Positions 1 to 64,000 of a DNA stretch of 64,000 nucleotides are shown one piece after another (positions within the stretch are counted from its first letter, which is position 1; the number at the start of each line of letters is the position of its first letter). Source of the stretch: a phage; NCBI GenBank assembly GCA_036253495.1, contig GCA_036253495.1_4125.1; one strand, 5' to 3'. The notes beneath the pieces are model-generated. The model was not told the DNA's origin and did no database searches. It saw nothing but the letters and a program-made list of their open reading frames with translations. The translations under genes and the position numbers were made by a program.

Positions 1-23
1 AGTACTGGGCAAGAACCAATAAT

Positions 24-1073
24 ATGCCGTCACTTATACTCGACAATGAACCGAAAAAAGGTTTTGCTATTGTTCAAAAATTGATTCACAGTGGGCGTGA
101 TACCTATTTTGTTTGTCGTCACCCAGAAGGATTTGAGTTCAATATCACTGCAAACAATATGCTGGACTTAATCACACACAATGATATCGTTAATGGTGTA
201 TTCCAAGATGCTATGTTCTTTAATAATAATCTTGAACTCATCAATGGTAATACAAAAACATTTGCTAAGATGCAAGAGAAGCAAGAAAAAGCTGAAGAAC
301 GTAAAAGCGTTGTTGGTGAGTTGAAAGTTGGTGATGGATTCCTTTATAACAAAAAAGAGTACTACTATTGTGGTCGCGTTCATGCTCTTTGTTTGAAGAA
401 AACTAAAGAATTCTCTTTACCTAACAAAAGTTCTTTCTATCATATGGTGTATTGTATCGCTGATGGTACATATGGTGTATGTGCAAGCCTTGACCGATAC
501 GAATTAACACCCAGAGCACTCCATAACGTTAAAACAACAATGGAAGCTGAAATTGTTAAAGCAAATGCGTATTTCAATACGTACCGAATGCGAACTGAGA
601 ACGCATTAGGTGAATGCAATAGACCAGTACTGATCAGTACTAAATCATTTAAAAGTACTGATATGAAAGTAAAATACACTGAAATCACTAAAGATGTTCT
701 TGTTAATGGTCGTTTCAATGAAAACGTATTATTCATGACTGAACAGAATGGTCAAAAATATCGTGTATTCTTTGGTATTTCAGATAACAACAGCAGAAAT
801 TCCTATGGATATTATCGCCATGATTATTCTATAGCGTACAAGGGTGATTTTGAAAAATACTGCGGATACCCAGTGGAAGTTGATGCGAATGGTGTAATGT
901 CAATGGATGTTGATATCGATGAACATACATCTTTCAATACATGGCGTGGTTATAATTCACCTTTCTATCCACCAACCAAACGATACAGTAATAATACATC
1001 AGAATCTAATAAAAAACCTATGGTTCATATTAGCACTGACTGTCCTATTTTTTATGGAACCTATTATCTATAA
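24..1073 (+). CDS. hypothetical protein (349 aa)
   Basis: Long ORF with ATG start, ends 10 nt before ligase gene; no recognisable motif. Confidence 0.5.
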   Translation: MPSLILDNEPKKGFAIVQKLIHSGRDTYFVCRHPEGFEFNITANNMLDLITHNDIVNGVFQDAMFFNNNLELINGNTKTFAKMQEKQEKAEERKSVVGELKVGDGFLYNKKEYYYCGRVHALCLKKTKEFSLPNKSSFYHMVYCIADGTYGVCASLDRYELTPRALHNVKTTMEAEIVKANAYFNTYRMRTENALGECNRPVLISTKSFKSTDMKVKYTEITKDVLVNGRFNENVLFMTEQNGQKYRVFFGISDNNSRNSYGYYRHDYSIAYKGDFEKYCGYPVEVDANGVMSMDVDIDEHTSFNTWRGYNSPFYPPTKRYSNNTSESNKKPMVHISTDCPIFYGTYYL

Positions 1074-1082
1074 GGGAATATA

Positions 1083-2501
1083 ATGAGCATTTTAGCAATT
1101 CTGGAACAAATCAAAAAGACTTCAAGTACACTTGGTAAGAAAGCAATCCTTGAAGAAAACAAAAACAATGAAACACTCAAAAAAGTACTGAAATATACGC
1201 TAGACCCTACTATCGTAAGTGGCTATAAGAAGCTACCAGACGCTACTGACGTGTATCAACATATGACGTTAGATGAAGCTATTGATAAGCTAGAATGCAT
1301 CTATAAGCGTGGTGTGACGGGTAATACAGGGCGTGATTTCATTGCTTCAGTACTAGGTTCTGTTTCCGACGATGACCAGGAAGTTCTCCGTAAAATGCTC
1401 ACGAAGAACCTTGATTGTGGTATTCAGGAAAAGAACTGTAATGATGTATTCGGTAAAGGCTTCATTAAAGATGAACCTTATATGCGTTGTTCATTGATTG
1501 ACAAGAAAACTGCTAAGAACATCAACTTCAAAGATTATGGTTATGCAGTCGCTGAGCATAAATTAGATGGGATGTATATGAACCACGTTGTTATCAATGC
1601 ATCATTAACATCCACTTCCCGTAATGGTAAGATTTATGACTTCCTCGGTTGTCGTGATGCTGAAATGGCTGGCCTTGCTCATCATATCCAAAGTACAGAT
1701 GAACGTTTCAGTAGTGGTGTAGTCTTTATGGGTGAGGGTTTAGTACTGGATACTGATGGGGAAACTATTCTTCCACGTACAACTGGTAACGGCATCATTC
1801 AGAAAGCTGGTAAGGATACTATCACCCAAAACGAAGCAATGCGTACTGTATTTGTACTATGGGATGTAGTGCCATACGATGCATATTGTGATGGTATCTG
1901 GGATGTAAAACGTAAGGAACGTCGCGAGATTCTCGAAGGTGCAATCAATGCATTAGGTAGTGAATTCGTGCGTATGGTTGGATATCGTAAGGTGAAGGAT
2001 CTCAAAGAAGCCTTTGCTTACAACTCTGAACTCATGAGTTCAGGTGAAGAAGGTTCAGTACTGAAATGTGAAGATGGTATCTGGAAATCTCATACTTCTC
2101 CTAAGCAGTTGAAAATGAAATTGAAAATGCAACTGGACTTGCGTATTGTTGGTTTCAATGAAGGTGAAGGTAAGCGTAAAGGTATGCTTGGTTCTTTACA
2201 ACTCGAAAGTGCTTGTGGTACACTGAAAGTAAGTGTTGGAACAGGCATTAAAGAGAAAGACGCTGAATGGACATTTAAAACCATTTGGGAAAGAATGCAA
2301 GAACTCATTGGCAAAGTTGTTACAATAGAGTGCAATGACGTAGTATATGATAAGCGTACTGGTGAGCCATCACTATTTTTACCAGTGTTTATTGAATTTA
2401 GATTTGACAAAAACACGTGTGACGATTATACTCGTATTTTAGAAATTCGCGAGAGTGCAGTTGAAGTGTTCTCTAACAGTATTATTGAATCAATTTCGTA
2501 A
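1083..2501 (+). CDS. ATP-dependent DNA ligase (T4 gp30-like)
   Basis: 472 aa; adenylation motif KxDG (AEHKLDGMY); N-terminus resembles T4 DNA ligase as recalled from memory; SD AAGGGA upstream. Confidence 0.88.
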   Translation: MSILAILEQIKKTSSTLGKKAILEENKNNETLKKVLKYTLDPTIVSGYKKLPDATDVYQHMTLDEAIDKLECIYKRGVTGNTGRDFIASVLGSVSDDDQEVLRKMLTKNLDCGIQEKNCNDVFGKGFIKDEPYMRCSLIDKKTAKNINFKDYGYAVAEHKLDGMYMNHVVINASLTSTSRNGKIYDFLGCRDAEMAGLAHHIQSTDERFSSGVVFMGEGLVLDTDGETILPRTTGNGIIQKAGKDTITQNEAMRTVFVLWDVVPYDAYCDGIWDVKRKERREILEGAINALGSEFVRMVGYRKVKDLKEAFAYNSELMSSGEEGSVLKCEDGIWKSHTSPKQLKMKLKMQLDLRIVGFNEGEGKRKGMLGSLQLESACGTLKVSVGTGIKEKDAEWTFKTIWERMQELIGKVVTIECNDVVYDKRTGEPSLFLPVFIEFRFDKNTCDDYTRILEIRESAVEVFSNSIIESIS

Positions 2502-2515
2502 CGGATGATAATATC

Positions 2516-3592
2516 ATGATTGACAATGCTATTATACAAAGTGTGAATTTATTTTTATCAAGTGATGCATTGTCAATCTCTAATACTATTTGGAAAGAGA
2601 AATACAAATGGCTTCCAGAAAATTTTAGTTTTGATATGCTGGAAACTGATTCGTATAGTGAAAATAATAACAATATTCATGGTTTTGTCCGAACTGGTAA
2701 AAATGGATATACAAAAATGTATTTTCATAGTTGTGATGTTTGTAAACAAGATTCGTCATTGCACGGTCTTGGTATTTTCGCATCTGTACGAAGTAATTTG
2801 GAAAAAGGTATAGTTGCATGTGATTGTTCCATAACTTCAAAACTAACAAAATATCAATATATTGCTAAAATTTATAAAAAATGTTTGGAACTTGGATACG
2901 AATTTATTGGATTTAATGAGGATTGGGAATCAACACAGCCAAAAGGACTAATCCATCTAAAATTATCATGTAATATTCATGGATTATGGAATACAACAAC
3001 AATTGATAATTTACTGTTCCACTCTAAAGGTTGTAAGGAATGTGGGAGACGTAAAATCAGCCAAGCTAGAACAATTGGAGATGAATTCCATATAAATGAG
3101 TTTTTCAAAACAGGTAAATTTAGTAAAGGTAGTAAGTTTTGGCGTTCTGACCGTTTGAATACTTATGGTTACAAGAATTATTGGTTTTATGAATGTTCAG
3201 TATGTCATATGGTAGTTGAATCACAGATTGGTAACCTAAAGGATGGAAAAGTACCATGTTTATGTAATGGAAACATCCAACAACAATGCTATATAAATTT
3301 AGTACTTGACAATAATATTCCAATTGCATTAAAATATGGTATAGCAAACAACTTCACAACGAGAGAAAAATCTCAAAATAAGCATTCAATCTATGATATT
3401 GTAAACAGTGGTGTTTGGGAATTTGAAACAGTATCATTGTGTAAATCAGCAGAAGCGGAATGTAAGAGAATTTTCTCACCAGTACTTGAAGCTCGTGAAA
3501 TGAAAGATGGATATACGGAAACTACATCACCATTAGATATTGACAAAATCATTGAAATATATGAGAATTGGGGTGGTGTGCGAATAAAATAA
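2516..3592 (+). CDS. hypothetical Cys-rich protein with several CxxC/CxC motifs
   Basis: 358 aa ORF; repeated C-x2-C and HG-containing segments suggest zinc-ribbon modules; function unknown. Confidence 0.5.
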   Translation: MIDNAIIQSVNLFLSSDALSISNTIWKEKYKWLPENFSFDMLETDSYSENNNNIHGFVRTGKNGYTKMYFHSCDVCKQDSSLHGLGIFASVRSNLEKGIVACDCSITSKLTKYQYIAKIYKKCLELGYEFIGFNEDWESTQPKGLIHLKLSCNIHGLWNTTTIDNLLFHSKGCKECGRRKISQARTIGDEFHINEFFKTGKFSKGSKFWRSDRLNTYGYKNYWFYECSVCHMVVESQIGNLKDGKVPCLCNGNIQQQCYINLVLDNNIPIALKYGIANNFTTREKSQNKHSIYDIVNSGVWEFETVSLCKSAEAECKRIFSPVLEAREMKDGYTETTSPLDIDKIIEIYENWGGVRIK

Positions 3593-3604
3593 CTGGAGGT
3601 GATT

Positions 3605-4396
3605 ATGAAATTTGTTGTAACGTCAGACGTACACGGTGGCACTGATTACCTCCATAGTGGTGATTACAGTGATACAGTACTGATCATTGCAGGGGACTTT
3701 GATGAAGCTAAACGCAGTCGTTATCGTACTGGTATCGAATCCCTGTGCAAGCAGTTCAAGAATGTAGTACTGGTTCCTGGCAACCACGAGTACTACGGTT
3801 CAAACATTCACAAGACTAATAAAGTTCTGTCCGATATGCAAGATGAGATTCCAAATTTCATCTTTTTGCAAAACAAATTTGTATGGCTGGATGGTGTCCT
3901 GCTCGTTGGTAGTACTCTGTGGACAGACTTTGACAAAGGTAATTCCATGACGAAGTTTGATGCTCGTCAGAAGATGAACGATTACAAACATATTCGTCAT
4001 GGAACAACATCCGAGCCTTGGCGTAAGAAACTGACACCCGAAGATACTGAGTTCATGCATCACAAAGATAAACAATTTATCAAAAATTCAGTTGACACAG
4101 TACGCTTAATGCAGGATAATGATTTCAAGGTCATCGTGATTACCCATCACGCACCGAGTTTTCAAAGTGTTTCGCCAAAATATAAAAACGATTCACTGAA
4201 TGGTTGTTACTGTTCAGACATGGATCAGTACATTGAAGATTTGGGTGCTGATGTTTGGATTCATGGTCATGTTCATAGTAGCTTTGATTACCACATCGGT
4301 AAGACACGTATCATTTGTAATCCAAGAGGTTACGAATCTTATAGTGGAGCTTGTGAGAATTTCGATTACAATCCCAAATTGGTATTCGAAATCTAA
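3605..4396 (+). CDS. calcineurin-like metallophosphoesterase
   Basis: Motifs DVHGG, GDFDE, GNHEY, GHVH in canonical order; ATG at 3605 is 5 nt after GGAGG (track start 3599 is GTG). Confidence 0.75.
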   Translation: MKFVVTSDVHGGTDYLHSGDYSDTVLIIAGDFDEAKRSRYRTGIESLCKQFKNVVLVPGNHEYYGSNIHKTNKVLSDMQDEIPNFIFLQNKFVWLDGVLLVGSTLWTDFDKGNSMTKFDARQKMNDYKHIRHGTTSEPWRKKLTPEDTEFMHHKDKQFIKNSVDTVRLMQDNDFKVIVITHHAPSFQSVSPKYKNDSLNGCYCSDMDQYIEDLGADVWIHGHVHSSFDYHIGKTRIICNPRGYESYSGACENFDYNPKLVFEI

Positions 4397-4404
4397 GGAT
4401 TACT

Positions 4405-4800
4405 ATGATATATACATTGCATACAAAAGACAAAATGATCGTAATCAATGGAAGTACTCGTATGTTCCAAAGATATGGTATGCGTCTAGTGACTTATTGT
4501 GATAAAGTTCAATTCTATGATGATAAGAAAGGAATCAATTCAGTACTGAAAGATAGGTATCACTATAGTCGTGATATCCAGAGAGCAGATGATTTGGATT
4601 CTTTTAGTGGTAAAGTGTACGTTGTTGTTTGTGATGATAGTAAAGGTGATGTGTTACCTTTCAGTACTTTTGCATGTAATATGTTCTTTAGAAATGAACT
4701 CCCTGATTCATTCAGAATGATTGAGGTTGATTTTGATACCATACCGTGTGGAATTCGTTTAGAATTTCTTAACGCACTGGTATCAATTAGGGAGTACTGA
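4405..4800 (+). CDS. hypothetical protein
   Basis: 131 aa ORF, SD AAGGA upstream. Confidence 0.5.
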   Translation: MIYTLHTKDKMIVINGSTRMFQRYGMRLVTYCDKVQFYDDKKGINSVLKDRYHYSRDIQRADDLDSFSGKVYVVVCDDSKGDVLPFSTFACNMFFRNELPDSFRMIEVDFDTIPCGIRLEFLNALVSIREY

Positions 4801-5183
4801 TGAAACTTATTACTGTGTACACAATTGTATATAATAACGAAATCAAGTACGTGTTAAATGCAAACTTACACCACACTAGAGGTGAAACAAAGTTACAACA
4901 GAACAGTACAGAAATCTCTCACTACTGGCTGGATGATGATTCAGTTGAAGTGTATATTGATGGTCGTGCTGAATACTATGATGCAGTTTTCTTTGAAGAT
5001 TTAGATAAATCGAACGAATTCTTCATTTATGTCAGTACTGACCAATATTATACGCATTCTTTGTTTGACATTACCAACACTTCTGTGTATGATACAGGTA
5101 TGGTTAGGTTACTGAAGATAGACCCAACTCTGTACAACAAAGAAACAATTTACGGTTTACTAGATTTTACAAGAAAATTGTAG
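4800..5183 (+). CDS. hypothetical protein
   Basis: 127 aa ORF, start overlaps upstream stop (TGATG). Confidence 0.5.
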   Translation: MKLITVYTIVYNNEIKYVLNANLHHTRGETKLQQNSTEISHYWLDDDSVEVYIDGRAEYYDAVFFEDLDKSNEFFIYVSTDQYYTHSLFDITNTSVYDTGMVRLLKIDPTLYNKETIYGLLDFTRKL

Positions 5184-5243
5184 ACAAATACGAACACTGT
5201 GATATAATACTCACATCAATGAAACAATAGAGGAAAATATACA

Positions 5244-5939
5244 ATGACTCAACAATTTATGTTTGGTGGTTATGCGAATGGTGAAACAACTAACATTTCA
5301 ATTCCATATGTAGTTGAAAAAGTTAATGGCAACGAACGTACTTATGATCTAGCATCTCGTATGATGCAAGACCGTATCATTTTCCTTGATACTGATTTCA
5401 ACGACCAGATGGCACATATCATCAAGCAACAATTGGTGTGGTTGGATTCTCAAGGTTCTGAACCAATTACTCTTTATATTTCCTCGCCGGGTGGTAGTGT
5501 TCATGCAGGTTTGGGTATTTCTGATATTGCTAAATCTTGTGTATCACCAATCCGCACAGTAGTGATGGGTTATGCAGCATCAATGGGTTGCTACACACAA
5601 TCAGTAGTTGGTACTAAAGGTTATCGTCTTGGTGGTAAACGCTCGTACTTTATGTGTCACCAAGTAAGTTCTGGTACACAAGGTCTGATCACTGATCAGA
5701 AAATTGCACTAAAACACTCTGATGCATTGAACACATTGCTGACGAAAGAAATCGCTGAAGCTGTAGGTGTTTCTCATGAAAAACTACTAGAAGATGCGGA
5801 CCGCGATTTGTGGTTGAGTGCAGATGAAGCACTTGAGTATGGTGAACTTGGATTTATCGATGGTATTATCCTTGGTCCACGTAATGAAAAAGGTCAATAC
5901 CTAGTTAAACGTCGCGGTGGCGTGGAAGAGTGGGTATAA
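5244..5939 (+). CDS. clpP: ClpP-family serine protease
   Basis: ClpP signature ISSPGGSVHAGLGI, catalytic Ser in GYAASMG, His in FMCHQ, Asp in DADRD; extended -10 promoter-like TGaTATAAT upstream. Confidence 0.78.
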   Translation: MTQQFMFGGYANGETTNISIPYVVEKVNGNERTYDLASRMMQDRIIFLDTDFNDQMAHIIKQQLVWLDSQGSEPITLYISSPGGSVHAGLGISDIAKSCVSPIRTVVMGYAASMGCYTQSVVGTKGYRLGGKRSYFMCHQVSSGTQGLITDQKIALKHSDALNTLLTKEIAEAVGVSHEKLLEDADRDLWLSADEALEYGELGFIDGIILGPRNEKGQYLVKRRGGVEEWV

Positions 5940-5962
5940 TTCAGTACTAAAACTTAAAATAT

Positions 5963-5990
5963 ATTATGCCTCACTATGTGGGGCATTTTC
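5963..5990 (+). terminator. intrinsic terminator-like stem-loop (ATGCCTCAC-TAT-GTGGGGCAT then T-rich)
   Basis: Hairpin with G-U wobble followed by TTTTC; shares core CCTCACTATGTGGGG with 44562-44588. Confidence 0.45.
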
Positions 5991-6002
5991 TAAGGAGTTA
6001 AA

Positions 6003-6296
6003 ATGTCAAAGAAACTTGTACGAAACTCTAGCACTGAAGAAGTTGAAATTCTTGATGATTCGGAATTCATCAGTACTGCACTAGAGCAGATCAGTACTCA
6101 AGCGTTAGCACTAAAAGACATTAAAGAATCAGAAGACCTACTGGTTGGTATGGCTGAAATTCTTGAATTGATGCAAGAAGTTCTTATGAAGAACAATATT
6201 AAACCAATTGATGCGGTGCAATATGCTGCAAATTTGCGAGCCGAACACGGTTCATTCAACGAGAAAAAAGCTGTCAGCACAGAAGATAAGGAATAA
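6003..6296 (+). CDS. hypothetical acidic protein
   Basis: 97 aa ORF with SD AAGGAG upstream. Confidence 0.45.
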   Translation: MSKKLVRNSSTEEVEILDDSEFISTALEQISTQALALKDIKESEDLLVGMAEILELMQEVLMKNNIKPIDAVQYAANLRAEHGSFNEKKAVSTEDKE

Positions 6297-6300
6297 TACA

Positions 6301-6747
6301 ATGGCTAATGAACAACACAAAGAAGGTTATGACGCGTTTAAAAACAAAGTAGTTTTTAACAATGAACAGCTAAAATCACAGCACCCACTATTCCGTCAAG
6401 GCTATCGTGCTGCACAAGCTGACGCAATGAAGAAAAACAATGTAACCTTCCCAACTACATTGTTTGATATTCCTAAACGTCCTGAAGTGTTTAAGGCTGA
6501 TTGGACTGATATTATGGCAGCAACTAAACGACCACGTTTTGCAAAACTACATACCGACGAAGGTAAATGGCTGCTAATGGGTATCATGAAAGCTGTTGAA
6601 AAACGTGCACATACTATTGTCCGTTATCGTGATGTTGTTACTATGGTAGATGAAGCATTTGATATTGTACTTCAGTACGGCTACGATGAAGGTGTATTAA
6701 CTGTTGAAGATTGTCAACAATATAACTATACACCGACCGAAAAGTGA
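6301..6747 (+). CDS. hypothetical protein
   Basis: ATG at 6301 immediately after upstream stop; track ORF 6208 begins inside previous gene, so internal ATG preferred. Confidence 0.5.
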   Translation: MANEQHKEGYDAFKNKVVFNNEQLKSQHPLFRQGYRAAQADAMKKNNVTFPTTLFDIPKRPEVFKADWTDIMAATKRPRFAKLHTDEGKWLLMGIMKAVEKRAHTIVRYRDVVTMVDEAFDIVLQYGYDEGVLTVEDCQQYNYTPTEK

Positions 6748-6795
6748 TTAAATAAATGGGAGTCATTGTACTCCCTTTTCGCATAGGTAAATTAT

Positions 6796-7149
6796 ATGAG
6801 TAAAGTTTACATTTCTGTTGATATGGATTATTCATCTGATCCTATATGGACTTCTAAAACAGGAGACTATTGGATTAATGATGATCTTGATGGATACAAA
6901 AAACTTTTTAGTGCAGGTTTAATGCATAGCTTGTATGTTTACCAGCAAATTTGGGAGGCATCCAATTGGAGTTCATATCTGTCACCATCGGATATGATAA
7001 ATGTGGAAGCACCTGGGATGTTTATGATCCAACAAGCATCACATATATTAAGTCAAGCTTGTGCAGTACAAATAAAGAAGGAGTTTCCTGACTGGCACGT
7101 CTTTTATTGGTGCGACGCAAGTAACACTAGGAAGGAGGTAATACTTTAA
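6796..7149 (+). CDS. hypothetical protein
   Basis: 117 aa ORF. Confidence 0.45.
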   Translation: MSKVYISVDMDYSSDPIWTSKTGDYWINDDLDGYKKLFSAGLMHSLYVYQQIWEASNWSSYLSPSDMINVEAPGMFMIQQASHILSQACAVQIKKEFPDWHVFYWCDASNTRKEVIL

Positions 7150-7658
7150 TGATCTTTAAAATCACTAAAGAAAGCAGTATTGAGTTCTCAAAAAATATGT
7201 TTTTAATAAATGAGTACGCAAAAAATATCAGTACTGAAGCAATAGAAATAACCAAGAAATGGTACGATAATTATTTGAATACAAGAAAATGGTATCATAA
7301 AATTAATGATTACCAGTGGTTTCTTACTACTATAACTGAGGGAGATGGACTAGTATTAAGATATAATTGTATGAATTTTAATTACATTGGACTTGATTTC
7401 AATTCAACAATTGTTGGTATGGATATTAAAAAAATTAGAAAATTAACATCAATCAATACTAAGGAAATATATGAAGAATCGGGTAAAGTTTGGGAAGCTG
7501 TAACATTTATGATTAAGCACTCGTCATTTATGTATAGAAATTATGATATTAGTATGGATTTACAAGGTCGTAATATCCCATATACTTTAGATGAAAAACA
7601 ATATCATCACATGAAAATGTGTGAAGAGATGGTTGAATCTTTAAAATTAAAGGAGTGA
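7149..7658 (+). CDS. hypothetical protein
   Basis: 169 aa ORF, start overlaps upstream stop. Confidence 0.45.
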   Translation: MIFKITKESSIEFSKNMFLINEYAKNISTEAIEITKKWYDNYLNTRKWYHKINDYQWFLTTITEGDGLVLRYNCMNFNYIGLDFNSTIVGMDIKKIRKLTSINTKEIYEESGKVWEAVTFMIKHSSFMYRNYDISMDLQGRNIPYTLDEKQYHHMKMCEEMVESLKLKE

Positions 7659-7659
7659 T

Positions 7660-8181
7660 ATGAACTATAATCAATTATCACAAGAAGATACTGATATTTG
7701 GCTAAAGAACGTAAACAATACGTTGGAACTTGTGCGACAATGTATTTCGGAAGCTGACCGTGTATCAGACGAAGCTAAAGAAAAAACATACAAACACTTT
7801 CACCGTAATATCTTCATGAAAATTTATGCACTTACTATGTATAATATGTACAAACCATCTGATATTTTTATTGGGTTGTATAGTGGGGCGATGTTCACAT
7901 TAGGTGGGATTTTTTCAGATACTGGTCGTACATTAGAACAAAACGAAAAAGATGTTATCGTGGCAGTTGATAAGATTATGAATAAGGAAGTGGATTTCAT
8001 TCTGGAAATCGTTCGTTGCTGGAATGTTTATAGCTCAAAACCATTTGACATTACACAGAAAGATATAGTAGACTATATGCGTATTTTACGTACACATCAG
8101 ATCTGTAAAGAACTATTAACCAATTTAGGGACATATGATGAAACATACAACGTGGTTGAAGATAGCCAGTGTCGTTGCTGA
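7660..8181 (+). CDS. hypothetical protein
   Basis: 173 aa ORF, SD AAAGGAG upstream. Confidence 0.45.
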   Translation: MNYNQLSQEDTDIWLKNVNNTLELVRQCISEADRVSDEAKEKTYKHFHRNIFMKIYALTMYNMYKPSDIFIGLYSGAMFTLGGIFSDTGRTLEQNEKDVIVAVDKIMNKEVDFILEIVRCWNVYSSKPFDITQKDIVDYMRILRTHQICKELLTNLGTYDETYNVVEDSQCRC

Positions 8182-8617
8182 GGAAAGTAAGTGTCTTTCC
8201 CAGAAAGTAGGTTGTGTTATTGTAAAGAATAACCGAGTATTGAGTACTGGATATAACGGTACACCATCAAAGCAACCTAACTGTTGTGATGTTAATAAAC
8301 ATCTCGTAAACAATGGTCAATTTCAAAATTGGATTGATGAAGATGCAAAACACTTACATCACGAGTGGAGCAACATTCATGAGATCCATGCGGAAATGAA
8401 TGCATTACTATATAGTTCACCACAAGAACGTCAGGGTGCAACACTTTACACCACACTCCAACCGTGCTATACTTGTTCTAAGTTAATCGCTGGTAGTGGT
8501 ATTTCTCGTGTAATTTACGAAAAATCGTATCCTCGCACTCCACCAGAAGCTATTAAAGTACTGGAAGATGCTGGGATTATTGTAAATTGTATCTATGATA
8601 ATGGACTCAATAAATGA
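8138..8617 (+). CDS. cd: dCMP deaminase
   Basis: Zinc-binding deaminase motifs HAEMNAL and PCYTCSKLI; N-terminus MKHTTWLKIASVVAEESKC resembles T4 Cd as recalled. Confidence 0.8.
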   Translation: MKHTTWLKIASVVAEESKCLSQKVGCVIVKNNRVLSTGYNGTPSKQPNCCDVNKHLVNNGQFQNWIDEDAKHLHHEWSNIHEIHAEMNALLYSSPQERQGATLYTTLQPCYTCSKLIAGSGISRVIYEKSYPRTPPEAIKVLEDAGIIVNCIYDNGLNK

Positions 8618-8874
8618 CAATGGTATATTTGTTTCTAGGTTGTATTGTTATATTTGTATTGTTTGCTATCTATTGTTTAGTTGATACTGATTATTCAATG
8701 CGTGGTAATAAGAATTATCAAGTACGTTTTTCCCCGCATAATAACAAGTACTACATTGTGAATGTTAGCCACACTACTGGTCGTGAAATGAAAGTAACTG
8801 GTAGATTTGGCTTTACAATTTACTATGATAACCAAATTGATGTTGATTATGTTGTTGAAAAGTTAAATAAATGA
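8614..8874 (+). CDS. small membrane protein
   Basis: 86 aa, N-terminal hydrophobic helix. Confidence 0.4.
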   Translation: MTMVYLFLGCIVIFVLFAIYCLVDTDYSMRGNKNYQVRFSPHNNKYYIVNVSHTTGREMKVTGRFGFTIYYDNQIDVDYVVEKLNK

Positions 8875-8875
8875 G

Positions 8876-8900
8876 AAAAGGAGCCTATGGCTCCTTTTTT
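8876..8900. terminator. bidirectional intrinsic terminator (GGAGCC-TATG-GCTCC, flanked by A-run and T-run)
   Basis: Perfect hairpin between convergent genes 8614-8874 (+) and 8902-9276 (-). Confidence 0.6.
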
Positions 8901-8901
8901 A

Positions 8902-9276
8902 TTATGCTTTTTTACGTAGGATGTATTGTCCATTATGTAATTTAATTTTGTGAATCATGTACATAGTGCAAAACCCTTCAATACCTGCTTCTTCATCTTT
9001 CAATTTAATGAAGAAAGTATTATCTCTTAGGCTTTCTACAAGGCTTTCATCTGAATCTTCGAAATTCATGATATATGAATCTTTATTTCTATACACCATC
9101 TGAACATATTCATAAACCTTACCGCTTTCATCGATTAGATCATAAGTATGTGCTGAACGTTGTTTTAAAATATATAGTTTACCAAGAATAGCTGCTCCAT
9201 TAATTTTAGCACCAGTAATTTCGATACCATTAATAGAAAAAGGAAGTCTTCCGGTTAATGCAATTGGTTTACCCAT
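8902..9276 (-). CDS. paralog A of inverted cassette (shared N-terminal domain only)
   Basis: Shares LPF-x-I-GG-I, AKI-GxxL, LY-x-QRS-x-YDLI, IKL-NG motifs with the two neighbours; start set at MGKPIALTG by paralog alignment (track ORF extends to 9318). Confidence 0.5.
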   Translation of the reverse strand: MGKPIALTGRLPFSINGIEITGAKINGAAILGKLYILKQRSAHTYDLIDESGKVYEYVQMVYRNKDSYIMNFEDSDESLVESLRDNTFFIKLKDEEAGIEGFCTMYMIHKIKLHNGQYILRKKA

Positions 9277-9336
9277 TATTATTATACTTCTCCAAGTAAA
9301 GTGCATGATAATTTTCATGCACTATATTATTAAAAA

Positions 9337-11763
9337 TTAAGCACTGATTGTTACAGTTGCAGTATCAGTTTTATTGCCATTCGCAGTAGTCACTGTAATG
9401 ACTACAGTACCTTCTTCTAGAGCAGTTACTAATCCATCATCACTAATAGATACTTTAGTAGGTTCATCTGCACTATAAGTTACTGATTTGTTAGTTGCGT
9501 TAGCTGGAAGAACTTCTGGAACTAGTTGAACTGTTTTAGTACCTGATAGTGAAAGATCAGTGGCTTTAGGTGTTAAACCAACGCTGGATACTGGTACTGG
9601 AATATTAACAGTTACAGCACATTTTGCAGTTTTTGCACCATCAGTAGTTTTTACAGTGATATCAGCAGTACCGTTTGCAACAGCAGTGATTAAACCACTT
9701 GCACTAACAGTTGCGACCCCAGCAGCAGAAGTACTATAAGTTACTGCTTTGTTAGTTGCATTAGCTGGTAGTACAGTTGGTGTTAGTTGTTGAGTTGCAC
9801 CAACAGATGTTAAAGTTGCTGTTGTTGGAGAAACAGAAACACTAGCTACAGGAACTGGGATTGACACAGTAATGACACCTTGACCTGTTTTACCACTTCC
9901 ATCAGCGGCAGTTGCGATAATGTTTGCAGTACCGTTAGTTAACGCAGTTACAACACCAGTACTAGCATCAACTTTCGCTACAGCAGGTGCACTAGAAGAC
10001 CATGTTACAGCTTTATTAGTTGCGTTAGCTGGAAGAACTTCAGCAGCCATTGCTTGAGTTGCGTTAACAGCAGTCAATGTTTTAGTTGCTGGTGTAACAT
10101 TAATAGTTGTTACTGGAACTGGAATTGCTACAGTTACTGCACAAACCGCAGTTTTTGCACCATCAGCGGTTGTTACGGTGATGTTAGCAGTGCCATTTGC
10201 TACAGCAGTTATCAATCCTGAAGTGCTAACAGTTGCTACACCCGCATTAGAAGTACTATAAGTTACTGCTTTATTGGTTGCATTAGTTGGTGCAACCGAT
10301 GGTGTTAGTTGTTGTGTTGCACCAACAGATCTTAAAGTTGCTGTTGTTGGAGAAACAGAAACACCAGTTACTGGTACTGGAATATTAACAGTTACAGCAC
10401 AAACTTTACTAAAGCCACCATCAGCAGTAGTAGCCGTGATATTAGCAGTGCCATTCGCTACCGCAGTGATTAAACCACTTGTACTAACGGTTGCAACACC
10501 AGCAGCAGAAGTTGCGTATGTTACTGCTTTGTTACGAGCATTAGCTGGTAGAACAGTTGCAGTTAATTGCTGTGTTGCACCAACAGAAGTTAATGAAGCG
10601 GTTGCAGGTGTTAGGTTAATACCAGTTACTGGGATCGTCACATCAATAATTGATTGTGCGGTTTTTTCACCATCAATAGTTGTTACGGTAATAGTGGCAG
10701 TACCATTATTAACAGAAGTTACTAAACCGTCATCATCAACTTCTGCTACTGTAGGTGCAGAAGATTCATAACGAACTTCCTGATTTGATGCAGTTCTTGG
10801 TAGTACCGTTGCTGTTAATGGTTCATTTGCACCAATAGTAGTGAATGTATATGTTTCAGGTGTTAACGTAACACCAGTTACTGCTGTTTGAACTTTAATA
10901 GAAGAAGTATCAGTAAATGAACCATCTTCAGATGTTGCAGTAATAGTAACATCACCATTGGATACACCTGTTACCAACCCAGAATCTTTATCAACTGTTG
11001 CAACGGATGGAGCAGATGAAGTCCATATAACTTTCTTGTCTGTTGCTGAGGCCGGAGTAACTTCAGCTAACAATTGTTGAGTTGACCCAACGTTTACAGT
11101 TGCAGATTTAGGAGAAACGGTAACACCAGTAACACCAGTACTGACAACGATAGAACACACATCTGTGAAATCACCATCGTGAGTTGTTACGGTTACATCA
11201 GCATTGCCATTTGCAAGTGCAGTTGCTAGACCTGTTTGAGCATCAACTTCAACGATTGTAGGAGCAGATGAAGAGTAGGTTACTGCCTTGTCTTTTGCAT
11301 TAGATGGAACTACTTGGGCTGATAGTTGTTTTGTTGCACCAACTTTAAGAGATGCATCTTTGGGTGTAATTACAACACCAGTTACGGGGATATCAGCATT
11401 AACATAATCGCGTTTTACGATACGACCATTATTTAATTTAATAACACGACCCATATAAAGCATAGTATACCCCATGCTAATACCATCATCAACATAGATC
11501 ATGAATGAATTGTCTTGAACCATATTAATTGCGTCTGCTGGTTCAACAGAATTTGGAATGTCGATACCACGAGTATCATACCAACGCATGGAAACTTTGT
11601 AATAGATATCACCATTATCATTGATGAGATCATACACGTTACCGGAACGTTGACGGTTAATATATAAAGTTTCCGTTAACACCTTACCATCGATTTTAGC
11701 GACAGAAACTTTAATACCACCAATACCAAAAGGCAATTTACCTTCACTAGATATTGCTTTCAT
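9337..11763 (-). CDS. Ig-like (Big_2-type) repeat protein with paralog N-terminal domain
   Basis: 808 aa; N-terminal ~130 aa paralogous domain followed by at least 9 tandem ~88-aa repeats (VTGV..P....L.VG.T.QL...V.P.NAT.K.V.Y.SS...VATV...GL.TAV..G.A.IT..T.DG). Confidence 0.7.
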   Translation of the reverse strand: MKAISSEGKLPFGIGGIKVSVAKIDGKVLTETLYINRQRSGNVYDLINDNGDIYYKVSMRWYDTRGIDIPNSVEPADAINMVQDNSFMIYVDDGISMGYTMLYMGRVIKLNNGRIVKRDYVNADIPVTGVVITPKDASLKVGATKQLSAQVVPSNAKDKAVTYSSSAPTIVEVDAQTGLATALANGNADVTVTTHDGDFTDVCSIVVSTGVTGVTVSPKSATVNVGSTQQLLAEVTPASATDKKVIWTSSAPSVATVDKDSGLVTGVSNGDVTITATSEDGSFTDTSSIKVQTAVTGVTLTPETYTFTTIGANEPLTATVLPRTASNQEVRYESSAPTVAEVDDDGLVTSVNNGTATITVTTIDGEKTAQSIIDVTIPVTGINLTPATASLTSVGATQQLTATVLPANARNKAVTYATSAAGVATVSTSGLITAVANGTANITATTADGGFSKVCAVTVNIPVPVTGVSVSPTTATLRSVGATQQLTPSVAPTNATNKAVTYSTSNAGVATVSTSGLITAVANGTANITVTTADGAKTAVCAVTVAIPVPVTTINVTPATKTLTAVNATQAMAAEVLPANATNKAVTWSSSAPAVAKVDASTGVVTALTNGTANIIATAADGSGKTGQGVITVSIPVPVASVSVSPTTATLTSVGATQQLTPTVLPANATNKAVTYSTSAAGVATVSASGLITAVANGTADITVKTTDGAKTAKCAVTVNIPVPVSSVGLTPKATDLSLSGTKTVQLVPEVLPANATNKSVTYSADEPTKVSISDDGLVTALEEGTVVITVTTANGNKTDTATVTISA
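9400..10780 (-). repeat. tandem ~261-264 bp DNA repeats encoding Ig-like domains
   Basis: Near-identical segments such as GTTACTGCTTTGTTAGTTGCATTAGCTGGTAG recur at about 9478, 9738, 10003, 10261, 10520. Confidence 0.65.
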
Positions 11764-11829
11764 ATACTTTCCTTTATAAATTGTATTGTAGTGTTATATT
11801 ATTTATATTATACCAAAAGTATTTTAGGA

Positions 11830-11857
11830 TTAAAAAAAGGAGTCCGAAGACTCCTTA
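11830..11857 (-). terminator. intrinsic terminator (minus strand) downstream of 11868-12383
   Basis: Hairpin AAGGAGTC-CGAA-GACTCCTT followed on the minus strand by a U-run. Confidence 0.55.
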
Positions 11858-11867
11858 AAATATAAAG

Positions 11868-12383
11868 TTATTGGAAACGAGCATACGGTGGGAATCTGGT
11901 TTGGTCAGGCCAATCTTTCGGAGAGAAGTAAGCAGTGAATTGCATTTTATCATTTGAATAAAGAACAAAATCATCTGGCTTTATTATAACTTTAGACAAC
12001 GAATTTGGCTCCACGTTCGTTCTTCTGAAAATTATTTCACCATTATGTAATTTTATTTTATTACTTTGATATTGAATACCAAAACCATACTTATTATTAA
12101 TAGCATCAGCTTCTTTTATGCAAAATGTATTATTTGCTAAAGATTTAGCAATTTCAGCATCGTCATCATCATACAACAATGTTGATTTATCTTTATTTCT
12201 ACCTGTGATTTTTATATCTTTGTAAATCTTGAAATTTTCAGATATTAAATCATATGAATCGAATGTTCTTTGTTTTATAACATACAATTCTTTAACAAAT
12301 ACTTGCCCTTCTATCTTTGCAGCAGTAACCTGCAATCCACCTATAACAAATGGAAATTGATCTAAGCCAGCTATTGGTTTCAT
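11868..12383 (-). CDS. paralog C of inverted cassette
   Basis: 171 aa; shares N-terminal domain with 8902-9276 and 9337-11763; SD AAGGAGATG on minus strand. Confidence 0.55.
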   Translation of the reverse strand: MKPIAGLDQFPFVIGGLQVTAAKIEGQVFVKELYVIKQRTFDSYDLISENFKIYKDIKITGRNKDKSTLLYDDDDAEIAKSLANNTFCIKEADAINNKYGFGIQYQSNKIKLHNGEIIFRRTNVEPNSLSKVIIKPDDFVLYSNDKMQFTAYFSPKDWPDQTRFPPYARFQ

Positions 12384-12581
12384 AACATCTCCTTACCTTA
12401 AAAATGGGATTGTAAACTGCCTCCCAATATGATACCATAGTTCAAATGGTCAATTGGTAAATCAATGAACTTAACAAAAACACTTGATACTACAGTCATA
12501 ATTGTTCAGTTTTGCACTTGACATAATTGATCAATTATTGTACTATTATTTATGTTCCTTAACTCAAATCCGAGGTAATCA

Positions 12582-13187
12582 ATGAAACGAATCTTGAAAG
12601 AGATTGTACAAACCGTTGTTTTAATCGCTGCATTAAACTTTCCGGCAGCGGCAGAAGTTTCAAAAAAATCATCTGTTTTTCTATTAAATGAACATGTTGT
12701 GTCAATTGATGGTGAACTAAATGATGAAACTGTACAAGAAGTGAAGAAGTTGTGGAAAGAAACAAGATTTAAAATTTTAACAATTACATCACCTGGTGGA
12801 GATTTTGATGCAGGATTAGATTTGGGATTGTTTGTGGCTGCTAAAAAGTTAACTGTTTATGTCCCAAAGCAATGTAATTCGTCTTGTAGTCTGGTTTTTT
12901 TCTCTGCATCATCTGAACGTAGGGATATGAGTGATACCGCAGTGATGGGTTTACATAACATCTCACTAGTATCTACGAATGGTGCAGATCCAGATACGAC
13001 ATTCGTTTCAGTTAGACAGTTGATGGAGTTTACACATCAAGTCTCAACTAAAGTTGGGTATCTTTTTACACTGTACGCACATAACGGTATCCCCGCTGAA
13101 ACACTCATTGATATCAGTACTAAACATGGTGAGGATATCGTTGTCTTACGAAGATCAGATCTCGTTAAATGGGGAATCATTCAATAA
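12582..13187 (+). CDS. secreted ClpP/S49-like protein (putative protease, catalytic residues uncertain)
   Basis: N-terminal signal-peptide-like segment; ITSPGGDFDAGLDLGLF resembles the ClpP/SppA SPGG motif. Confidence 0.45.
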   Translation: MKRILKEIVQTVVLIAALNFPAAAEVSKKSSVFLLNEHVVSIDGELNDETVQEVKKLWKETRFKILTITSPGGDFDAGLDLGLFVAAKKLTVYVPKQCNSSCSLVFFSASSERRDMSDTAVMGLHNISLVSTNGADPDTTFVSVRQLMEFTHQVSTKVGYLFTLYAHNGIPAETLIDISTKHGEDIVVLRRSDLVKWGIIQ

Positions 13188-13314
13188 AAAGTTGTATTTT
13201 TTATGAAGCAATGATATAATCCTAATACTAATTCATGATTTTGGTTAAGGGTGGTGTACTGCCACCCGATTTTAAGATATAATGGTTGTACATTATCAAC
13301 CAAGGAAACAAAAA

Positions 13315-13578
13315 ATGACAGAATTATCACATCTTCAAGGCTGGACAGAGTTCATCTTCTATGCTACTATAGTTACATATGGAATCATTGTTCTTTTATC
13401 AGTGATTATGGCAAGTGATTTCAAGAGTGGTTTTCTTGAAGAAAATGGTGAGTTTTCTTCTAAAACTGAAAAGTACTTTTATTATTTCTTTAAAATTTCG
13501 TATACAATTTTACTCATAATTTTGGGTTTACTATTGTATTTCATGTACACAATCTTAGATGTAATGCATCTTTTATAA
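13315..13578 (+). CDS. small membrane protein
   Basis: Two hydrophobic helices; ATG at 13315 with SD AAGGAAA (track start 13282). Confidence 0.35.
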   Translation: MTELSHLQGWTEFIFYATIVTYGIIVLLSVIMASDFKSGFLEENGEFSSKTEKYFYYFFKISYTILLIILGLLLYFMYTILDVMHLL

Positions 13579-13589
13579 CGGAGATATCA

Positions 13590-14192
13590 ATGACTTGTAT
13601 TATTGCTTACACTGATGGTAACACATCTTTTATCGCGGGTGACAAACTGGGTAGTAATGGTTTCACTAAAGCAATTCAAACTGAACCAAAAGTGTTTGAA
13701 AAAGAATTCATCAAAATCGATGAAAGTGGATTGAATCGCACCAAAGAAGTTATGGCAATGGGATACACGTCGAGCTTCCGCATGGGACAATTGCTGACGT
13801 ATAAACTTGATTTACCTGAACAGCAATCAAACCAAACATTCTCACAGTACTTAGTACTTGAGGTAATCCCACGTATTCGCACACTCTTCAAAGAAGAATG
13901 GGGTGCTCGTGATACAACTCAAGACGTTGGTGGTGGACAGTTTATTATTCTCCACAATCATACAATTTATGAAGTTCAAGAGGATTTTTCAGTACTCCAA
14001 CCTAAGACACAAATTACATCTGTTGGTAGTGGTACATATCATGCAATTGCAGCTATGCAAGCATATATTGAAGTTCAAAAAGAAACAGGTGTTAAGATGG
14101 TTGATCGCACCGATTCTATCTTCAAAATTGTAAGTGATAATGTTACCAGCGTTAGTGCTGAGTATGATTTACTAAGCTATCCTAAGCTGTAA
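13590..14192 (+). CDS. HslV/proteasome-like Ntn-hydrolase family protein
   Basis: N-terminus MTCIIAYTDGNTSFIAGD resembles HslV TTIV...IAGDG; later ITSVGSGTYHAIAAMQA resembles HslV GSGG.YA.AAA. Confidence 0.5.
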   Translation: MTCIIAYTDGNTSFIAGDKLGSNGFTKAIQTEPKVFEKEFIKIDESGLNRTKEVMAMGYTSSFRMGQLLTYKLDLPEQQSNQTFSQYLVLEVIPRIRTLFKEEWGARDTTQDVGGGQFIILHNHTIYEVQEDFSVLQPKTQITSVGSGTYHAIAAMQAYIEVQKETGVKMVDRTDSIFKIVSDNVTSVSAEYDLLSYPKL

Positions 14193-14199
14193 TACAAAA

Positions 14200-14226
14200 A
14201 AGGGGATTCTTATAATCCCCTATATT
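14200..14226 (+). terminator. intrinsic terminator-like hairpin (GGGGATT-CTTAT-AATCCCC)
   Basis: Perfect 7-bp stem after stop of 13590-14192; weak U-tract. Confidence 0.45.
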
Positions 14227-14252
14227 AATTTAATAAGGAGAGTATTATAACT

Positions 14253-14465
14253 ATGATAACTATCAATTACTTTTCACTATGCTTTGTTTATTTTGTTGTT
14301 GTATTTCTAGCAGTTGTAGCGTACAATAATATTAAATGTATATATAAAATTATCAAAAACAAAGAGAAATTCAATGGATGGATGATATATCACATTGTCA
14401 TCTCGGTTGTGTGTATCTTATTTGTATACGATTTGAGTTCATTAGGTACAGTAGGTAAGCTATGA
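14253..14465 (+). CDS. small membrane protein
   Basis: 70 aa, hydrophobic; stop overlaps start of Sir2 gene. Confidence 0.35.
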   Translation: MITINYFSLCFVYFVVVFLAVVAYNNIKCIYKIIKNKEKFNGWMIYHIVISVVCILFVYDLSSLGTVGKL

Positions 14466-15214
14466 TTTCTGACTCTTTTATAAAAAATAAAGGTAATAAA
14501 CGTGTATTGGTTATTTCCGGTGCAGGTCTATCCGTTGAAAGTGGGATGGAACCGTTTCGCATGGACGATGGCCTATGGGATCAATTTCAAATAAATGATG
14601 TATGTAACATTGCACGTCTTAGTACTAAGTATCATTTAGTACACACTTTCTATAATACATTACGTGTTAAAATGAAAGATTGTGTTCCTAATGATATGCA
14701 TTATTATATCAAATCTATAGAAGATACATACGGTGATAACTTTTTACATATGACTTCGAATATGGATGATCTCTATACTCGTATTGGTGGCAATGAATTA
14801 AAGTTACATGGTAATTTAAAAGAAGTTATTGAGAATTTTACAATTGGTGGTGACGATTATAGTATTGTGGATTGTGGTTATGAACCGTACATTCCGAAAG
14901 AAGGTGTCTTTGCGAAACCAAACGTAGTGTTCATTGGTGAATATTATCGTTATGTTGATGGTGAAAAACTCCCAATATACGATGAGCGTAATTTAGTATT
15001 GCAATCCTTAACAGAAGATGATACAGTTGTAGTCATTGGTAGCAGTGACACAGTACTGAAATGGTCACATCTGGTTGCGTGTTTACCATGCTTTAGTGTT
15101 AATATCAACATCAGAAAAAATGATAACGATTTCATGTTCAATGAAAAAATTATAAAACCAGCTACAAAAGCGATTCCAGTACTGGAAACTATCATTAAGG
15201 ATAGAATGAAATGA
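14462..15214 (+). CDS. Sir2-family (sirtuin-like) NAD-dependent protein
   Basis: Motifs GAGLSVESGMEPFR, TSNMDDLY, LHG, PNVVFIGE, IGSSDTV in sirtuin order; no Zn-ribbon CxxC seen. Confidence 0.7.
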   Translation: MISDSFIKNKGNKRVLVISGAGLSVESGMEPFRMDDGLWDQFQINDVCNIARLSTKYHLVHTFYNTLRVKMKDCVPNDMHYYIKSIEDTYGDNFLHMTSNMDDLYTRIGGNELKLHGNLKEVIENFTIGGDDYSIVDCGYEPYIPKEGVFAKPNVVFIGEYYRYVDGEKLPIYDERNLVLQSLTEDDTVVVIGSSDTVLKWSHLVACLPCFSVNINIRKNDNDFMFNEKIIKPATKAIPVLETIIKDRMK

Positions 15215-15759
15215 TTCGAGAAGTACCTCTAGGTGAGTATGGTAAACGAGCAAACTTTGTATTCTGTTACTTCTTTGCTCGAAATTGTAACCCATATAAA
15301 GGTTATGATTTAAATGATATCCCTGTTGTGAATCTGGTATTACTCCAGCTTCGTTGGGATGGTTTACTGGGTGGTTGTGGTGGAACAGTTGAAGATACCG
15401 ATGCCACCTTAGAAGATGCACTATTCCGTGAAATTCAGGAAGAGATGGATTATAATATTTTCATCGAACAACTGAAACCATTGAAAACTTACGAACTATA
15501 TCCAGGAGCACATACTCATAGCTATAGTTATGAAGTTACTTACGAAGAATTGAAAGCGATTCGCGATGGATACTGTACTGCTAAACATGCAAGTGCAGAA
15601 GTGGCTGGTGTTAATTTATGTCACATTTCTCGTTATTCAAAGGGACAAAACCGAGAAGCAGGATATAATAATCTTATGACACAAAACTTCATAGGAACTG
15701 CTAAAATGGAATTAGAACATCTTGTTCAATCCGAGAATTTACTGATTAGTTACTTATAA
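15211..15759 (+). CDS. hypothetical protein with divergent Nudix-like box
   Basis: GGTVEDTDATLEDALFREIQEE approximates the Nudix box with one extra residue; ATG overlaps Sir2 stop (ATGA). Confidence 0.4.
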   Translation: MIREVPLGEYGKRANFVFCYFFARNCNPYKGYDLNDIPVVNLVLLQLRWDGLLGGCGGTVEDTDATLEDALFREIQEEMDYNIFIEQLKPLKTYELYPGAHTHSYSYEVTYEELKAIRDGYCTAKHASAEVAGVNLCHISRYSKGQNREAGYNNLMTQNFIGTAKMELEHLVQSENLLISYL

Positions 15760-15770
15760 GGTGAATTATA

Positions 15771-16103
15771 ATGTCTTACTCAATGTTTCTGGATGATATT
15801 CGTGATCCTGAAAAGTATTATCCAAATCAAAACATGGTTTTATGTCGTGATTATGAAAGTGCATGTGCTTATGTAAATGAACATGGTTTACCACAATTTA
15901 TTAGCTTCGATCATGACTTAGGTGATGTTGGGGAGGATGAAAAAACAGGGTATTCATTTGCAAAATTTCTAATTGATTATATGGTCGAAAACAATATCAG
16001 TACTGGATTCGATTATATTATTCATAGCAGTAATCCTGTAGGGAAGGTCAACATTGACACATACTTACAGAATGGTTTTAGATTTTTGAGAGGGGACAAT
16101 TGA
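15771..16103 (+). CDS. hypothetical protein
   Basis: 110 aa ORF, SD AAGGTG. Confidence 0.45.
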   Translation: MSYSMFLDDIRDPEKYYPNQNMVLCRDYESACAYVNEHGLPQFISFDHDLGDVGEDEKTGYSFAKFLIDYMVENNISTGFDYIIHSSNPVGKVNIDTYLQNGFRFLRGDN

Positions 16104-16399
16104 CAAAACATCATATACAAAGCTTTATAATCACAAGTGTTATATTTCTTGTTGTGTTTTGGTTCTTCTATCATCAAGATCAAACCAAGCACCGAAATAT
16201 ATACTACCGTACTGCTGTTGTTACTGACATAGGGCAGTGTGAAGAAAATACATGTTCATTTACTTATAAGACTGAAGATGGGTCTATTAAGTATGGAGCA
16301 TCAAGGAAACCAGTTTCAGTTGGGCAAATTGTTTACAATGAATGCTGGACAGAAAAGGCTCGCGGTCACCGCTGCTACGTTGACTATGAGCCACAATAA
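16100..16399 (+). CDS. hypothetical membrane protein (TTG start)
   Basis: 99 aa, N-terminal TM helix; TTG start overlapping upstream stop. Confidence 0.35.
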   Translation: MTKHHIQSFIITSVIFLVVFWFFYHQDQTKHRNIYYRTAVVTDIGQCEENTCSFTYKTEDGSIKYGASRKPVSVGQIVYNECWTEKARGHRCYVDYEPQ

Positions 16400-16463
16400 G
16401 AAGTGTCTGAGTCTATAATCTACCGTAGAGCACAAGGATGTGCTCATAACTCAAGGATGTTTT

Positions 16464-17903
16464 ATGAAAAAATACACAATTGACACAAACGTACTACTAT
16501 CCGATCCAAATGCAACCGTAGCATTTGATGGGGCAGCAGTGATTCTACCATTCACTGTTCTTGAAGAACTTGATTCAATCAAGAGCCGTAATGTTGACGT
16601 ATCACGTGATGCACGTTTCGCAATCCGTAACATCGATGCAATTCTGAAAGATGCTACTCATGAAGAAATCAGCAGTACTGGTGTTAATATTGCCAATATC
16701 CACAAAAATATGGATGCATCCAGTAAGCTATTCGTTATGACGAATGAAGAAGCTGAAGCACTTATTCGTATGGGCGGCAGTGAAGATAAAGTAGAAACTC
16801 TACTTAAAAGTACTGTACCAGATGACAAAATCATTCTAGTGGCTTTGGCATCACAATCAGTACTGGTAACTCGCGACATTAACATGCGTATCAAAGCAAT
16901 GAGCTACGGTGTTGAGGTACAAGATTACCGTCATGACGTTGCAATCGAAGATAGTGAGTTGATTCATATTGGTCAGCACCACCTTGATATTGATTTCTGG
17001 AAAACATTCAGTGAAGTTAATAATGCTGAAATTAAATCCCAACAAGAAGGTCGCCGTCTATATCACTATATTCCAACCGCATTGATTCAAGATGTTCTAC
17101 CAGATAATCTATGTATTGGTGATTATCTATATGATAATGCTGATGTACTATTCGTATACGAAGGTCAATCTGCTATCGAAGAAGAAGACGGTTCACTAAC
17201 ACCTGAAGATATTTTGGTATTCCAGGATATTGGTCAAAGTATCGCTCTTCGTGCTAAAGTTTGGGATATTAAAGCAAAGAATATTCAACAGGCACTAGCA
17301 ATTAACAGTATTCTTGACCCTGATGTACATTTGACAGTACTACTCGGTTCAGCAGGTACTGGTAAAACATTGATTACTGTTGCTACTTCACTCGAATTAG
17401 TGCTGGAAAAACGTAAATACGATCGTATAATCTTCTCCAAAACACAAGATTCTCAATTTGAAGAAATTGGTTTCTTGCCTGGTTCTGAAGCTGAAAAGGT
17501 CATCCCATTCTGTGGGGCTGCAATCGATGCTCTAGAGTATCTACACAAAGATGATGCTAACCCACAAGGTAGCATTGAAGAGATTCTCAAACGTAACGTA
17601 ATGCAGTTTAAAGCATTGAACTTTATTCGTGGTCGTTCTTTCACTAATACAATTCTAATTGTAGATGAATTCCAGAACATCACCCCTGCACAGGCAAAGA
17701 CTATTCTTACCCGTGCTGGACAAAACTGTAAGGTTATCATTATGGGTAACTTAGCACAGATTGATAGTAAGTTTATTAGTCCAGTGAACAGTGGTTTGAC
17801 ATATGTAACTGAAAAATTCAAAGATTGGGAAGGTTGCCGTATCATTGAATTGGAAGGTGTAGTACGTTCTGCACTCGCTGAGTTTGCAGAAGAAAATATG
17901 TAA
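16464..17903 (+). CDS. phoH: PIN-domain / PhoH-like ATPase fusion
   Basis: N-terminal PIN-like segment KKYTIDTNVLL; Walker A LLGSAGTGKTL; ATG at 16464 preferred over track start 16440. Confidence 0.78.
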   Translation: MKKYTIDTNVLLSDPNATVAFDGAAVILPFTVLEELDSIKSRNVDVSRDARFAIRNIDAILKDATHEEISSTGVNIANIHKNMDASSKLFVMTNEEAEALIRMGGSEDKVETLLKSTVPDDKIILVALASQSVLVTRDINMRIKAMSYGVEVQDYRHDVAIEDSELIHIGQHHLDIDFWKTFSEVNNAEIKSQQEGRRLYHYIPTALIQDVLPDNLCIGDYLYDNADVLFVYEGQSAIEEEDGSLTPEDILVFQDIGQSIALRAKVWDIKAKNIQQALAINSILDPDVHLTVLLGSAGTGKTLITVATSLELVLEKRKYDRIIFSKTQDSQFEEIGFLPGSEAEKVIPFCGAAIDALEYLHKDDANPQGSIEEILKRNVMQFKALNFIRGRSFTNTILIVDEFQNITPAQAKTILTRAGQNCKVIIMGNLAQIDSKFISPVNSGLTYVTEKFKDWEGCRIIELEGVVRSALAEFAEENM

Positions 17904-17910
17904 TCTATTA

Positions 17911-17939
17911 TTGACATTAAATGTGTTCATTGCTATAAT
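17911..17939 (+). promoter_or_regulatory. consensus sigma70-type promoter (TTGACA-17nt-TATAAT)
   Basis: TTGACA 17911-17916, 17-nt spacer, TATAAT 17934-17939; inverted repeat GTGTTCAT/ATGAACAC straddles the -10. Confidence 0.6.
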
Positions 17940-17971
17940 GAACACACCATTATCGAAGAAGGAAGTAAATC

Positions 17972-18160
17972 ATGGCTAAACAACCTAAGAAAAAAGAACC
18001 AGAAGTTAAAGTTAAAAAAGTGAAAGTTATTCAATCCAAAGAACAACGCACTTATGAGCTACGTAAAGCTGAAACTTTAAGTGGGCTTCAGTCTCTACGT
18101 AAGCAAGGTGTACTAACACGTGCACAATATCGTGAACTGGTTGCACAAAAAGGTTTTTGA
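17972..18160 (+). CDS. small basic protein
   Basis: 62 aa, Lys-rich N-terminus; SD AAGGAAG. Confidence 0.45.
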   Translation: MAKQPKKKEPEVKVKKVKVIQSKEQRTYELRKAETLSGLQSLRKQGVLTRAQYRELVAQKGF

Positions 18161-18304
18161 TTTAACGCGTTTTTTTGGAGTTCTTAATAAATACTTTCAT
18201 AAGAATAATAATACTTTTTATGAATTTAAAAAGAACTCCATGTGTTATTTCAGTAAGTTTTTCATCCCTGTCAATTGGCAGGGATTTTTTATTGGTGGTA
18301 AACT

Positions 18305-19051
18305 ATGGATCTTGAAAAACAAACCGAAGCAATCATCACCGAACTAATCAAAATTGGTTATAAATGCCCATTTATCTATGGTTCGTGGAATACTTTTTGT
18401 TTGTATAAGTATGATGACAAATTACCAAATGATATTGATGTTATTAATATAGTACCAGAAGAGTTTGAAGAAGGTGAGTTCTCTGTAAAATTAGATTGTA
18501 TTGATATACCTGTCAATATTGAATGTATGACTCTCAATCATCTTCGTGTCGAATTAATGCGTGGTGATGTTAAATACTATACCATCGGTTTTGGTACTAT
18601 TGTACCGAAATGTGCAAATCATCTTTTGATGTACCTTGGTCATATCGGTTCGGTTATGATGACACGCCGTAACAGTGAGATTCGTAAAATTTGCAGTACT
18701 GCATCAGATAAAGCCTTTAATAAAGGAAAAAAGAAGTTGACAGTACTGGAAGATTACGATAAGATGTTAGGACTAAAGAACATCTGGCATAGCATTCACT
18801 TCATCTATATCATTACGCATTATTACAATCTGTACAGATCCAACACTGAACATGAAATGAATATTGCGTCAATGAAACAAGAGTTTGATGTGCTTGAAAT
18901 GCTGAACATTCGCGACAACATATATAAGATATATGATGAAACATATGGTGATTATCATGTAAAAGCACAAGCTGTTATTGATTATGCGAAACCGATTCGT
19001 AACAAACTGATGACTGAATTTAGAAAATTATACCCCAAGGAGGATGTATGA
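18305..19051 (+). CDS. hypothetical protein with nucleotidyltransferase-like GS...DxD motif
   Basis: YGSWNTFCLYKYDDKLPNDIDVI fits a loose Pol-beta NTase pattern; weak. Confidence 0.4.
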   Translation: MDLEKQTEAIITELIKIGYKCPFIYGSWNTFCLYKYDDKLPNDIDVINIVPEEFEEGEFSVKLDCIDIPVNIECMTLNHLRVELMRGDVKYYTIGFGTIVPKCANHLLMYLGHIGSVMMTRRNSEIRKICSTASDKAFNKGKKKLTVLEDYDKMLGLKNIWHSIHFIYIITHYYNLYRSNTEHEMNIASMKQEFDVLEMLNIRDNIYKIYDETYGDYHVKAQAVIDYAKPIRNKLMTEFRKLYPKEDV

Positions 19052-19114
19052 AAGATACTTTCAGAGGTCGCATGACTTTCCATTAAGGAACTTTAACTTA
19101 ATGGAGAAAATAAT

Positions 19115-19672
19115 ATGTTCTTTGACCAAACATTTACGTTGTACCATGATTCTGGAAAAGTAGAGATTGTTGATAATCTTCTACAATATATTGCTGACCA
19201 CGAAGGGGTTGATCTATTTCACAGCAAAATGAAATTTGATTTATCCGAGTTCAACAAGAAGAATCGTGAATCATTCTGGAAAAATCGTTTCTATTACGAA
19301 ATGTATCCTGAAAAGTTTGTAGGTTATTATCTCTGTACTGAAAAAGGTTTATTAGTATCGCCTGATTTACTTATGGGTGAATACATGGTTCTCTATAATG
19401 AGTACTGGGAACATAAACGTAAGGCCCGTGACACCGAATGGCGACACAAACGCTCTTACATGTACAAGCATAACCATTCTCGCTACAAACGTCCTAAGAC
19501 CCAACAAGAGCGTCGTATGGCGTGTGCAGTACTGAAGGATGATGGTGAACCTGATATTCGTGGAAAACGCAAGATGCGTTCACTACCGACATATTGGGAC
19601 GATTTTAGAACAAGACACAGTACTGGCTGGAAATACAGTACTAAGCGTAAAAAACAATACAAAGGGAGCTAA
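19115..19672 (+). CDS. hypothetical protein with very basic C-terminus
   Basis: 185 aa; C-terminal Arg/Lys-rich segment. Confidence 0.45.
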   Translation: MFFDQTFTLYHDSGKVEIVDNLLQYIADHEGVDLFHSKMKFDLSEFNKKNRESFWKNRFYYEMYPEKFVGYYLCTEKGLLVSPDLLMGEYMVLYNEYWEHKRKARDTEWRHKRSYMYKHNHSRYKRPKTQQERRMACAVLKDDGEPDIRGKRKMRSLPTYWDDFRTRHSTGWKYSTKRKKQYKGS

Positions 19673-19690
19673 TGCTCCCTATTTTTATAG
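19662..19690 (+). terminator. intrinsic terminator (GGGAGC-TAAT-GCTCCC then TATTTTTA)
   Basis: Perfect hairpin overlapping stop codon of 19115-19672. Confidence 0.5.
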
Positions 19691-19700
19691 GTTAAACGTT

Positions 19701-20030
19701 ATGAGCAAAGTTGATGTTGATGTAGTTATTGGCTATATTGAAATTGAACAGTGTTGTATTGATACATTGATTGACACTCTTAATAAGTACCGTGCAGAGT
19801 ACAAGGGTAACATTAGTCTTTCACCGGACGGTGGTTACGGTGGATTCGATGGATACAATGTAATTTGGACACGAGAAGAAACGGATGAAGAATACAATAT
19901 CCGTTTGCAGTTAGAATCACAACGTCGCGAAGAAATTGAACGTCAAGAAATGAAACATTTAATGAACAAGAAATCATTAAGTGCTGAAGAGAAATCTAAA
20001 CTTCTAAAATATATCAAGGATTACATGTAA
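19701..20030 (+). CDS. hypothetical protein
   Basis: ATG at 19701 just after terminator; track ORF 19539 upstream part overlaps previous gene. Confidence 0.4.
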   Translation: MSKVDVDVVIGYIEIEQCCIDTLIDTLNKYRAEYKGNISLSPDGGYGGFDGYNVIWTREETDEEYNIRLQLESQRREEIERQEMKHLMNKKSLSAEEKSKLLKYIKDYM

Positions 20031-20677
20031 TGAAAAATGTAACTCAAGAAAAGATTCTGTATCACGCTAAACATAACGGTTCTTTCAATATTATTAGCCG
20101 AGAATACGTTGGTCATATGGCTAAGTTGATTGATAATTTACTGGAATTTGATTTCCTGAATTGGGAAACTAATGATCTTTGGTATGAATACGCGGGACAG
20201 CAATGGGAACGTGATTATGATAATGCAACACATTCATACACTATCACCAAAGCAGGTGAAGTTCGTTTAGCCATTATGCGTTGTGCATATGCTTACAAAA
20301 ATCACAAAGGTGAAGAAAAACATACTCGTAGAAATGAAGAGCTATTGCTTCTCATGGAATCAGCAAAAATTACAATGCATGATTTGTTCCACCACCCACG
20401 TTGGTATGAAAATCTAACCAAAGCAGAGTACAAAGCGTTGCGTTACATTGATGAACAGAACAAAACGCCAATTTTAGTAGATGAAAGTGACGGTGAACTA
20501 AGCCTCAAATGTGTATTTGACAATTCCAGTACTGAGAGCATTGCTGACATTTCAGTACAAATGGCACTTAAAGCTATGGAACTATTCAAGACGCAATACC
20601 AAGGTACAAATGCCGATGAAATTGAGCGTGAGTTCATTACACGCGTACAGATTGCATTAGCTAAGACCAAAACTTAA
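20030..20677 (+). CDS. hypothetical protein
   Basis: 215 aa, start overlaps upstream stop (TAATG). Confidence 0.45.
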   Translation: MKNVTQEKILYHAKHNGSFNIISREYVGHMAKLIDNLLEFDFLNWETNDLWYEYAGQQWERDYDNATHSYTITKAGEVRLAIMRCAYAYKNHKGEEKHTRRNEELLLLMESAKITMHDLFHHPRWYENLTKAEYKALRYIDEQNKTPILVDESDGELSLKCVFDNSSTESIADISVQMALKAMELFKTQYQGTNADEIEREFITRVQIALAKTKT

Positions 20678-20695
20678 AAACATTGGAAAATAATC

Positions 20696-20881
20696 ATGAA
20701 AAGACTTGCATATGTATTAGTATTAATGTTAATATCATCTTGTTCACTAATGGACTTTAAATACAGTACACAATACTATTCAGTGTTTGAAGAAGCACCA
20801 GATAACTGTTTACTAGAAAGTAATCAGATGTATGTCATTAATGGTGAAACAAAATTACAATACATTTGCAAAGAGGATTAA
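20696..20881 (+). CDS. small lipoprotein
   Basis: Signal peptide with lipobox-like LISSC. Confidence 0.4.
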   Translation: MKRLAYVLVLMLISSCSLMDFKYSTQYYSVFEEAPDNCLLESNQMYVINGETKLQYICKED

Positions 20882-20884
20882 TTC

Positions 20885-21118
20885 ATGAAAAAGATTATCA
20901 TTTCTTGTTTAGTTGCTGGGGCAACCTTACTCGTAGGCTGTGCACCTAAAGTTAACGAGATGGATGCAGAAATGATCCGTAAGGACTTAACTAAACTGAA
21001 TCATAATGGCACACTCTATGCCTGTCATGAGATGCGACACGGACAGGATCTAAATCTTATGTGTCGCAAAATTGTTAACCGCAAACGCTTAACAACAGTC
21101 CCAAAGGATGCTCAATGA
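20885..21118 (+). CDS. small lipoprotein
   Basis: Signal peptide with lipobox LVGC. Confidence 0.45.
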   Translation: MKKIIISCLVAGATLLVGCAPKVNEMDAEMIRKDLTKLNHNGTLYACHEMRHGQDLNLMCRKIVNRKRLTTVPKDAQ

Positions 21119-21140
21119 AAGACGTAATGGGATATAAACT

Positions 21141-21500
21141 ATGAGTGATTATGTTGCATTCCTACATCGTTTTGGTAAAGCTGAAGAAAAGCACATCATT
21201 CGTCTACCAGCTTATGGTGAGAAAGACTGGTACAAAAGTACTATCAGTGTAGGTGCATTCCGTGACCGTGAAGCTGAATTCTTTCTCGGTAAACAACATG
21301 AACGAGAGGTACTTTGCTCCCTTTGGCGTTTAGACGAATGGGATGAAGAGAATGCAAGAACTGCGGTATCAATGCTTAAAATTGTTGGCATTGAGAACTA
21401 TCAGCACCCATATGATCTCTTACCTACGTTTGAACATGCTTCGTTATTTGACTTTTACAAAGCAATAGGGTACGATTATAAAAAGAAACGTTACATTTGA
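21141..21500 (+). CDS. hypothetical protein
   Basis: 119 aa ORF. Confidence 0.45.
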   Translation: MSDYVAFLHRFGKAEEKHIIRLPAYGEKDWYKSTISVGAFRDREAEFFLGKQHEREVLCSLWRLDEWDEENARTAVSMLKIVGIENYQHPYDLLPTFEHASLFDFYKAIGYDYKKKRYI

Positions 21501-21507
21501 GGATATC

Positions 21508-22125
21508 ATGACAACATCACAAAAGTACTGGTGGATTTTGGGACACCCTGAATTTATCAATAAAGACTACGTTGATGCTCGCATTGATGTTGAGCCACAC
21601 GATGTATGTCCCATCACCAATCGTATTGAAGATTATCCGGTACTGAATACAAAAACACAGTACTGGATCGAAATGCTAACTCCGTTTTTCGATGAAGACG
21701 AAGGGAAGTTCGTTCGTGGACATGAGTACGAGTTGGATTGTGGTGGTGATACATATGAAGAAGCAATTGATAATTTATACACCAAGATCCTAGAAAAGTA
21801 TGGTGATTACACACAAGAAGAAGCGGAAGCTAAGTATGATGCTGTACATCAGCGTGTAGTGACGAAAAGTGCTTTTCCTTCATCAATGTTCCAACCAGAA
21901 GAACTTCGTAACACATGGGAGAACTCAAAATTATCTGAAATTGAACTTGATTATATTCCAGGTGATATTGAAAACATTAAAGGTACAATAAAAGCCTTGA
22001 AAGAATTCCTCAAAACTTGTACAATAGAAGAACAAGAAGAGGCAAACAAACATTTACAATCAGAGGAATGTAAACTATGGGTGCTTGAGGAATCACTTAG
22101 AAAAGGTATAGACTACAACATATGA
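21508..22125 (+). CDS. hypothetical protein
   Basis: 205 aa ORF. Confidence 0.45.
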   Translation: MTTSQKYWWILGHPEFINKDYVDARIDVEPHDVCPITNRIEDYPVLNTKTQYWIEMLTPFFDEDEGKFVRGHEYELDCGGDTYEEAIDNLYTKILEKYGDYTQEEAEAKYDAVHQRVVTKSAFPSSMFQPEELRNTWENSKLSEIELDYIPGDIENIKGTIKALKEFLKTCTIEEQEEANKHLQSEECKLWVLEESLRKGIDYNI

Positions 22126-22490
22126 ACCCGAAATTGCTTAAACTGGTAGAAGAACTCCGTGAGATGCCGCCGATTGAACAAGTCGGTAATTACAAACGGT
22201 ATAGAGTAATTGCTCGTGCACTGGATAAGAAAGGTCGAGTACTGGCTACTCGTACCAACTCTTACACACAGACTCACCCTAAGCAGAAAGGCTTTGCAAT
22301 TCGTGCGGGTCGCCCTCAAGGGGAATTTTTACACGCTGAAATTTCGTGTCTTCTTGCTGCTCGTGCTGAAGTACATACTCTTCTTATCGCTCGTGTAAGT
22401 AAAGATGGAATTCCAGTTCCAGCAAAACCTTGTGAGATTTGTACATTAGCAATTCAGGAGTACGGGGTAAAAGAGATTATCCATACATGA
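22122..22490 (+). CDS. small cytidine-deaminase-fold protein
   Basis: HAE...PCxxC zinc-binding pattern (FLHAEISCLLAA ... KPCEICTLAI) in 122 aa; start overlaps upstream stop. Confidence 0.5.
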   Translation: MNPKLLKLVEELREMPPIEQVGNYKRYRVIARALDKKGRVLATRTNSYTQTHPKQKGFAIRAGRPQGEFLHAEISCLLAARAEVHTLLIARVSKDGIPVPAKPCEICTLAIQEYGVKEIIHT

Positions 22491-22708
22491 AAATTGAACG
22501 ATATCAGCACCATACTGTACTGTTTGGTGAATCAATAATGTACTATTATATTTTTGAGCCAAAACATTCGTTACAAATAACTATATACGAAAATGGTAAA
22601 TTTAAAGATACCAATTTCCCATTACATGAATTGGCATTATATTCCAGTACTGATCACTTTAAGCATTTAGTATTTGTATATTGTATTCCAAATGAAAACG
22701 AGGAATAA
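22487..22708 (+). CDS. hypothetical protein
   Basis: ATG at 22487 overlapping upstream stop. Confidence 0.35.
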   Translation: MKIERYQHHTVLFGESIMYYYIFEPKHSLQITIYENGKFKDTNFPLHELALYSSTDHFKHLVFVYCIPNENEE

Positions 22709-22710
22709 CT

Positions 22711-23121
22711 ATGTTAGAAGATGAGTTTCTAAAATTAAGTAGAAAGATATTTGATATACTAGGTGATGAAACAGATTTCAATCTAAGCGATAAAGATATC
22801 CCATTGGAAGATGGTGGTTTCTTTTTCGCATTTGGATCTACGTATAATCTGGATATTTCAAAGCCTATCAGTGATGATAGTGATTATACTGCAACAACAT
22901 ATTTTGATTTCCAGCTTAATGGACACAAAGAGCGTTTACTAACGTACAGACGTAAAGGTAGTTTCAATAGAACCGAGATTACATTAATGGATTTTGAGAA
23001 ACGCATCGAACTCGCGAAGAAACATCCATTCATCAGTACTCATGCGTTTAATAGGCTAATCGATCTATTAGACAGTTATCCAGAGACAATACGAGGGTCA
23101 TTACGTTTAAATGCAGATTGA
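22711..23121 (+). CDS. hypothetical protein
   Basis: 136 aa ORF. Confidence 0.45.
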   Translation: MLEDEFLKLSRKIFDILGDETDFNLSDKDIPLEDGGFFFAFGSTYNLDISKPISDDSDYTATTYFDFQLNGHKERLLTYRRKGSFNRTEITLMDFEKRIELAKKHPFISTHAFNRLIDLLDSYPETIRGSLRLNAD

Positions 23122-23296
23122 AATTTTAAAAAAAGAATATGATGGTGAAAGTCTATATGATATCCAAAGAGATGTGCATGAAGCTTTTGATTCAAGATTT
23201 AACCCATTAGCTGAACAAATCCCACAAGATGAATATGGCTTCCAACAAGGTACATTTACTGTAACTATTACATGGAGTCCAGATAAGACTAATTAA
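23111..23296 (+). CDS. hypothetical small protein
   Basis: 61 aa ORF overlapping previous gene end. Confidence 0.35.
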   Translation: MQIEILKKEYDGESLYDIQRDVHEAFDSRFNPLAEQIPQDEYGFQQGTFTVTITWSPDKTN

Positions 23297-23398
23297 ACTA
23301 TTCATTGGTTGCAGTGCAATTGCAATTTATATGTTATGCCCAGCACCAATTAACACTGTTATGCTAATATGGTCAGTTGTTATTTTGTCTATTCTATA

Positions 23399-23425
23399 AA
23401 GCACCCAAGTGGTGCTTTTTGTGTT
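23399..23425 (+). terminator. intrinsic terminator (AGCACC-CAAGT-GGTGCT then TTTTGTG)
   Basis: Perfect stem-loop in intergenic region before nrdD. Confidence 0.55.
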
Positions 23426-23554
23426 TGTACAGTACTTAATCAATTGCACTTTTCCTTGATTTAGGTCAAGAGAAAAAGGCCAATATGAGGCTATAATGCT
23501 CTTTGTTGAAGTTAAATAAATTCACCCAAACGAATAACATACAAGGAATGTGAA

Positions 23555-24496
23555 ATGCAAATAGATAAATTATATACGGACGTAACTAACTTCCTCAACC
23601 AGAGTAACGCTGATTTAACAAATGAAAATGCAAATAAAGACGCTAAATGTGTTAATACACATCGTGATTTATTGGCAGGTATTCTTTCTAAACATTATTC
23701 CCAAGATGTGATTCCTGATGAATTGATGAAGTGGCATAATGAAGGTTACGGTCATATTCATGATTTAGACTATTACATTAGCCCATTAACAAACTGTTGT
23801 TTAGTTAATTATCCTGATATGCTTGCTAATGGCTTCATGATTGGTTGTGCCAAGATTGAAGAACCAAAAAGCTTTGGGGTAGCTTGTACAGTACTAACAC
23901 AGATTGTTCAGGCTGTGGCAAGTTCACAGTACGGTGGTCAGTCGTTGGCTCACATTGACACTGGCCTTGCACCATATGTACAAAAGTCATGGGATAAACT
24001 TCTAGAAAAACAAAAGAAATACAATCTTAGTACTGAATTCATCGAAGATGAGTTGCGTAAGGAAGTTTATGACGGTTGTCAAACAATTCTATATCAAACA
24101 AACTCAATGATCAGTACTAATGGTCAGGCTGCGTTCATTTCTTTGAGTTTAGGATTAGGTACATCTAAATTTGAAAAACTAATCACTGAACAATATTTGA
24201 AAGTACATGAAAATGGACTAGGTAAAGATAAGATTACTCCAGTATTTCCTAAAGTAATATTCTTTCTTCAGGATGGAATTAATATGAATACCAATGATAC
24301 TAACTATGATCTTAAACAGTTAGCTATGCGTTGTGCATCAAAAAGAATCTATCCAGACTTTGTTTCTGTACCATTGAACCATAAAGTAACTGGAAGTACC
24401 AGTACTGCTGTTACTCCTATGGGATGCAGAAGCTTCTTAGGTAAATGGGAAGATGAAAATGGCAACGAACAGTACAATGGCCGTTTCAATTTGGGT
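23555..24496 (+). CDS. nrdD: anaerobic ribonucleoside-triphosphate reductase NrdD, exon 1
   Basis: N-terminal NrdD-like region ending ...PMGCRSFLGKWEDENGNEQYNGRFNLG, matching the E. coli NrdD segment PMGCRSFLG...NLG recalled from memory; exon end placed at T24496. Confidence 0.72.
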
Positions 24497-25666
24497 AGAC
24501 ATACATGCCCCATTGCTGAGTGATCAGTAATTGCAAACACGTTAACATGCTGGAACCCCCTAAAGCCATAAACACTACAACGCAATCTTAATAGATAAAC
24601 GTGAATGTTACGAGAGTAGAAAAAAGTTTTATGGATATATAATAAGTTGTAAATCATATTATATGTACAATGGGAAATCAGCAGCCAAGCCATCATTAAT
24701 ATAATGGTGGAAGGTTCAACGAGTATAATACGTGACTCTAATATTAAAACTTCCATAAATAATATTTTATGGAGGATATATAATGAGAAAAGGAAGTATA
24801 TATAAAATAGAATGTATAGTAACTAATAAAGTTTATATTGGACAAACCGTTTTATATCCACCGATGAAAAGATGGGTGGAACACTGCCAAAACAATGATG
24901 AAAAATCATGTATTAGTAAAGCTATTAAAAAATTTGGTTTTGAAAATTTCACATTTCAAATTTTAAAAACTAATATTGATTTAAATAATCTTAATGATGA
25001 AGAAATAAAATATATTGAAATTTATGATAGTTATAAGAATGGTTACAACTCAACATTAGGTGGTCACCAAACCTTTAATGGAAGTAAAATAACTGAACTT
25101 GATGCTATAAAAATTATAGAATATATTAAATCATATAAAGATCTTTCATTCGTAGAAATAGCAAAAACTTTAAATGTTCCATACGGCTGTGTAAGTGATA
25201 TAAATTGTGGCGAAACTTGGTATCAAATAAATGAAACATACCCTATTAGAGATAACAAAAGAAATAAGATTGAAGATAATATAGATTCAATTTATGAGTT
25301 ATTGAGAAATGGTGTTTCTAGTATAGAAATTGCAAAAATATATAATGTTTCAAATGTCACCATTTGTAACGTTAATAATGGAACAATCTATCGAAACGAA
25401 TCAGTTGAATACCCAATTTTTAAACCACAAAATTCATCAAAACGACATTCTATTGAAATAGTTTCTAAGATTATTGATATGTTAATTAATACAGATAAAA
25501 ATTATTCTGAAATTGCAAAATGTTTAAATGTAGGAAGAAAAACTGTTGCAAATATCAATAACGGTTCTGGATATAAAGAACTATCAAATGAACTTGGTTA
25601 TATATCATTTCCTCTTCGTTAGAGTATGGTGTACTCTAATCCTTCATGAAAGTGAAGGTACAAATG
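24497..25666 (+). mobile_element. group I intron interrupting nrdD, carrying a GIY-YIG homing endonuclease ORF
   Basis: Exon ends in U; P-like ATGCTGGAA (24546), Q-like AATCAGCAGCC (24675), R-like GTTCAACGAG (24713); GACTCTAA (24735) pairs with TTAGAGT (25621) as P7; P9-like hairpin CCTTCA-TGAAAG-TGAAGG; terminal G at 25666; spliced product reads GRFNLG|VVSINLP in frame. Confidence 0.65.
24783..25622 (+). CDS. GIY-YIG homing endonuclease (intron-encoded)
   Basis: N-terminal IYKIECIVTNKVYIGQT (GIY-x10-YIG); SD GGAGG upstream; located inside nrdD intron. Confidence 0.8.
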   Translation: MRKGSIYKIECIVTNKVYIGQTVLYPPMKRWVEHCQNNDEKSCISKAIKKFGFENFTFQILKTNIDLNNLNDEEIKYIEIYDSYKNGYNSTLGGHQTFNGSKITELDAIKIIEYIKSYKDLSFVEIAKTLNVPYGCVSDINCGETWYQINETYPIRDNKRNKIEDNIDSIYELLRNGVSSIEIAKIYNVSNVTICNVNNGTIYRNESVEYPIFKPQNSSKRHSIEIVSKIIDMLINTDKNYSEIAKCLNVGRKTVANINNGSGYKELSNELGYISFPLR

Positions 25667-26530
25667 GTTGTCTCAATCAACCTACCGCTAATTGCTCTTG
25701 AAAGCACTACTGATGGTGATTTCTTTGATAAGATAGATGAGCATATGAACATTGCATACAGAGCACAGATGAACCGTGTAGAGCGTTTAAAAGGTACTAA
25801 GGCTAAACAGAACCCGATTCTGTTCATGGAAGGTGCTCTTGCACGTCTTGATGCAGAAGAAACTATTGACAAACTCTTCTACGATGGTTATGCTAGTATT
25901 AGTATTGGTTATGTAGGATTAGTTGAATGTTCAGAGATTTTGACTGGTTCAATCAGTAAAGAGTTCTGTATGTCAGTACTGAATTATATGAAAGTCAAAT
26001 GCGATGAGTTCAAAAAAGAGAGTAACATAGCTTTTAGTCTATATGGAACCCCAGCAGAGTCACTTTGCTACAAATTTGCACGTTGCATCGAATCTAAGTA
26101 CCCTTCAGTACTAAAACGTGATTACATCACAAATTCCTTCCATCAACCAGTATGGGTAGAAAGTTCACCATTTGATAAGTGGAGTTACGAAGAGGGCTTT
26201 GCTTACCTCAGCAATGGAGGAAACATCAGTTATGTGGAATCACCCAACCTAAGTAACAATATTCAAGCACTTGAGACTTTAGTCAATTACGCTTACACAA
26301 AGATTCCATATTTTGGCATCAACCAGCCAATTGACCAGTGTTTCGAGTGTGGGTATAAAGGTGAGTTCAGTGTAGATAAACACGGTTTTCATTGTCCAGT
26401 ATGTGATAATCGCAATGAGAAGACAATCTCAGTGATTCGTCGTGTTTCTGGATATTTGGGGAACCCATCGTCTCGTGGATTCAACAAAGGCAAACAACAA
26501 GAATGTTGTGAGCGTATACAACACAAATAA
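25667..26530 (+). CDS. nrdD: anaerobic ribonucleoside-triphosphate reductase NrdD, exon 2
   Basis: VVSINLPLIALE...; C-terminal Zn ribbon CFECG...CPVCDN and glycyl-radical motif RRVSGYLG. Confidence 0.75.
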   Translation, partial: VVSINLPLIALESTTDGDFFDKIDEHMNIAYRAQMNRVERLKGTKAKQNPILFMEGALARLDAEETIDKLFYDGYASISIGYVGLVECSEILTGSISKEFCMSVLNYMKVKCDEFKKESNIAFSLYGTPAESLCYKFARCIESKYPSVLKRDYITNSFHQPVWVESSPFDKWSYEEGFAYLSNGGNISYVESPNLSNNIQALETLVNYAYTKIPYFGINQPIDQCFECGYKGEFSVDKHGFHCPVCDNRNEKTISVIRRVSGYLGNPSSRGFNKGKQQECCERIQHK

Positions 26531-26538
26531 GGTACATT

Positions 26539-26871
26539 ATGGATTTAAAGCCAATTGTAGTTAACAAATATAAAGAACCATATGATGTGTATATTGGTCG
26601 TGGGTCTAAATGGGGAAATCCATTTACCCACATTAATGACAAACAAACAAAGGCAGAGTTTATAGTTCCGACACGAGAAGAGTCGATTGAGAAGTTCAGA
26701 GAGTATCTTATCCAAAGAATTGAAAATGGTGAGGTTACTATCGAAGAACTACTTGAATTGGCTGGGAAGCGTCTTGGGTGCTTTTGTAAGCCAAAATCAT
26801 GTCATGGTGATGTTCTTGTAGAAATAGTGAGTGCAATATTAGATGAATTACCAGACGATAATCAAGGATGA
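26539..26871 (+). CDS. hypothetical conserved protein (CxC...C.H motif)
   Basis: 110 aa; YIGRGSKWGNPF and LGCFCKPKSCHGD motifs; family not assigned. Confidence 0.45.
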   Translation: MDLKPIVVNKYKEPYDVYIGRGSKWGNPFTHINDKQTKAEFIVPTREESIEKFREYLIQRIENGEVTIEELLELAGKRLGCFCKPKSCHGDVLVEIVSAILDELPDDNQG

Positions 26872-27322
26872 TTTAGTCAATGGAGAGGGAGTTAGATGCT
26901 CCCTTTTTGTTTCAGGGTGTAGCCACGGATGTGAAGAATGCTTCAACGAAAAAGCATGGGATTATCGCAGTGGGGAAGTATTCAGTACTGAAACAGTTGA
27001 AATCATCCTGAATGAACTTAACAAGCCATATGTACAAGGATTATCCCTTTTAGGTGGTGATCCATTGATGCCAAAGAATATCAGTACTGTTATTGAGTTA
27101 TGTAAAGTAGTAAAAGAAAAATATCCAAATAAAGATATTTGGTGCTGGAGTGGTTATACTTTAGAGGAAATAATAAATAATCATGCCTCCGCAATACTAG
27201 AGTACATTGATGTATTAGTTGATGGTAAATTTATTCTTGAAGAAAAGAATTTAGAATTACCATTTAGAGGCTCTAATAATCAACGTATTCTTCGTAAAGG
27301 AGTAGATTATGCGTTATCTTGA
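26843..27322 (+). CDS. nrdG: anaerobic ribonucleotide reductase activating protein NrdG
   Basis: Radical-SAM activase N-terminus DDLVNGEGVRCSLFVSGCSHGCEECFN; overlaps upstream gene by 29 nt. Confidence 0.75.
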   Translation: MNYQTIIKDDLVNGEGVRCSLFVSGCSHGCEECFNEKAWDYRSGEVFSTETVEIILNELNKPYVQGLSLLGGDPLMPKNISTVIELCKVVKEKYPNKDIWCWSGYTLEEIINNHASAILEYIDVLVDGKFILEEKNLELPFRGSNNQRILRKGVDYALS

Positions 27323-27467
27323 TATTATTTCTGAAAAGATACAGAAACGTGGAAATGAGTGGGTTGTTACTGACCACACAGGGAAGAAAGTTCTCGGTCG
27401 TCACCCAACCAGAAAAGAAGCACTTAAACAATTAAGAGCAGTTGAATTTTCTAAACACGGCGGTTAA
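27309..27467 (+). CDS. small hypothetical protein (52 aa)
   Basis: ATG at 27309 after GGAG; not in ORF track (<60 aa); followed by terminator. Confidence 0.25.
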   Translation: MRYLDIISEKIQKRGNEWVVTDHTGKKVLGRHPTRKEALKQLRAVEFSKHGG

Positions 27468-27471
27468 TATG

Positions 27472-27500
27472 AAGAAGCACCCTTTGGGTGCTTTTTTTAT
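27472..27500 (+). terminator. intrinsic terminator (GAAGCACCC-TTT-GGGTGCTT then T7)
   Basis: Strong hairpin plus U-tract at end of early block. Confidence 0.65.
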
Positions 27501-27505
27501 ACTAT

Positions 27506-27513
27506 TATAAATA
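27506..27513 (+). promoter_or_regulatory. late-promoter-like TATAAATA box
   Basis: Exact TATAAATA about 30 nt upstream of tail-fibre gene start 27545. Confidence 0.5.
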
Positions 27514-27544
27514 CACTATGGATATCTAGATAAAAGGGATATAT

Positions 27545-30244
27545 ATGGCAAAGAAAATATATGGTGGCATTGATGTTACACATAATGTAACAGTCAAAGG
27601 TAAGAGAAGTGTTCAGAGCATCAATGATAACGTATTTGATGAAAATGGCAATCTCACAATAGATGCATATACACAAGATGATATGCTGGAAATGGTTGGT
27701 ATGTTACCCATTTCTCGTTATGGTACACAAAACTATCTACCTGCTGGTGTCAATGGTACAACAGTTGGTTCTTCAGAAAATGCTAGTTCCAGAAATACAA
27801 AATTATTTTTGGAAGATGATAACACTTTAGTAATGTTACGTCCGGGTACTAATGGAAGTTCACAGGGGATTTATTATAGTTATATGACCCAGGCGGTTGG
27901 TACAACAAATACAAGTCGTATGGTTAATACTACTCGTGCATATAAACCAAATTATTTTGGTGCTGGGTATGCAGTTTATTTGTATCCAAGCAGTGATGAT
28001 ATTACTTGTGGTTTGGTGAGAACTGAAAATTCTGATGGTACATATATTGATAGAGTTTTTGTTTCAGTCAATAATGGTACTATGAATGATACAATGCACA
28101 CTGGTATTATTCTATCAGACCATACAGCCGTACAACCTTTTGGTGCAATACAATTTGTTATTCGTGCTGAAGATGGTTCATTATACTTTTTCAGTTTAGA
28201 TACACCAAGCAATACTCTTAAAATATCCGTTACTAAAGTTACTTTTAGTCCAAGTAATAACCCAGGTGGTGGTACTTATAGTGTTACTAGAATTACTGGT
28301 TGGGCCACAAGAACTTTTTATAATGCAATGGTATATGATGACAATATTGTTCCAACTATGAAAATAAATTCAACAAATACCAATGATAATCCATACGTTT
28401 TAATTCCAAGTGGTATTATTGGGTTTGGTGTTTATATGACAGATCCAGATTTATATGTTGCACAGAAATCTGGTACATCCGAATTCAGATTTAGATTATG
28501 TGGTGATATGTGGATGACAAATGGACGATATGACACACGCCCACAACATGGTTTTAGTATGACTTTTGATGTTGTGACAAAACAATGTAAATTAGATAAT
28601 ATGTTAACGACTACACCAGTTGCTGTTAATGACACGGGTTCAAGTATGAATGTAACGGGTCAATGCATAACAAAAGATCCATTTTATCTTCACGCGGGTC
28701 TGCGTAATATTTTTAGTAATTATTGCTATGTACCATCAACTGGTGATGCATTTTGTTCATTCTCACCAAACCTCGCAGAAGCATTGAACTTATCATATGC
28801 GAAATATCCACCACAGTCATTGTTTAATTTAATGAATGTTAGAAGTGTATCAGCAACTAATTTTATTAATGGTGTAGTATCACCAAGATTTGGTTCAGCA
28901 GTTGGTTCATACCAAGTAGGTGTAGAGTTATTACCAAATAACAGTACTAAACAATATTCAAGACGTTCTGGTGATGGTCGTTTTTATCCATCCTATGCTG
29001 TACATAAAGCTACACCGAACTTCACATTTAAGTCTCTAGACTATGGTACTGTTCCTGGTTATGAACCAACACCAGACCGAGCGTTTATAACTACACCAGA
29101 ATCTAGAATTTTTATAAGTTCAATTTCTGGATCAACGGTAACGACTAATGGTGGTGTTTTGGTGGCTGATAATAGAACATCAACTCCTATTAGTTTTGAT
29201 TATAAAGGTAATGTACTGAATAATGGTACAATCAGTATGTCTCAAGATATAATGAATGCTATTCGAAATTCCGAATTTGCTAAAGTTGCTAGTTCATGGA
29301 ATATATCACCAGAATCAATAAAAACATTATCTGTATTTGTTCCACAACAAACTGATATTCCTGTTTTTGGTGTTCTTGCAGCATCTACTACAGCCCGTGG
29401 TCTATATATTCGAGTTGTTGAATTGAATGTCAATACAAGAACTGGTGATATTACAACGTGGTCGTTCAAACGTTTAGTACATGAAAGTGTTCAAGCTGGG
29501 GATTACAAAACAGATACCGCATATCATCTTGATAGTGGAAGTATTGGTATTACTATATATGATGCGGGTTCTTTCTACTTCATTGGTGGTGGTATTCCTG
29601 GTTTCTTTAATACAGTTGGTAATACAAACTCTCCATTTTTCCGTGCTACAGTGGATAAAGCGACAGCCCAATTTAATAATTTCCATATAGCTGGTGGACG
29701 TCCGATCTATGCATTAGATGGTCAACCATTCGCTTTACCTAACATTGGGTTTGGTATTCTTCAAAGTATAGATAATAATAACAAAACAATTTTTAGAACA
29801 TATGGTACAACATTAGCGGATTATAATGCATGGACTGATAAAGGAAATCCAGTTATATGTCTTGTTTCCCAAGATGTTGCTCAAGGTTTTATTATATACT
29901 TCACCGAAGAGACACCAGTACTGATATCCGGTAAACACTATACATTACCAATATCAAATATAGATTTAACAACTGTGAAAGCAAATCCTGCCAATACTAC
30001 ATTTTATGTGTATATTAAATTAGTACAGGGTATTGCAAACTATCATATATCAACAACTGAATTAGCTGAAACTCATTCAATATTCTGGATTGGTACAGTG
30101 AAAACTGATAATTTACAAATAACCGAAATTAATATAGAAAAACGTTCTCGTTTAGACCTGTTTGGTTCATCATTCAACGCTGCCGGAAGTTCCTTCCCAG
30201 TAAGTTCTGGGTTCCCTTCAAGTTCTGGTAATGTGAATTGGTAA
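27545..30244 (+). CDS. tail fibre-like protein (899 aa)
   Basis: Large late ORF; shares N-terminal motif (D.M...LP.SR.G.Q.YLP...NGT) with 30856-33597 and C-terminal ~130-aa module with both neighbours. Confidence 0.55.
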   Translation: MAKKIYGGIDVTHNVTVKGKRSVQSINDNVFDENGNLTIDAYTQDDMLEMVGMLPISRYGTQNYLPAGVNGTTVGSSENASSRNTKLFLEDDNTLVMLRPGTNGSSQGIYYSYMTQAVGTTNTSRMVNTTRAYKPNYFGAGYAVYLYPSSDDITCGLVRTENSDGTYIDRVFVSVNNGTMNDTMHTGIILSDHTAVQPFGAIQFVIRAEDGSLYFFSLDTPSNTLKISVTKVTFSPSNNPGGGTYSVTRITGWATRTFYNAMVYDDNIVPTMKINSTNTNDNPYVLIPSGIIGFGVYMTDPDLYVAQKSGTSEFRFRLCGDMWMTNGRYDTRPQHGFSMTFDVVTKQCKLDNMLTTTPVAVNDTGSSMNVTGQCITKDPFYLHAGLRNIFSNYCYVPSTGDAFCSFSPNLAEALNLSYAKYPPQSLFNLMNVRSVSATNFINGVVSPRFGSAVGSYQVGVELLPNNSTKQYSRRSGDGRFYPSYAVHKATPNFTFKSLDYGTVPGYEPTPDRAFITTPESRIFISSISGSTVTTNGGVLVADNRTSTPISFDYKGNVLNNGTISMSQDIMNAIRNSEFAKVASSWNISPESIKTLSVFVPQQTDIPVFGVLAASTTARGLYIRVVELNVNTRTGDITTWSFKRLVHESVQAGDYKTDTAYHLDSGSIGITIYDAGSFYFIGGGIPGFFNTVGNTNSPFFRATVDKATAQFNNFHIAGGRPIYALDGQPFALPNIGFGILQSIDNNNKTIFRTYGTTLADYNAWTDKGNPVICLVSQDVAQGFIIYFTEETPVLISGKHYTLPISNIDLTTVKANPANTTFYVYIKLVQGIANYHISTTELAETHSIFWIGTVKTDNLQITEINIEKRSRLDLFGSSFNAAGSSFPVSSGFPSSSGNVNW

Positions 30245-30254
30245 TGGAGATAAT

Positions 30255-30845
30255 ATGGCTTATAAATTTAGATCTGATGTGGAAGCGTATGCTTCCGTTA
30301 AATCACAAGGAAAAAATACTGGGACCACGATAACTGATCGTTCTGGTAATGTGTATCAAGCTGATGCTAATGGGAATGTTGATGTACCACTCATGAGTAC
30401 AGATGATGTGAATTACATTACCAGTTCCTTTCCGTTATCACAATTTGGTTCACTTTACAGTACTGAACCATTGGGTATTTCTGCTGCTGGTTTCAATTTA
30501 ACTTTCAGCAAAGAATTACCGTTATTCATGGCGGGAGCGGCGTATACCCTCCCAGCTAAAACAATAACGGACCCAGGAGTTACTGGAACTAATATTGAAA
30601 CACATTATGTATATGTTATATTAGATGTTGGGGTAGCTGACTACCTCATTTCTAAAACTCAACGCCCTGAAAGTAGTGTTAATATGTACATAGGACAACT
30701 GACAGTTTTCCCAGATGGCATTACAGGGGTCAGTATAAATAAAGTGTCAAGATTTGACGACTTCAGAGTAAGTGCTACAAAAATTGGTTCAGCTATCCCT
30801 ATCAGTTCTGGTACACCAGATGTGAATAGTGGGACAGAATGGTAA
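30255..30845 (+). CDS. tail fibre-associated protein sharing C-terminal module
   Basis: 196 aa; C-terminal KVSRF...IPISSGTPDVNSGTEW parallels termini of the flanking large proteins. Confidence 0.5.
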   Translation: MAYKFRSDVEAYASVKSQGKNTGTTITDRSGNVYQADANGNVDVPLMSTDDVNYITSSFPLSQFGSLYSTEPLGISAAGFNLTFSKELPLFMAGAAYTLPAKTITDPGVTGTNIETHYVYVILDVGVADYLISKTQRPESSVNMYIGQLTVFPDGITGVSINKVSRFDDFRVSATKIGSAIPISSGTPDVNSGTEW

Positions 30846-30855
30846 AGGAATATAT

Positions 30856-33597
30856 ATGGCTTCGAGACGAATTATAGGAAACGCAGAAATACTAGGGAAT
30901 TTGAAAATTAATGGAAAGTATGCATTACGTTCCTTTAATGGATTCCCTGCTGATTCTGCTGGTAATATCACTTACCAATATTATGACAAAGCGGAAGTGG
31001 ATCAAATGTTTGATATGCTTCCTGTTTCAAGGGTAGGTGATCAAGATTACCTACCGATGAGTATTAACGGTACATTTGAAGGTGCTTCTTCCTTTTCATT
31101 TGCAAAAATAATGCAACCTTGTATCATTGAAAATGATGGTACTGGTGTAATTTTACGTGCAGGTACAAATGGAAGTTCTTATGGTTTCTATTATGCTTAT
31201 ATAAAAAATATAAGAGATATAGAAACATTAACTCAAGATAATATAATTACAACCAACACGATGTATAGACCTTCTGTGCTACCAAGTACTGATTACATTT
31301 ATGAATTTTATGGGTCAAATGCATATGAATTACTATTTTGGGAATCGACTGATAGAGCATCATACTACCTTACATTAACAAATGAAACATTAAATGAATC
31401 TGCTCATAAACACTGTAGAATTCCAAAAACAGCAATAACAAATAAACCAATCTATGCACACATCGTAAATGATTCAGTTTATATATGGTGTATGGATTCA
31501 AGTGTATTGAGTAGTGTTCGCGGGTGTGCATTTATCATATACACAGTACCTTTAACTGCATTTAATACTGGTTCAGTTTCGACAGTAACACAGATTAGTG
31601 GTTATTCAGGAAGAACTATAAGAAATGTAACATACACTGCATCTAATAATATTCGTGTTTATGATAGTTATTCAGTGTTGGGTTCAGGTGGTGATGCACT
31701 AATAGCATATGATAATGGTGTTTCCAGAATAGATTATTGGGAAAATAACGCATTTAATACCCAAGCAGTTCTTAGCCCTGATGGTACAAAAATAAGAGTA
31801 GCGATATATCCAGGGTTTCGTGTCTTTACCGCAACAAAAACATCTAGTGTATATGCACTTGGTATCAGCTTTACATATGATATCAGTACTAAAACAATGA
31901 CACTTGACGGTTCTGAACGTGGTCCAATCAGAGTATCAGCTAATACATCAACTGGTAGTATAACAGTGAGTAACCCGTTTTCAATCAATATGGAAAACTT
32001 TACAGGGTTTTATGATGGTGCACTTGGTAACTATGGTTCAATCTGTCAAACTTCTGATGGTTTTGTTTTCACTACCAAAGCAAGATGGTCATCCATGCCG
32101 ACCTATGCAGTACAAACATACAAAGTTTCTGGTACACCTTATGATAGTTGGGTTGCTAAAACACGTACTGGTAGTAATTTAAAACGTGTAGAAGTAATGC
32201 CAGTTTATGGCTCCCCTGTCGGTGAAAACTTAATAGGTGTTCGTTTCGTAGATAAACGTAAGATACTTGTTGCATGTTCTGGTACTGCTGATGGAATTTC
32301 TTATGGTTATGATAGTACAGTTTTTACTGAAATAGGTGAGAATCCAACTTATAGTTATAAAAACTTGGAACAAAATACCACAATGAATGGTTTTGCACCA
32401 TCAGGTAATAGACACTATTTAAGTACTGATTACAAATATGCAGGTATGGTAACATTGGTTGATGCCAATGGAAATGTCAGCACTTATGGATCTTCTTTAA
32501 TAGAAGGTATCGATAAACCAGCTTATGGAAAATTCGACCCTGTTACAATGGACTTTAACAATGATAGATATGAAATTTCAGGAACTACATTATCAGGTAT
32601 AGGTTATAATGCCGTTGCTAAAGCTGGATTGACTGGAATAACTGAACATAAAACTGTTTTTTATTATGTACCTGATACTACATATTCTAAATCTATTGCA
32701 GTCACTTCTGCACTAAACGGTACTACCAACGTGTGTTATATTATTTTTTCCGAAATATCATGTAGTGCACTGGGTACAAGTGGTACTATAATTTTACGTG
32801 GTATTAGTGTTGATACAGCAAGATATACATCAATCACGAATACATTCCAAATTTCACCAAATGAAATGATCAAACGTTGGGCTGGTATGACTGTTGCTAA
32901 GTTTAGTGGTTTTAACTACTTAGGTGTGAACATTTTATATGGCATTGATACCCCAGGTTGGACTCGTTATCCTAACATGATTGCTAAAGTGAAAAATGGT
33001 ATTATTTCAAGTCAACGATATATGGAAACAACTTATATTTCAAACGCACAATTTGATATAGGTACAATTCCAGGGATTGGGTTTGGATATTACCAAATGA
33101 ACAAAAACGATTATCAAACTAAATCAGTTTTTGCTGTATGTGGTACTACTGAAGCAGATATGGATAAACTAATATCTGGTAATGAAACGATATCACAGTA
33201 CTTAGTTGTTGCTTCACAGGATGTGGCACAAGGGTTCAACGTGTACTTTTCACAAGAAGTACCAGTTTTCTTGGGTGGAAAGTTTGCAAAGATACCACCG
33301 ACTATGATAGACTTATCTACCATAAGTACTACACCAGATAATTCAACATTCTACATATATGCGGTTATGGATAGAGGTACATCTACAGCTTCGTATCAGA
33401 TATCACTATATCAATTATCAGAAACTATGACATCAACCTACATTGGTAAGATAGTAACTGATGCTAATGGTATTGCATCAATCGAGTCTGAAAAAGTGTC
33501 CAGATTCTTGCTATACCGCCCAAGTACCTACAATCGTGGTTCTGCTATCCCAGCTAGTTCTGGGTTACCATCACAATCTGGTACTCGTTGGAGTTAA
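30856..33597 (+). CDS. tail fibre-like protein (about 913 aa)
   Basis: ATG at 30856 after SD AAGGAA (track start 30829 lies inside previous gene); shared N- and C-terminal modules with 27545-30244. Confidence 0.55.
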   Translation: MASRRIIGNAEILGNLKINGKYALRSFNGFPADSAGNITYQYYDKAEVDQMFDMLPVSRVGDQDYLPMSINGTFEGASSFSFAKIMQPCIIENDGTGVILRAGTNGSSYGFYYAYIKNIRDIETLTQDNIITTNTMYRPSVLPSTDYIYEFYGSNAYELLFWESTDRASYYLTLTNETLNESAHKHCRIPKTAITNKPIYAHIVNDSVYIWCMDSSVLSSVRGCAFIIYTVPLTAFNTGSVSTVTQISGYSGRTIRNVTYTASNNIRVYDSYSVLGSGGDALIAYDNGVSRIDYWENNAFNTQAVLSPDGTKIRVAIYPGFRVFTATKTSSVYALGISFTYDISTKTMTLDGSERGPIRVSANTSTGSITVSNPFSINMENFTGFYDGALGNYGSICQTSDGFVFTTKARWSSMPTYAVQTYKVSGTPYDSWVAKTRTGSNLKRVEVMPVYGSPVGENLIGVRFVDKRKILVACSGTADGISYGYDSTVFTEIGENPTYSYKNLEQNTTMNGFAPSGNRHYLSTDYKYAGMVTLVDANGNVSTYGSSLIEGIDKPAYGKFDPVTMDFNNDRYEISGTTLSGIGYNAVAKAGLTGITEHKTVFYYVPDTTYSKSIAVTSALNGTTNVCYIIFSEISCSALGTSGTIILRGISVDTARYTSITNTFQISPNEMIKRWAGMTVAKFSGFNYLGVNILYGIDTPGWTRYPNMIAKVKNGIISSQRYMETTYISNAQFDIGTIPGIGFGYYQMNKNDYQTKSVFAVCGTTEADMDKLISGNETISQYLVVASQDVAQGFNVYFSQEVPVFLGGKFAKIPPTMIDLSTISTTPDNSTFYIYAVMDRGTSTASYQISLYQLSETMTSTYIGKIVTDANGIASIESEKVSRFLLYRPSTYNRGSAIPASSGLPSQSGTRWS

Positions 33598-33602
33598 AAA
33601 AA

Positions 33603-33634
33603 TTAAGCCTGTCTATTGACAGGCTTTTCTTTTA
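33603..33634 (+). terminator. intrinsic terminator (GCCTGTC-TATT-GACAGGC then TTTTCTTTT)
   Basis: Perfect hairpin after tail-fibre block. Confidence 0.6.
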
Positions 33635-33666
33635 TCCGTATAATGCTAAAAAACTAGGAGGAAACT

Positions 33667-34227
33667 ATGGTACAATCACGTTTTAGACCACCGCTGTCAC
33701 CAGCACAGTTACAACGTTTAAAAGAAAAAGAGCAGCACTTTCAGAATACCCTAGTAGTTCGTTTGCTATGCAAAAGTGTAACTCTTAAAGATTTTGTGAA
33801 AACCGATAATGAACGTAAATCACTTATCGAACTTAAGTACAAGTTAAGTAAGCATAAACTATATGGATTACTAGCAGAATACACCCAAAATCCATTCAGT
33901 GATCGTTGGTCTATGGTTCAAAAAAAACTGTGGGGTGGTGATGAAGAATTCACACTACGTGATTTAAAAAATGCAATCATGTTTAAGGTCGATTATACAC
34001 CAGCAGGGATTGAACACAGAACCGAAGAAACTATCATTCAATCAAGAGATTTATCATGTGTTGTTTCTTCAAACTTCGGTGTTCATTATGATATGCTTGA
34101 TGACGATGAGTTAATGATCCTGTTCCATGTGATTATTGGTGCTGAAGATATTAAAGAAAAGTTATCACAAATTGAAGAAGAACAGCGTAAATTCAAAATC
34201 CAAAAGAGAATAACTGATTTATATTAA
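33667..34227 (+). CDS. hypothetical protein, paralog family member 1 of 3
   Basis: 186 aa; shares TD-(N/E)-(E/D)-R motif region and coiled-coil-like C-terminus with next two genes. Confidence 0.45.
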   Translation: MVQSRFRPPLSPAQLQRLKEKEQHFQNTLVVRLLCKSVTLKDFVKTDNERKSLIELKYKLSKHKLYGLLAEYTQNPFSDRWSMVQKKLWGGDEEFTLRDLKNAIMFKVDYTPAGIEHRTEETIIQSRDLSCVVSSNFGVHYDMLDDDELMILFHVIIGAEDIKEKLSQIEEEQRKFKIQKRITDLY

Positions 34228-34236
34228 GAGGTTACT

Positions 34237-34737
34237 ATGTTTTTCAAAAAGAAAAATAATGATCACAAAAGAGAAAATGTAGAGTGGTGTACATTAATTC
34301 TTCCAGTACTGATGAAAAGCTATTCTTTAAAAGAAATTATCCGTACTGATGAAGATCGTAGAACTATACTTAAAATTAAAGAAATGTTAAGTTCTCATTC
34401 TCTAATGAAACTAATCACAGACCTAGTTAAAGAACCATACGGTGAACGTTGGTTATATGAACCAGTATTCATATATGGTAATCATATCAACCGTGTAAAA
34501 TTGTTTGATACCGAAACTAAGGTTGATTTTAATGCAGTAACATATTCATCTAAAGATTATGATGAAAAACATACATTTGTTTATATTAACGGAGATGCGA
34601 ATATTCTACCTAAACATGAACAAATGTTTTTGTTTCATTTACTCGTTGCACTTCGTGAGCTTGAAACAAAGTACAAGAAGTTAGAATACGAGCAGCATAA
34701 ACTTAATGAATTTAATAAATTAAAAGGATTATACTAA
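34237..34737 (+). CDS. hypothetical protein, paralog family member 2 of 3
   Basis: 166 aa; paralogous to 33667-34227. Confidence 0.45.
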   Translation: MFFKKKNNDHKRENVEWCTLILPVLMKSYSLKEIIRTDEDRRTILKIKEMLSSHSLMKLITDLVKEPYGERWLYEPVFIYGNHINRVKLFDTETKVDFNAVTYSSKDYDEKHTFVYINGDANILPKHEQMFLFHLLVALRELETKYKKLEYEQHKLNEFNKLKGLY

Positions 34738-35243
34738 TGTTCTTCGGTAAACATAAAGTAAAAGATGATGGTATTCTTCAGTACTTAGTTGCGTTGATTT
34801 TAAACAAAAGTACTTTATTAGTACCTAATATTAAATCAGACAAAGATCGCAGAGAAATTATTCAAAACAAATATCTTCTTTCAAAATGTGATCCTGTTAT
34901 CTATGCATTTTGTAAGTACTGTTCAAAAAACTTGTTCAGTATTCATGTAGATTTTGAAAGACAAGAAAGCAGCACACGAAATTCTTGTTTTAAAGTGTAT
35001 ATGATTAATGATTTAAATCGTGGGAATCGAGGGTTCATGTTCTGGATGGACGGACGTGATATACGTGTGCGTATTAAAATGTCAGTTGGGTGGAAGGATT
35101 TTTCAACTTCTGTATCTGATTTTCTTGTACTTCACGCACTATATAACAGTATTACTAACGTGAAAGATATCGACAAGAAAATTCAGGAACAAAAAGAATT
35201 GGATGATGCAAAGAACGAATACTTACAACATTACAGGAGTTAA
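34737..35243 (+). CDS. hypothetical protein, paralog family member 3 of 3 (divergent)
   Basis: 168 aa; same size and N-terminal MFF-K start as member 2. Confidence 0.4.
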   Translation: MFFGKHKVKDDGILQYLVALILNKSTLLVPNIKSDKDRREIIQNKYLLSKCDPVIYAFCKYCSKNLFSIHVDFERQESSTRNSCFKVYMINDLNRGNRGFMFWMDGRDIRVRIKMSVGWKDFSTSVSDFLVLHALYNSITNVKDIDKKIQEQKELDDAKNEYLQHYRS

Positions 35244-35246
35244 TAT

Positions 35247-35648
35247 ATGGATCTTGATGATGTGTATAGCACCATAAGACAGATGGATTCGTATAAAAAA
35301 GTATATAGTGGTTACAAGAGTGATAAACAATTTTATGGAATCGGGGAGTATGATGTAATATCATTCGAATACGATGATACTGGTGAAAGTTCCATTAATA
35401 TTGTTTGTCCTCGTGACCGTGAAAATAACTTCATGTACGTTGAAATCAATAATGATGGTTTACACTTTACTAAAATATTAAATGGTGGCAAACAATCTAT
35501 TTCTCTGGATTTATCCGAAGAAGAAAAGTTCTTTCAAGAAGATACTATAATCAATCTAGGTTTTAGTTTATCAGAATACAAAGTTCTTCATAAAGATTTC
35601 ATGAAGTACTATAATGGGTTTCTTAAGGAGCTAACATTACATCTATGA
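35247..35648 (+). CDS. hypothetical protein
   Basis: 133 aa ORF. Confidence 0.45.
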   Translation: MDLDDVYSTIRQMDSYKKVYSGYKSDKQFYGIGEYDVISFEYDDTGESSINIVCPRDRENNFMYVEINNDGLHFTKILNGGKQSISLDLSEEEKFFQEDTIINLGFSLSEYKVLHKDFMKYYNGFLKELTLHL

Positions 35649-36886
35649 ATAATAACAAATTTCTTGAACAAACAATTGTGAAGCACTTAGCAGGTTCACA
35701 AGCGTATGGAACCAGTACACCTGAAAGTGATACGGATTATCGTGGTATTTTTCTTGCTAACAAAGAGTTCATTCTGACACCTTTTTATAATGTAAAAGAA
35801 GTTTCTGATTCAAGAGAAGAAGATACTAAATTCTATGAACTAAACCAGTACTTAAGACTATACACAGAGGCTAACCCAAATATCCTTGAATCACTATGGG
35901 TTGATCCTGAACACATCGTAGAAAGTACTGAAATCTATGATTATCTACGTACATTCAATCAACAATTACTTAGTTCTAAGATCGCATTCTCTTATACCGG
36001 TTATGCATATAATCAGGTTAAACGTATGTCCAATCACCACGGGTGGATGGATAAAGAGCGTATTGCTGAAAAACGTCTAAATGAAATCTTAGAAGATTTT
36101 CCTGTAGATGAAACTTTAGCATGGATGTATGAAAACTTCCCACACTATTTGGTAGAACGTTTAGATACTTCTAAACTACATCCATTTAATGCTAAGAAAA
36201 TAGATTTTGAAAAATACATGCGTGATACTTCATTGCAGTTAGTTTCGACTCATCCGTTGAAACAGTATCATTTTGTACGTTTAGTACATAATTACAGTAC
36301 TGATAAAGTACTAGACCGTGATTTCAACTTATTGGATTATAACAATGGGTACGAATTAATTCATTACGGTGAAAATATCTTTGGTGTTATTATCAATCCT
36401 AATGAAAGTACAATTAACGCTGATGGTTCTTTACGTTATTTCAACAAAGAACGCAGTACTGAAGAATTGAAAGTGCGACCTGAACTCATTGTTAAATTCA
36501 ATGAAAAAGAATACAGTGAGAACAGTGAGAACCGTAAAAGTTATCACAAATGGAAAGAGAATCGTAATGCTAAACGTGCAATTCTTGAATCCAAACACGG
36601 CTACGATTGCAAACATGCTATGCATACGATCAGACTTTTGAATACAGCCGAAGAAGCATTACAAAGCGGTATTATCCTTGTTAAACGTCCTGATGCTGAT
36701 ATGCTAATGGATATCCGCAACGGTAAATGGAAGTATGAAGAAGTCATGGATTATTTCAATGAAAAGGTTGACTATATCCGCAATGTGGTGTATCCTAAGT
36801 CAGTTCTACCAAAGAAACCAAACATTCAACTAGCTGCAAAAGTTCTAATCGATATTCGAGAAATGCAGTGGTATGGTAAAAAATAA
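35645..36886 (+). CDS. nucleotidyltransferase-fold protein (Pol-beta superfamily)
   Basis: Classic motif HLAGSQAYGTSTPESDTDYRGIF (GS-x10-DxD); 413 aa with large C-terminal extension. Confidence 0.55.
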   Translation: MNNNKFLEQTIVKHLAGSQAYGTSTPESDTDYRGIFLANKEFILTPFYNVKEVSDSREEDTKFYELNQYLRLYTEANPNILESLWVDPEHIVESTEIYDYLRTFNQQLLSSKIAFSYTGYAYNQVKRMSNHHGWMDKERIAEKRLNEILEDFPVDETLAWMYENFPHYLVERLDTSKLHPFNAKKIDFEKYMRDTSLQLVSTHPLKQYHFVRLVHNYSTDKVLDRDFNLLDYNNGYELIHYGENIFGVIINPNESTINADGSLRYFNKERSTEELKVRPELIVKFNEKEYSENSENRKSYHKWKENRNAKRAILESKHGYDCKHAMHTIRLLNTAEEALQSGIILVKRPDADMLMDIRNGKWKYEEVMDYFNEKVDYIRNVVYPKSVLPKKPNIQLAAKVLIDIREMQWYGKK

Positions 36887-36895
36887 GAGGATTAT

Positions 36896-37321
36896 ATGCT
36901 GAATTCAACAATTATTGATGCACTACGTGTACTGAATCGCGAAGTTAGCCGTATCCATAAAAGTACTGATCGTTATAAAGTAATGCATGAAATTAAACTA
37001 GAATTAGAAGCTATCAATAAGGGTGAATGGTTCCTTGAACCAGAATACCGTACACGTGGACCAACTGACGTTGAGAAAGCAATTGCAAAATTCATTTCTG
37101 GACGTTATGGTGATGTATCAGAGGCAGATGTACTGATGAATTTACATTTAACCTCCTTAGAAATTGAAGAAAAATTCAAATTTGATTCACTGGACTGGGT
37201 AGAAATGATCATGGAACTTGAAGATGAATTTAAGGTTGAGATCGAAGATAAGTATGAATCTGGAGATACCAGAATCGTGCATCTCGTTGAACATGTACAA
37301 ACAATGATCGATAAACGCTAA
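36896..37321 (+). CDS. hypothetical protein
   Basis: 141 aa ORF. Confidence 0.45.
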   Translation: MLNSTIIDALRVLNREVSRIHKSTDRYKVMHEIKLELEAINKGEWFLEPEYRTRGPTDVEKAIAKFISGRYGDVSEADVLMNLHLTSLEIEEKFKFDSLDWVEMIMELEDEFKVEIEDKYESGDTRIVHLVEHVQTMIDKR

Positions 37322-37366
37322 TTTTAAGCACTCTAAATAATATCATCATCTATAGGAGATATTATT

Positions 37367-37741
37367 ATGAGTGTACTAGATATTATTGTTTCAAAAGTAC
37401 TGATACCGTTCTGGAAACCAATTGCGTTTGTTCTCCTGATGGCATCATGTACTTTTGGTGGCTGGAAGGCTAATACTTTTTATACTGGGTATAAAGAAAG
37501 TATTGAATTAAAAATAGAGAAGAAAGTAGATGCGGCTTTAAGTAAAATTGAAAGCCAAAATACCAAAAACTATGTAGAAACTAAACAGATAATGCAAAAT
37601 AATGCAAAGGTAATAGAAACTAAAGTACCAGTTATTATTGAGCGTGAAGTGTATAGAAATGTATGTTTAGATGAAGAAGGGGTAAAACTTTTGAATGATC
37701 TAAAACAAAATTCACTTGCAGCTAGAGAGAAATTTAAATGA
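37367..37741 (+). CDS. i-spanin-like membrane protein
   Basis: N-terminal TM helix then charged, coiled-coil-like region; immediately upstream of a lipoprotein gene. Confidence 0.4.
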   Translation: MSVLDIIVSKVLIPFWKPIAFVLLMASCTFGGWKANTFYTGYKESIELKIEKKVDAALSKIESQNTKNYVETKQIMQNNAKVIETKVPVIIEREVYRNVCLDEEGVKLLNDLKQNSLAAREKFK

Positions 37742-38052
37742 AATACATATTAACATTCTTGATTACTTTTATGTTTATCACTGGGTGTTCTAATAAGGTT
37801 CCAGTTCAAGCGTCACCAATAATCACCCAGGAAATCTTATTAGAACGATGCGAAGAAGATACACCAATTCCTAAAAAAATTGTTGTTGACTCACATGGTA
37901 ATAGAGGATATGCTGGTGATGAAATTCTTAACGTTCTGACGCGTTGGGATTCCATGTACAATGAATGTGCACTGAGATATGATGCACTAATTGATACAAT
38001 TCGCAAACTCCAAGACCAAAATATTCGTGTTAACATAAAAGTTAAGGAATAG
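37738..38052 (+). CDS. o-spanin-like lipoprotein
   Basis: Signal peptide with lipobox ITGCS; start overlaps upstream stop. Confidence 0.45.
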   Translation: MKYILTFLITFMFITGCSNKVPVQASPIITQEILLERCEEDTPIPKKIVVDSHGNRGYAGDEILNVLTRWDSMYNECALRYDALIDTIRKLQDQNIRVNIKVKE

Positions 38053-38053
38053 T

Positions 38054-38665
38054 ATGTCTAAATATCATGTTTATTATGTAACCAAATTGAGTTTACTAGA
38101 TGAACTCAATCATACTAGTACCAAAATGAAACGTTATACTTATAATGGTATTACTTTCAGATACTTTCCACAAAAAGTACTAACATTCGTTAAGAATTGT
38201 AAGTGCGTTGCTTGTGGCATCGAGGCTACAGAAGTTCGAATCGAACGTTCTAACTGTAGTGATCCGGTATATGGTAAACCGCATTTAAATGTGTATGCAG
38301 TATGTGGTCTTTATGAAGTTATGATGACTGTAGATCATAATCATCTTGCATCTAAAGGTGGTGCTGATTTGGAGTCAAACTTCAATACTATGTGTGCGAG
38401 ATGTAATCAGTTGCGTTCAAATAAAACTGAAACAGTTGATGAATTCCTTGAGAAAGTCAAAAGCCGAAATCTACTTGAAGAACATATGAATCGTTATTTC
38501 AATAAGATTGAGAAGGAAAGTAAACGTCCTACACCAGAAATGCTCGAAGAACGTAGATTGCGTCAAGAGCTATGGGATAACGATCATCTGTGGCATGTTC
38601 GTGAGTACGGGCGACACATGAAAGCATTAAAAAAGGCACAAAAGCTGTTGGATAAACATGAGTAA
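38054..38665 (+). CDS. HNH endonuclease
   Basis: CKCVACG ... DHNH ... CARCNQ arrangement typical of HNH nucleases. Confidence 0.55.
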   Translation: MSKYHVYYVTKLSLLDELNHTSTKMKRYTYNGITFRYFPQKVLTFVKNCKCVACGIEATEVRIERSNCSDPVYGKPHLNVYAVCGLYEVMMTVDHNHLASKGGADLESNFNTMCARCNQLRSNKTETVDEFLEKVKSRNLLEEHMNRYFNKIEKESKRPTPEMLEERRLRQELWDNDHLWHVREYGRHMKALKKAQKLLDKHE

Positions 38666-38677
38666 TATGTTATAATA

Positions 38678-38706
38678 GGGACTTGAGAAATCAAGTCCTT
38701 TTTTAA
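38678..38706 (+). terminator. intrinsic terminator (GGACTTGA-GAAA-TCAAGTCC then T6)
   Basis: Perfect 8-bp stem plus U-tract. Confidence 0.65.
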
Positions 38707-38718
38707 TGGAGAAAATAA

Positions 38719-39075
38719 ATGAAATCAAAAATCTTTTTACCACAGTTAATGTGGCATCTTGCAGAGTTAGATGAAGATGATGTGTATACTGACTATGGTA
38801 CATGGGATGACAGTACTGAAACCTTTGGTCCAGATGTGCAGTACAAAATCATTTACAATGAAAGTAAAGGGCATAGACGATTTACTGAAGAATTTGATCT
38901 TGTTTTTCTTGACATGAACGAGAACAAGTATTATCATTGTACGTATGAACGAGGTTTAACAGAATATCGACCACAACGACCATTCGAGTATGAAACGGAT
39001 GGTGTTAAGTGCAATGAAGTTTCTGTTACCAGAGAAGAAATTATCACTTATAGAACTTTGTGGAAATATGTGTAA
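38719..39075 (+). CDS. hypothetical protein
   Basis: 118 aa ORF. Confidence 0.45.
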   Translation: MKSKIFLPQLMWHLAELDEDDVYTDYGTWDDSTETFGPDVQYKIIYNESKGHRRFTEEFDLVFLDMNENKYYHCTYERGLTEYRPQRPFEYETDGVKCNEVSVTREEIITYRTLWKYV

Positions 39076-39317
39076 TGCTTAAAGATTTAGATTTTTCAAA
39101 CTTAGAAATTGTTAGTGCTGTGAAAAATATCTCTGACATGGGAGACGAAAAGACAGTACTGTTAACTATTACATTTGTCAAAGAAGAAGATAGTTATTTA
39201 CATCTTACAGGTATTGAAGAACTAATTCATAAAACTAATCTACAAGATAATGGGAAGTTTATTAAGCTTCAGGCTTCCTATACGAAAAAAAACGTCAAAT
39301 TTTGTAGACCTAAATAG
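39075..39317 (+). CDS. hypothetical protein (possibly continues to 39474 via shift at A8 run)
   Basis: ATG overlapping upstream stop; A8 homopolymer at 39285-39292 joins this frame to ORF 39250-39474. Confidence 0.4.
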   Translation: MLKDLDFSNLEIVSAVKNISDMGDEKTVLLTITFVKEEDSYLHLTGIEELIHKTNLQDNGKFIKLQASYTKKNVKFCRPK

Positions 39318-39479
39318 TGTAGTCAAGGTGGTATTCAATCACCCTGAACAAAAGTACAGAAATGTGTCACGCAATGAGACAGATGCCAGTACTCTACAGC
39401 TTCTTCAGGATATTGAGTTCATTGAAACAGTATTTGAACGAAGCAGCAAAGAATTGAAAAAAGTTTATATGTAATTGGG

Positions 39480-40194
39480 ACAATACTTTATATTGTGCTA
39501 TAATTATATTGTAATGGAAAATGTCAGTGGACGTTTTAACAACGGACAAGAAGAACCTACTTCTCTTGAAAATGTAAAGGATAGATGAGCCTTCCCACTG
39601 AGGCGATGAGCAAAAGAAACCCGTTAGTACCATCCAAGTGCATTCATACAAACGCGAAATAAGACACGGATCACACGGCGACACGGCTCAATAAAGAACT
39701 CCGATAAGCATACAGAGAGTTCCTCGATAGATGTATAAGGATCGCACCTTACCAGATTTGCTAAGGGAGTTTTACTTAAAACAAGCGGTCAATTTTTCTA
39801 CGGGAAAGTTGCACCCAAAATTTGAGTAAAACGAGTACTGAATTGATCGAATAGTTCCAGTACTTTAGTGCAGGGGATGAAAATACCTGCGACCGTTGCA
39901 TATGACTGCGATAGAGAGAAACAGAGCAACCCGCTTTCGTTCTCCAAAAATTGGACACCCTTGATCCGTCCAAAATATGGAGAAATTCGCAATTCGATAA
40001 ATTCCGATGCCATCAGCGTCAAAATCAAGAACCTTAATTGGTTCTTTTTTAATATCATTCCCCTGCGGGGGGATGAAAATGTCCTCAACAAATCCCGTCA
40101 ATCTTTAAAAGTACAATACAATATTAATTAATATGAATGAGTGAGTTATCGTAGATAACGAAACGAATTCTTGAGTTACGAGAGAACGAAGTGA
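39480..40194. other. ORF-poor region with internal repeats and hairpins (candidate ncRNA or regulatory region)
   Basis: No convincing ORF; only mutually overlapping short ORFs on both strands; GGGGATGAAAAT twice, ACACGG three times, GATGAGC twice; terminator-like hairpin at 40023-40050. Confidence 0.3.
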
Positions 40195-40611
40195 ATGAGT
40201 AACGCAACGAATATTAAAAATTCATCTGATTTAACCAAAGAATTGTTTAAAAAGTTTTTTGAGTATCAAATCAATGAAGAGCACGGAATTAAACAGAATT
40301 ACATAAGTACAATAAAAACTAATAATATCCGTACTGAAATCTATGATAGTGTAATTGAATTTATTAATGCATTGAGTACTGAAAGACCTATAGTAGTTTT
40401 GTTTTTTAAACGAGATTATCCAGTACAAGTCAACAGGAATGTTCATTTCATTACAGAAAATGATTTAAGTACTTACACAACGAGTTCTATTAGGAATTGT
40501 ATACTGATAGTATGTGATGACTCCGAGTATTTTAGTAAAGTTGTATGGGATAGAAGACGTAATTCAGTAATAAGAGATATGAATCCCGAATTTACATTTC
40601 TGATCAAATAA
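40195..40611 (+). CDS. hypothetical protein
   Basis: 138 aa ORF. Confidence 0.4.
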   Translation: MSNATNIKNSSDLTKELFKKFFEYQINEEHGIKQNYISTIKTNNIRTEIYDSVIEFINALSTERPIVVLFFKRDYPVQVNRNVHFITENDLSTYTTSSIRNCILIVCDDSEYFSKVVWDRRRNSVIRDMNPEFTFLIK

Positions 40612-40622
40612 ATAGACATAGA

Positions 40623-41084
40623 ATGACTCCCTGGAGAGATTTTATGGAAAATATTAACGACTTGCGACATGTTATGGACTTCATTGGCTGTACTGAAGAA
40701 GACAGTGCTTATGATGAAGTACTATTGACATTTATTGAAAACAGCATTATACTACCAGCAATTGCACATAGCTGGCATTTACAAAGTAAACACTACACAA
40801 AACATCTACAATTAGATGAGTTGTATAAAGAGTTACCAGAATATGTCGATGCGTTCATTGAAGGCATTATGAACACTCGTGGTGCTTTACAAATTGGTAC
40901 TGGACACAGTTATAAGTTCACACCAATTGAACAGTGTATTCCGATTCTTGAAGAATACTGTGAACAATGTAAGTACGTTCATGCTATGCTTGAAGAAGCT
41001 GAAGACTATGGCAGTACTAATACCCTTGAAGATATAATGAGTTTCATTGAGGGTACTTTATATAAACTTAAGTATCTTGAATAA
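40623..41084 (+). CDS. hypothetical protein
   Basis: 153 aa ORF. Confidence 0.45.
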   Translation: MTPWRDFMENINDLRHVMDFIGCTEEDSAYDEVLLTFIENSIILPAIAHSWHLQSKHYTKHLQLDELYKELPEYVDAFIEGIMNTRGALQIGTGHSYKFTPIEQCIPILEEYCEQCKYVHAMLEEAEDYGSTNTLEDIMSFIEGTLYKLKYLE

Positions 41085-41093
41085 TATAAACAT

Positions 41094-41125
41094 GGAGAGT
41101 CATTTTGACTCTCCTTTTCTTTTAC
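41094..41125 (+). terminator. intrinsic terminator (GGAGAGTC-ATTTT-GACTCTCC then TTTTCTTTT)
   Basis: Perfect 8-bp stem plus U-tract. Confidence 0.65.
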
Positions 41126-41139
41126 TATAAAAAAAGAGG

Positions 41140-41499
41140 TTGACTATGAGTGATTATCGCATAACAGCAGGTCTTATTGCACGTTTAGTAGATCCAGTAC
41201 CACGAGAAGATTGGGAATCTATCACTGACCGTCTGTTTCAAGCAGATGTAAACCTTCATATTTCTTATGATGGTATGCTAGTATATAGTACTGATAAAGA
41301 TGTTACAATGTACGAGTTTGATATTCTCATTGGAGAACCAAGTGACAGTACAGAATTCAGTACTAAATGTGAACGAGAAGGTCTTTGCATTGATACTTCT
41401 TCTATTAAGCCTTATGTATCTTTATGGTATGATGGTGCTGATAGTCCAATGTCAACTACTGAAATCGGTGATTTCCTGAATGCAAATCAAAAAAATTAA
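41140..41499 (+). CDS. hypothetical protein
   Basis: 119 aa ORF with SD AAGAGG. Confidence 0.45.
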   Translation: MTMSDYRITAGLIARLVDPVPREDWESITDRLFQADVNLHISYDGMLVYSTDKDVTMYEFDILIGEPSDSTEFSTKCEREGLCIDTSSIKPYVSLWYDGADSPMSTTEIGDFLNANQKN

Positions 41500-41872
41500 A
41501 TTCCATCAGCATTGCTCAATTCATGAATGTGATGACTGTGGTATGTGTATGAGTGATATTTTTACAGTTTCCTGTAAAGGATTCAAATTCACACATGGTG
41601 AACCTGCGTATTGTTATGGTACTGAAGAAGGTGATATTGAAGTAGTACTGAAAGAGTTGTTCCAGTACTTGCAAAGTGCAGGGCATGATGTTACAATGCC
41701 CACATATTATGAAGATGAATATGACACTCATGTGGAAGAAAACATTTACTATAATCAATTCGTTTATGGTAATGGTTTTATCACATACCTTCACGAGAAT
41801 GGTATTGAGGTAAAAACTAAGTACACAAGTGACGATTATGATGATGATAATTCTATGGAGATTGAAGATTGA
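41480..41872 (+). CDS. hypothetical Cys-containing protein
   Basis: 130 aa ORF overlapping upstream gene end; start uncertain. Confidence 0.4.
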   Translation: MQIKKIKFHQHCSIHECDDCGMCMSDIFTVSCKGFKFTHGEPAYCYGTEEGDIEVVLKELFQYLQSAGHDVTMPTYYEDEYDTHVEENIYYNQFVYGNGFITYLHENGIEVKTKYTSDDYDDDNSMEIED

Positions 41873-42438
41873 AAGCAAAAGACTTAGCAGCACTGTTGAT
41901 GCAGAATCCTGAAATGGAAGTGTATCATGAGCACATGCACATTGATGATATGTGTGAGGTTTACTATTCTGCTGAAAATGTCACTGGTATTGAAATTACT
42001 CCAAGTGGTGTATTCATCAGTACTGAACGTGTTGATTTCAATTCCCAGCAAGAAATCAAAACTCCACATAATAAACCTCGCATTGGTGCTATTGACCTAG
42101 TATTTCATCAGGACCGTTTGGTAGAATATGATGAAGACGATGGTACTACCAGAACTGATGTTGAGAATGTTGTTTTTCGTTTTTATAATGCATACGAAGA
42201 CCCAACTACTGGGGAAGACTTCTTCCGTGAGCTATTCGAGGATGGTCAAGTTTATGGTCAGGATGGAACAGTTTTTGTTCTGGACCCTAACTATGAGCCA
42301 GATCACAATACATGGCAATTCTATACACCACAAGATGTAATGGAAGTTAAAGTACTGACTTCTGTTGACGATGCGTGGAATCCAGTATATACTTCAATGA
42401 CCTTTGAAGAAGCACGTAATTTCTTTGTAAACAAATAA
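41869..42438 (+). CDS. hypothetical protein (non-ATG start likely)
   Basis: 189 aa ORF; TTG at 41869 overlaps upstream stop. Confidence 0.4.
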   Translation: MKAKDLAALLMQNPEMEVYHEHMHIDDMCEVYYSAENVTGIEITPSGVFISTERVDFNSQQEIKTPHNKPRIGAIDLVFHQDRLVEYDEDDGTTRTDVENVVFRFYNAYEDPTTGEDFFRELFEDGQVYGQDGTVFVLDPNYEPDHNTWQFYTPQDVMEVKVLTSVDDAWNPVYTSMTFEEARNFFVNK

Positions 42439-42453
42439 TAAGGATTCAAATAT

Positions 42454-42735
42454 ATGAAAATTGTTGGCGTAGCATGGATGTTGATGAATGATGGTACTAA
42501 AGGCTTTGAAGAATATGCAATCCTTGAAAATGTAAATGATTTAAAGCATTTCAAGAAAACCACTGACGATGATACATTCGATATCGTCTATACGTACCAG
42601 CTTATCCCTAATGACACAGACTACGAAGCATTTGAGTATGATTCTGATTTGTTTAACTCTGTAATTATGGATTCAGCAGAGTCCCTTGATGAAAATGCAG
42701 TACTTCTAATGTTGAGTACAGTACCAGCAATGTAG
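42454..42735 (+). CDS. hypothetical protein
   Basis: 93 aa ORF with SD AAGGA. Confidence 0.45.
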   Translation: MKIVGVAWMLMNDGTKGFEEYAILENVNDLKHFKKTTDDDTFDIVYTYQLIPNDTDYEAFEYDSDLFNSVIMDSAESLDENAVLLMLSTVPAM

Positions 42736-42742
42736 AGGTTTT

Positions 42743-43240
42743 ATGTATACAATTATATTATTGCGTAGTTCATATGGTGAATCTGATTGTGCAACTGATG
42801 GTATAATGAGTTTTGATTACGCACATAGTACATCAGATGCGATTGATACCATTAAAGAGATTGTACGAACTGAACATTACCGTGTACGTTCTGAACCATC
42901 GAATGCATTTGCCGATATTGCAATCACTGCCTTGTATAATGGTAAAGTTTTTAGTACGTACCCACAATATTCTGAAGATATCTATATAGTTGCTGAAGCA
43001 CCAGAATTCAGTACTGAAGAAGAAAAGTACATTTTCAATGTTGGTGATATAATGTTTTCAGAAAGTAAGAAAATCACAAAAAATCATGCTTTCTGTGAAC
43101 GAATTAAAAACGAAGAAAATGTATTAGGTATAAAGTTAAAAACACTATATTCTAATAGCTTACTTGAAGAACAAGAACGTAAACGTCTTACTGAACTAAT
43201 GGAAAAGTATCCTGATATGGTGAAAAATTATGGCACTTAG
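42743..43240 (+). CDS. hypothetical protein
   Basis: 165 aa ORF. Confidence 0.45.
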   Translation: MYTIILLRSSYGESDCATDGIMSFDYAHSTSDAIDTIKEIVRTEHYRVRSEPSNAFADIAITALYNGKVFSTYPQYSEDIYIVAEAPEFSTEEEKYIFNVGDIMFSESKKITKNHAFCERIKNEENVLGIKLKTLYSNSLLEEQERKRLTELMEKYPDMVKNYGT

Positions 43241-43565
43241 AGGTAGTAAGAAATATAATGCTTTTGAAACATACGTTTCGAAAGATGGAAAACTACACCG
43301 AGATTTAAAGCCTGAGTGTAAGGTATTACTTGATACAGTGCGTGATGCACCTTATGGTGGTAAACGCCGCAAATTGATTTATGAAATTCTGAAAAGCGGT
43401 GCAGAATTACAGGTTAATGGTAAACATTGTGTCCAAACGAAGAATGATCCTGATATTTTACGTCTTCTTAAAGAAGGTAAGATTGAAATGTTCAATGAAG
43501 GTGTTTCTTATTACGGACAAAGAGTAAAATGTAAACATACTTTTTTGAGAATTAAAAATGGATGA
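43230..43565 (+). CDS. hypothetical protein
   Basis: 111 aa ORF. Confidence 0.45.
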   Translation: MALRGSKKYNAFETYVSKDGKLHRDLKPECKVLLDTVRDAPYGGKRRKLIYEILKSGAELQVNGKHCVQTKNDPDILRLLKEGKIEMFNEGVSYYGQRVKCKHTFLRIKNG

Positions 43566-43742
43566 AACAGATATAGAATTACTAATTCAAAATAATCTTA
43601 GTGTAGAAATAGAATCAGAAGATGTAGAACTGTGGAATAGTGATGGTAGTACTTCACCACATAAACGCATTACTGTAAAATTACTATACGGAGGTAGTGT
43701 AATTAGTACAACAGAAACAAGTTTATAAACTAAGGATTGGTT

Positions 43743-44327
43743 ATGGGTAAACTTATTTTCTTTAGTGGGAGTATGTCATCAGGAAAGAGTACACATCTTT
43801 TACAGAACGCATATAACCACAAGAAGAACGGGATGAAAGTCATCTACTTAACGAGTGCATTAGATGATCGTTATGGTACTGGTAAAATAACATCGAGAAT
43901 CGGTATAGAATCTGAAGCTCAAGTTATTCCAAAAGATGACCTAAGCGTTATTCATGACGTAATAAAACTATTACAGGTTGACAATGATTATAATAGTATC
44001 TACGTTGATGAATGTCAGTTTTTAAATCGAAAACAAATTGATTTATTAGCCGATATTGCTGATGAGCATATGGTTGATGTATATTGTTATGGTATTAAAA
44101 CCGATTTTGAATCAAATACATTTGAAGGTTCTCAAAGGTTATTTGAAATAGCAGATGAGATCCATGAATTAAAGAACGTATGTGAAAATCAAAAGTGCGG
44201 AAGAAATGCTATAATGAATGCTCGCATCGTAGATAGTACTGATAAAGTGTTTATTGGTGGTGATGAATCATATAAGAGCCTGTGTAGAAAATGTTATAAA
44301 AACTATATGAGGAATAAAAATGGTTGA
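43743..44327 (+). CDS. tk: thymidine kinase
   Basis: P-loop FFSGSMSSGKST near N-terminus and C-terminal Cys pairs (CENQKCG ... CRKCY); ATG at 43743 after AAGGA. Confidence 0.85.
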   Translation: MGKLIFFSGSMSSGKSTHLLQNAYNHKKNGMKVIYLTSALDDRYGTGKITSRIGIESEAQVIPKDDLSVIHDVIKLLQVDNDYNSIYVDECQFLNRKQIDLLADIADEHMVDVYCYGIKTDFESNTFEGSQRLFEIADEIHELKNVCENQKCGRNAIMNARIVDSTDKVFIGGDESYKSLCRKCYKNYMRNKNG

Positions 44328-44553
44328 TAAACTACTTAAAAATATTGCAGTACGCTTGTTGGATGGTTTTGTTGATACAGTGAAACTACTATTCAGTACT
44401 GCAATGAGCATTTTAGTAATATTGATGTTCGCATTAGTATTACATTTCGTACCAGTATGGATTGTAATTACTGCAATTGTCGTTCTACTTATCATCATCT
44501 CGTATTTCACATATCGTGAAGAATTGCAAGAGTTGCTTGATAAAGATGACTAA
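44320..44553 (+). CDS. small membrane protein
   Basis: 77 aa with two hydrophobic helices. Confidence 0.4.
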   Translation: MVDKLLKNIAVRLLDGFVDTVKLLFSTAMSILVILMFALVLHFVPVWIVITAIVVLLIIISYFTYREELQELLDKDD

Positions 44554-44561
44554 AACTTTAT

Positions 44562-44588
44562 ATTCCTCACTATGTGGGGAATATTTTT
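44562..44588 (+). terminator. intrinsic terminator-like stem-loop (TTCCTCAC-TAT-GTGGGGAA then TATTTTT)
   Basis: Same 15-nt core CCTCACTATGTGGGG as at 5963-5990. Confidence 0.45.
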
Positions 44589-44599
44589 AAGGTAATATT

Positions 44600-45061
44600 A
44601 TGATTAATCGTGAAATATTGCAATGCTTGTATCGTTTGGTTGATGTTTGTAAAGATACTAATCTATTGAAAATGGATTTTTATGAACACAAAGCTAATAT
44701 ATTAGCTGAAATTCTTGGATATACAAATCCTCAATTCCGATACTATGACGGTGCGATGTTTAGTGCATTTGATGGTAATTATTCAGTCCAATGCGTAGCA
44801 CAAGAGTTATTTTATGTGTGGGATGACACAACGAATTGTCAGGTTATGATCGAAGTTAGATATCCAGATGGGAGTAATACACCAATGGGTGAATATAATA
44901 GATTAGATACATTTTATGCATTACAACCATCCACACCTACACCTGTTCCATATCCTAATATTGAATCTGAAATTATCCATTATGAGATGATTCAGAAATG
45001 TAAATCACTCTCAACTTATGATGAGATATATTTTCCATTAGTTTTTATAGGATCTAAATGA
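44600..45061 (+). CDS. hypothetical protein
   Basis: 153 aa ORF. Confidence 0.45.
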   Translation: MINREILQCLYRLVDVCKDTNLLKMDFYEHKANILAEILGYTNPQFRYYDGAMFSAFDGNYSVQCVAQELFYVWDDTTNCQVMIEVRYPDGSNTPMGEYNRLDTFYALQPSTPTPVPYPNIESEIIHYEMIQKCKSLSTYDEIYFPLVFIGSK

Positions 45062-45444
45062 TGAGATGGAAAAAGAGACATACTAAACGATTTACTGAGA
45101 TCGTCAAAAAGTATTATAATTCTAAAGATAGTTTTGCATCTATGTTGTATGAAAGTATTACACCTAGACGTTATCCACAATGCTATGTTAATGTAAGAAA
45201 CAAAAGTAAGAACCGATATACAGTAGAGTTATATGGGGAAGGTACTACATTTCTTGGGACTCGTATTTCAGTACCTTCTTACCTGTACTCAAGAGTTAAA
45301 CGCAGTCGTGTTCAGGGTGTACTAGTCGGATATCAAATGTTGTCCATTGATGAAGTTAATGATAAGCTCACACGAAACTTTTCTTACACAGATTTCGAAA
45401 TTCATGATATAATCTTAGATATCTTATCAGATTTGGGGAATTGA
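45058..45444 (+). CDS. hypothetical protein
   Basis: 128 aa ORF overlapping upstream stop. Confidence 0.45.
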   Translation: MMRWKKRHTKRFTEIVKKYYNSKDSFASMLYESITPRRYPQCYVNVRNKSKNRYTVELYGEGTTFLGTRISVPSYLYSRVKRSRVQGVLVGYQMLSIDEVNDKLTRNFSYTDFEIHDIILDILSDLGN

Positions 45445-45493
45445 CCGTGGTATACGTAGAAGTCTTTATGTTTGATGTTAAAAAAGGAAAAAA

Positions 45494-45628
45494 ATGATGA
45501 AAGGATTAAAGAAATTTGGATCGGATTTTGTTAAGTGTATTCGCTACACTTATGATGCAAATCCAGAAATGACCGCCATTGTCGGTGTGTTTATTACATT
45601 AGTTGTGTTAAGCTTTGTAGTGGTGTAA
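45494..45628 (+). CDS. small tail-anchored membrane protein (44 aa)
   Basis: Short ORF not in track; SD AAAGGA; C-terminal hydrophobic helix. Confidence 0.3.
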   Translation: MMKGLKKFGSDFVKCIRYTYDANPEMTAIVGVFITLVVLSFVVV

Positions 45629-45631
45629 AAT

Positions 45632-46042
45632 ATGATTGAAATGGAAGGAACTCTGGTGTATGATCCAGACCGTGGCACTATGAAAAAGAAGAAGGACTTC
45701 TGGTTAGTACTGCAACTTCCATTACAGTTGGTTAGATACTACCAGTACTTCATCAGAACTGATCTCCACATTGATGTTAAAGACCCACAATGGGGAGCAC
45801 ACGTCAGTATTGTTCGTGGTGAAGTGCCACCAAATCCAGAGTACTGGAAAAAGTACGATGGTCAAAAAATTAAAATAAAATTCAATCCTGATATTGTTCA
45901 AGTGAAAGATAAAAAGAAACCAGGCTCGTTCTTTATCATAGAGTTCGATGATGAATTCATTGGACACATTCGCAATGAACTAGGATTACAATCAAAGTAC
46001 TTACGTTATCACCTCACAGTAGGGAGAACGTACTACGACTAA
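45632..46042 (+). CDS. hypothetical protein
   Basis: 136 aa ORF. Confidence 0.45.
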   Translation: MIEMEGTLVYDPDRGTMKKKKDFWLVLQLPLQLVRYYQYFIRTDLHIDVKDPQWGAHVSIVRGEVPPNPEYWKKYDGQKIKIKFNPDIVQVKDKKKPGSFFIIEFDDEFIGHIRNELGLQSKYLRYHLTVGRTYYD

Positions 46043-46127
46043 CCTATAGGTTTGTCATACAATTGGCTAAATAAAATGGGTATTAATATACCCATAATTA
46101 TAACCAAAAGAAATATCAAGATTTTAC

Positions 46128-46155
46128 TTGATATGAAATTGAAAGATGCTATACT
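46128..46155 (+). promoter_or_regulatory. sigma70-like promoter (TTGATA-16nt-TATACT)
   Basis: Near-consensus -35 and -10 hexamers in a 250-bp intergenic region upstream of 46290. Confidence 0.4.
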
Positions 46156-46289
46156 ACTTACATGTACAGAATGAAAGTTACCTTTTCAGTACTGAAAGTA
46201 TTGTAGAAAGTCCGATGAGGCTTTTGCAAATGGCCTCATAAGCCCTCTTTGTAATTGCTCATCATAACACGCAAACAAAGGAGGCGTTT

Positions 46290-47216
46290 TTGACAATAGC
46301 GATACAAACACCTAAAACTAAGACAGCTATAGGCTTATTAGTTTCACTTGTTATCATCGCTGCGTTTGGATTTTATGGTTTTTCTCAACATGATCGTGCA
46401 TCATCATCGGGCGAAAGTCAGGTGCACAATTTAAAACCGCAAGTTACACAAATTCAAAAGCAGGAATTACCTAAAGGGTATACACCTAAAGTAGTTCCAG
46501 GCAGCGAGAAACATTATACTGTTGAATACGGTGATAGTTATCATTCGATAGCTAAGAAGTTTAAACCGCATAATGTGTTGTTTGAAGATTACGTTACAGT
46601 ATTGAAGAATATCAATCTTAATGCTAAACTTCATACATCGCAGGGTATCTTTATCCCAACAAAAGAGGATTTGAAAGACGTACTGTTACCTGATGTGGTA
46701 GTACTTTTCGATTATAATGATCCTGAAATAGTAGCACACATCAAAGAAGCTGAAGGTTCAATTGAATTTCAGTCCAAGAACAAAAGACGTTTACTTGGGG
46801 GAAAAGTTGGAGTTCCTTTCTACAATTCAAAATTTCATCCTTATAAGGATATGAAAGGTAACTACACAATCGCATATGGTCACTACCTCGGTCCACGTGA
46901 ATCAGATGCTATAAAATATAGGAATGGTATCACAGTTACTGAAGCCCATAACTTGTTACTCACTGATATGAAAAGAATCAATGATGAATTGATTCTATTA
47001 TTGAAGAAGAAAAATGCAACATATCTCACAGTTGAACAACAAATAATACTATTTGATATGGCATTTACTTTAGGTATTAATAAGCTCAATACTTTTAATA
47101 AGTTATGGAAAAGTGTTGAAAAAAGGAATGCAAAAAAGTTTAAAAAAGAAATTAAGAATTCACTATGGTATAGACAAGTTGGGAAACGTGGGGAATTATT
47201 AGTTAATAATTTGTAA
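46290..47216 (+). CDS. lysozyme-like (T4 lysozyme fold) protein with N-terminal TM anchor, TTG start
   Basis: N-terminal hydrophobic helix; C-terminal region (GNYTIAYGHYLG ... LWYRQVGKRGELLVNNL) resembles T4 lysozyme as recalled; strong SD AAGGAGG before TTG. Confidence 0.5.
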   Translation: MTIAIQTPKTKTAIGLLVSLVIIAAFGFYGFSQHDRASSSGESQVHNLKPQVTQIQKQELPKGYTPKVVPGSEKHYTVEYGDSYHSIAKKFKPHNVLFEDYVTVLKNINLNAKLHTSQGIFIPTKEDLKDVLLPDVVVLFDYNDPEIVAHIKEAEGSIEFQSKNKRRLLGGKVGVPFYNSKFHPYKDMKGNYTIAYGHYLGPRESDAIKYRNGITVTEAHNLLLTDMKRINDELILLLKKKNATYLTVEQQIILFDMAFTLGINKLNTFNKLWKSVEKRNAKKFKKEIKNSLWYRQVGKRGELLVNNL

Positions 47217-47220
47217 TTAT

Positions 47221-47245
47221 AGGGATGTTTAACATCCCTTTTTAA
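47221..47245 (+). terminator. intrinsic terminator (GGGATGTT-T-AACATCCC then TTTTT)
   Basis: Perfect stem plus U-tract. Confidence 0.6.
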
Positions 47246-47260
47246 TCGGAGTTTTAGATT

Positions 47261-47893
47261 ATGCTATATAATATTGGTATTATGGACGTACCTGGTGATG
47301 GTAACATAAAATCTCCTGATAATAAAATATATAAAACATGGTGTTCAATCTTTGTTAGATGCTATTCGCCAATATCACTAAAAAAACGCCCAACGTATGA
47401 ATTAACCGAAGTATGTGATGAATGGAAACTATATTCAAACTTCAAAAAATGGTATATAAGTAATTATATAGAAGGTTACTTTCTTGATAAAGATATTATT
47501 GATGGTACTTCTAATATTTACTCACCATATACTTGCTCGTTTGTTCCAAACATTATAAATTGTTGTATTTTGGATGGGAATTCAAAAAACTCTAATCTAC
47601 CAATTGGTGTTCATTATAGACCGAAAGGGAAAGATATGGTCAACGAATTTTCGAATCCATATCAAGCAAGACTCTGGAAATATAAAAAACGTGTATCACT
47701 CGGATGTTATCCTACACCATATGATGCACATAAAGCGTGGCAATTTGGTAAGAAAGAATACTTATTAGAATTGATTAACGACTATAGTGATAAAGTTACC
47801 CCTGAAGTTGTTGTCGGTTTACAACGTAGAATTGATATACTAACCGATGATATAAAAAAATGTAGAATTACAAATTCAATCAGTAAAATATAG
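47261..47893 (+). CDS. putative HNH-type homing endonuclease-like protein
   Basis: N-terminal W-x2-I-x2-RC and VCDEW..F..F..W pattern typical of phage HNH endonuclease N-terminal modules. Confidence 0.4.
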   Translation: MLYNIGIMDVPGDGNIKSPDNKIYKTWCSIFVRCYSPISLKKRPTYELTEVCDEWKLYSNFKKWYISNYIEGYFLDKDIIDGTSNIYSPYTCSFVPNIINCCILDGNSKNSNLPIGVHYRPKGKDMVNEFSNPYQARLWKYKKRVSLGCYPTPYDAHKAWQFGKKEYLLELINDYSDKVTPEVVVGLQRRIDILTDDIKKCRITNSISKI

Positions 47894-47898
47894 AGAGG

Positions 47899-48237
47899 TT
47901 GTATATGCTAAATCTAGTTATTCAAGGTAATGTTGATATTACTCCAGCAATCCATGACGCAATTCATCAAGAAGCAAACACTCTAAATAAATTTAGTGAT
48001 TCTTCAGTACTGAATATTGGTGTTCATGTGAAAAAAGAGCATAAGACACAGTACGCAGTAACTTTAACATCAGGTGGTAAGTCTGTTACTGCCGATGATG
48101 CAGATTTATACAAGGCGATTGTCGATTCATTCGAAAAAATGGAAACTGTATTCAGTAAAGACAAAAGCATTAAATTGCACCGCCGAAACCATCCAGACCG
48201 TCCAGTTGTAGTTGATGTAACTGACGAAGAAGAGTAA
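47899..48237 (+). CDS. ribosome hibernation promoting factor (HPF/RaiA-family) homolog
   Basis: 112 aa; MLNLVIQGNVDITPAIHDAIHQ... and ...ADDADLYKAIVDSFEKME match HPF/YfiA architecture and length. Confidence 0.6.
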   Translation: MYMLNLVIQGNVDITPAIHDAIHQEANTLNKFSDSSVLNIGVHVKKEHKTQYAVTLTSGGKSVTADDADLYKAIVDSFEKMETVFSKDKSIKLHRRNHPDRPVVVDVTDEEE

Positions 48238-48244
48238 TATAACA

Positions 48245-48275
48245 AAGGGACAGATTAATTCTGTCCCTTTTCTTA
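48245..48275 (+). terminator. intrinsic terminator (GGGACAG-ATTAATT-CTGTCCC then TTTTCTT)
   Basis: Perfect 7-bp stem plus U-tract. Confidence 0.6.
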
Positions 48276-48288
48276 TGGAGTTTTAATT

Positions 48289-48699
48289 ATGAATTATGCT
48301 TGGATGGAAATTGTAAAATCTCTCGTATCAACACATGATGTTGATTTACCAGATAGTCTAGTATTTAATAGATGGTACTATCCATATCCAGAGGACCGTA
48401 GGGTTGGAATTGGATTTTTTATTAATGATAAATCTAATTTGATTGGATTAATTGAAGATCTGAAATCCAACGTAGTGTCGTTCTCAATTGAGTTTAATGA
48501 CGATCACATAAAATACTACACCAGTAAAATGGACGAAGACGATGTTATAATCCCTATGGATATAGATGAAGCTTCATTTTTTCAGTTATCATTGATTTAT
48601 GATCTATCTAACATTACTTATGATAATGTGAAAGACCTTTTTATATTGTACAATAAAATGTATAATTACTTTTTAAGACCTTTTTATATTGTACAATAA
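48289..48699 (+). CDS. hypothetical protein
   Basis: 136 aa ORF. Confidence 0.45.
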   Translation: MNYAWMEIVKSLVSTHDVDLPDSLVFNRWYYPYPEDRRVGIGFFINDKSNLIGLIEDLKSNVVSFSIEFNDDHIKYYTSKMDEDDVIIPMDIDEASFFQLSLIYDLSNITYDNVKDLFILYNKMYNYFLRPFYIVQ

Positions 48700-48734
48700 A
48701 ATGTATAATTACTTTTTATAACAGAGGTATAGTG

Positions 48735-48920
48735 ATGGAATATACAATAGGTGCAATAGTATGTATCGCAGCATTATTAGGTGGCATTGGTGTGATGATT
48801 TACTTTGATGCAGAACCCAGTACTGAAATGGGTACAACCCTGGAACTCAAACCTGGCATTAAGGTGAACGACTCTTACTGTTACGATCCACATAGTAATA
48901 AGTATGTGATTTGTTTATGA
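48735..48920 (+). CDS. small membrane protein
   Basis: ATG at 48735 five nt after GAGGT; N-terminal TM helix. Confidence 0.4.
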   Translation: MEYTIGAIVCIAALLGGIGVMIYFDAEPSTEMGTTLELKPGIKVNDSYCYDPHSNKYVICL

Positions 48921-49327
48921 AAAAGTTTAATATTAAACCGATATTTGATGCTATCGAAATTAAATTGAAAGACCAACGAAAACCCGATGGTACTGGTTTA
49001 TTCTTTAGTTTAGATAGAACCTACGTTGAAACACATGTATCAAGTTTTGATAGAACTGGTAATCTTTTCATCCGTTCATATAACATGTTTTATAGTGAAG
49101 ATGTTTTTATGATAGATATCACTTTAGATGAAAGTATAGGTTTGATGTACATTGAAGATGTTCAATCAAACGATCAACGAAACGGCACACTTCCTATTGG
49201 TGCTACCGAGGAAGAGTTTATGCAATATCAGTTCATTGATGATACCTTTGGTATTGACTTTGTGACATATCAGAGTATAATGCGTGTATACGAACAGTAT
49301 GAGGATTACGTAATTGGACGTTACTAA
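48917..49327 (+). CDS. hypothetical protein, tandem paralog 1
   Basis: C-terminal QYQFIDDTFGIDFVTYQSIMRVYEQYE nearly identical in pattern to next gene. Confidence 0.45.
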   Translation: MKKFNIKPIFDAIEIKLKDQRKPDGTGLFFSLDRTYVETHVSSFDRTGNLFIRSYNMFYSEDVFMIDITLDESIGLMYIEDVQSNDQRNGTLPIGATEEEFMQYQFIDDTFGIDFVTYQSIMRVYEQYEDYVIGRY

Positions 49328-49736
49328 AATACCCAAATTCAACGAAACGTTAAAGTACTTTTCTGAACAAGAGTTCAGTACTGAAAGACGTGGTTTAGTC
49401 ACATACAACCAATATCGCGTAATGTATACTAACCAGTTACAAGGAACAGTACGTATTAAAATCCGTAATGCATATGATGATGGTGATGAATTATTAATTA
49501 TACTAAGAAAAAGTAAGATAGAACTACAATACCATAGATTTGATACTTCCGATGAGTTTGCATGGAATGTGTTAGAAAAAAAAGCAGGTTCATTGCCTGT
49601 AGTTGATGATGGACCTGAAGTACTGGCCCAGTATATGTTCATTGATGACACATTTGGTATTGACTATTCTTCATTTCAGTATATACTATCTATACATAAA
49701 CAATATGAATCCCGCTTGCGTGACAGATTAATTTAA
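49314..49736 (+). CDS. hypothetical protein, tandem paralog 2 (TTG start)
   Basis: C-terminal QYMFIDDTFGIDYSSFQYILSIHKQYE; N-terminus aligns with paralog 1. Confidence 0.4.
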   Translation: MDVTKIPKFNETLKYFSEQEFSTERRGLVTYNQYRVMYTNQLQGTVRIKIRNAYDDGDELLIILRKSKIELQYHRFDTSDEFAWNVLEKKAGSLPVVDDGPEVLAQYMFIDDTFGIDYSSFQYILSIHKQYESRLRDRLI

Positions 49737-49872
49737 TTGGAGGCTTTATGATTGCAATGTTAGAAGAAGATTGGGGTGTTTCTGAACAAGGAACCGACGA
49801 ATATCAAGTTCCAGAATACAAGCCAAAAGGCTTCTGGGAAAGTCTGCGTGATTGGTTGATGGGAGAATAAGA

Positions 49873-50985
49873 ATGAAAAAATACCTTGTTGGTGGATACT
49901 GCCGCGACCGTCTAATGGGCATTCGTGCAAAGGACAAAGATTATGTCATTGTTGGTGCAACTGAATCTGATATAAAATACTTAGAAAGTATTGGATATAA
50001 ACAGGTTGGTAAAGATTTTCCAGTTTATCTAAGCCCAGAAGGTAACGAACACGCATTAGCCCGTACTGAACGAAAAACTGGTACTGGATACGGTGGCTTC
50101 GAAGTGGATACAAAAGGTGTAACACTGGAACAAGATTTGTATCGTCGTGATCTTACAATTAATGCAATCGCGTATGATCCAGTACTGCAAATTCACATCG
50201 ACCCATACGGTGGTAAAGCTGATATCAAGAATAAAGTACTACGCCATGTATCCGAGCACTTCAAAGAAGATCCATTGCGTGTATTACGTCTAGCTCGCTT
50301 TGCTACGCGTTATTCTGATTTCTCTATACACGAGACTACTGAAGCACTTGCAATCGATATGGTAGCGTCTGGTGAGCTAAATCACCTTGTTCCAGACCGT
50401 GTTTATGTTGAATTTGAAAAGGCATTGTCAGAAGAGAAGCCAGCTAAGTTCCTTAAAACACTAAGTAAGTTGGGTTACTATGAAAAAGCATTTAATGCTA
50501 CATTAACCAAAAAGTCATTGGAACTCATTGATCATATCTCTGATAATTGTACTGAAGCATATAAGCCATATTTCTTATGGTCTGTGCTTCTTGAGAAAGA
50601 AGAAGTTGGCGAGGATTCAGTACTGAATGGTGCTATTAAAATGCCCGTTAAGTACGTTAAATTCAGTAATTACATCAAACGTTTCCGTGATGATATCAAG
50701 GCATTCCGTAAAAAGACCCCAAATGAAATGGGACAATTATTACTGGATATGAATATCAAGAATAACGGCGGTGAAGAATTCCTTTACAAAGTACTGGAAT
50801 ATTTTATTCTACGTAAAGAGATTGATTTAGACCTTGAAGATTTAATCATTAAGGTATATGATCGTTACACTGATGTAGTACTTCCAGATATTCAACAACT
50901 GGTAAAAGACGGTGAGTTAGAAGCATCTGAAATCCGTGATTTTGTTTCAGATTTACGTTGTGAAGCAATTCAACAAATGTTTTAA
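49873..50985 (+). CDS. tRNA nucleotidyltransferase (CCA-adding enzyme) family protein
   Basis: Head-domain motif YLVGGYCRDRLMGIRAKDKDYV (GG.xRD..LG....D.D); ATG at 49873 after GGAG. Confidence 0.7.
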   Translation: MKKYLVGGYCRDRLMGIRAKDKDYVIVGATESDIKYLESIGYKQVGKDFPVYLSPEGNEHALARTERKTGTGYGGFEVDTKGVTLEQDLYRRDLTINAIAYDPVLQIHIDPYGGKADIKNKVLRHVSEHFKEDPLRVLRLARFATRYSDFSIHETTEALAIDMVASGELNHLVPDRVYVEFEKALSEEKPAKFLKTLSKLGYYEKAFNATLTKKSLELIDHISDNCTEAYKPYFLWSVLLEKEEVGEDSVLNGAIKMPVKYVKFSNYIKRFRDDIKAFRKKTPNEMGQLLLDMNIKNNGGEEFLYKVLEYFILRKEIDLDLEDLIIKVYDRYTDVVLPDIQQLVKDGELEASEIRDFVSDLRCEAIQQMF

Positions 50986-51058
50986 AACTCTGGGACAATA
51001 GAACGACTTCTGATATAATAATTGTATCTGGGCATCATTGCTATTAAGAGATAAGATT

Positions 51059-51488
51059 ATGCGTTATAGTTGTGGCATTATATTTTATCGTGATGGTCAG
51101 ATACTTGTTGGACACACAACACGGACAGAAGCATTGGGATTTACCAAAAGGTAAAACCGAGGGCAATGAAACATTTGCTGAAGCTGCTGTTCGTGAGTGC
51201 TATGAAGAAACAGGATTTGAGATTGATGAAAAGGATCTTCTCTTATTAGGTGATGTATCATACAGGAAAGGGAAAAGATTAGTTTTATTTTTCTATACAG
51301 CTAAATACAAACCCGAACCGGATGAACTGAAGTGTAACAGTACTTATACCAATCGATATGGTAAAAGCCATCCAGAATTGGATAAATTCATGTACATTGA
51401 TGTTCAAGATTGTCAAAAGTATTTGACCGAACGAATGTGTAACAGTATAATTAAAGCTGTTAAATTGTTTCAAAAAAATAAAGGATAG
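51059..51488 (+). CDS. Nudix hydrolase, apparently interrupted by a +1 frameshift near 51113-51125
   Basis: Frame A (51059-51154) encodes MRYSCGIIFYRDGQILVGHTTR; frame B (track ORF 51072-51488) carries an exact Nudix box GKTEGNETFAEAAVRECYEETG. Confidence 0.5.
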
Positions 51489-51492
51489 TTAT

Positions 51493-51741
51493 ATGAAAGT
51501 GAAAATTTATGGTCGCACGACTGGTTGTAATTTCTGTGATACAGCAAAAGCAATTTGTGAGAACAATTCATTTGAAATGGATTTTATCGATGTGGTTTCT
51601 GAAGGTATTGATGGTGCTAAACTATCAGAAATTTGCGGTGAGCCAGTTCGTCAAGTTCCACAAATTTTCGTAAATGATGAGTATGTTCCTGGTGGATGTA
51701 CTGGTTTTGTTAACGGGCTAAAAGAAGGTCGCTGGAACTAA
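51493..51741 (+). CDS. glutaredoxin/NrdC-like thioredoxin-fold protein
   Basis: 82 aa; CxxC active site (TGCNFC) near N-terminus and C-terminal VPQIFVNDEYVPGGCTGF. Confidence 0.6.
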   Translation: MKVKIYGRTTGCNFCDTAKAICENNSFEMDFIDVVSEGIDGAKLSEICGEPVRQVPQIFVNDEYVPGGCTGFVNGLKEGRWN

Positions 51742-51980
51742 TGAATATCGATAAGGTATCATCACGAGCACGTGCATTGGCTGACAGTTTGGGAGTTAAA
51801 TTTGAAACTCCAGATATCAACCAATCAAAACAAAAAGCTCAAAAGAAAATTCATGAAATGAAAGAATACACATCAAGACGTGAAGAATACGATGCTGCTA
51901 TTTCTCACATTATTGAAGTGTTTAGTAAAGATGATATTTTAGCATTTATTGCTTCACATGAGGTTGTAAAAAACCCCTAA
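51741..51980 (+). CDS. hypothetical protein
   Basis: 79 aa ORF, start overlaps upstream stop. Confidence 0.4.
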   Translation: MNIDKVSSRARALADSLGVKFETPDINQSKQKAQKKIHEMKEYTSRREEYDAAISHIIEVFSKDDILAFIASHEVVKNP

Positions 51981-52030
51981 ATAATATTGAAGAACAACAA
52001 GTTCTTCTTAACAATTTGGGAGATACTATT

Positions 52031-52273
52031 ATGCTCAGTTTTCGTGAACAATTAGCAAAAGGTCAATTTCAGACTAAAGCTCAAACAAATATTCCTAAAA
52101 AATCTGCATTCTTAGGAACAATTACGGAAGATGGTTATTGTGACTTCAATCCACCAGAAGATAGCTGGTATATTGAAAAAGACACAAAACGTAGTAATAG
52201 ACTTCACAAAAGTACAATAGCAAGAAAGCATCGAAAAGAATTGAAGAAAATTCGTTTCGGTGAAGAAGAATAA
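52031..52273 (+). CDS. hypothetical basic protein
   Basis: ATG at 52031 (track start 52016 is TTG). Confidence 0.4.
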   Translation: MLSFREQLAKGQFQTKAQTNIPKKSAFLGTITEDGYCDFNPPEDSWYIEKDTKRSNRLHKSTIARKHRKELKKIRFGEEE

Positions 52274-52285
52274 CCTAATAATATA

Positions 52286-52316
52286 AAGGACTTGAGATTA
52301 TCGAGTCCTTTTCTTT
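52286..52316 (+). terminator. intrinsic terminator-like hairpin then TTTTCTTTT
   Basis: Imperfect stem GGACTTGAG/ATCGAGTCC followed by U-tract. Confidence 0.5.
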
Positions 52317-52328
52317 TCGGAGCACTAA

Positions 52329-52808
52329 ATGATACATGAACATAGCGGCAATCTGTTTGATTTATTCAGTACTGTTACTGATGATCAAACCGCGTTGCAT
52401 ATAATCGCTCATGGTTGTAATGCACAGGGTAAGATGGGTTCGGGTTTTGCAAAAGAATTAAGAAAGCGTCACCAATTGGCATATGATGTGTATCATACAC
52501 GTTATACCAATCAGAATGGTTTGAAATTGGGTGAAGTTGTCTATGCAGCACCAAATAATAACTTAATTATTGCAAACTGCATTACACAAGAGTATTATGG
52601 TAATGATGGTAAGAAGTATGTAAGTTATGATGCGATTGACCTTGCATTTAACTCGATGAATGAATTCATTAAAAATGAACCACAAGAGATCCATGTACAC
52701 TTCCCGAAAATTGGAGCCGATTTAGGCGGTGGTAACTGGAACGTTATCAAAGAAATCATTGACCACAGGCTGGTTAATGCTGAAAAACATTTATATATTC
52801 TCAAATAA
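52329..52808 (+). CDS. macro-domain-like protein (tentative)
   Basis: TALHIIAHGCNAQGKMGSGFAKEL loosely resembles the macro-domain ADP-ribose-binding segment. Confidence 0.4.
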   Translation: MIHEHSGNLFDLFSTVTDDQTALHIIAHGCNAQGKMGSGFAKELRKRHQLAYDVYHTRYTNQNGLKLGEVVYAAPNNNLIIANCITQEYYGNDGKKYVSYDAIDLAFNSMNEFIKNEPQEIHVHFPKIGADLGGGNWNVIKEIIDHRLVNAEKHLYILK

Positions 52809-52828
52809 ACAAAAAGGACTTGACAAAA

Positions 52829-53137
52829 ATGACTATTACCGTTAAACTACTAAACATCAACAACGTTGGCCCAGTACTAGCAGTTCTACAAACCGATGCT
52901 CCAGAAGCAGTAGTAGTTAACTACCCAGCACAGCTAGGTACTGACGAAAAAGGTGAAATCATTCTACGTGATTATCTAGAATTTATTAGTTCAGAAAAAG
53001 GTGTTATTTTCTTCAAATCTAACATCATCAGTATCAGTGATGCAAACCCTGCACTGGTTGATGCTTATGTTGAAGCAATTAAGACTCTAGAAGATAAGCC
53101 AGCGTTGATTGTCCCTGACAACAAAATCATCCTATAA
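52829..53137 (+). CDS. hypothetical protein
   Basis: ATG at 52829 (track start 52820 is TTG). Confidence 0.4.
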   Translation: MTITVKLLNINNVGPVLAVLQTDAPEAVVVNYPAQLGTDEKGEIILRDYLEFISSEKGVIFFKSNIISISDANPALVDAYVEAIKTLEDKPALIVPDNKIIL

Positions 53138-53149
53138 TAGAGGTATAAA

Positions 53150-53527
53150 ATGGCTGCTAATGAAGTGAAAGCAAAAACTATTCAAGCTATCGTAGTACTG
53201 AAAGGTAAAACCCCATCACCAAAAGAATTGGTTATGGCTGGCATGACTATGCTACATCAGTACAACCCAGCATCCCCTAACTATGTTCAAGAATATGAAG
53301 CCAAACAGTTTAAAGCTCATTGGGATTCATGGATTAAAGACAATGAACTGGAACAAGTTGTCTATGAAGCAGATGACATGGATGAAATGATGCAGATTGA
53401 ATATCTTGCGAATCAGCAGTCAGTACCACTAAGTATGTTTGGTAATGGGGAAGAGGTTCTAGTACTCGGCCCCTTCACTAAAAAAGATATTGAACACATT
53501 GTCACTAACTGTACAAAGATAAGTTAA
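53150..53527 (+). CDS. hypothetical protein
   Basis: 125 aa ORF with SD AGAGGT. Confidence 0.45.
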   Translation: MAANEVKAKTIQAIVVLKGKTPSPKELVMAGMTMLHQYNPASPNYVQEYEAKQFKAHWDSWIKDNELEQVVYEADDMDEMMQIEYLANQQSVPLSMFGNGEEVLVLGPFTKKDIEHIVTNCTKIS

Positions 53528-53739
53528 TGAGCGATCATCTTTTAACAGGTGTTTATAATCATAAATTAATAGTCGGAAATACTCATTACTGGATTGAGCC
53601 AAATCAAGACTATATAATATACTATCATGATGGGAAACATATATATTCAGTTAGTATATTTGGTTTCCTTGATATGATAGATACTGAACACTTTGTTAAC
53701 TTAGTTTATTTGCGTTGTTGGTACGATAGACTAAGCTAA
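53527..53739 (+). CDS. hypothetical protein
   Basis: 70 aa ORF overlapping upstream stop. Confidence 0.4.
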   Translation: MSDHLLTGVYNHKLIVGNTHYWIEPNQDYIIYYHDGKHIYSVSIFGFLDMIDTEHFVNLVYLRCWYDRLS

Positions 53740-53790
53740 ATCAATAGCACCTCTAAATAATGTATATAAACATTAAAGAGGTGCTTTTTT

Positions 53791-54582
53791 ATGTCATATG
53801 ACTATATGGGTGGAAATCCAGATGCCCCAAATTACGATCACCGTGAAAAATTAAAAGATGTGATTACACAAATGTTGGGTGCTGGTGCTGTTGAAGTTGA
53901 AATTACTGATGGACAATTAGAAATCGCAATCGATAATGCGGTATCAAACTACAGAGCATGGAGTTCTGCATCAAAAGAAGAAGCTTTTTTAAGCATGAAA
54001 TTCTATGATTCTCAATCAGTTTACATGCTACCAACTGAAGTGGAAATTGTTAAGAAAATTTATCGTTATGGTAATGGTTATTTGAGTTCTGGTAGTGGTA
54101 ACTCAGTTGATCCATTTTCAATTGCATTTACAAACACATATCTACTAACGTCTGCTCGCAACGCTGGTGGTTATGATTTAACAACCTATGACTTCAGCTT
54201 CCAGTTTCAGGAATTAGTAGGTCGTATGTTTGGACGTGAGATTATTTTCCAGTTTAACCCTATGACTAAGAAACTGGTTATTGACCGTGATATTCGCGGC
54301 ACAGAAGAAGTACTGGTTCATGTGTATCATAACATCCCAGAACCACTACTATTCCAACGTCAAATGAGTTATCCGTGGCTTCGTGATTGGGCTTTATCGG
54401 AAGCGATGATTATGTTAGGTCGCAACCGTGCTAAGTTTGCTTCTTTGCCTGGACCACAAGGAACATTTTCAATGGATGGTGATACACTTCGTAATGAAGG
54501 TATGCAACTCCAGGAACAACTTAAAGAACAGTTGAAGAGATACAAAGATGGTGGTGAACCACTTGGTATGATTATTGGTTAA
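53791..54582 (+). CDS. hypothetical protein (possibly virion-associated)
   Basis: 263 aa ORF with SD AAAGAGGTG; precedes dNMP kinase and tail genes. Confidence 0.45.
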   Translation: MSYDYMGGNPDAPNYDHREKLKDVITQMLGAGAVEVEITDGQLEIAIDNAVSNYRAWSSASKEEAFLSMKFYDSQSVYMLPTEVEIVKKIYRYGNGYLSSGSGNSVDPFSIAFTNTYLLTSARNAGGYDLTTYDFSFQFQELVGRMFGREIIFQFNPMTKKLVIDRDIRGTEEVLVHVYHNIPEPLLFQRQMSYPWLRDWALSEAMIMLGRNRAKFASLPGPQGTFSMDGDTLRNEGMQLQEQLKEQLKRYKDGGEPLGMIIG

Positions 54583-54631
54583 AATAAAAAAAGACTCCAT
54601 GTTGGGGTCTTTTTTCATATACGGTGATATA

Positions 54632-54889
54632 ATGACAATTGAATATGCAAAATTCAGATGTGGAAAATTAAGCGACAATTATTTCGAATCAGAACAGTAC
54701 TGGCGATTTATCAAAAATGCATTAGTAGATGTATTCACCAGGGATGTAATTAACGCATGGGCAAGTATATGCAGGGATGATAATGGAAAAACATTTTATG
54801 TTGTATATGTGTCAGTATACAACGGTAATGAAACTATTATTGATATAGTTAGAAGCTTAGTTGGTGATGAATATATGAAGGAAGTGTAA
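54632..54889 (+). CDS. hypothetical protein
   Basis: ATG at 54632 downstream of a terminator-like hairpin (track start 54575 spans the hairpin). Confidence 0.4.
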   Translation: MTIEYAKFRCGKLSDNYFESEQYWRFIKNALVDVFTRDVINAWASICRDDNGKTFYVVYVSVYNGNETIIDIVRSLVGDEYMKEV

Positions 54890-54891
54890 CT

Positions 54892-55518
54892 ATGGAAAGA
54901 AAAATCGTAGCCATCAATGGCTCAATAGGAAGTGGTAAAGATACATACGCTAAAACATTCATCGATAATGGATATACCCGTATGTCGTTTGCAAAGAACC
55001 TGAAAGATTCAGTTGCAGCTATTTTTGGCTGGGACAGGGAAATGCTTGAAGGAACTACTAAAGAAGGTCGTGCTATTCGTGAACAACCGGATCAGTACTG
55101 GTGTAATAAATTAGGACGTGATGATGTTTCACCACGTTGGGTACTGCAAAATTACGGTACTAATGTAGTTCGTCGTTATTTGCATAATGACATTTGGGTA
55201 TTCAGTTTAGAACGTTCTATGATGGAAATAGAAGGTAACATTATCATTACTGATTGTCGTTTTCCAAATGAATTGAAAATGATTCGTGAAAATAACGGTA
55301 TCATCATTGAAGTTCAACGTAATTTACCATTCTGGTATGGTCTAGCAGCATCATACAATAAAGGTGATATCCAAATGAAACCAGTTGAACTGGAATCAGT
55401 ACATGAATCTGAATGGGCATGGATTGGTATTAACAACCCACATTATATTATCAAGAATAATGGAACTATAAAAGACCTAGAAAACAAAGCACTGGATATT
55501 ATTTATACGAAAAACTGA
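54892..55518 (+). CDS. deoxynucleoside monophosphate kinase (T4 gp1-like)
   Basis: P-loop IVAINGSIGSGKDT and following YTRMSFAKNLKDSVAAIFGW resemble T4 gp1 as recalled. Confidence 0.6.
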   Translation: MERKIVAINGSIGSGKDTYAKTFIDNGYTRMSFAKNLKDSVAAIFGWDREMLEGTTKEGRAIREQPDQYWCNKLGRDDVSPRWVLQNYGTNVVRRYLHNDIWVFSLERSMMEIEGNIIITDCRFPNELKMIRENNGIIIEVQRNLPFWYGLAASYNKGDIQMKPVELESVHESEWAWIGINNPHYIIKNNGTIKDLENKALDIIYTKN

Positions 55519-55612
55519 TAAAAAATCAATTAGCTCAAGTCAATTAAATCCACCAATAAATAAGACTATACGAAATATATTCGAATAACCAATTATTTTT
55601 GGAGGATTTAAT

Positions 55613-58276
55613 ATGGCAGGAGAACTCCTATCGCCTGGCGTTTCCATTTCAGTTACTGATGAAAGTATGAGCACTGCTTCCGCACCTGGAACAGTACCAC
55701 TATTCATCATTGCTACCGCAGAAGATAAATTAGTACCAGGTAGCAACACAATCGCTGCTGGAACCACAAAAGCAAATGCTGGTAAGTTGCAACTTCTAAC
55801 TTCTCAGAAAAGTTCACTAGACACTTACGGCACACCGATTTTTCAATCAAGTAATGGTTCAGTTGTTCAAGGTGACGAACTAAACGAATACGGCCTACAT
55901 GCTGCTTATTCTTACCTTGGTATTACTAACCGTGCTTATGTTGTACGTGCAGATATCGACTTAGCACAACTATCACCTTCTGCTACTGCTCCAACTGGTC
56001 CAGTACCAAACGGTACATTGTGGCTAGATGTTGCTCAATCACAAGTTGAAGCATATGTTTCTAAAGTGGATTCACCAACCAGTTTCTATGACTGGCAACT
56101 AAAACCAGTAACTATTGTTAGTGCTGAAGAAGTTAGTGATGTTAGCCTAGTTGGTATTAACGTTGACGATCTAGTACTACGTTATAAGCCAAGCAATGGT
56201 CAAATGCTAATGTACAAACGTGCAGCATCTGGTCTAGTTCAAGTTGAAACTTACCTTTCACCAATCAACAAAGTACCAGTAGGTAATACAGTTGAGAAAG
56301 GTAATATCTGGATTCGTGATGGTTACACTCAAAATGGTGCTAATTACTTCGGTACTCGTTTTGTTATTAAACGTTATGCATCCCTAACTCAAGTTTGGAA
56401 TCAAGTACAAGCATTCACTGGTAACAGTTTCCAAGAAATTGAATCCAAAAGTGGTGTTCTAAATAACAGCTTCATCGCTACTCGTTTTGACTGGGATAGT
56501 AAGAGTTTCTCTTTCTATATTCAAAGTGCAAAACTACCAGCACTAAGTGCTCCAGCGATTCCAGTTGGTGAAACTGTAGTTGTTCAAGCAGACCAAGATT
56601 CTTACTTGACTTTCTCTTATTTGACCAAAACTGTTAAAGTACTAGCAGTTGCACTAGGTGGTGTTATTAACACTCAAACTATTCTTGACAATCTAAATGC
56701 TTCATCTGAACTAATCAATGATGGCTTTAAATTTAAAAGAGAAAGTAATGGTGGCCTAGTAATTAATAGTTCTAAAGGTTATAGTTTCAAAACTGCACAA
56801 AGTGGTAGTGTACTATTTGATGAAGATGAATTTGCAAAACTAACTGTTGATAGTAATAACTATGCTTTGATTAACGTTAACAATTTCCGTGTTGATAGTA
56901 ACGTTCCACGTAGTATCGCTAAAGAAGGTACTCTATGGTATGATTTCAGTAATTCTGATAATCTAAATGTTACCATGTATCTAGCTGATGTTGCTAATGA
57001 CAAATGGGTTGAAGTTGACGAAGCTAACAAATATGTGCAAGTTGACGAACCTGCTGCTGACCGTACAATCTGGGTTTCTCCTAAATCACAAGGTATTGAT
57101 GGCTACGATTTCTATCGTAATGTTAATGGTGAGTGGGTTAAACTTGACAGTACTGATCAAAGTACACTAAACGGTATGATCTTCAAGGACTTTAACTTCC
57201 CTGAACAAGTTCCAGCGGCTGCTCTATACCAAAACGGTATGCTCGCAATCGACCTTGGAAATACTGAAGGTGTGGTTAAGAAAATGATCGATGGATTTTG
57301 GCATGTTGTCAGTGGTGTTGGTCTTGATGGGAATGGCTTGTTTGGTCGTGCTGCTCAACGCCAATTGGTTGTAGAAGCACTAAATGCAGTTATCGTTGGA
57401 AACGATGATATCCGTTCTGAATTCATTGACTTTAACCTAATTTCTGTTCCTGGTTATGTTGAATGTTTAGATGAGTGTGTGACCCTAAACACCGACCGTA
57501 AAGAAACTGCTTTCATCGTAACTGATGTTCCAGCACGTTTGAACCCAACTGGTAACGGTAATGCTGTTCAACAATGGGCAACTAACGCAAATAACGCACC
57601 AAGTAATGGTGATGTTGGTCGTACTACTGCATATGATTATGCTGCTCAATATATGGGCTGGTGCTTAAGTACTAACGTTGATGGTGAAGAAGTTGCAGTT
57701 CCTGGCAGTACTATTGCAATGCGTACCTATGCATACAGCGACAGCGTAAGTTATGTATGGTATCCACCTGCTGGTACTACTCGTGGTGTTGTAACAAACG
57801 CTGCATCTGTAGGCTTCATCAATGATGAAGGTGAATATCAGCCAGTAGTTTATAACCAAGGTCAACGTGATGTAATGTACACCAACAACATTAACCCAAT
57901 TGCAATGCGTCCAAATCGTGGTTTGCTAGTATATGGTGATAAAACACTATCTCCTAACCAAACTTCCGCATTAAGCCGTGTTAACGTTGCACGTTTAGTA
58001 GTGTATATTCGTCGTCAACTAGAAATTATTTCTGAACCATTCCTATTCCGTTTGAATACTCCAAGTACTCGTCAGGAATTCAGTGGTGTAGTTAATAGCT
58101 TCCTAGCTGAAATCGTTCAACAACAAGGTCTATATAACTTCGCAGTTGTTTGTGATGAAAGTAACAACACCTCCGAGCGTATTGACCGTAACGAACTTTG
58201 GATGGATATCGCAATCCAACCTACTAAGTCTATCAACTTCATTTACGTACCGATTCGTATTGAAAAGACTCAATAA
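55613..58276 (+). CDS. contractile tail sheath protein
   Basis: N-terminus MAGELLSPGVSISVT and C-terminal region (VNVARLVVYIRRQLE ... YNFAVVCDESNNTSERIDRNELWMDIAIQPTKSINFIYV) parallel T4 gp18 termini as recalled. Confidence 0.7.
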   Translation: MAGELLSPGVSISVTDESMSTASAPGTVPLFIIATAEDKLVPGSNTIAAGTTKANAGKLQLLTSQKSSLDTYGTPIFQSSNGSVVQGDELNEYGLHAAYSYLGITNRAYVVRADIDLAQLSPSATAPTGPVPNGTLWLDVAQSQVEAYVSKVDSPTSFYDWQLKPVTIVSAEEVSDVSLVGINVDDLVLRYKPSNGQMLMYKRAASGLVQVETYLSPINKVPVGNTVEKGNIWIRDGYTQNGANYFGTRFVIKRYASLTQVWNQVQAFTGNSFQEIESKSGVLNNSFIATRFDWDSKSFSFYIQSAKLPALSAPAIPVGETVVVQADQDSYLTFSYLTKTVKVLAVALGGVINTQTILDNLNASSELINDGFKFKRESNGGLVINSSKGYSFKTAQSGSVLFDEDEFAKLTVDSNNYALINVNNFRVDSNVPRSIAKEGTLWYDFSNSDNLNVTMYLADVANDKWVEVDEANKYVQVDEPAADRTIWVSPKSQGIDGYDFYRNVNGEWVKLDSTDQSTLNGMIFKDFNFPEQVPAAALYQNGMLAIDLGNTEGVVKKMIDGFWHVVSGVGLDGNGLFGRAAQRQLVVEALNAVIVGNDDIRSEFIDFNLISVPGYVECLDECVTLNTDRKETAFIVTDVPARLNPTGNGNAVQQWATNANNAPSNGDVGRTTAYDYAAQYMGWCLSTNVDGEEVAVPGSTIAMRTYAYSDSVSYVWYPPAGTTRGVVTNAASVGFINDEGEYQPVVYNQGQRDVMYTNNINPIAMRPNRGLLVYGDKTLSPNQTSALSRVNVARLVVYIRRQLEIISEPFLFRLNTPSTRQEFSGVVNSFLAEIVQQQGLYNFAVVCDESNNTSERIDRNELWMDIAIQPTKSINFIYVPIRIEKTQ

Positions 58277-58282
58277 CACACT

Positions 58283-58310
58283 AAGGGAACCATATGGTTC
58301 CCTTTTTTAT
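58283..58310 (+). terminator. intrinsic terminator (GGGAACC-ATAT-GGTTCCC then T6)
   Basis: Perfect palindromic hairpin plus U-tract after sheath gene. Confidence 0.65.
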
Positions 58311-58354
58311 TGTTTAAATTAAATACCATATATTCAGTAAGGTGAGAGGGATAT

Positions 58355-58525
58355 ATGGACGAAATAATTAAAAGTATCCTGCAAGAATTGGCCTTTAATT
58401 CAGAATCACAAGAAGAAGCCCAAAATCTTATAGAAGCCTTAATGGAAGTATTAAAAGATGTGGGTATTGTGAGTGATTTTTCTGCTTATACAAATGGCAG
58501 ATGGTCAGTTCGGTGTAAGGTTTAA
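58355..58525 (+). CDS. small acidic hypothetical protein (56 aa)
   Basis: Short ORF not in track; SD GAGAGG upstream. Confidence 0.25.
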   Translation: MDEIIKSILQELAFNSESQEEAQNLIEALMEVLKDVGIVSDFSAYTNGRWSVRCKV

Positions 58526-58626
58526 GCTATATACTGGTGAATTCCAGTACACATATTGTATTAATATGGATTGGTTCCCTATAGATAAAACATATCATTA
58601 AGTACTACATAAAGTATGTTAATTTT

Positions 58627-58634
58627 TATAAATA
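58627..58634 (+). promoter_or_regulatory. late-promoter-like TATAAATA box
   Basis: Exact TATAAATA about 38 nt upstream of tube-like gene start 58672. Confidence 0.5.
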
Positions 58635-58671
58635 ATATAAAGATCTCATTTCCTAATAGGAGAATTAATTA

Positions 58672-59355
58672 ATGGCTACTATGCTAGATCGATATGGCGT
58701 TCCGCTTGCTGGTGGTGGTCGTATTTCAATGAAACAACCAAAAGCAAAATATAAATTCCGTGTAATTTTCTTTGGTTTTGGTGCCAATGATGATGGCAAC
58801 ATGATTACACTAGATACAAACACTGTTGGTGCAGTATCTGTATCGCATGAAAACGTAACTGTTCATAGTTATAACAGTTCCGCACACTATAAAGGCAAAT
58901 ATACTTGGGATGCGATTGAAGTTGCTTTCCGTGATTCAGTTGGTAATGCTTCAGCAAAAGCACTTTACAACCAAATGCGTAAAGAATTCAACTACTATAG
59001 TCAAGAATCTCGTATGACTGATTCCCAGTTTAAATTTGAAATGTGGATTCAAGAACTAGATGGTTCTAACAGCGAAAATGCAACAAACCTTTTTGAAGGT
59101 ACTCTAAGTACTTGGGTTTGTCAGGGTTGCTTTATTGAATCCAGCAACTTTGGTGATTGGGATTATTCTTCAAGCGAAGCACAAGTTATTACAATGAGTG
59201 TTCAACCAGATGGTTGTGCTAAGTTGGGTCCAAACGGTGAAGCATTCGGTGATGAAGTTACTGGTTTCGGTAATCCAAGTACTGCATCTTCTATTAGTGG
59301 TGCACAAACCAACATTAGTAGTACTACACTACCTGATACAAACTTCTTTGATTAA
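58672..59355 (+). CDS. tail tube-like protein (paralog 1)
   Basis: Follows sheath gene; N-terminus YGVPLAGGGRISMKQPKAKYKFRVIFFGFG paralogous to next gene; tube assignment by position. Confidence 0.45.
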   Translation: MATMLDRYGVPLAGGGRISMKQPKAKYKFRVIFFGFGANDDGNMITLDTNTVGAVSVSHENVTVHSYNSSAHYKGKYTWDAIEVAFRDSVGNASAKALYNQMRKEFNYYSQESRMTDSQFKFEMWIQELDGSNSENATNLFEGTLSTWVCQGCFIESSNFGDWDYSSSEAQVITMSVQPDGCAKLGPNGEAFGDEVTGFGNPSTASSISGAQTNISSTTLPDTNFFD

Positions 59356-59369
59356 TTAAAGATACTTCT

Positions 59370-59401
59370 AAAGCCTCGAAACTATTTCGGGGCTTTTTTT
59401 A
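59370..59401 (+). terminator. intrinsic terminator (AGCCTCGAAA-CTA-TTTCGGGGCT then T7)
   Basis: Hairpin with one bulge plus strong U-tract. Confidence 0.6.
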
Positions 59402-59442
59402 TGCTAAATAAAGTATAATACCTTAAATTAAAAGAGGTTGCT

Positions 59443-60219
59443 ATGGCAAAAAACATGATTAGTAAATATGGCGTTCCATTACCATCAGGAAGAAATAAAA
59501 CAATGCTACAACCTAAAGCGAAGTATAAATTTAGAGTTATTGTTTATAATTTCGGTACTGATATTGATGAGCGTGATCACATCGCATTAGATGTTGATAA
59601 AGTTGATAGACCAACAGTAACATTCAGTACTCATAAATTGAACCATTTTACTACCAATACTACATATATTGGTAATCATAACTGGGAACCCATCACACTA
59701 ACAATTCGTGATTCAATTGGCAATGAAAGTGCTAAAGCATTGTCTAGACAGTTACAAAAACAATTAGATTTTCAAAGACGTATTACCTCCAGAAGTGAAC
59801 AAGACTATGGTTCGTATAAATTTGGTATGGTTATTCAAATGCTAAATGGACGTAACACAGATGATAGTATTGAAGATTTGGCAAGAAATACTGCTGTTTC
59901 TGCTGCTACCGCTGTGACAAATAATGGTGGGTTAGTTAATGCAGTAGATCAGTTCATTGGTGGCTCAAACTATAACAGTGCTGGTGTAATGGAATACTTT
60001 GTTCTTACAGGGTGTATCATCACCAATATTAGTTACGATACATTGGAATATAGCTCTAGTGCACCAGTAACTATGGATATTACAATTAAGCCTGATAATT
60101 GTATTCAATTTGATAATATTGAAGAAATGTATAGTACACGCATTAATTCATTACTACCAGAAAAAGTTAATCAAGGACTAGATATCATTGACCGTGTATT
60201 CGGTAATATAGGATTTTAA
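59443..60219 (+). CDS. tail tube-like protein (paralog 2)
   Basis: N-terminus YGVPLPSGRNKTMLQPKAKYKFRVIVYNFG paralogous to 58672-59355. Confidence 0.45.
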   Translation: MAKNMISKYGVPLPSGRNKTMLQPKAKYKFRVIVYNFGTDIDERDHIALDVDKVDRPTVTFSTHKLNHFTTNTTYIGNHNWEPITLTIRDSIGNESAKALSRQLQKQLDFQRRITSRSEQDYGSYKFGMVIQMLNGRNTDDSIEDLARNTAVSAATAVTNNGGLVNAVDQFIGGSNYNSAGVMEYFVLTGCIITNISYDTLEYSSSAPVTMDITIKPDNCIQFDNIEEMYSTRINSLLPEKVNQGLDIIDRVFGNIGF

Positions 60220-60229
60220 GGAGAGTACT

Positions 60230-62343
<2,114 letters not shown>

Positions 62344-62371
62344 CTTAAACGACCATTAATGGAGTTATTAA

Positions 62372-62902
62372 ATGAACAAACTACAACAAATTCTAACAGA
62401 AAATAAACCTGTATATGAATATCGTGTCAAATTTGCATTTGAACCTAGTACTGAACAATTGAGTAAAGTTACCCAACGTCTAGTAGATCGCTATGATGCT
62501 TTCGAAGTTGGTGCTCTGAAGAAAACTATTTTCATGGAAAAACCACTAGACTTTTATGAACTAGATTGTGGTGAAATCTGGATGTTTGATTTCAAATGCA
62601 ATCGTGGCGTACAGTCTAATGTACTAATGTATGAAATTGGAAACCTTCTATCTGTTACTGAAGCACTTATTCGTGTTCGCAGTAAAGATGAACCACGTCA
62701 GATTGAAATGTCCATCAGTGAAGATGACGTTGATTTTGACGAAATTCGTGTTATCGGGAAAGATTTCGGTGATGCAGTAGATAGTACTGGTATTTCTGGT
62801 CAAGAACGTGCTGATAAAGCAGTTGAAGACGCAAAAGAAGAGATTAAACGTGATAATAAATACTCTCAATATATGAGTGCTGGTTTTGGTAAAAAGGAAT
62901 AA
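62372..62902 (+). CDS. hypothetical protein
   Basis: 176 aa ORF with SD AATGGAG. Confidence 0.45.
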   Translation: MNKLQQILTENKPVYEYRVKFAFEPSTEQLSKVTQRLVDRYDAFEVGALKKTIFMEKPLDFYELDCGEIWMFDFKCNRGVQSNVLMYEIGNLLSVTEALIRVRSKDEPRQIEMSISEDDVDFDEIRVIGKDFGDAVDSTGISGQERADKAVEDAKEEIKRDNKYSQYMSAGFGKKE

Positions 62903-62905
62903 ACG

Positions 62906-63457
62906 ATGAGTATACTTAATGAAATGTTTGAGTATGAGGACAATGAACTGAATGAAGCTCGTCCTTATAGTCGTTCTCAAAGTGCTATTGATAGTGCTAA
63001 AGGGAAAGTAAAAGGTATGTTCGGTAGTGGGCAGATTGAGCAAGGTGCACAGGAAGTTGGTGCAGAAGCTAACCGCCTATGGGCTGAATTTAAACGATAT
63101 ATTGGTAAAAAATATGGTAAAGCACAAAGCTCTGTTCCATATGCTGATGTTGCACAATTCTTCAAAGGTAATCAATTGGATGTGAAATTCCTCGGTAATA
63201 ATCAACGCCGTTCTTTTACACCAAAAGATGTTGGTAACGCTCTATTACAGGCTGCTCGTGAATACATGAACACATATCGTGATCAAGAAGAGCCAGCACC
63301 AGCTAAACCACAAAGTGAACCAGCAGCAGCACCACAAGCTTCAAATGAACCACCACAACCAGCGGCGAATCCATCTACCCAATCACAAGGTATTGCTGGT
63401 ATTCTACAAGGTCTAAGTCCTGCTGAACGTGAGCAACTACTTCGAATGATTTCGTAA
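62906..63457 (+). CDS. hypothetical protein with Pro/Ala/Gln-rich C-terminal linker
   Basis: 183 aa ORF; low-complexity segment EPAPAKPQSEPAAAPQASNEPPQPAANP. Confidence 0.45.
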   Translation: MSILNEMFEYEDNELNEARPYSRSQSAIDSAKGKVKGMFGSGQIEQGAQEVGAEANRLWAEFKRYIGKKYGKAQSSVPYADVAQFFKGNQLDVKFLGNNQRRSFTPKDVGNALLQAAREYMNTYRDQEEPAPAKPQSEPAAAPQASNEPPQPAANPSTQSQGIAGILQGLSPAEREQLLRMIS

Positions 63458-63469
63458 GGGGATAATACA

Positions 63470-64000
63470 ATGCTTAAATTATTCAGTACTGAAAGTACGG
63501 TAGTTCCTAATGGGTATATCTATACTTCCCATACTGGAGCAAAATATGTCTTCTTAGAAGGTATGTGGTTCAATGATAGTAATATGATGATGGTTGATCC
63601 ACAAAAATATCCAAATATGTATGCTTGTGCTCGACAACAAATTGTTGAGCACAACAATAAATCAAACACTGCATTTAAAATTGGCGAAAACTATCTTCAC
63701 AATGGAAAAGAGTGTACGTTCATCGGTGAAAGCCGCTTCCATAGTGATGACGGTACTATTCTTTCTGAAAGTGAAGTTATTACAGAACTAATGGGTGATG
63801 AACAACGTGTATATCAAGTTTCCAAAGAAACTCTACAAAAAGAGTGGAGTACTTTGAAATTTTATATTCTACCCCCACATGCACAAGATATTTCTATCCC
63901 AGCAGGTATGGTAGTTCAAGGATATAAGTTTATTCCTAACAGTCATCGCTTTGTTGAACTAAAAAGCGGTCGCCCTGTAAGCCCAGAAATGACACGTAAG
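63470..64000 (+). CDS. hypothetical protein, 3' end beyond window
   Basis: ATG at 63470 after SD AAGGGG; open frame without stop to the window end. Confidence 0.45.
   Translation, partial: MLKLFSTESTVVPNGYIYTSHTGAKYVFLEGMWFNDSNMMMVDPQKYPNMYACARQQIVEHNNKSNTAFKIGENYLHNGKECTFIGESRFHSDDGTILSESEVITELMGDEQRVYQVSKETLQKEWSTLKFYILPPHAQDISIPAGMVVQGYKFIPNSHRFVELKSGRPVSPEMTRK

Follow-up and report, generated by a model that had tools for sequence, protein, structure and literature searches.

Members of the HPF/RaiA family park idle ribosomes. In Escherichia coli, the tail of RaiA is flexible and runs toward the site of RMF, and it is thought to stop RMF from binding and hence 100S particles from forming. 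Homologs are also found in phages: PF02482 proteins were described both in coliphages of the rV5 type and in the jumbo phage GAP32, with the proposal that phage HPFs compete with their cellular homologs and so prevent ribosome dimerization (Mizuno et al., 2019; PMC6375957). The HPF of rV5, the only phage HPF assayed, was not incorporated into 70S or 100S particles and left the ribosome profile unchanged. A literature search on phage HPF/RaiA function and on Asteriusvirus expression returned only this work and mentions in genome announcements, with no functional study of a jumbo-phage HPF among them. The Sharanji genome paper places the ortholog among translation-related genes, and the structural paper on phAPEC6 does not mention the gene.

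Here, we focus on one such gene in a window of 64,000 nucleotides of phage DNA, which belongs to an Asteriusvirus jumbo coliphage (PBECO4/121Q group). The family assignment is already known for this phage clade, as is evident from RefSeq, where the orthologs of 121Q and PBECO4 are named "HPF/RaiA family ribosome-associated protein", and from the inclusion of the positional ortholog of GAP32 in the survey of Mizuno et al. (2019). The names in other records are more diverse and include "ribosome-associated inhibitor A", "ribosome hibernation promoting factor" and "sigma 54 modulation protein/S30EA". Some entries carry the labels "putative sigma factor", "putative sigma 54" or "putative sigma" (ON286972.1, A4_529; KM507819.1, 121Q gene 533; MH383160.1; MH791411.1). 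These labels are a garbled form of an old name of the family, "sigma-54 modulation protein", and a sigma factor finds no support in either sequence or fold. What interest remains lies in the possible function of the gene and in how this clade has remodelled the contact surface.

The initial annotation described a protein of 112 aa at 47899..48237. The reading frame is indeed present on the plus strand, but its length had to be revised. The TTG at 47899 immediately adjoins the Shine-Dalgarno-like GAGAGG motif with no spacer. The in-frame ATG at 47905 lies 6 nt past this motif and gives the MLNL... start common to every annotated ortholog, so that the true product is most likely 110 residues long. 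An AAGG/AGG motif aligns at the equivalent place in A4, 121Q, JNE01 and Munch. Downstream, a terminator-like hairpin begins 7 nt past the stop codon (ΔG -17.9 kcal/mol, z = -5.1), and none of 200 shuffled sequences was equally stable. The terminator scan lists this hairpin on the minus strand, the palindrome folding on the plus strand too, and Munch has an annotated terminator at the matching place after its HPF gene. Since the promoter scan counted 21 sigma-70-like sites where shuffled sequences gave an expectation of 22.5, no promoter is claimed. The coordinates of the locus and its surroundings are collected in Table 1.

Table 1. Features at and around the phage HPF/RaiA-family gene, with positions in the window.
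Feature	Position	Strand	Evidence and remarks
Second HNH endonuclease, canonical	38054..38665	+	PF01844, 23.8 bits
DUF5856 protein	40623..41084	+	E=5e-27; roughly at the place of the 121Q "starvation-inducible DNA-binding protein" gene
Lysozyme, 308 aa	46290..47216	+	PF00959, E=1.7e-8; hydrophobic N-terminal segment
"HNH endonuclease" ORF (PHROG 953), 210 aa	47261..47893	+	E=6e-59, match confined to the C-terminal half of the profile; no Pfam match
Shine-Dalgarno-like GAGAGG	47893-47898	+	6 nt upstream of ATG 47905; read from the sequence
HPF/RaiA-family CDS, 110 aa	47905..48237 (including stop)	+	ORF call, profile matches, predicted fold, dN/dS
Core fold (residues 1 to ~95) and conserved tail (~92-110, HRRNHPDRPVVVDVTDEEE)	within 47905..48237	+	
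Intrinsic-terminator-like hairpin leading into a T-rich tract	48244..48270	+	11-bp GC-containing stem, AAAGGGACAGA/TCTGTCCCTTT
phrog_36582 ORF, 136 aa	48289..48699	+	function unassigned in PHROG
phrog_20693 ORFs, 138 aa and 140 aa	48911..49327, 49314..49736	+	E=1e-58 and 2e-44; 14-nt overlap
CCA-adding/poly(A)-polymerase-family tRNA nucleotidyltransferase	49852..50985	+	PF01743 with PF12627; 1.6 kb downstream of HPF
NUDIX hydrolase	51072..51488	+	2.8 kb downstream of HPF

A profile search against the hibernation-factor family, the check proposed in the initial annotation, gave a significant match to Pfam PF02482 (Ribosomal_S30AE), with an E-value of 3.8e-10 and 40.8 bits against a gathering cut-off of 23.7. 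In the protein the match extends over residues 8-87, and in the profile, which has 88 positions, over positions 5-84. When all PDB sequences were searched with phmmer, only HPF, RaiA and protein Y chains were recovered, the top match at 5e-7. The phage protein also carries the family signatures T13 (within "IT.A") and D67-L-Y69-x-A-I72 at the start of alpha2, in columns (T13, D67, Y69, I72) that are conserved at 94-100% among 158 bacterial-like homologs. By the profile, the PDB search and the signature residues alike, the resemblance to HPF/YfiA first noted from the pattern of residues is far above chance. The stricter NCBIfam equivalogs were not reached: the scores were 34.8 bits for TIGR00741 "yfiA" (cut-off 40.9), 20.1 bits for the HPF model NF007780 (cut-off 125) and 17.3 bits for the RaiA model NF007654 (cut-off 158). 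Because of these scores under the equivalog cut-offs, the phage protein is, as judged from its sequence, a divergent family member rather than a copied host gene. Aligned directly, it shares 25-27% identity with E. coli RaiA and HPF, the RaiA sequence used differing from the PDB version at one residue, T99. This identity, together with the weakness of the nearest non-phage profile matches, led us to reject a recent capture from the E. coli host. Dodecin was likewise rejected, as the match to Pfam Dodecin (PF07311; E=6e-4, 20.5 bits) falls below the cut-off of 22.5 and no dodecin appears among the structural neighbours.

The structure was predicted with AlphaFold2 in two runs, one from an alignment of 11 sequences (pLDDT 74.7) and one from an alignment of 79 sequences (pLDDT 79.5, pTM 0.66). 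The topology is the same in both models, with beta1 at residues 2-8, alpha1 at 14-30, beta2 at 36-46, beta3 at 49-56, beta4 at 59-65 and alpha2 at 68-95, followed by an unstructured C-terminal tail. The fold expected of the family, with one strand, a helix, three more strands and a second helix, is thus present in the models, and superposition on factors bound to the ribosome gives 1.2-2.0 Å. Neither of the two outcomes that the initial annotation named as refuting was thus observed. Taken together, we regard family membership and fold as close to certain.

Past alpha2, the phage protein continues with ...KLHRRNHPDRPVVVDVTDEEE, which aligns with the tail of RaiA so that the RR pairs and the acidic ends are in register; the likeness is compositional (RR and an acidic end) and not a strong sequence match. 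Residues 92-110 are predicted to be unstructured and are conserved and constrained. A basic pair followed by an acidic C-terminus is found in all positional orthologs, even where the core has strongly diverged, as in Munch (...AKRHQKIDLTESDE), GAP32 (...KGKRTNINRDVDVSTEDNEE), Hallingskeid (...SKRNQPVHFDLTEDNE) and the metagenomic proteins P0016-P0020. Among the mid-length family members collected, 20 of 143 have this type of tail, and most of the 20 are from the phage clade. With an RR pair and an acidic end as in RaiA, located beyond the point where short HPF ends, the architecture reads as RaiA-like, that is, a single domain with a C-terminal extension of ~20 residues. The short HPF (YhbH) subtype was rejected on length, 110 aa with a tail against ~95 aa, and on the NF007780 score given above. 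The long HPF subtype, with its dimerization domain and ~180-200 aa, does not fit a protein of 110 aa with no second Pfam domain. Since the NCBIfam equivalogs are all far under cut-off and do not discriminate between HPF and RaiA, the subtype is assigned by architecture only.

The HPF gene of the window is identical to that of Escherichia phage A4 (100% in nucleotides, the protein likewise). Using tblastn, the protein was found in 43 phage records, nearly all from 310-385-kb phages of Escherichia, Salmonella, Klebsiella and Erwinia, and its length is conserved in more than 40 phage genomes. The gene lies in a conserved order that runs from lysozyme through an optional HNH-like ORF to HPF, 2-5 small ORFs, the CCA-adding tRNA nucleotidyltransferase, NUDIX and a glutaredoxin or thioredoxin. 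This order was seen in 121Q, A4, JNE01, Munch, metagenomic contigs and the Cronobacter phage GAP32, with HPF identity to the window protein of 33% in Munch and ~25% in the syntenic metagenomic contigs. Among Asteriusvirus orthologs, dN/dS is 0.12-0.27 (pairwise Nei-Gojobori), which indicates purifying selection, and both core and tail are constrained. A profile of the clade, searched against 1.84 billion cluster representatives, gave only 6 matches below 1e-10, and on this ground the phage clade is an isolated, vertically inherited lineage of the HPF/RaiA family. A protein of 1605 aa, P0015, was also matched (E=2.7e-32) and was set aside as a relative: it consists of ~29 near-identical 53-aa repeats, and the score arises from repeated partial matches to profile positions 45-81. 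It is most likely an artefact of assembly, amplification or rolling-circle copying and not a real multi-domain relative.

The genes around HPF have features of their own. The lysozyme ortholog is labelled LysM-domain-containing in 121Q and "tail lysozyme" in Munch. Between lysozyme and HPF, a segment of 724 nt (47180-47903) stands in place of 50 nt of A4, the nearest relative, and stops just 1 nt short of the start codon of HPF. Within it are the final 37 nt of the lysozyme gene, a terminator hairpin (47221-47239) and the 210-aa ORF, homologs of which (48-51% identical) are found at the same lysozyme|HPF junction in JNE01, Munch, 7t3, SE_PL, fENko-Kae01 and GAP32, in the last as a split pair of ORFs. 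At this junction, an HNH-type ORF is absent from A4, 121Q, SP27 and EJP2. At its 3' end, the lysozyme gene of the window is like that of the endonuclease-carrying phages, and the gene is only 93% identical to A4 as against 99.8% and 97.5% in the flanks. The segment has the look of a homing-endonuclease cassette of the free-standing kind, accompanied by a co-conversion tract. In the phages that lack the HNH ORF, HPF follows the lysozyme gene after only 14-17 nt with no terminator between them, which suggests that the two genes are co-transcribed there.

Downstream, the two adjacent ORFs between HPF and the CCA-adding enzyme gene both match phrog_20693 and are therefore a tandem paralog pair. 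The succession of HPF, CCA-adding enzyme, NUDIX and glutaredoxin is kept in all related jumbo phages examined. A tRNA scan found no tRNA genes within the window, and PADLOC gave no defence-system match for the HPF gene or its neighbours. The wider region in 121Q contains PhoH-like, Sir2-like, ClpP-like and HslV-like genes, a cluster of stress or stationary-phase type near the HPF gene.

Whether the phage protein has the means to bind a ribosome was judged from its contact residues, which were taken from two published lists (bioRxiv 10.1101/2025.10.07.680626; PMC4889938) and compared in an alignment of 180 sequences. Ribosome contacts are made mainly via alpha2 and the sheet (bioRxiv 10.1101/2025.10.07.680626). 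Here, K78 (E. coli K80), K85 (K87), K87 (K89) and K29 are kept and invariant in the clade, as is K90, which adjoins the column of E. coli K91. The contact position T53 is also kept, with T or A across the clade. Other contacts are replaced with respect to E. coli, namely R17 by H17, K23 by E23, K26 by T26, R83 by T81 and K91 by I89, in columns where 74-93% of the bacterial-like homologs have a basic residue. The K26 column, T in this protein, is K in other jumbo-phage lineages, and the R83 column is T or S in most jumbo-phage orthologs. As to charge, alpha1 has a net value of -1 against a bacterial mean of +1.8, which puts it among the lowest 3% of homologs. An invariant HVKKEHK motif makes the beta-sheet unusually positive, and the overall net charge of -2 is within the bacterial range and not discriminating. 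R83 contacts m4Cm1402 and has been called essential (bioRxiv 10.1101/2025.10.07.680626). However, the HPF of Thermus thermophilus, a ribosome binder, also has T at the R83 column in the phmmer alignment, and in Staphylococcus aureus HPF mutation of the alpha1 patch alone did not abolish ribosome binding (PMC4889938). Given these two cases and the prominence of alpha2 and sheet contacts, ribosome binding by the phage protein is plausible but not assured despite the losses.

The suggestion in the initial annotation that the protein modulates hibernation or the formation of 100S particles is speculative. The reading we favour, with a probability of roughly 60%, is that of a RaiA-type factor that would occupy the 30S decoding channel of idle host 70S ribosomes, with a tail that would disfavour RMF-dependent dimerization, so that the ribosome pool would be preserved or buffered. 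The protein probably docks like RaiA/protein Y in the decoding channel between the 30S head and body of a vacant 70S, where it would overlap the positions of the A- and P-site tRNAs and the mRNA. Binding to the 30S decoding region, taken by itself, is somewhat better than an even bet. With the tail directed to the RMF site, ribosomes would be kept as protected, silent 70S monomers and not as RMF/HPF-driven 100S dimers. This specifically RaiA-like, anti-100S outcome, which we infer from the architecture of the tail, is put forward tentatively and at less than even odds. Over the long infection cycle of a jumbo phage, the idle pool of host ribosomes may thus be preserved or buffered, and the hibernation programme of the host possibly overridden. 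Several observations weigh against the favoured reading: the HPF of rV5, admittedly of a different lineage, was absent from the 70S and 100S fractions (PMC6375957), the phage protein has basic contact residues replaced, an alpha1 charge of -1 and scores that failed all NCBIfam equivalog cut-offs, and the likeness of its tail to that of RaiA is compositional.

The same evidence lends itself to a different reading, in which the fold has been repurposed: binding to the decoding site would be lost or weak, and the protein would bind some other RNA or protein, such as tRNA, transcripts of the phage, or a factor of host hibernation or rescue for which it could act as a decoy. The eroded basic patch of alpha1, the loss of the R83 equivalent, the failed equivalog cut-offs, the rV5 result (PMC6375957) and the shift of positive charge onto the beta-sheet, seen in the invariant HVKKEHK, all speak for this reading. 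Against this, the alpha2 lysines and T53, which form the main contact surface, are kept in the clade, and the model superposes on ribosome-bound factors. Such losses are also tolerated elsewhere, as the S. aureus alpha1-patch mutant still binds ribosomes (PMC4889938) and Thermus HPF does so without an R83 equivalent. We consider a repurposed fold, the main rival, unlikely. It is very unlikely that the protein, like short HPF, promotes 100S formation together with host RMF and shuts translation down late in infection or in starved hosts. Family and fold are the same as those of E. coli HPF, and the NCBIfam score for HPF exceeds that for RaiA (20.1 against 17.3 bits), a marginal difference that does not discriminate. 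The conserved C-terminal extension, however, is of the RaiA type, thought to clash with RMF, and the protein, with 110 aa and one Pfam domain, lacks the dimerization domain of long HPF.

Just as little weight falls on an inhibitor for host shutoff, which would actively keep host mRNAs from being initiated, phage messages escaping with the help of other factors of the phage, for instance the IF3 homolog of relatives. RaiA does block initiation by filling the A and P sites. Moreover, with genes for IF3, a CCA-adding enzyme and tRNAs, related phages seem to manipulate translation broadly, and in the window the gene of a CCA-adding enzyme is found 1.6 kb downstream. But HPF/RaiA proteins act on vacant ribosomes and without mRNA selectivity, and in the relatives without the HNH ORF the gene comes right after lysozyme with no terminator, a position unusual for a gene of immediate-early shutoff. 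Effectively excluded are a chance ORF, a host gene captured and now in decay, and a dodecin-like protein. The weak match to Pfam Dodecin (E=6e-4) is set against dN/dS of 0.12-0.27, a length kept in more than 40 phage genomes, synteny across genera, a ribosome-binding site and terminator of the gene's own, host identity of only 25-27% and no dodecin as a structural neighbour. A more far-reaching version of the RaiA-type reading can also be drawn, and as a whole it is quite unlikely. Here, the clade would have evolved its own RaiA-type factor with a remodelled rRNA-contact surface, in which the alpha1 patch and the Arg83 equivalent were lost, beta-sheet lysines gained and the RR/acidic tail kept. 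Such a factor would take the site of host HPF/RaiA during infection, block RMF/HPF-driven 100S formation and protect the decoding centre against nucleases of the host or abortive-infection effectors aimed at ribosomes, and it would be displaced easily enough for phage translation to continue. If this were true, a RaiA-type factor would be an anti-dormancy or ribosome-protection factor of counter-defence.

The gene bears on how large phages handle host translation, especially in slow-growing or starved cells with hibernating ribosomes. The gene of a CCA-adding enzyme lies close by, and tRNAs and an IF3 homolog are encoded in these genomes as well. A RaiA-like gene that is selectively maintained in a whole clade of 350-kb enterobacterial phages offers a concrete and testable handle on this question.

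A comparison with known systems places the phage protein as follows. PhiKZ gp014 likewise comes from a jumbo phage and has been proposed to act on the ribosomes of the host (Gerovac et al., cited in PMC11895373), but it is an unrelated protein, and the Sharanji paper states that it has no homolog in this phage clade. The HPF of rV5-like coliphages (ABI79209; Vequintavirinae) is a PF02482 protein from a large E. coli myovirus as well. It represents a separate lineage, however, with ~44% identity to E. coli HPF and ~100 phage records, and it was not recovered by tblastn with the window protein. The two also fall into different PHROGs, the window protein belonging to phrog_34864 and matching phrog_8990 only at E=2.4e-5. 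Short HPF of E. coli (YhbH; PDB 2RQL, 6H4N) shares fold, family and the conserved alpha2 lysines. Unlike the phage protein, which has 15-20 more conserved residues, it ends at residue 95 without a tail and forms 100S dimers with RMF. GAP32 gp183 (AFC21633 / YP_006987288) is very divergent, with a BLASTP identity of 33% over 46 residues only, and comes from a phage of a different host genus (Cronobacter). It is nonetheless a positional ortholog, within a series of lysozyme, HNH, S30EA, tRNA nucleotidyltransferase, NUDIX and glutaredoxin genes, and a protein of 111 aa from the same Pfam family with a basic-then-acidic tail. E. coli RaiA (YfiA, protein Y; PDB 1N3G, 4V8I) differs in sequence (~25% identity; 17.3 bits against the equivalog cut-off of 158) and in its contacts, since the phage protein has E, T and T in place of R23, K26 and R83. 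The phage gene, moreover, comes from a lytic jumbo phage and stands outside the stationary-phase and cold-shock control of the host. In contrast to these differences, the two proteins are alike in length (113 and 110 aa), in keeping the equivalents of K80, K87 and T53, and in having an extension after alpha2 that is predicted to be disordered, with an RR pair at the aligned place and an acidic C-terminus (EEVEEE in RaiA and VTDEEE in the phage protein).

Follow-up and report, generated by a model that had tools for sequence, protein, structure and literature searches.

The enzymes closest to the one described here are encoded by other jumbo phages. In 2013 gp031 of Klebsiella phage RaK2 was put forward as a putative CCA-adding enzyme, with maturation of the phage's own tRNAs as its possible task (PMC3622015), and a 2021 survey of jumbo phages placed CCA-adding enzymes among the RNA-repair genes used in biological conflicts (PMC7824862). 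In the literature we found no biochemical test of any phage class II CCA-adding homologue. In phage T4, as in the phages considered here, the tRNA cluster mixes genes with and without an encoded CCA, so that some of the transcripts need CCA to be added. Some of the T4 tRNAs lacking an encoded CCA reportedly depend on the host Cca, according to work by Deutscher, McClain and colleagues in the 1970s. T4 relies on the host enzyme, whereas the Asteriusvirus phage analysed here carries its own.

We studied a cca-like gene at positions 49873..50985 (+ strand) of a 64-kb stretch of phage DNA, which is referred to below as the window. Enzymes of the type it encodes build or restore the CCA end on which every tRNA depends. 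The gene is already known and routinely annotated: its counterpart in phage A4 encodes a 98%-identical protein, the family has its own PHROG, and the RaK2 relative gp031 was discussed in 2013. It belongs from end to end to the same family as the PHROG 2244 enzymes of the jumbo phages RaK2 (gp031), A4 (A4_536), 121Q, PBECO4 and GAP32 and lies in the same gene neighbourhood, with no difference of substance between them. Compared with E. coli Cca (NF008137 / PRK10885), the protein is 52% identical in the head and neck, follows the same logic in motifs A, B and D, has a near-identical loop and is homologous at its distal C-terminus; unlike E. coli Cca, it is ~40 aa shorter (370 vs 412) and lacks the HD ligands H231, H255-D256 and H273. 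We consider it probable that its product works as a class II ATP(CTP):tRNA nucleotidyltransferase of the CCA-adding type, devoid of the HD site, in an Asteriusvirus jumbo phage. The family, the conserved catalytic residues, the fold, the HD loss and the CCA-less tRNA genes of relatives were observed; enzymatic activity, product length and in vivo substrates are inferred.

The gene and its start codon

The open reading frame (ORF) runs on the + strand from ATG 49873 to a stop codon at 50983-50985 and encodes a 370-aa product, assigned as a cca-like class II tRNA nucleotidyltransferase by Pfam (PF01743 and PF12627) and PHROG 2244. The N-terminus of the protein reads MKKYLVGGYCRDRLMGIRAKDKDYV. 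The first-pass annotation had given a length of 377 aa for 49873-50985, a figure that belongs instead to the longest version of the ORF, starting at an in-frame TTG at 49852. This TTG falls inside a 40-aa ORF lying further 5'. It serves as the start in none of the 33 aligned homologues, every one of which begins at the equivalent Met (M-K/R/Q-K...). ATG 49873 is the true start, because a Shine-Dalgarno-like GGGAG (49861..49865, + strand, read directly from the sequence) stands 7 nt 5' of it, the upstream ORF ends at 49870 (stop codon at 49868-49870) and the homologues begin there. The gene lies within a co-directional gene array and has a good ribosome-binding site. In a promoter/terminator scan, promoter counts near the cca-like gene were not above those of shuffled sequence.

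Source phage and gene neighbourhood

The window region is 97.8% identical in nucleotide sequence to Escherichia phage A4 (ON286972.1, 355 kb, genus Asteriusvirus) and ~80-82% identical to 121Q, PBECO4, Sharanji and other jumbo coliphages. Judged by this identity, the window is from an Asteriusvirus jumbo phage, a myovirus of E. coli. The A4 orthologue, A4_536, shares 98.1% aa identity with the window protein and, like most other orthologues, is already annotated as a tRNA nucleotidyltransferase or CCA-adding enzyme. A4 differs in having a 355-aa ORF directly 5' of cca, which the window does not contain. More broadly, class II homologues were recovered by tblastn from 495 phage records, and in 72 of these the match extended over >=80% of the length.

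The GC content of the gene is 0.34-0.40, compared with 0.30-0.38 in its surroundings. A block of genes for a lysozyme, an S30AE-like protein, small ORFs, cca, a NUDIX protein and a glutaredoxin is kept in Xanthomonas phage XbC2 of the genus Mimasvirus, whose homologue is 58.7% aa-identical. Recent capture of the gene from the E. coli host was considered but dismissed, given the phage-like GC, the identity of only 52% to the host gene and the synteny that extends to a Xanthomonas phage. NUDIX and macro-domain genes adjoin cca, and 13 kb upstream, at 35645-36886, there is a gene for an RlaP RNA-repair nucleotidyltransferase.

Assignment to the class II CCA-adding enzymes

The head of the protein matches Pfam PolyA_pol (PF01743) at residues 4-124 (E 6e-18), residues 149-207 match PolyA_pol_RNAbd (PF12627; E 2e-07), and PHROG 2244, 'tRNA nucleotidyltransferase', matches from end to end (E 7e-114). 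In NCBIfam the top five models were all CCA-adding equivalogs, with PRK10885 the best at 273 bits (E 4e-81); PcnB reached 89 bits and the A-adding enzyme model 64 bits, which puts the Cca profile ahead by ~180 and ~210 bits, respectively. Matches of this strength (E 7e-114, 4e-81 and 6e-18 for PHROG 2244, PRK10885 and PF01743) are far from anything that chance would produce. All NCBIfam scores lie under the equivalog cut-offs, for example 273 vs 451 bits for NF008137 / PRK10885, because only the N-terminal half matches (profile positions 1-202 of 409). BLASTP aligned E. coli K-12 Cca at 52% identity over residues 1-207, with no match further on, and E. coli PAP I at 33% identity; T. maritima 3h37 gave a sequence match with E 5e-21.

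Taken together, these sequence comparisons and the structural model described below support the assignment of the protein to the class II tRNA nucleotidyltransferases, among the CCA-adding enzymes rather than the poly(A) polymerases (PAPs). This agrees with the first-pass annotation, which had read the gene as CCA-adding within the CCA-adding/poly(A) polymerase family: profiles, sequence and fold all say class II CCA-adding. A profile-based assignment to poly(A) polymerase had been named as the outcome that would speak against that reading, and the profile search gave 273 bits for Cca as against 89 for PcnB. E. coli PcnB does belong to the same superfamily and shares the core motifs, including EDxxR, but it is only 33% identical, and the window protein has no PAP motif and no N- or C-terminal PAP extension and scores 88.9 bits against a PcnB cut-off of 305.65. 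Poly(A) polymerase was therefore rejected as an identity, on the absent PAP signature and the far lower scores.

C-terminal half and loss of the HD site

An AlphaFold2 model built on the 34-sequence family alignment had a mean pLDDT of 92.4 and a pTM of 0.84, with no segment below 50, and displays the head-neck-body-tail ('seahorse') architecture that can accommodate a tRNA. When it was compared with the PDB by Foldseek, only class II nucleotidyltransferases were matched below E 1e-7, in alignments of ~390 columns covering the whole head-neck-body-tail. Among them are the T. maritima CCA-adding enzyme (3h38; TM 0.72, E 1e-15), the T. maritima tRNA complex (5hc9; TM 0.69) and the B. stearothermophilus enzyme (1miv; TM 0.65), further psychrophilic, human and Arabidopsis enzymes, the A. 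aeolicus A-adding enzyme and, lower down, PAP I. The T. maritima (3h37/3h38/5hc9) and B. stearothermophilus (1miv) enzymes thus share the full head-neck-body-tail fold (TM 0.65-0.72), whereas identity to them is 20-23% overall and the body and tail are unrelated at the BLAST level.

The C-terminal body/tail half, residues 208-370 (50494..50982, + strand), is all-helical, with AlphaFold2 pLDDT >88 throughout and with Foldseek and hhalign matches. In a profile-profile comparison the phage family aligned end to end with nine HD-containing Ccas, and hhalign with the C-terminal halves alone matched phage residues 235-369 to E. coli residues 266-403 (probability 96.8%, E 2.4e-10), so the distal helices are homologous to the E. 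coli Cca tail. As a counterpoint to our assignment, the C-terminal half differs, at the level of sequence, from that of every characterised enzyme. In class II enzymes the choice between CCA and poly(A) synthesis depends in part on this half.

No match to the HD domain PF01966 was found in the protein by Pfam at E up to 0.1. The residues H223, H231, H255-D256 and H273, which are invariant in HD-type Ccas, have no aligned counterpart in the phage protein, which is ~30 residues shorter across the stretch carrying the HD metal ligands. There is no conserved His in the phage C-terminal half, where only F264, N297, G299, E301 and D330 reach 85% conservation. The HD phosphohydrolase site is, on this alignment, lost, and an E. 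coli-type bifunctional enzyme was rejected, as the HD residues are absent. It is likely that the gene descends from a gammaproteobacterial-type Cca that then lost the HD phosphohydrolase site.

Consequently, the protein is expected to have neither 2',3'-cyclic phosphodiesterase nor phosphatase activity, and on its own it should be unable to heal ends that carry a 3'-phosphate or a cyclic phosphate. The label 'multifunctional tRNA nucleotidyl transferase/2',3'-cyclic phosphodiesterase/2'-nucleotidase/phosphatase', which A4_536 and XbC2_189 carry, is an over-annotation by transfer, since the HD residues are gone, and such phosphodiesterase/phosphatase labels on phage relatives are wrong.

tRNA genes of related phages as candidate substrates

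ARAGORN detected no tRNA in the 64-kb window, and an Rfam scan at gathering thresholds detected no tRNA, tRNA-like element, intron or any further known RNA there, in line with the first-pass annotation, which had found no tRNA genes and had suggested substrates encoded elsewhere. Evidence on tRNA genes was read from two relatives, A4 (97.8% nt identity) and ECO103 4-12-1 (OR844650.1, 352 kb, same genus, ~82%), and in these the suggestion holds. The whole genome of ECO103 4-12-1 was scanned and contains seven tRNA genes in one 4-kb cluster; CCA is encoded in those for Met, Arg and Ser-TGA, and is not encoded in the other four (Thr, Asn, Ser-ACT and Gly-TCC). In A4 the scan covered 1-50 kb, 128.7-144.8 kb, 299-312 kb and the stretch homologous to the window; there were no tRNA genes in the first 50 kb, and in the homologous cluster ARAGORN placed at least six, of which the record itself annotates five. 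The A4 genes for Ser-TGA, Gly-TCC, Ser-GCT and Met-CAT encode CCA. Those for Asn-GTT (…CAGAGTC-G-CAA) and Thr-TGT (…AGTCGGC-A-CAA) do not, and have the discriminator followed by CAA in place of CCA. Asn and Thr thus lack an encoded CCA in both relatives.

No E. coli tRNA gene is known to lack CCA. The CCA-less phage tRNA genes need C75 and A76 to be supplied post-transcriptionally, and this would give the phage enzyme a direct job. It is plausible, as far as these gene sequences tell, that the phage supplies candidate substrates for its own enzyme, and the mixed clusters of CCA-encoding and CCA-less tRNA genes in the two relatives make a concrete, testable substrate set.

We propose that the enzyme would act in two ways. 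It may finish those phage tRNAs for which CCA is not encoded (in the closest relative, Asn and Thr), and it may top up the repair of host and phage tRNA 3' ends that exonucleases have eroded or that nucleases directed at the 3' end have cleaved. The host E. coli Cca is dispensable, and the phage enzyme would add to this non-essential host activity. E. coli already has Cca, however, so that the phage's need for a copy of its own is an assumption. The first-pass annotation had also suggested repair of tRNA 3' ends damaged by host anticodon or acceptor-stem nucleases. Damage at the 3' end fits the enzyme, and that part of the suggestion can stand; the anticodon nucleases do not fit, because mending cuts in the anticodon loop needs a kinase/phosphatase and a ligase, which lie beyond a CCA-adding enzyme, and only 3'-end damage is within its reach.

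Counter-defence as a possible alternative role

The same enzyme might be kept chiefly as a counter-defence, rebuilding tRNA 3' tails clipped by host immune or toxin nucleases directed at the CCA or acceptor end, for example Cas12a3-type CRISPR effectors or CdiA-CT EC869-type toxins, so that translation would continue while the phage multiplies, although we regard this as unlikely. Cas12a3 cleaves the 3' CCA tails of tRNAs as an anti-phage response, and the means of viral resistance are unknown according to its authors (PMC12851939). The placing of CCA-adding enzymes among conflict-related RNA-repair genes in the comparative study of jumbo phages (PMC7824862) points the same way, as do the RlaP RNA-repair nucleotidyltransferase also encoded in the window, the NUDIX and macro-domain genes beside cca and the spread of class II homologues over 495 phage records. 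Against it, nothing links Cas12a3 to these phages, and the CCA-less phage tRNA genes already offer a simpler reason for keeping the enzyme. Many toxin RNases leave 2',3'-cyclic phosphate or 3'-phosphate ends, and with the HD phosphoesterase lost such ends would not be healed. Moreover, we know of no CCA-adding enzyme that restores the discriminator faithfully. The cut made by Cas12a3 falls 2-4 nt upstream of the 3' end, reaching as far as the discriminator and often lying 5' of it, and tRNA-Ala lost an ACCA fragment in this way (PMC12851939).

If counter-defence did prove to be the role, the enzyme would be a viral countermeasure to CCA-tail clipping, of which none has yet been described (PMC12851939). 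Now that Cas12a3 immunity has been described, phage CCA-adding enzymes are obvious candidates for such a countermeasure, and cheap to test.

Catalytic motifs and nucleotide specificity

To return to the reading that we favour, a CCA-adding enzyme, the residues that would carry out catalysis and nucleotide selection were compared in a family alignment of 34 sequences (the window protein and 33 homologues), whose members are 38-90% identical. The rules used to discriminate among class II enzymes were those of Hoffmeier et al. 2010 (PMC2910056) and PMC2532741, with E. coli Cca and PAP I as controls.

Motif A occupies residues 7-23 (49891..49941, + strand), reads GGYCRDRLMGIRAKDKD and includes the metal-binding carboxylates D21 and D23; it was identified by regex and alignment. 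The pattern GG-x-x-RD-x-LMG-x4-D-x-D reported at first reading is exact, occurring as GG-YC-RD-R-LMG-IRAK-D-K-D. G7, G8, R11, D12 and D23 are invariant in all 34 sequences, and position 21 is D in 32 and E in the remaining 2. Residues 61-80 (50053..50112, + strand; ALARTERKTGTGYGGFEVDT) were recognised from the alignment to E. coli Cca as the basic/acidic motif with the flexible loop region, and the loop ALARTERKTGTGYGGF aligns without gaps to, and is nearly identical with, the E. coli Cca loop ALARTERKSGSGYTGF. Class II enzymes depend on the flexible loop to change over to A addition (PMC2532741, PMC2910056), and deletion of the loop marks CC-adding enzymes (PMC2910056). Between motif A and motif B there are 64 residues here, 63 in E. 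coli Cca and 74 in PAP I; the spacing of 64 vs 63 residues therefore indicates no loop deletion of the CC-adding type, and a CC-adding enzyme was rejected on this ground.

Motif B, DLYRRD, lies at residues 88-93 (50134..50151, + strand) and would serve ribose recognition; its R91, R92 and D93 are invariant (34/34). So are E132, D133 and R136 of motif D, EDPLR, at residues 132-136 (50266..50280, + strand), the motif that acts as the amino-acid template selecting CTP and ATP (PMC2532741). The motif E region, DRVYVEFEKAL, spans residues 175-185 (50395..50427, + strand), with R176 and E180 invariant. By the rule ERxxxExxxhh, its first position is E in CCA- and CC-adding enzymes and a small residue in A-adding enzymes and PAP (PMC2910056); the controls follow it, with ERVWKETESAL in E. 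coli Cca and ARLFEESLKLL in PAP I. In the family this position, 175, is E in 25 members, D in 8 (the window protein among them) and N in 1. The D at 175 departs from that rule and counts against the CCA-adding reading, although the change from E is, judged from the residues, a conservative one, with the carboxylate kept. Neither the window protein nor any of the 34 family members has, between motif A and the loop, the PAP signature [LIV][LIV]G[RK][RK]F.[LIV]h[HQL][LIV], which the control, E. coli PAP I, matches with LVGRRFRLAHV. No split pair of CC-adding and A-adding enzymes was seen, each phage record, including that of A4, having a single match place among the matches listed.

From these conserved residues and from known class II enzymes a mechanism can be suggested. 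The helical body and tail would hold the tRNA, and a pair of metal ions would sit at D21 and D23; motif D, with its EDxxR template, would pick CTP twice, and then ATP once the flexible loop rearranges, and polymerisation would halt at three nucleotides.

A narrower or different specificity, namely that of an A-adding enzyme restoring the terminal A only or of a poly(A) polymerase tagging RNAs for decay, appears very unlikely to us. Such a reading could draw on the core motifs shared by CCA-, CC- and A-adding enzymes and PAPs, which are often mis-annotated (PMC2910056), and on the matches in Foldseek to A-adding enzymes (4wc2, 1vfg) and PAP I (3aql), as well as on D175 in place of the E of the ERxxxE rule and on a C-terminal half unlike any characterised enzyme in sequence. 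However, D175 keeps the carboxylate and most relatives have E, none of the 34 members carries the PAP signature, and the loop and basic/acidic motif nearly match those of a bona fide CCA-adding enzyme, that of E. coli. The profile scores likewise favour Cca, by ~180 bits over PcnB and ~210 over the A-adding model, and tRNA genes without C75 and A76 need more than the addition of A.

We find it highly improbable that the gene survives only as an inactive remnant or that its product works without catalysis, for example by sequestering tRNA. The decayed HD site and the scores under the NCBIfam equivalog cut-offs could be taken that way; against this stand the intact ORF, a confident model that is folded throughout, synteny kept across phage genera, and catalytic and template residues of the nucleotidyltransferase that are invariant in members down to 38% identity, a conservation that indicates purifying selection on catalysis.

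Genes flanking cca

Upstream of cca, we identified a homologue of the ribosome hibernation/S30AE (sigma-54 modulation) family, a protein of 112 aa encoded at 47899-48237 on the plus strand (PF02482, 4e-10). The label 'putative sigma factor' that this S30AE-like protein carries in phage A4 is misleading. An S30AE-like gene was also found upstream of cca in the Xanthomonas phage XbC2. Shortly upstream of cca lie two adjacent plus-strand ORFs with a small overlap, which encode proteins of 138 aa (48911-49327) and 140 aa (49314-49736). Because both belong to PHROG 20693, a group of unknown function, they are tandem paralogues. On the other side, a NUDIX hydrolase gene (51072-51488, plus strand) follows immediately 3' of cca, and further downstream are a glutaredoxin-like ORF (51493-51741, plus strand) and a gene at 52329-52808 (plus strand), whose weak match to a macro-domain protein falls under the Pfam cut-off and which is annotated as macro domain in A4.

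Besides the cca product, the window encodes a second RNA-end-modifying enzyme, a 413-aa Pol-beta nucleotidyltransferase of the RlaP family (PF10127; 35645-36886, plus strand), a family associated with RNA repair based on RNA ligase.

Differences between related phages

The window and phage A4 are near-identical, yet they differ by the presence or absence of mobile-looking ORFs. A 210-aa ORF of the window (47261-47893, plus strand), whose match to the HNH-endonuclease PHROG 953 is confined to the C-terminal half of that family, is absent from A4. Conversely, a 355-aa treble-clef zinc-finger (DUF4379/CapR-like) ORF is inserted immediately upstream of cca in A4 (L001:6881-7948, A4 sequence), whereas the window has no such ORF. 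The CAT-anticodon tRNA, which may be Met, Ile2 or a pseudo-tRNA, differs markedly between phages ECO103 4-12-1 and A4, despite Ser and Asn tRNA flanks in both: the version in the former reaches 90 nt and carries a long extra arm (L004:32316-32405, ECO103 4-12-1 sequence), against 79 nt in the latter (L012:6616-6694, A4 sequence).

Other features of the window

The window carries a split nrdD gene (anaerobic ribonucleotide reductase), divided into two ORFs within 23555-26530 on the plus strand. The first (23555-24523, plus strand) covers NRDD profile positions 1-283, and the second (25646-26530, plus strand) covers positions 280-562 together with the glycyl-radical domain. Between them sits a GIY-YIG/HTH homing-endonuclease-like ORF (24783-25622, plus strand); an Rfam scan of the window revealed no group I intron at the gathering threshold. 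An activase-like radical-SAM gene (26843-27322) lies downstream of the second nrdD ORF.

Two large PHROG 3573 paralogues of unknown function, 899 and 922 aa long (27545-30244 and 30829-33597, plus strand), contain no Pfam domain; they are followed by three small paralogues of PHROG 18641/7868 (33667-35243). Plus-strand genes for an ATP-dependent DNA ligase, a CapR-domain protein, a calcineurin-like phosphoesterase, a ClpP protease, Sir2 and a PIN+PhoH fusion were recognised within 1083-4396, 5244-5939, 14462-15214 and 16440-17903. The sole long minus-strand gene of the window (9337-11763) has a product of 808 aa that contains eight Big_2 Ig-like repeats.
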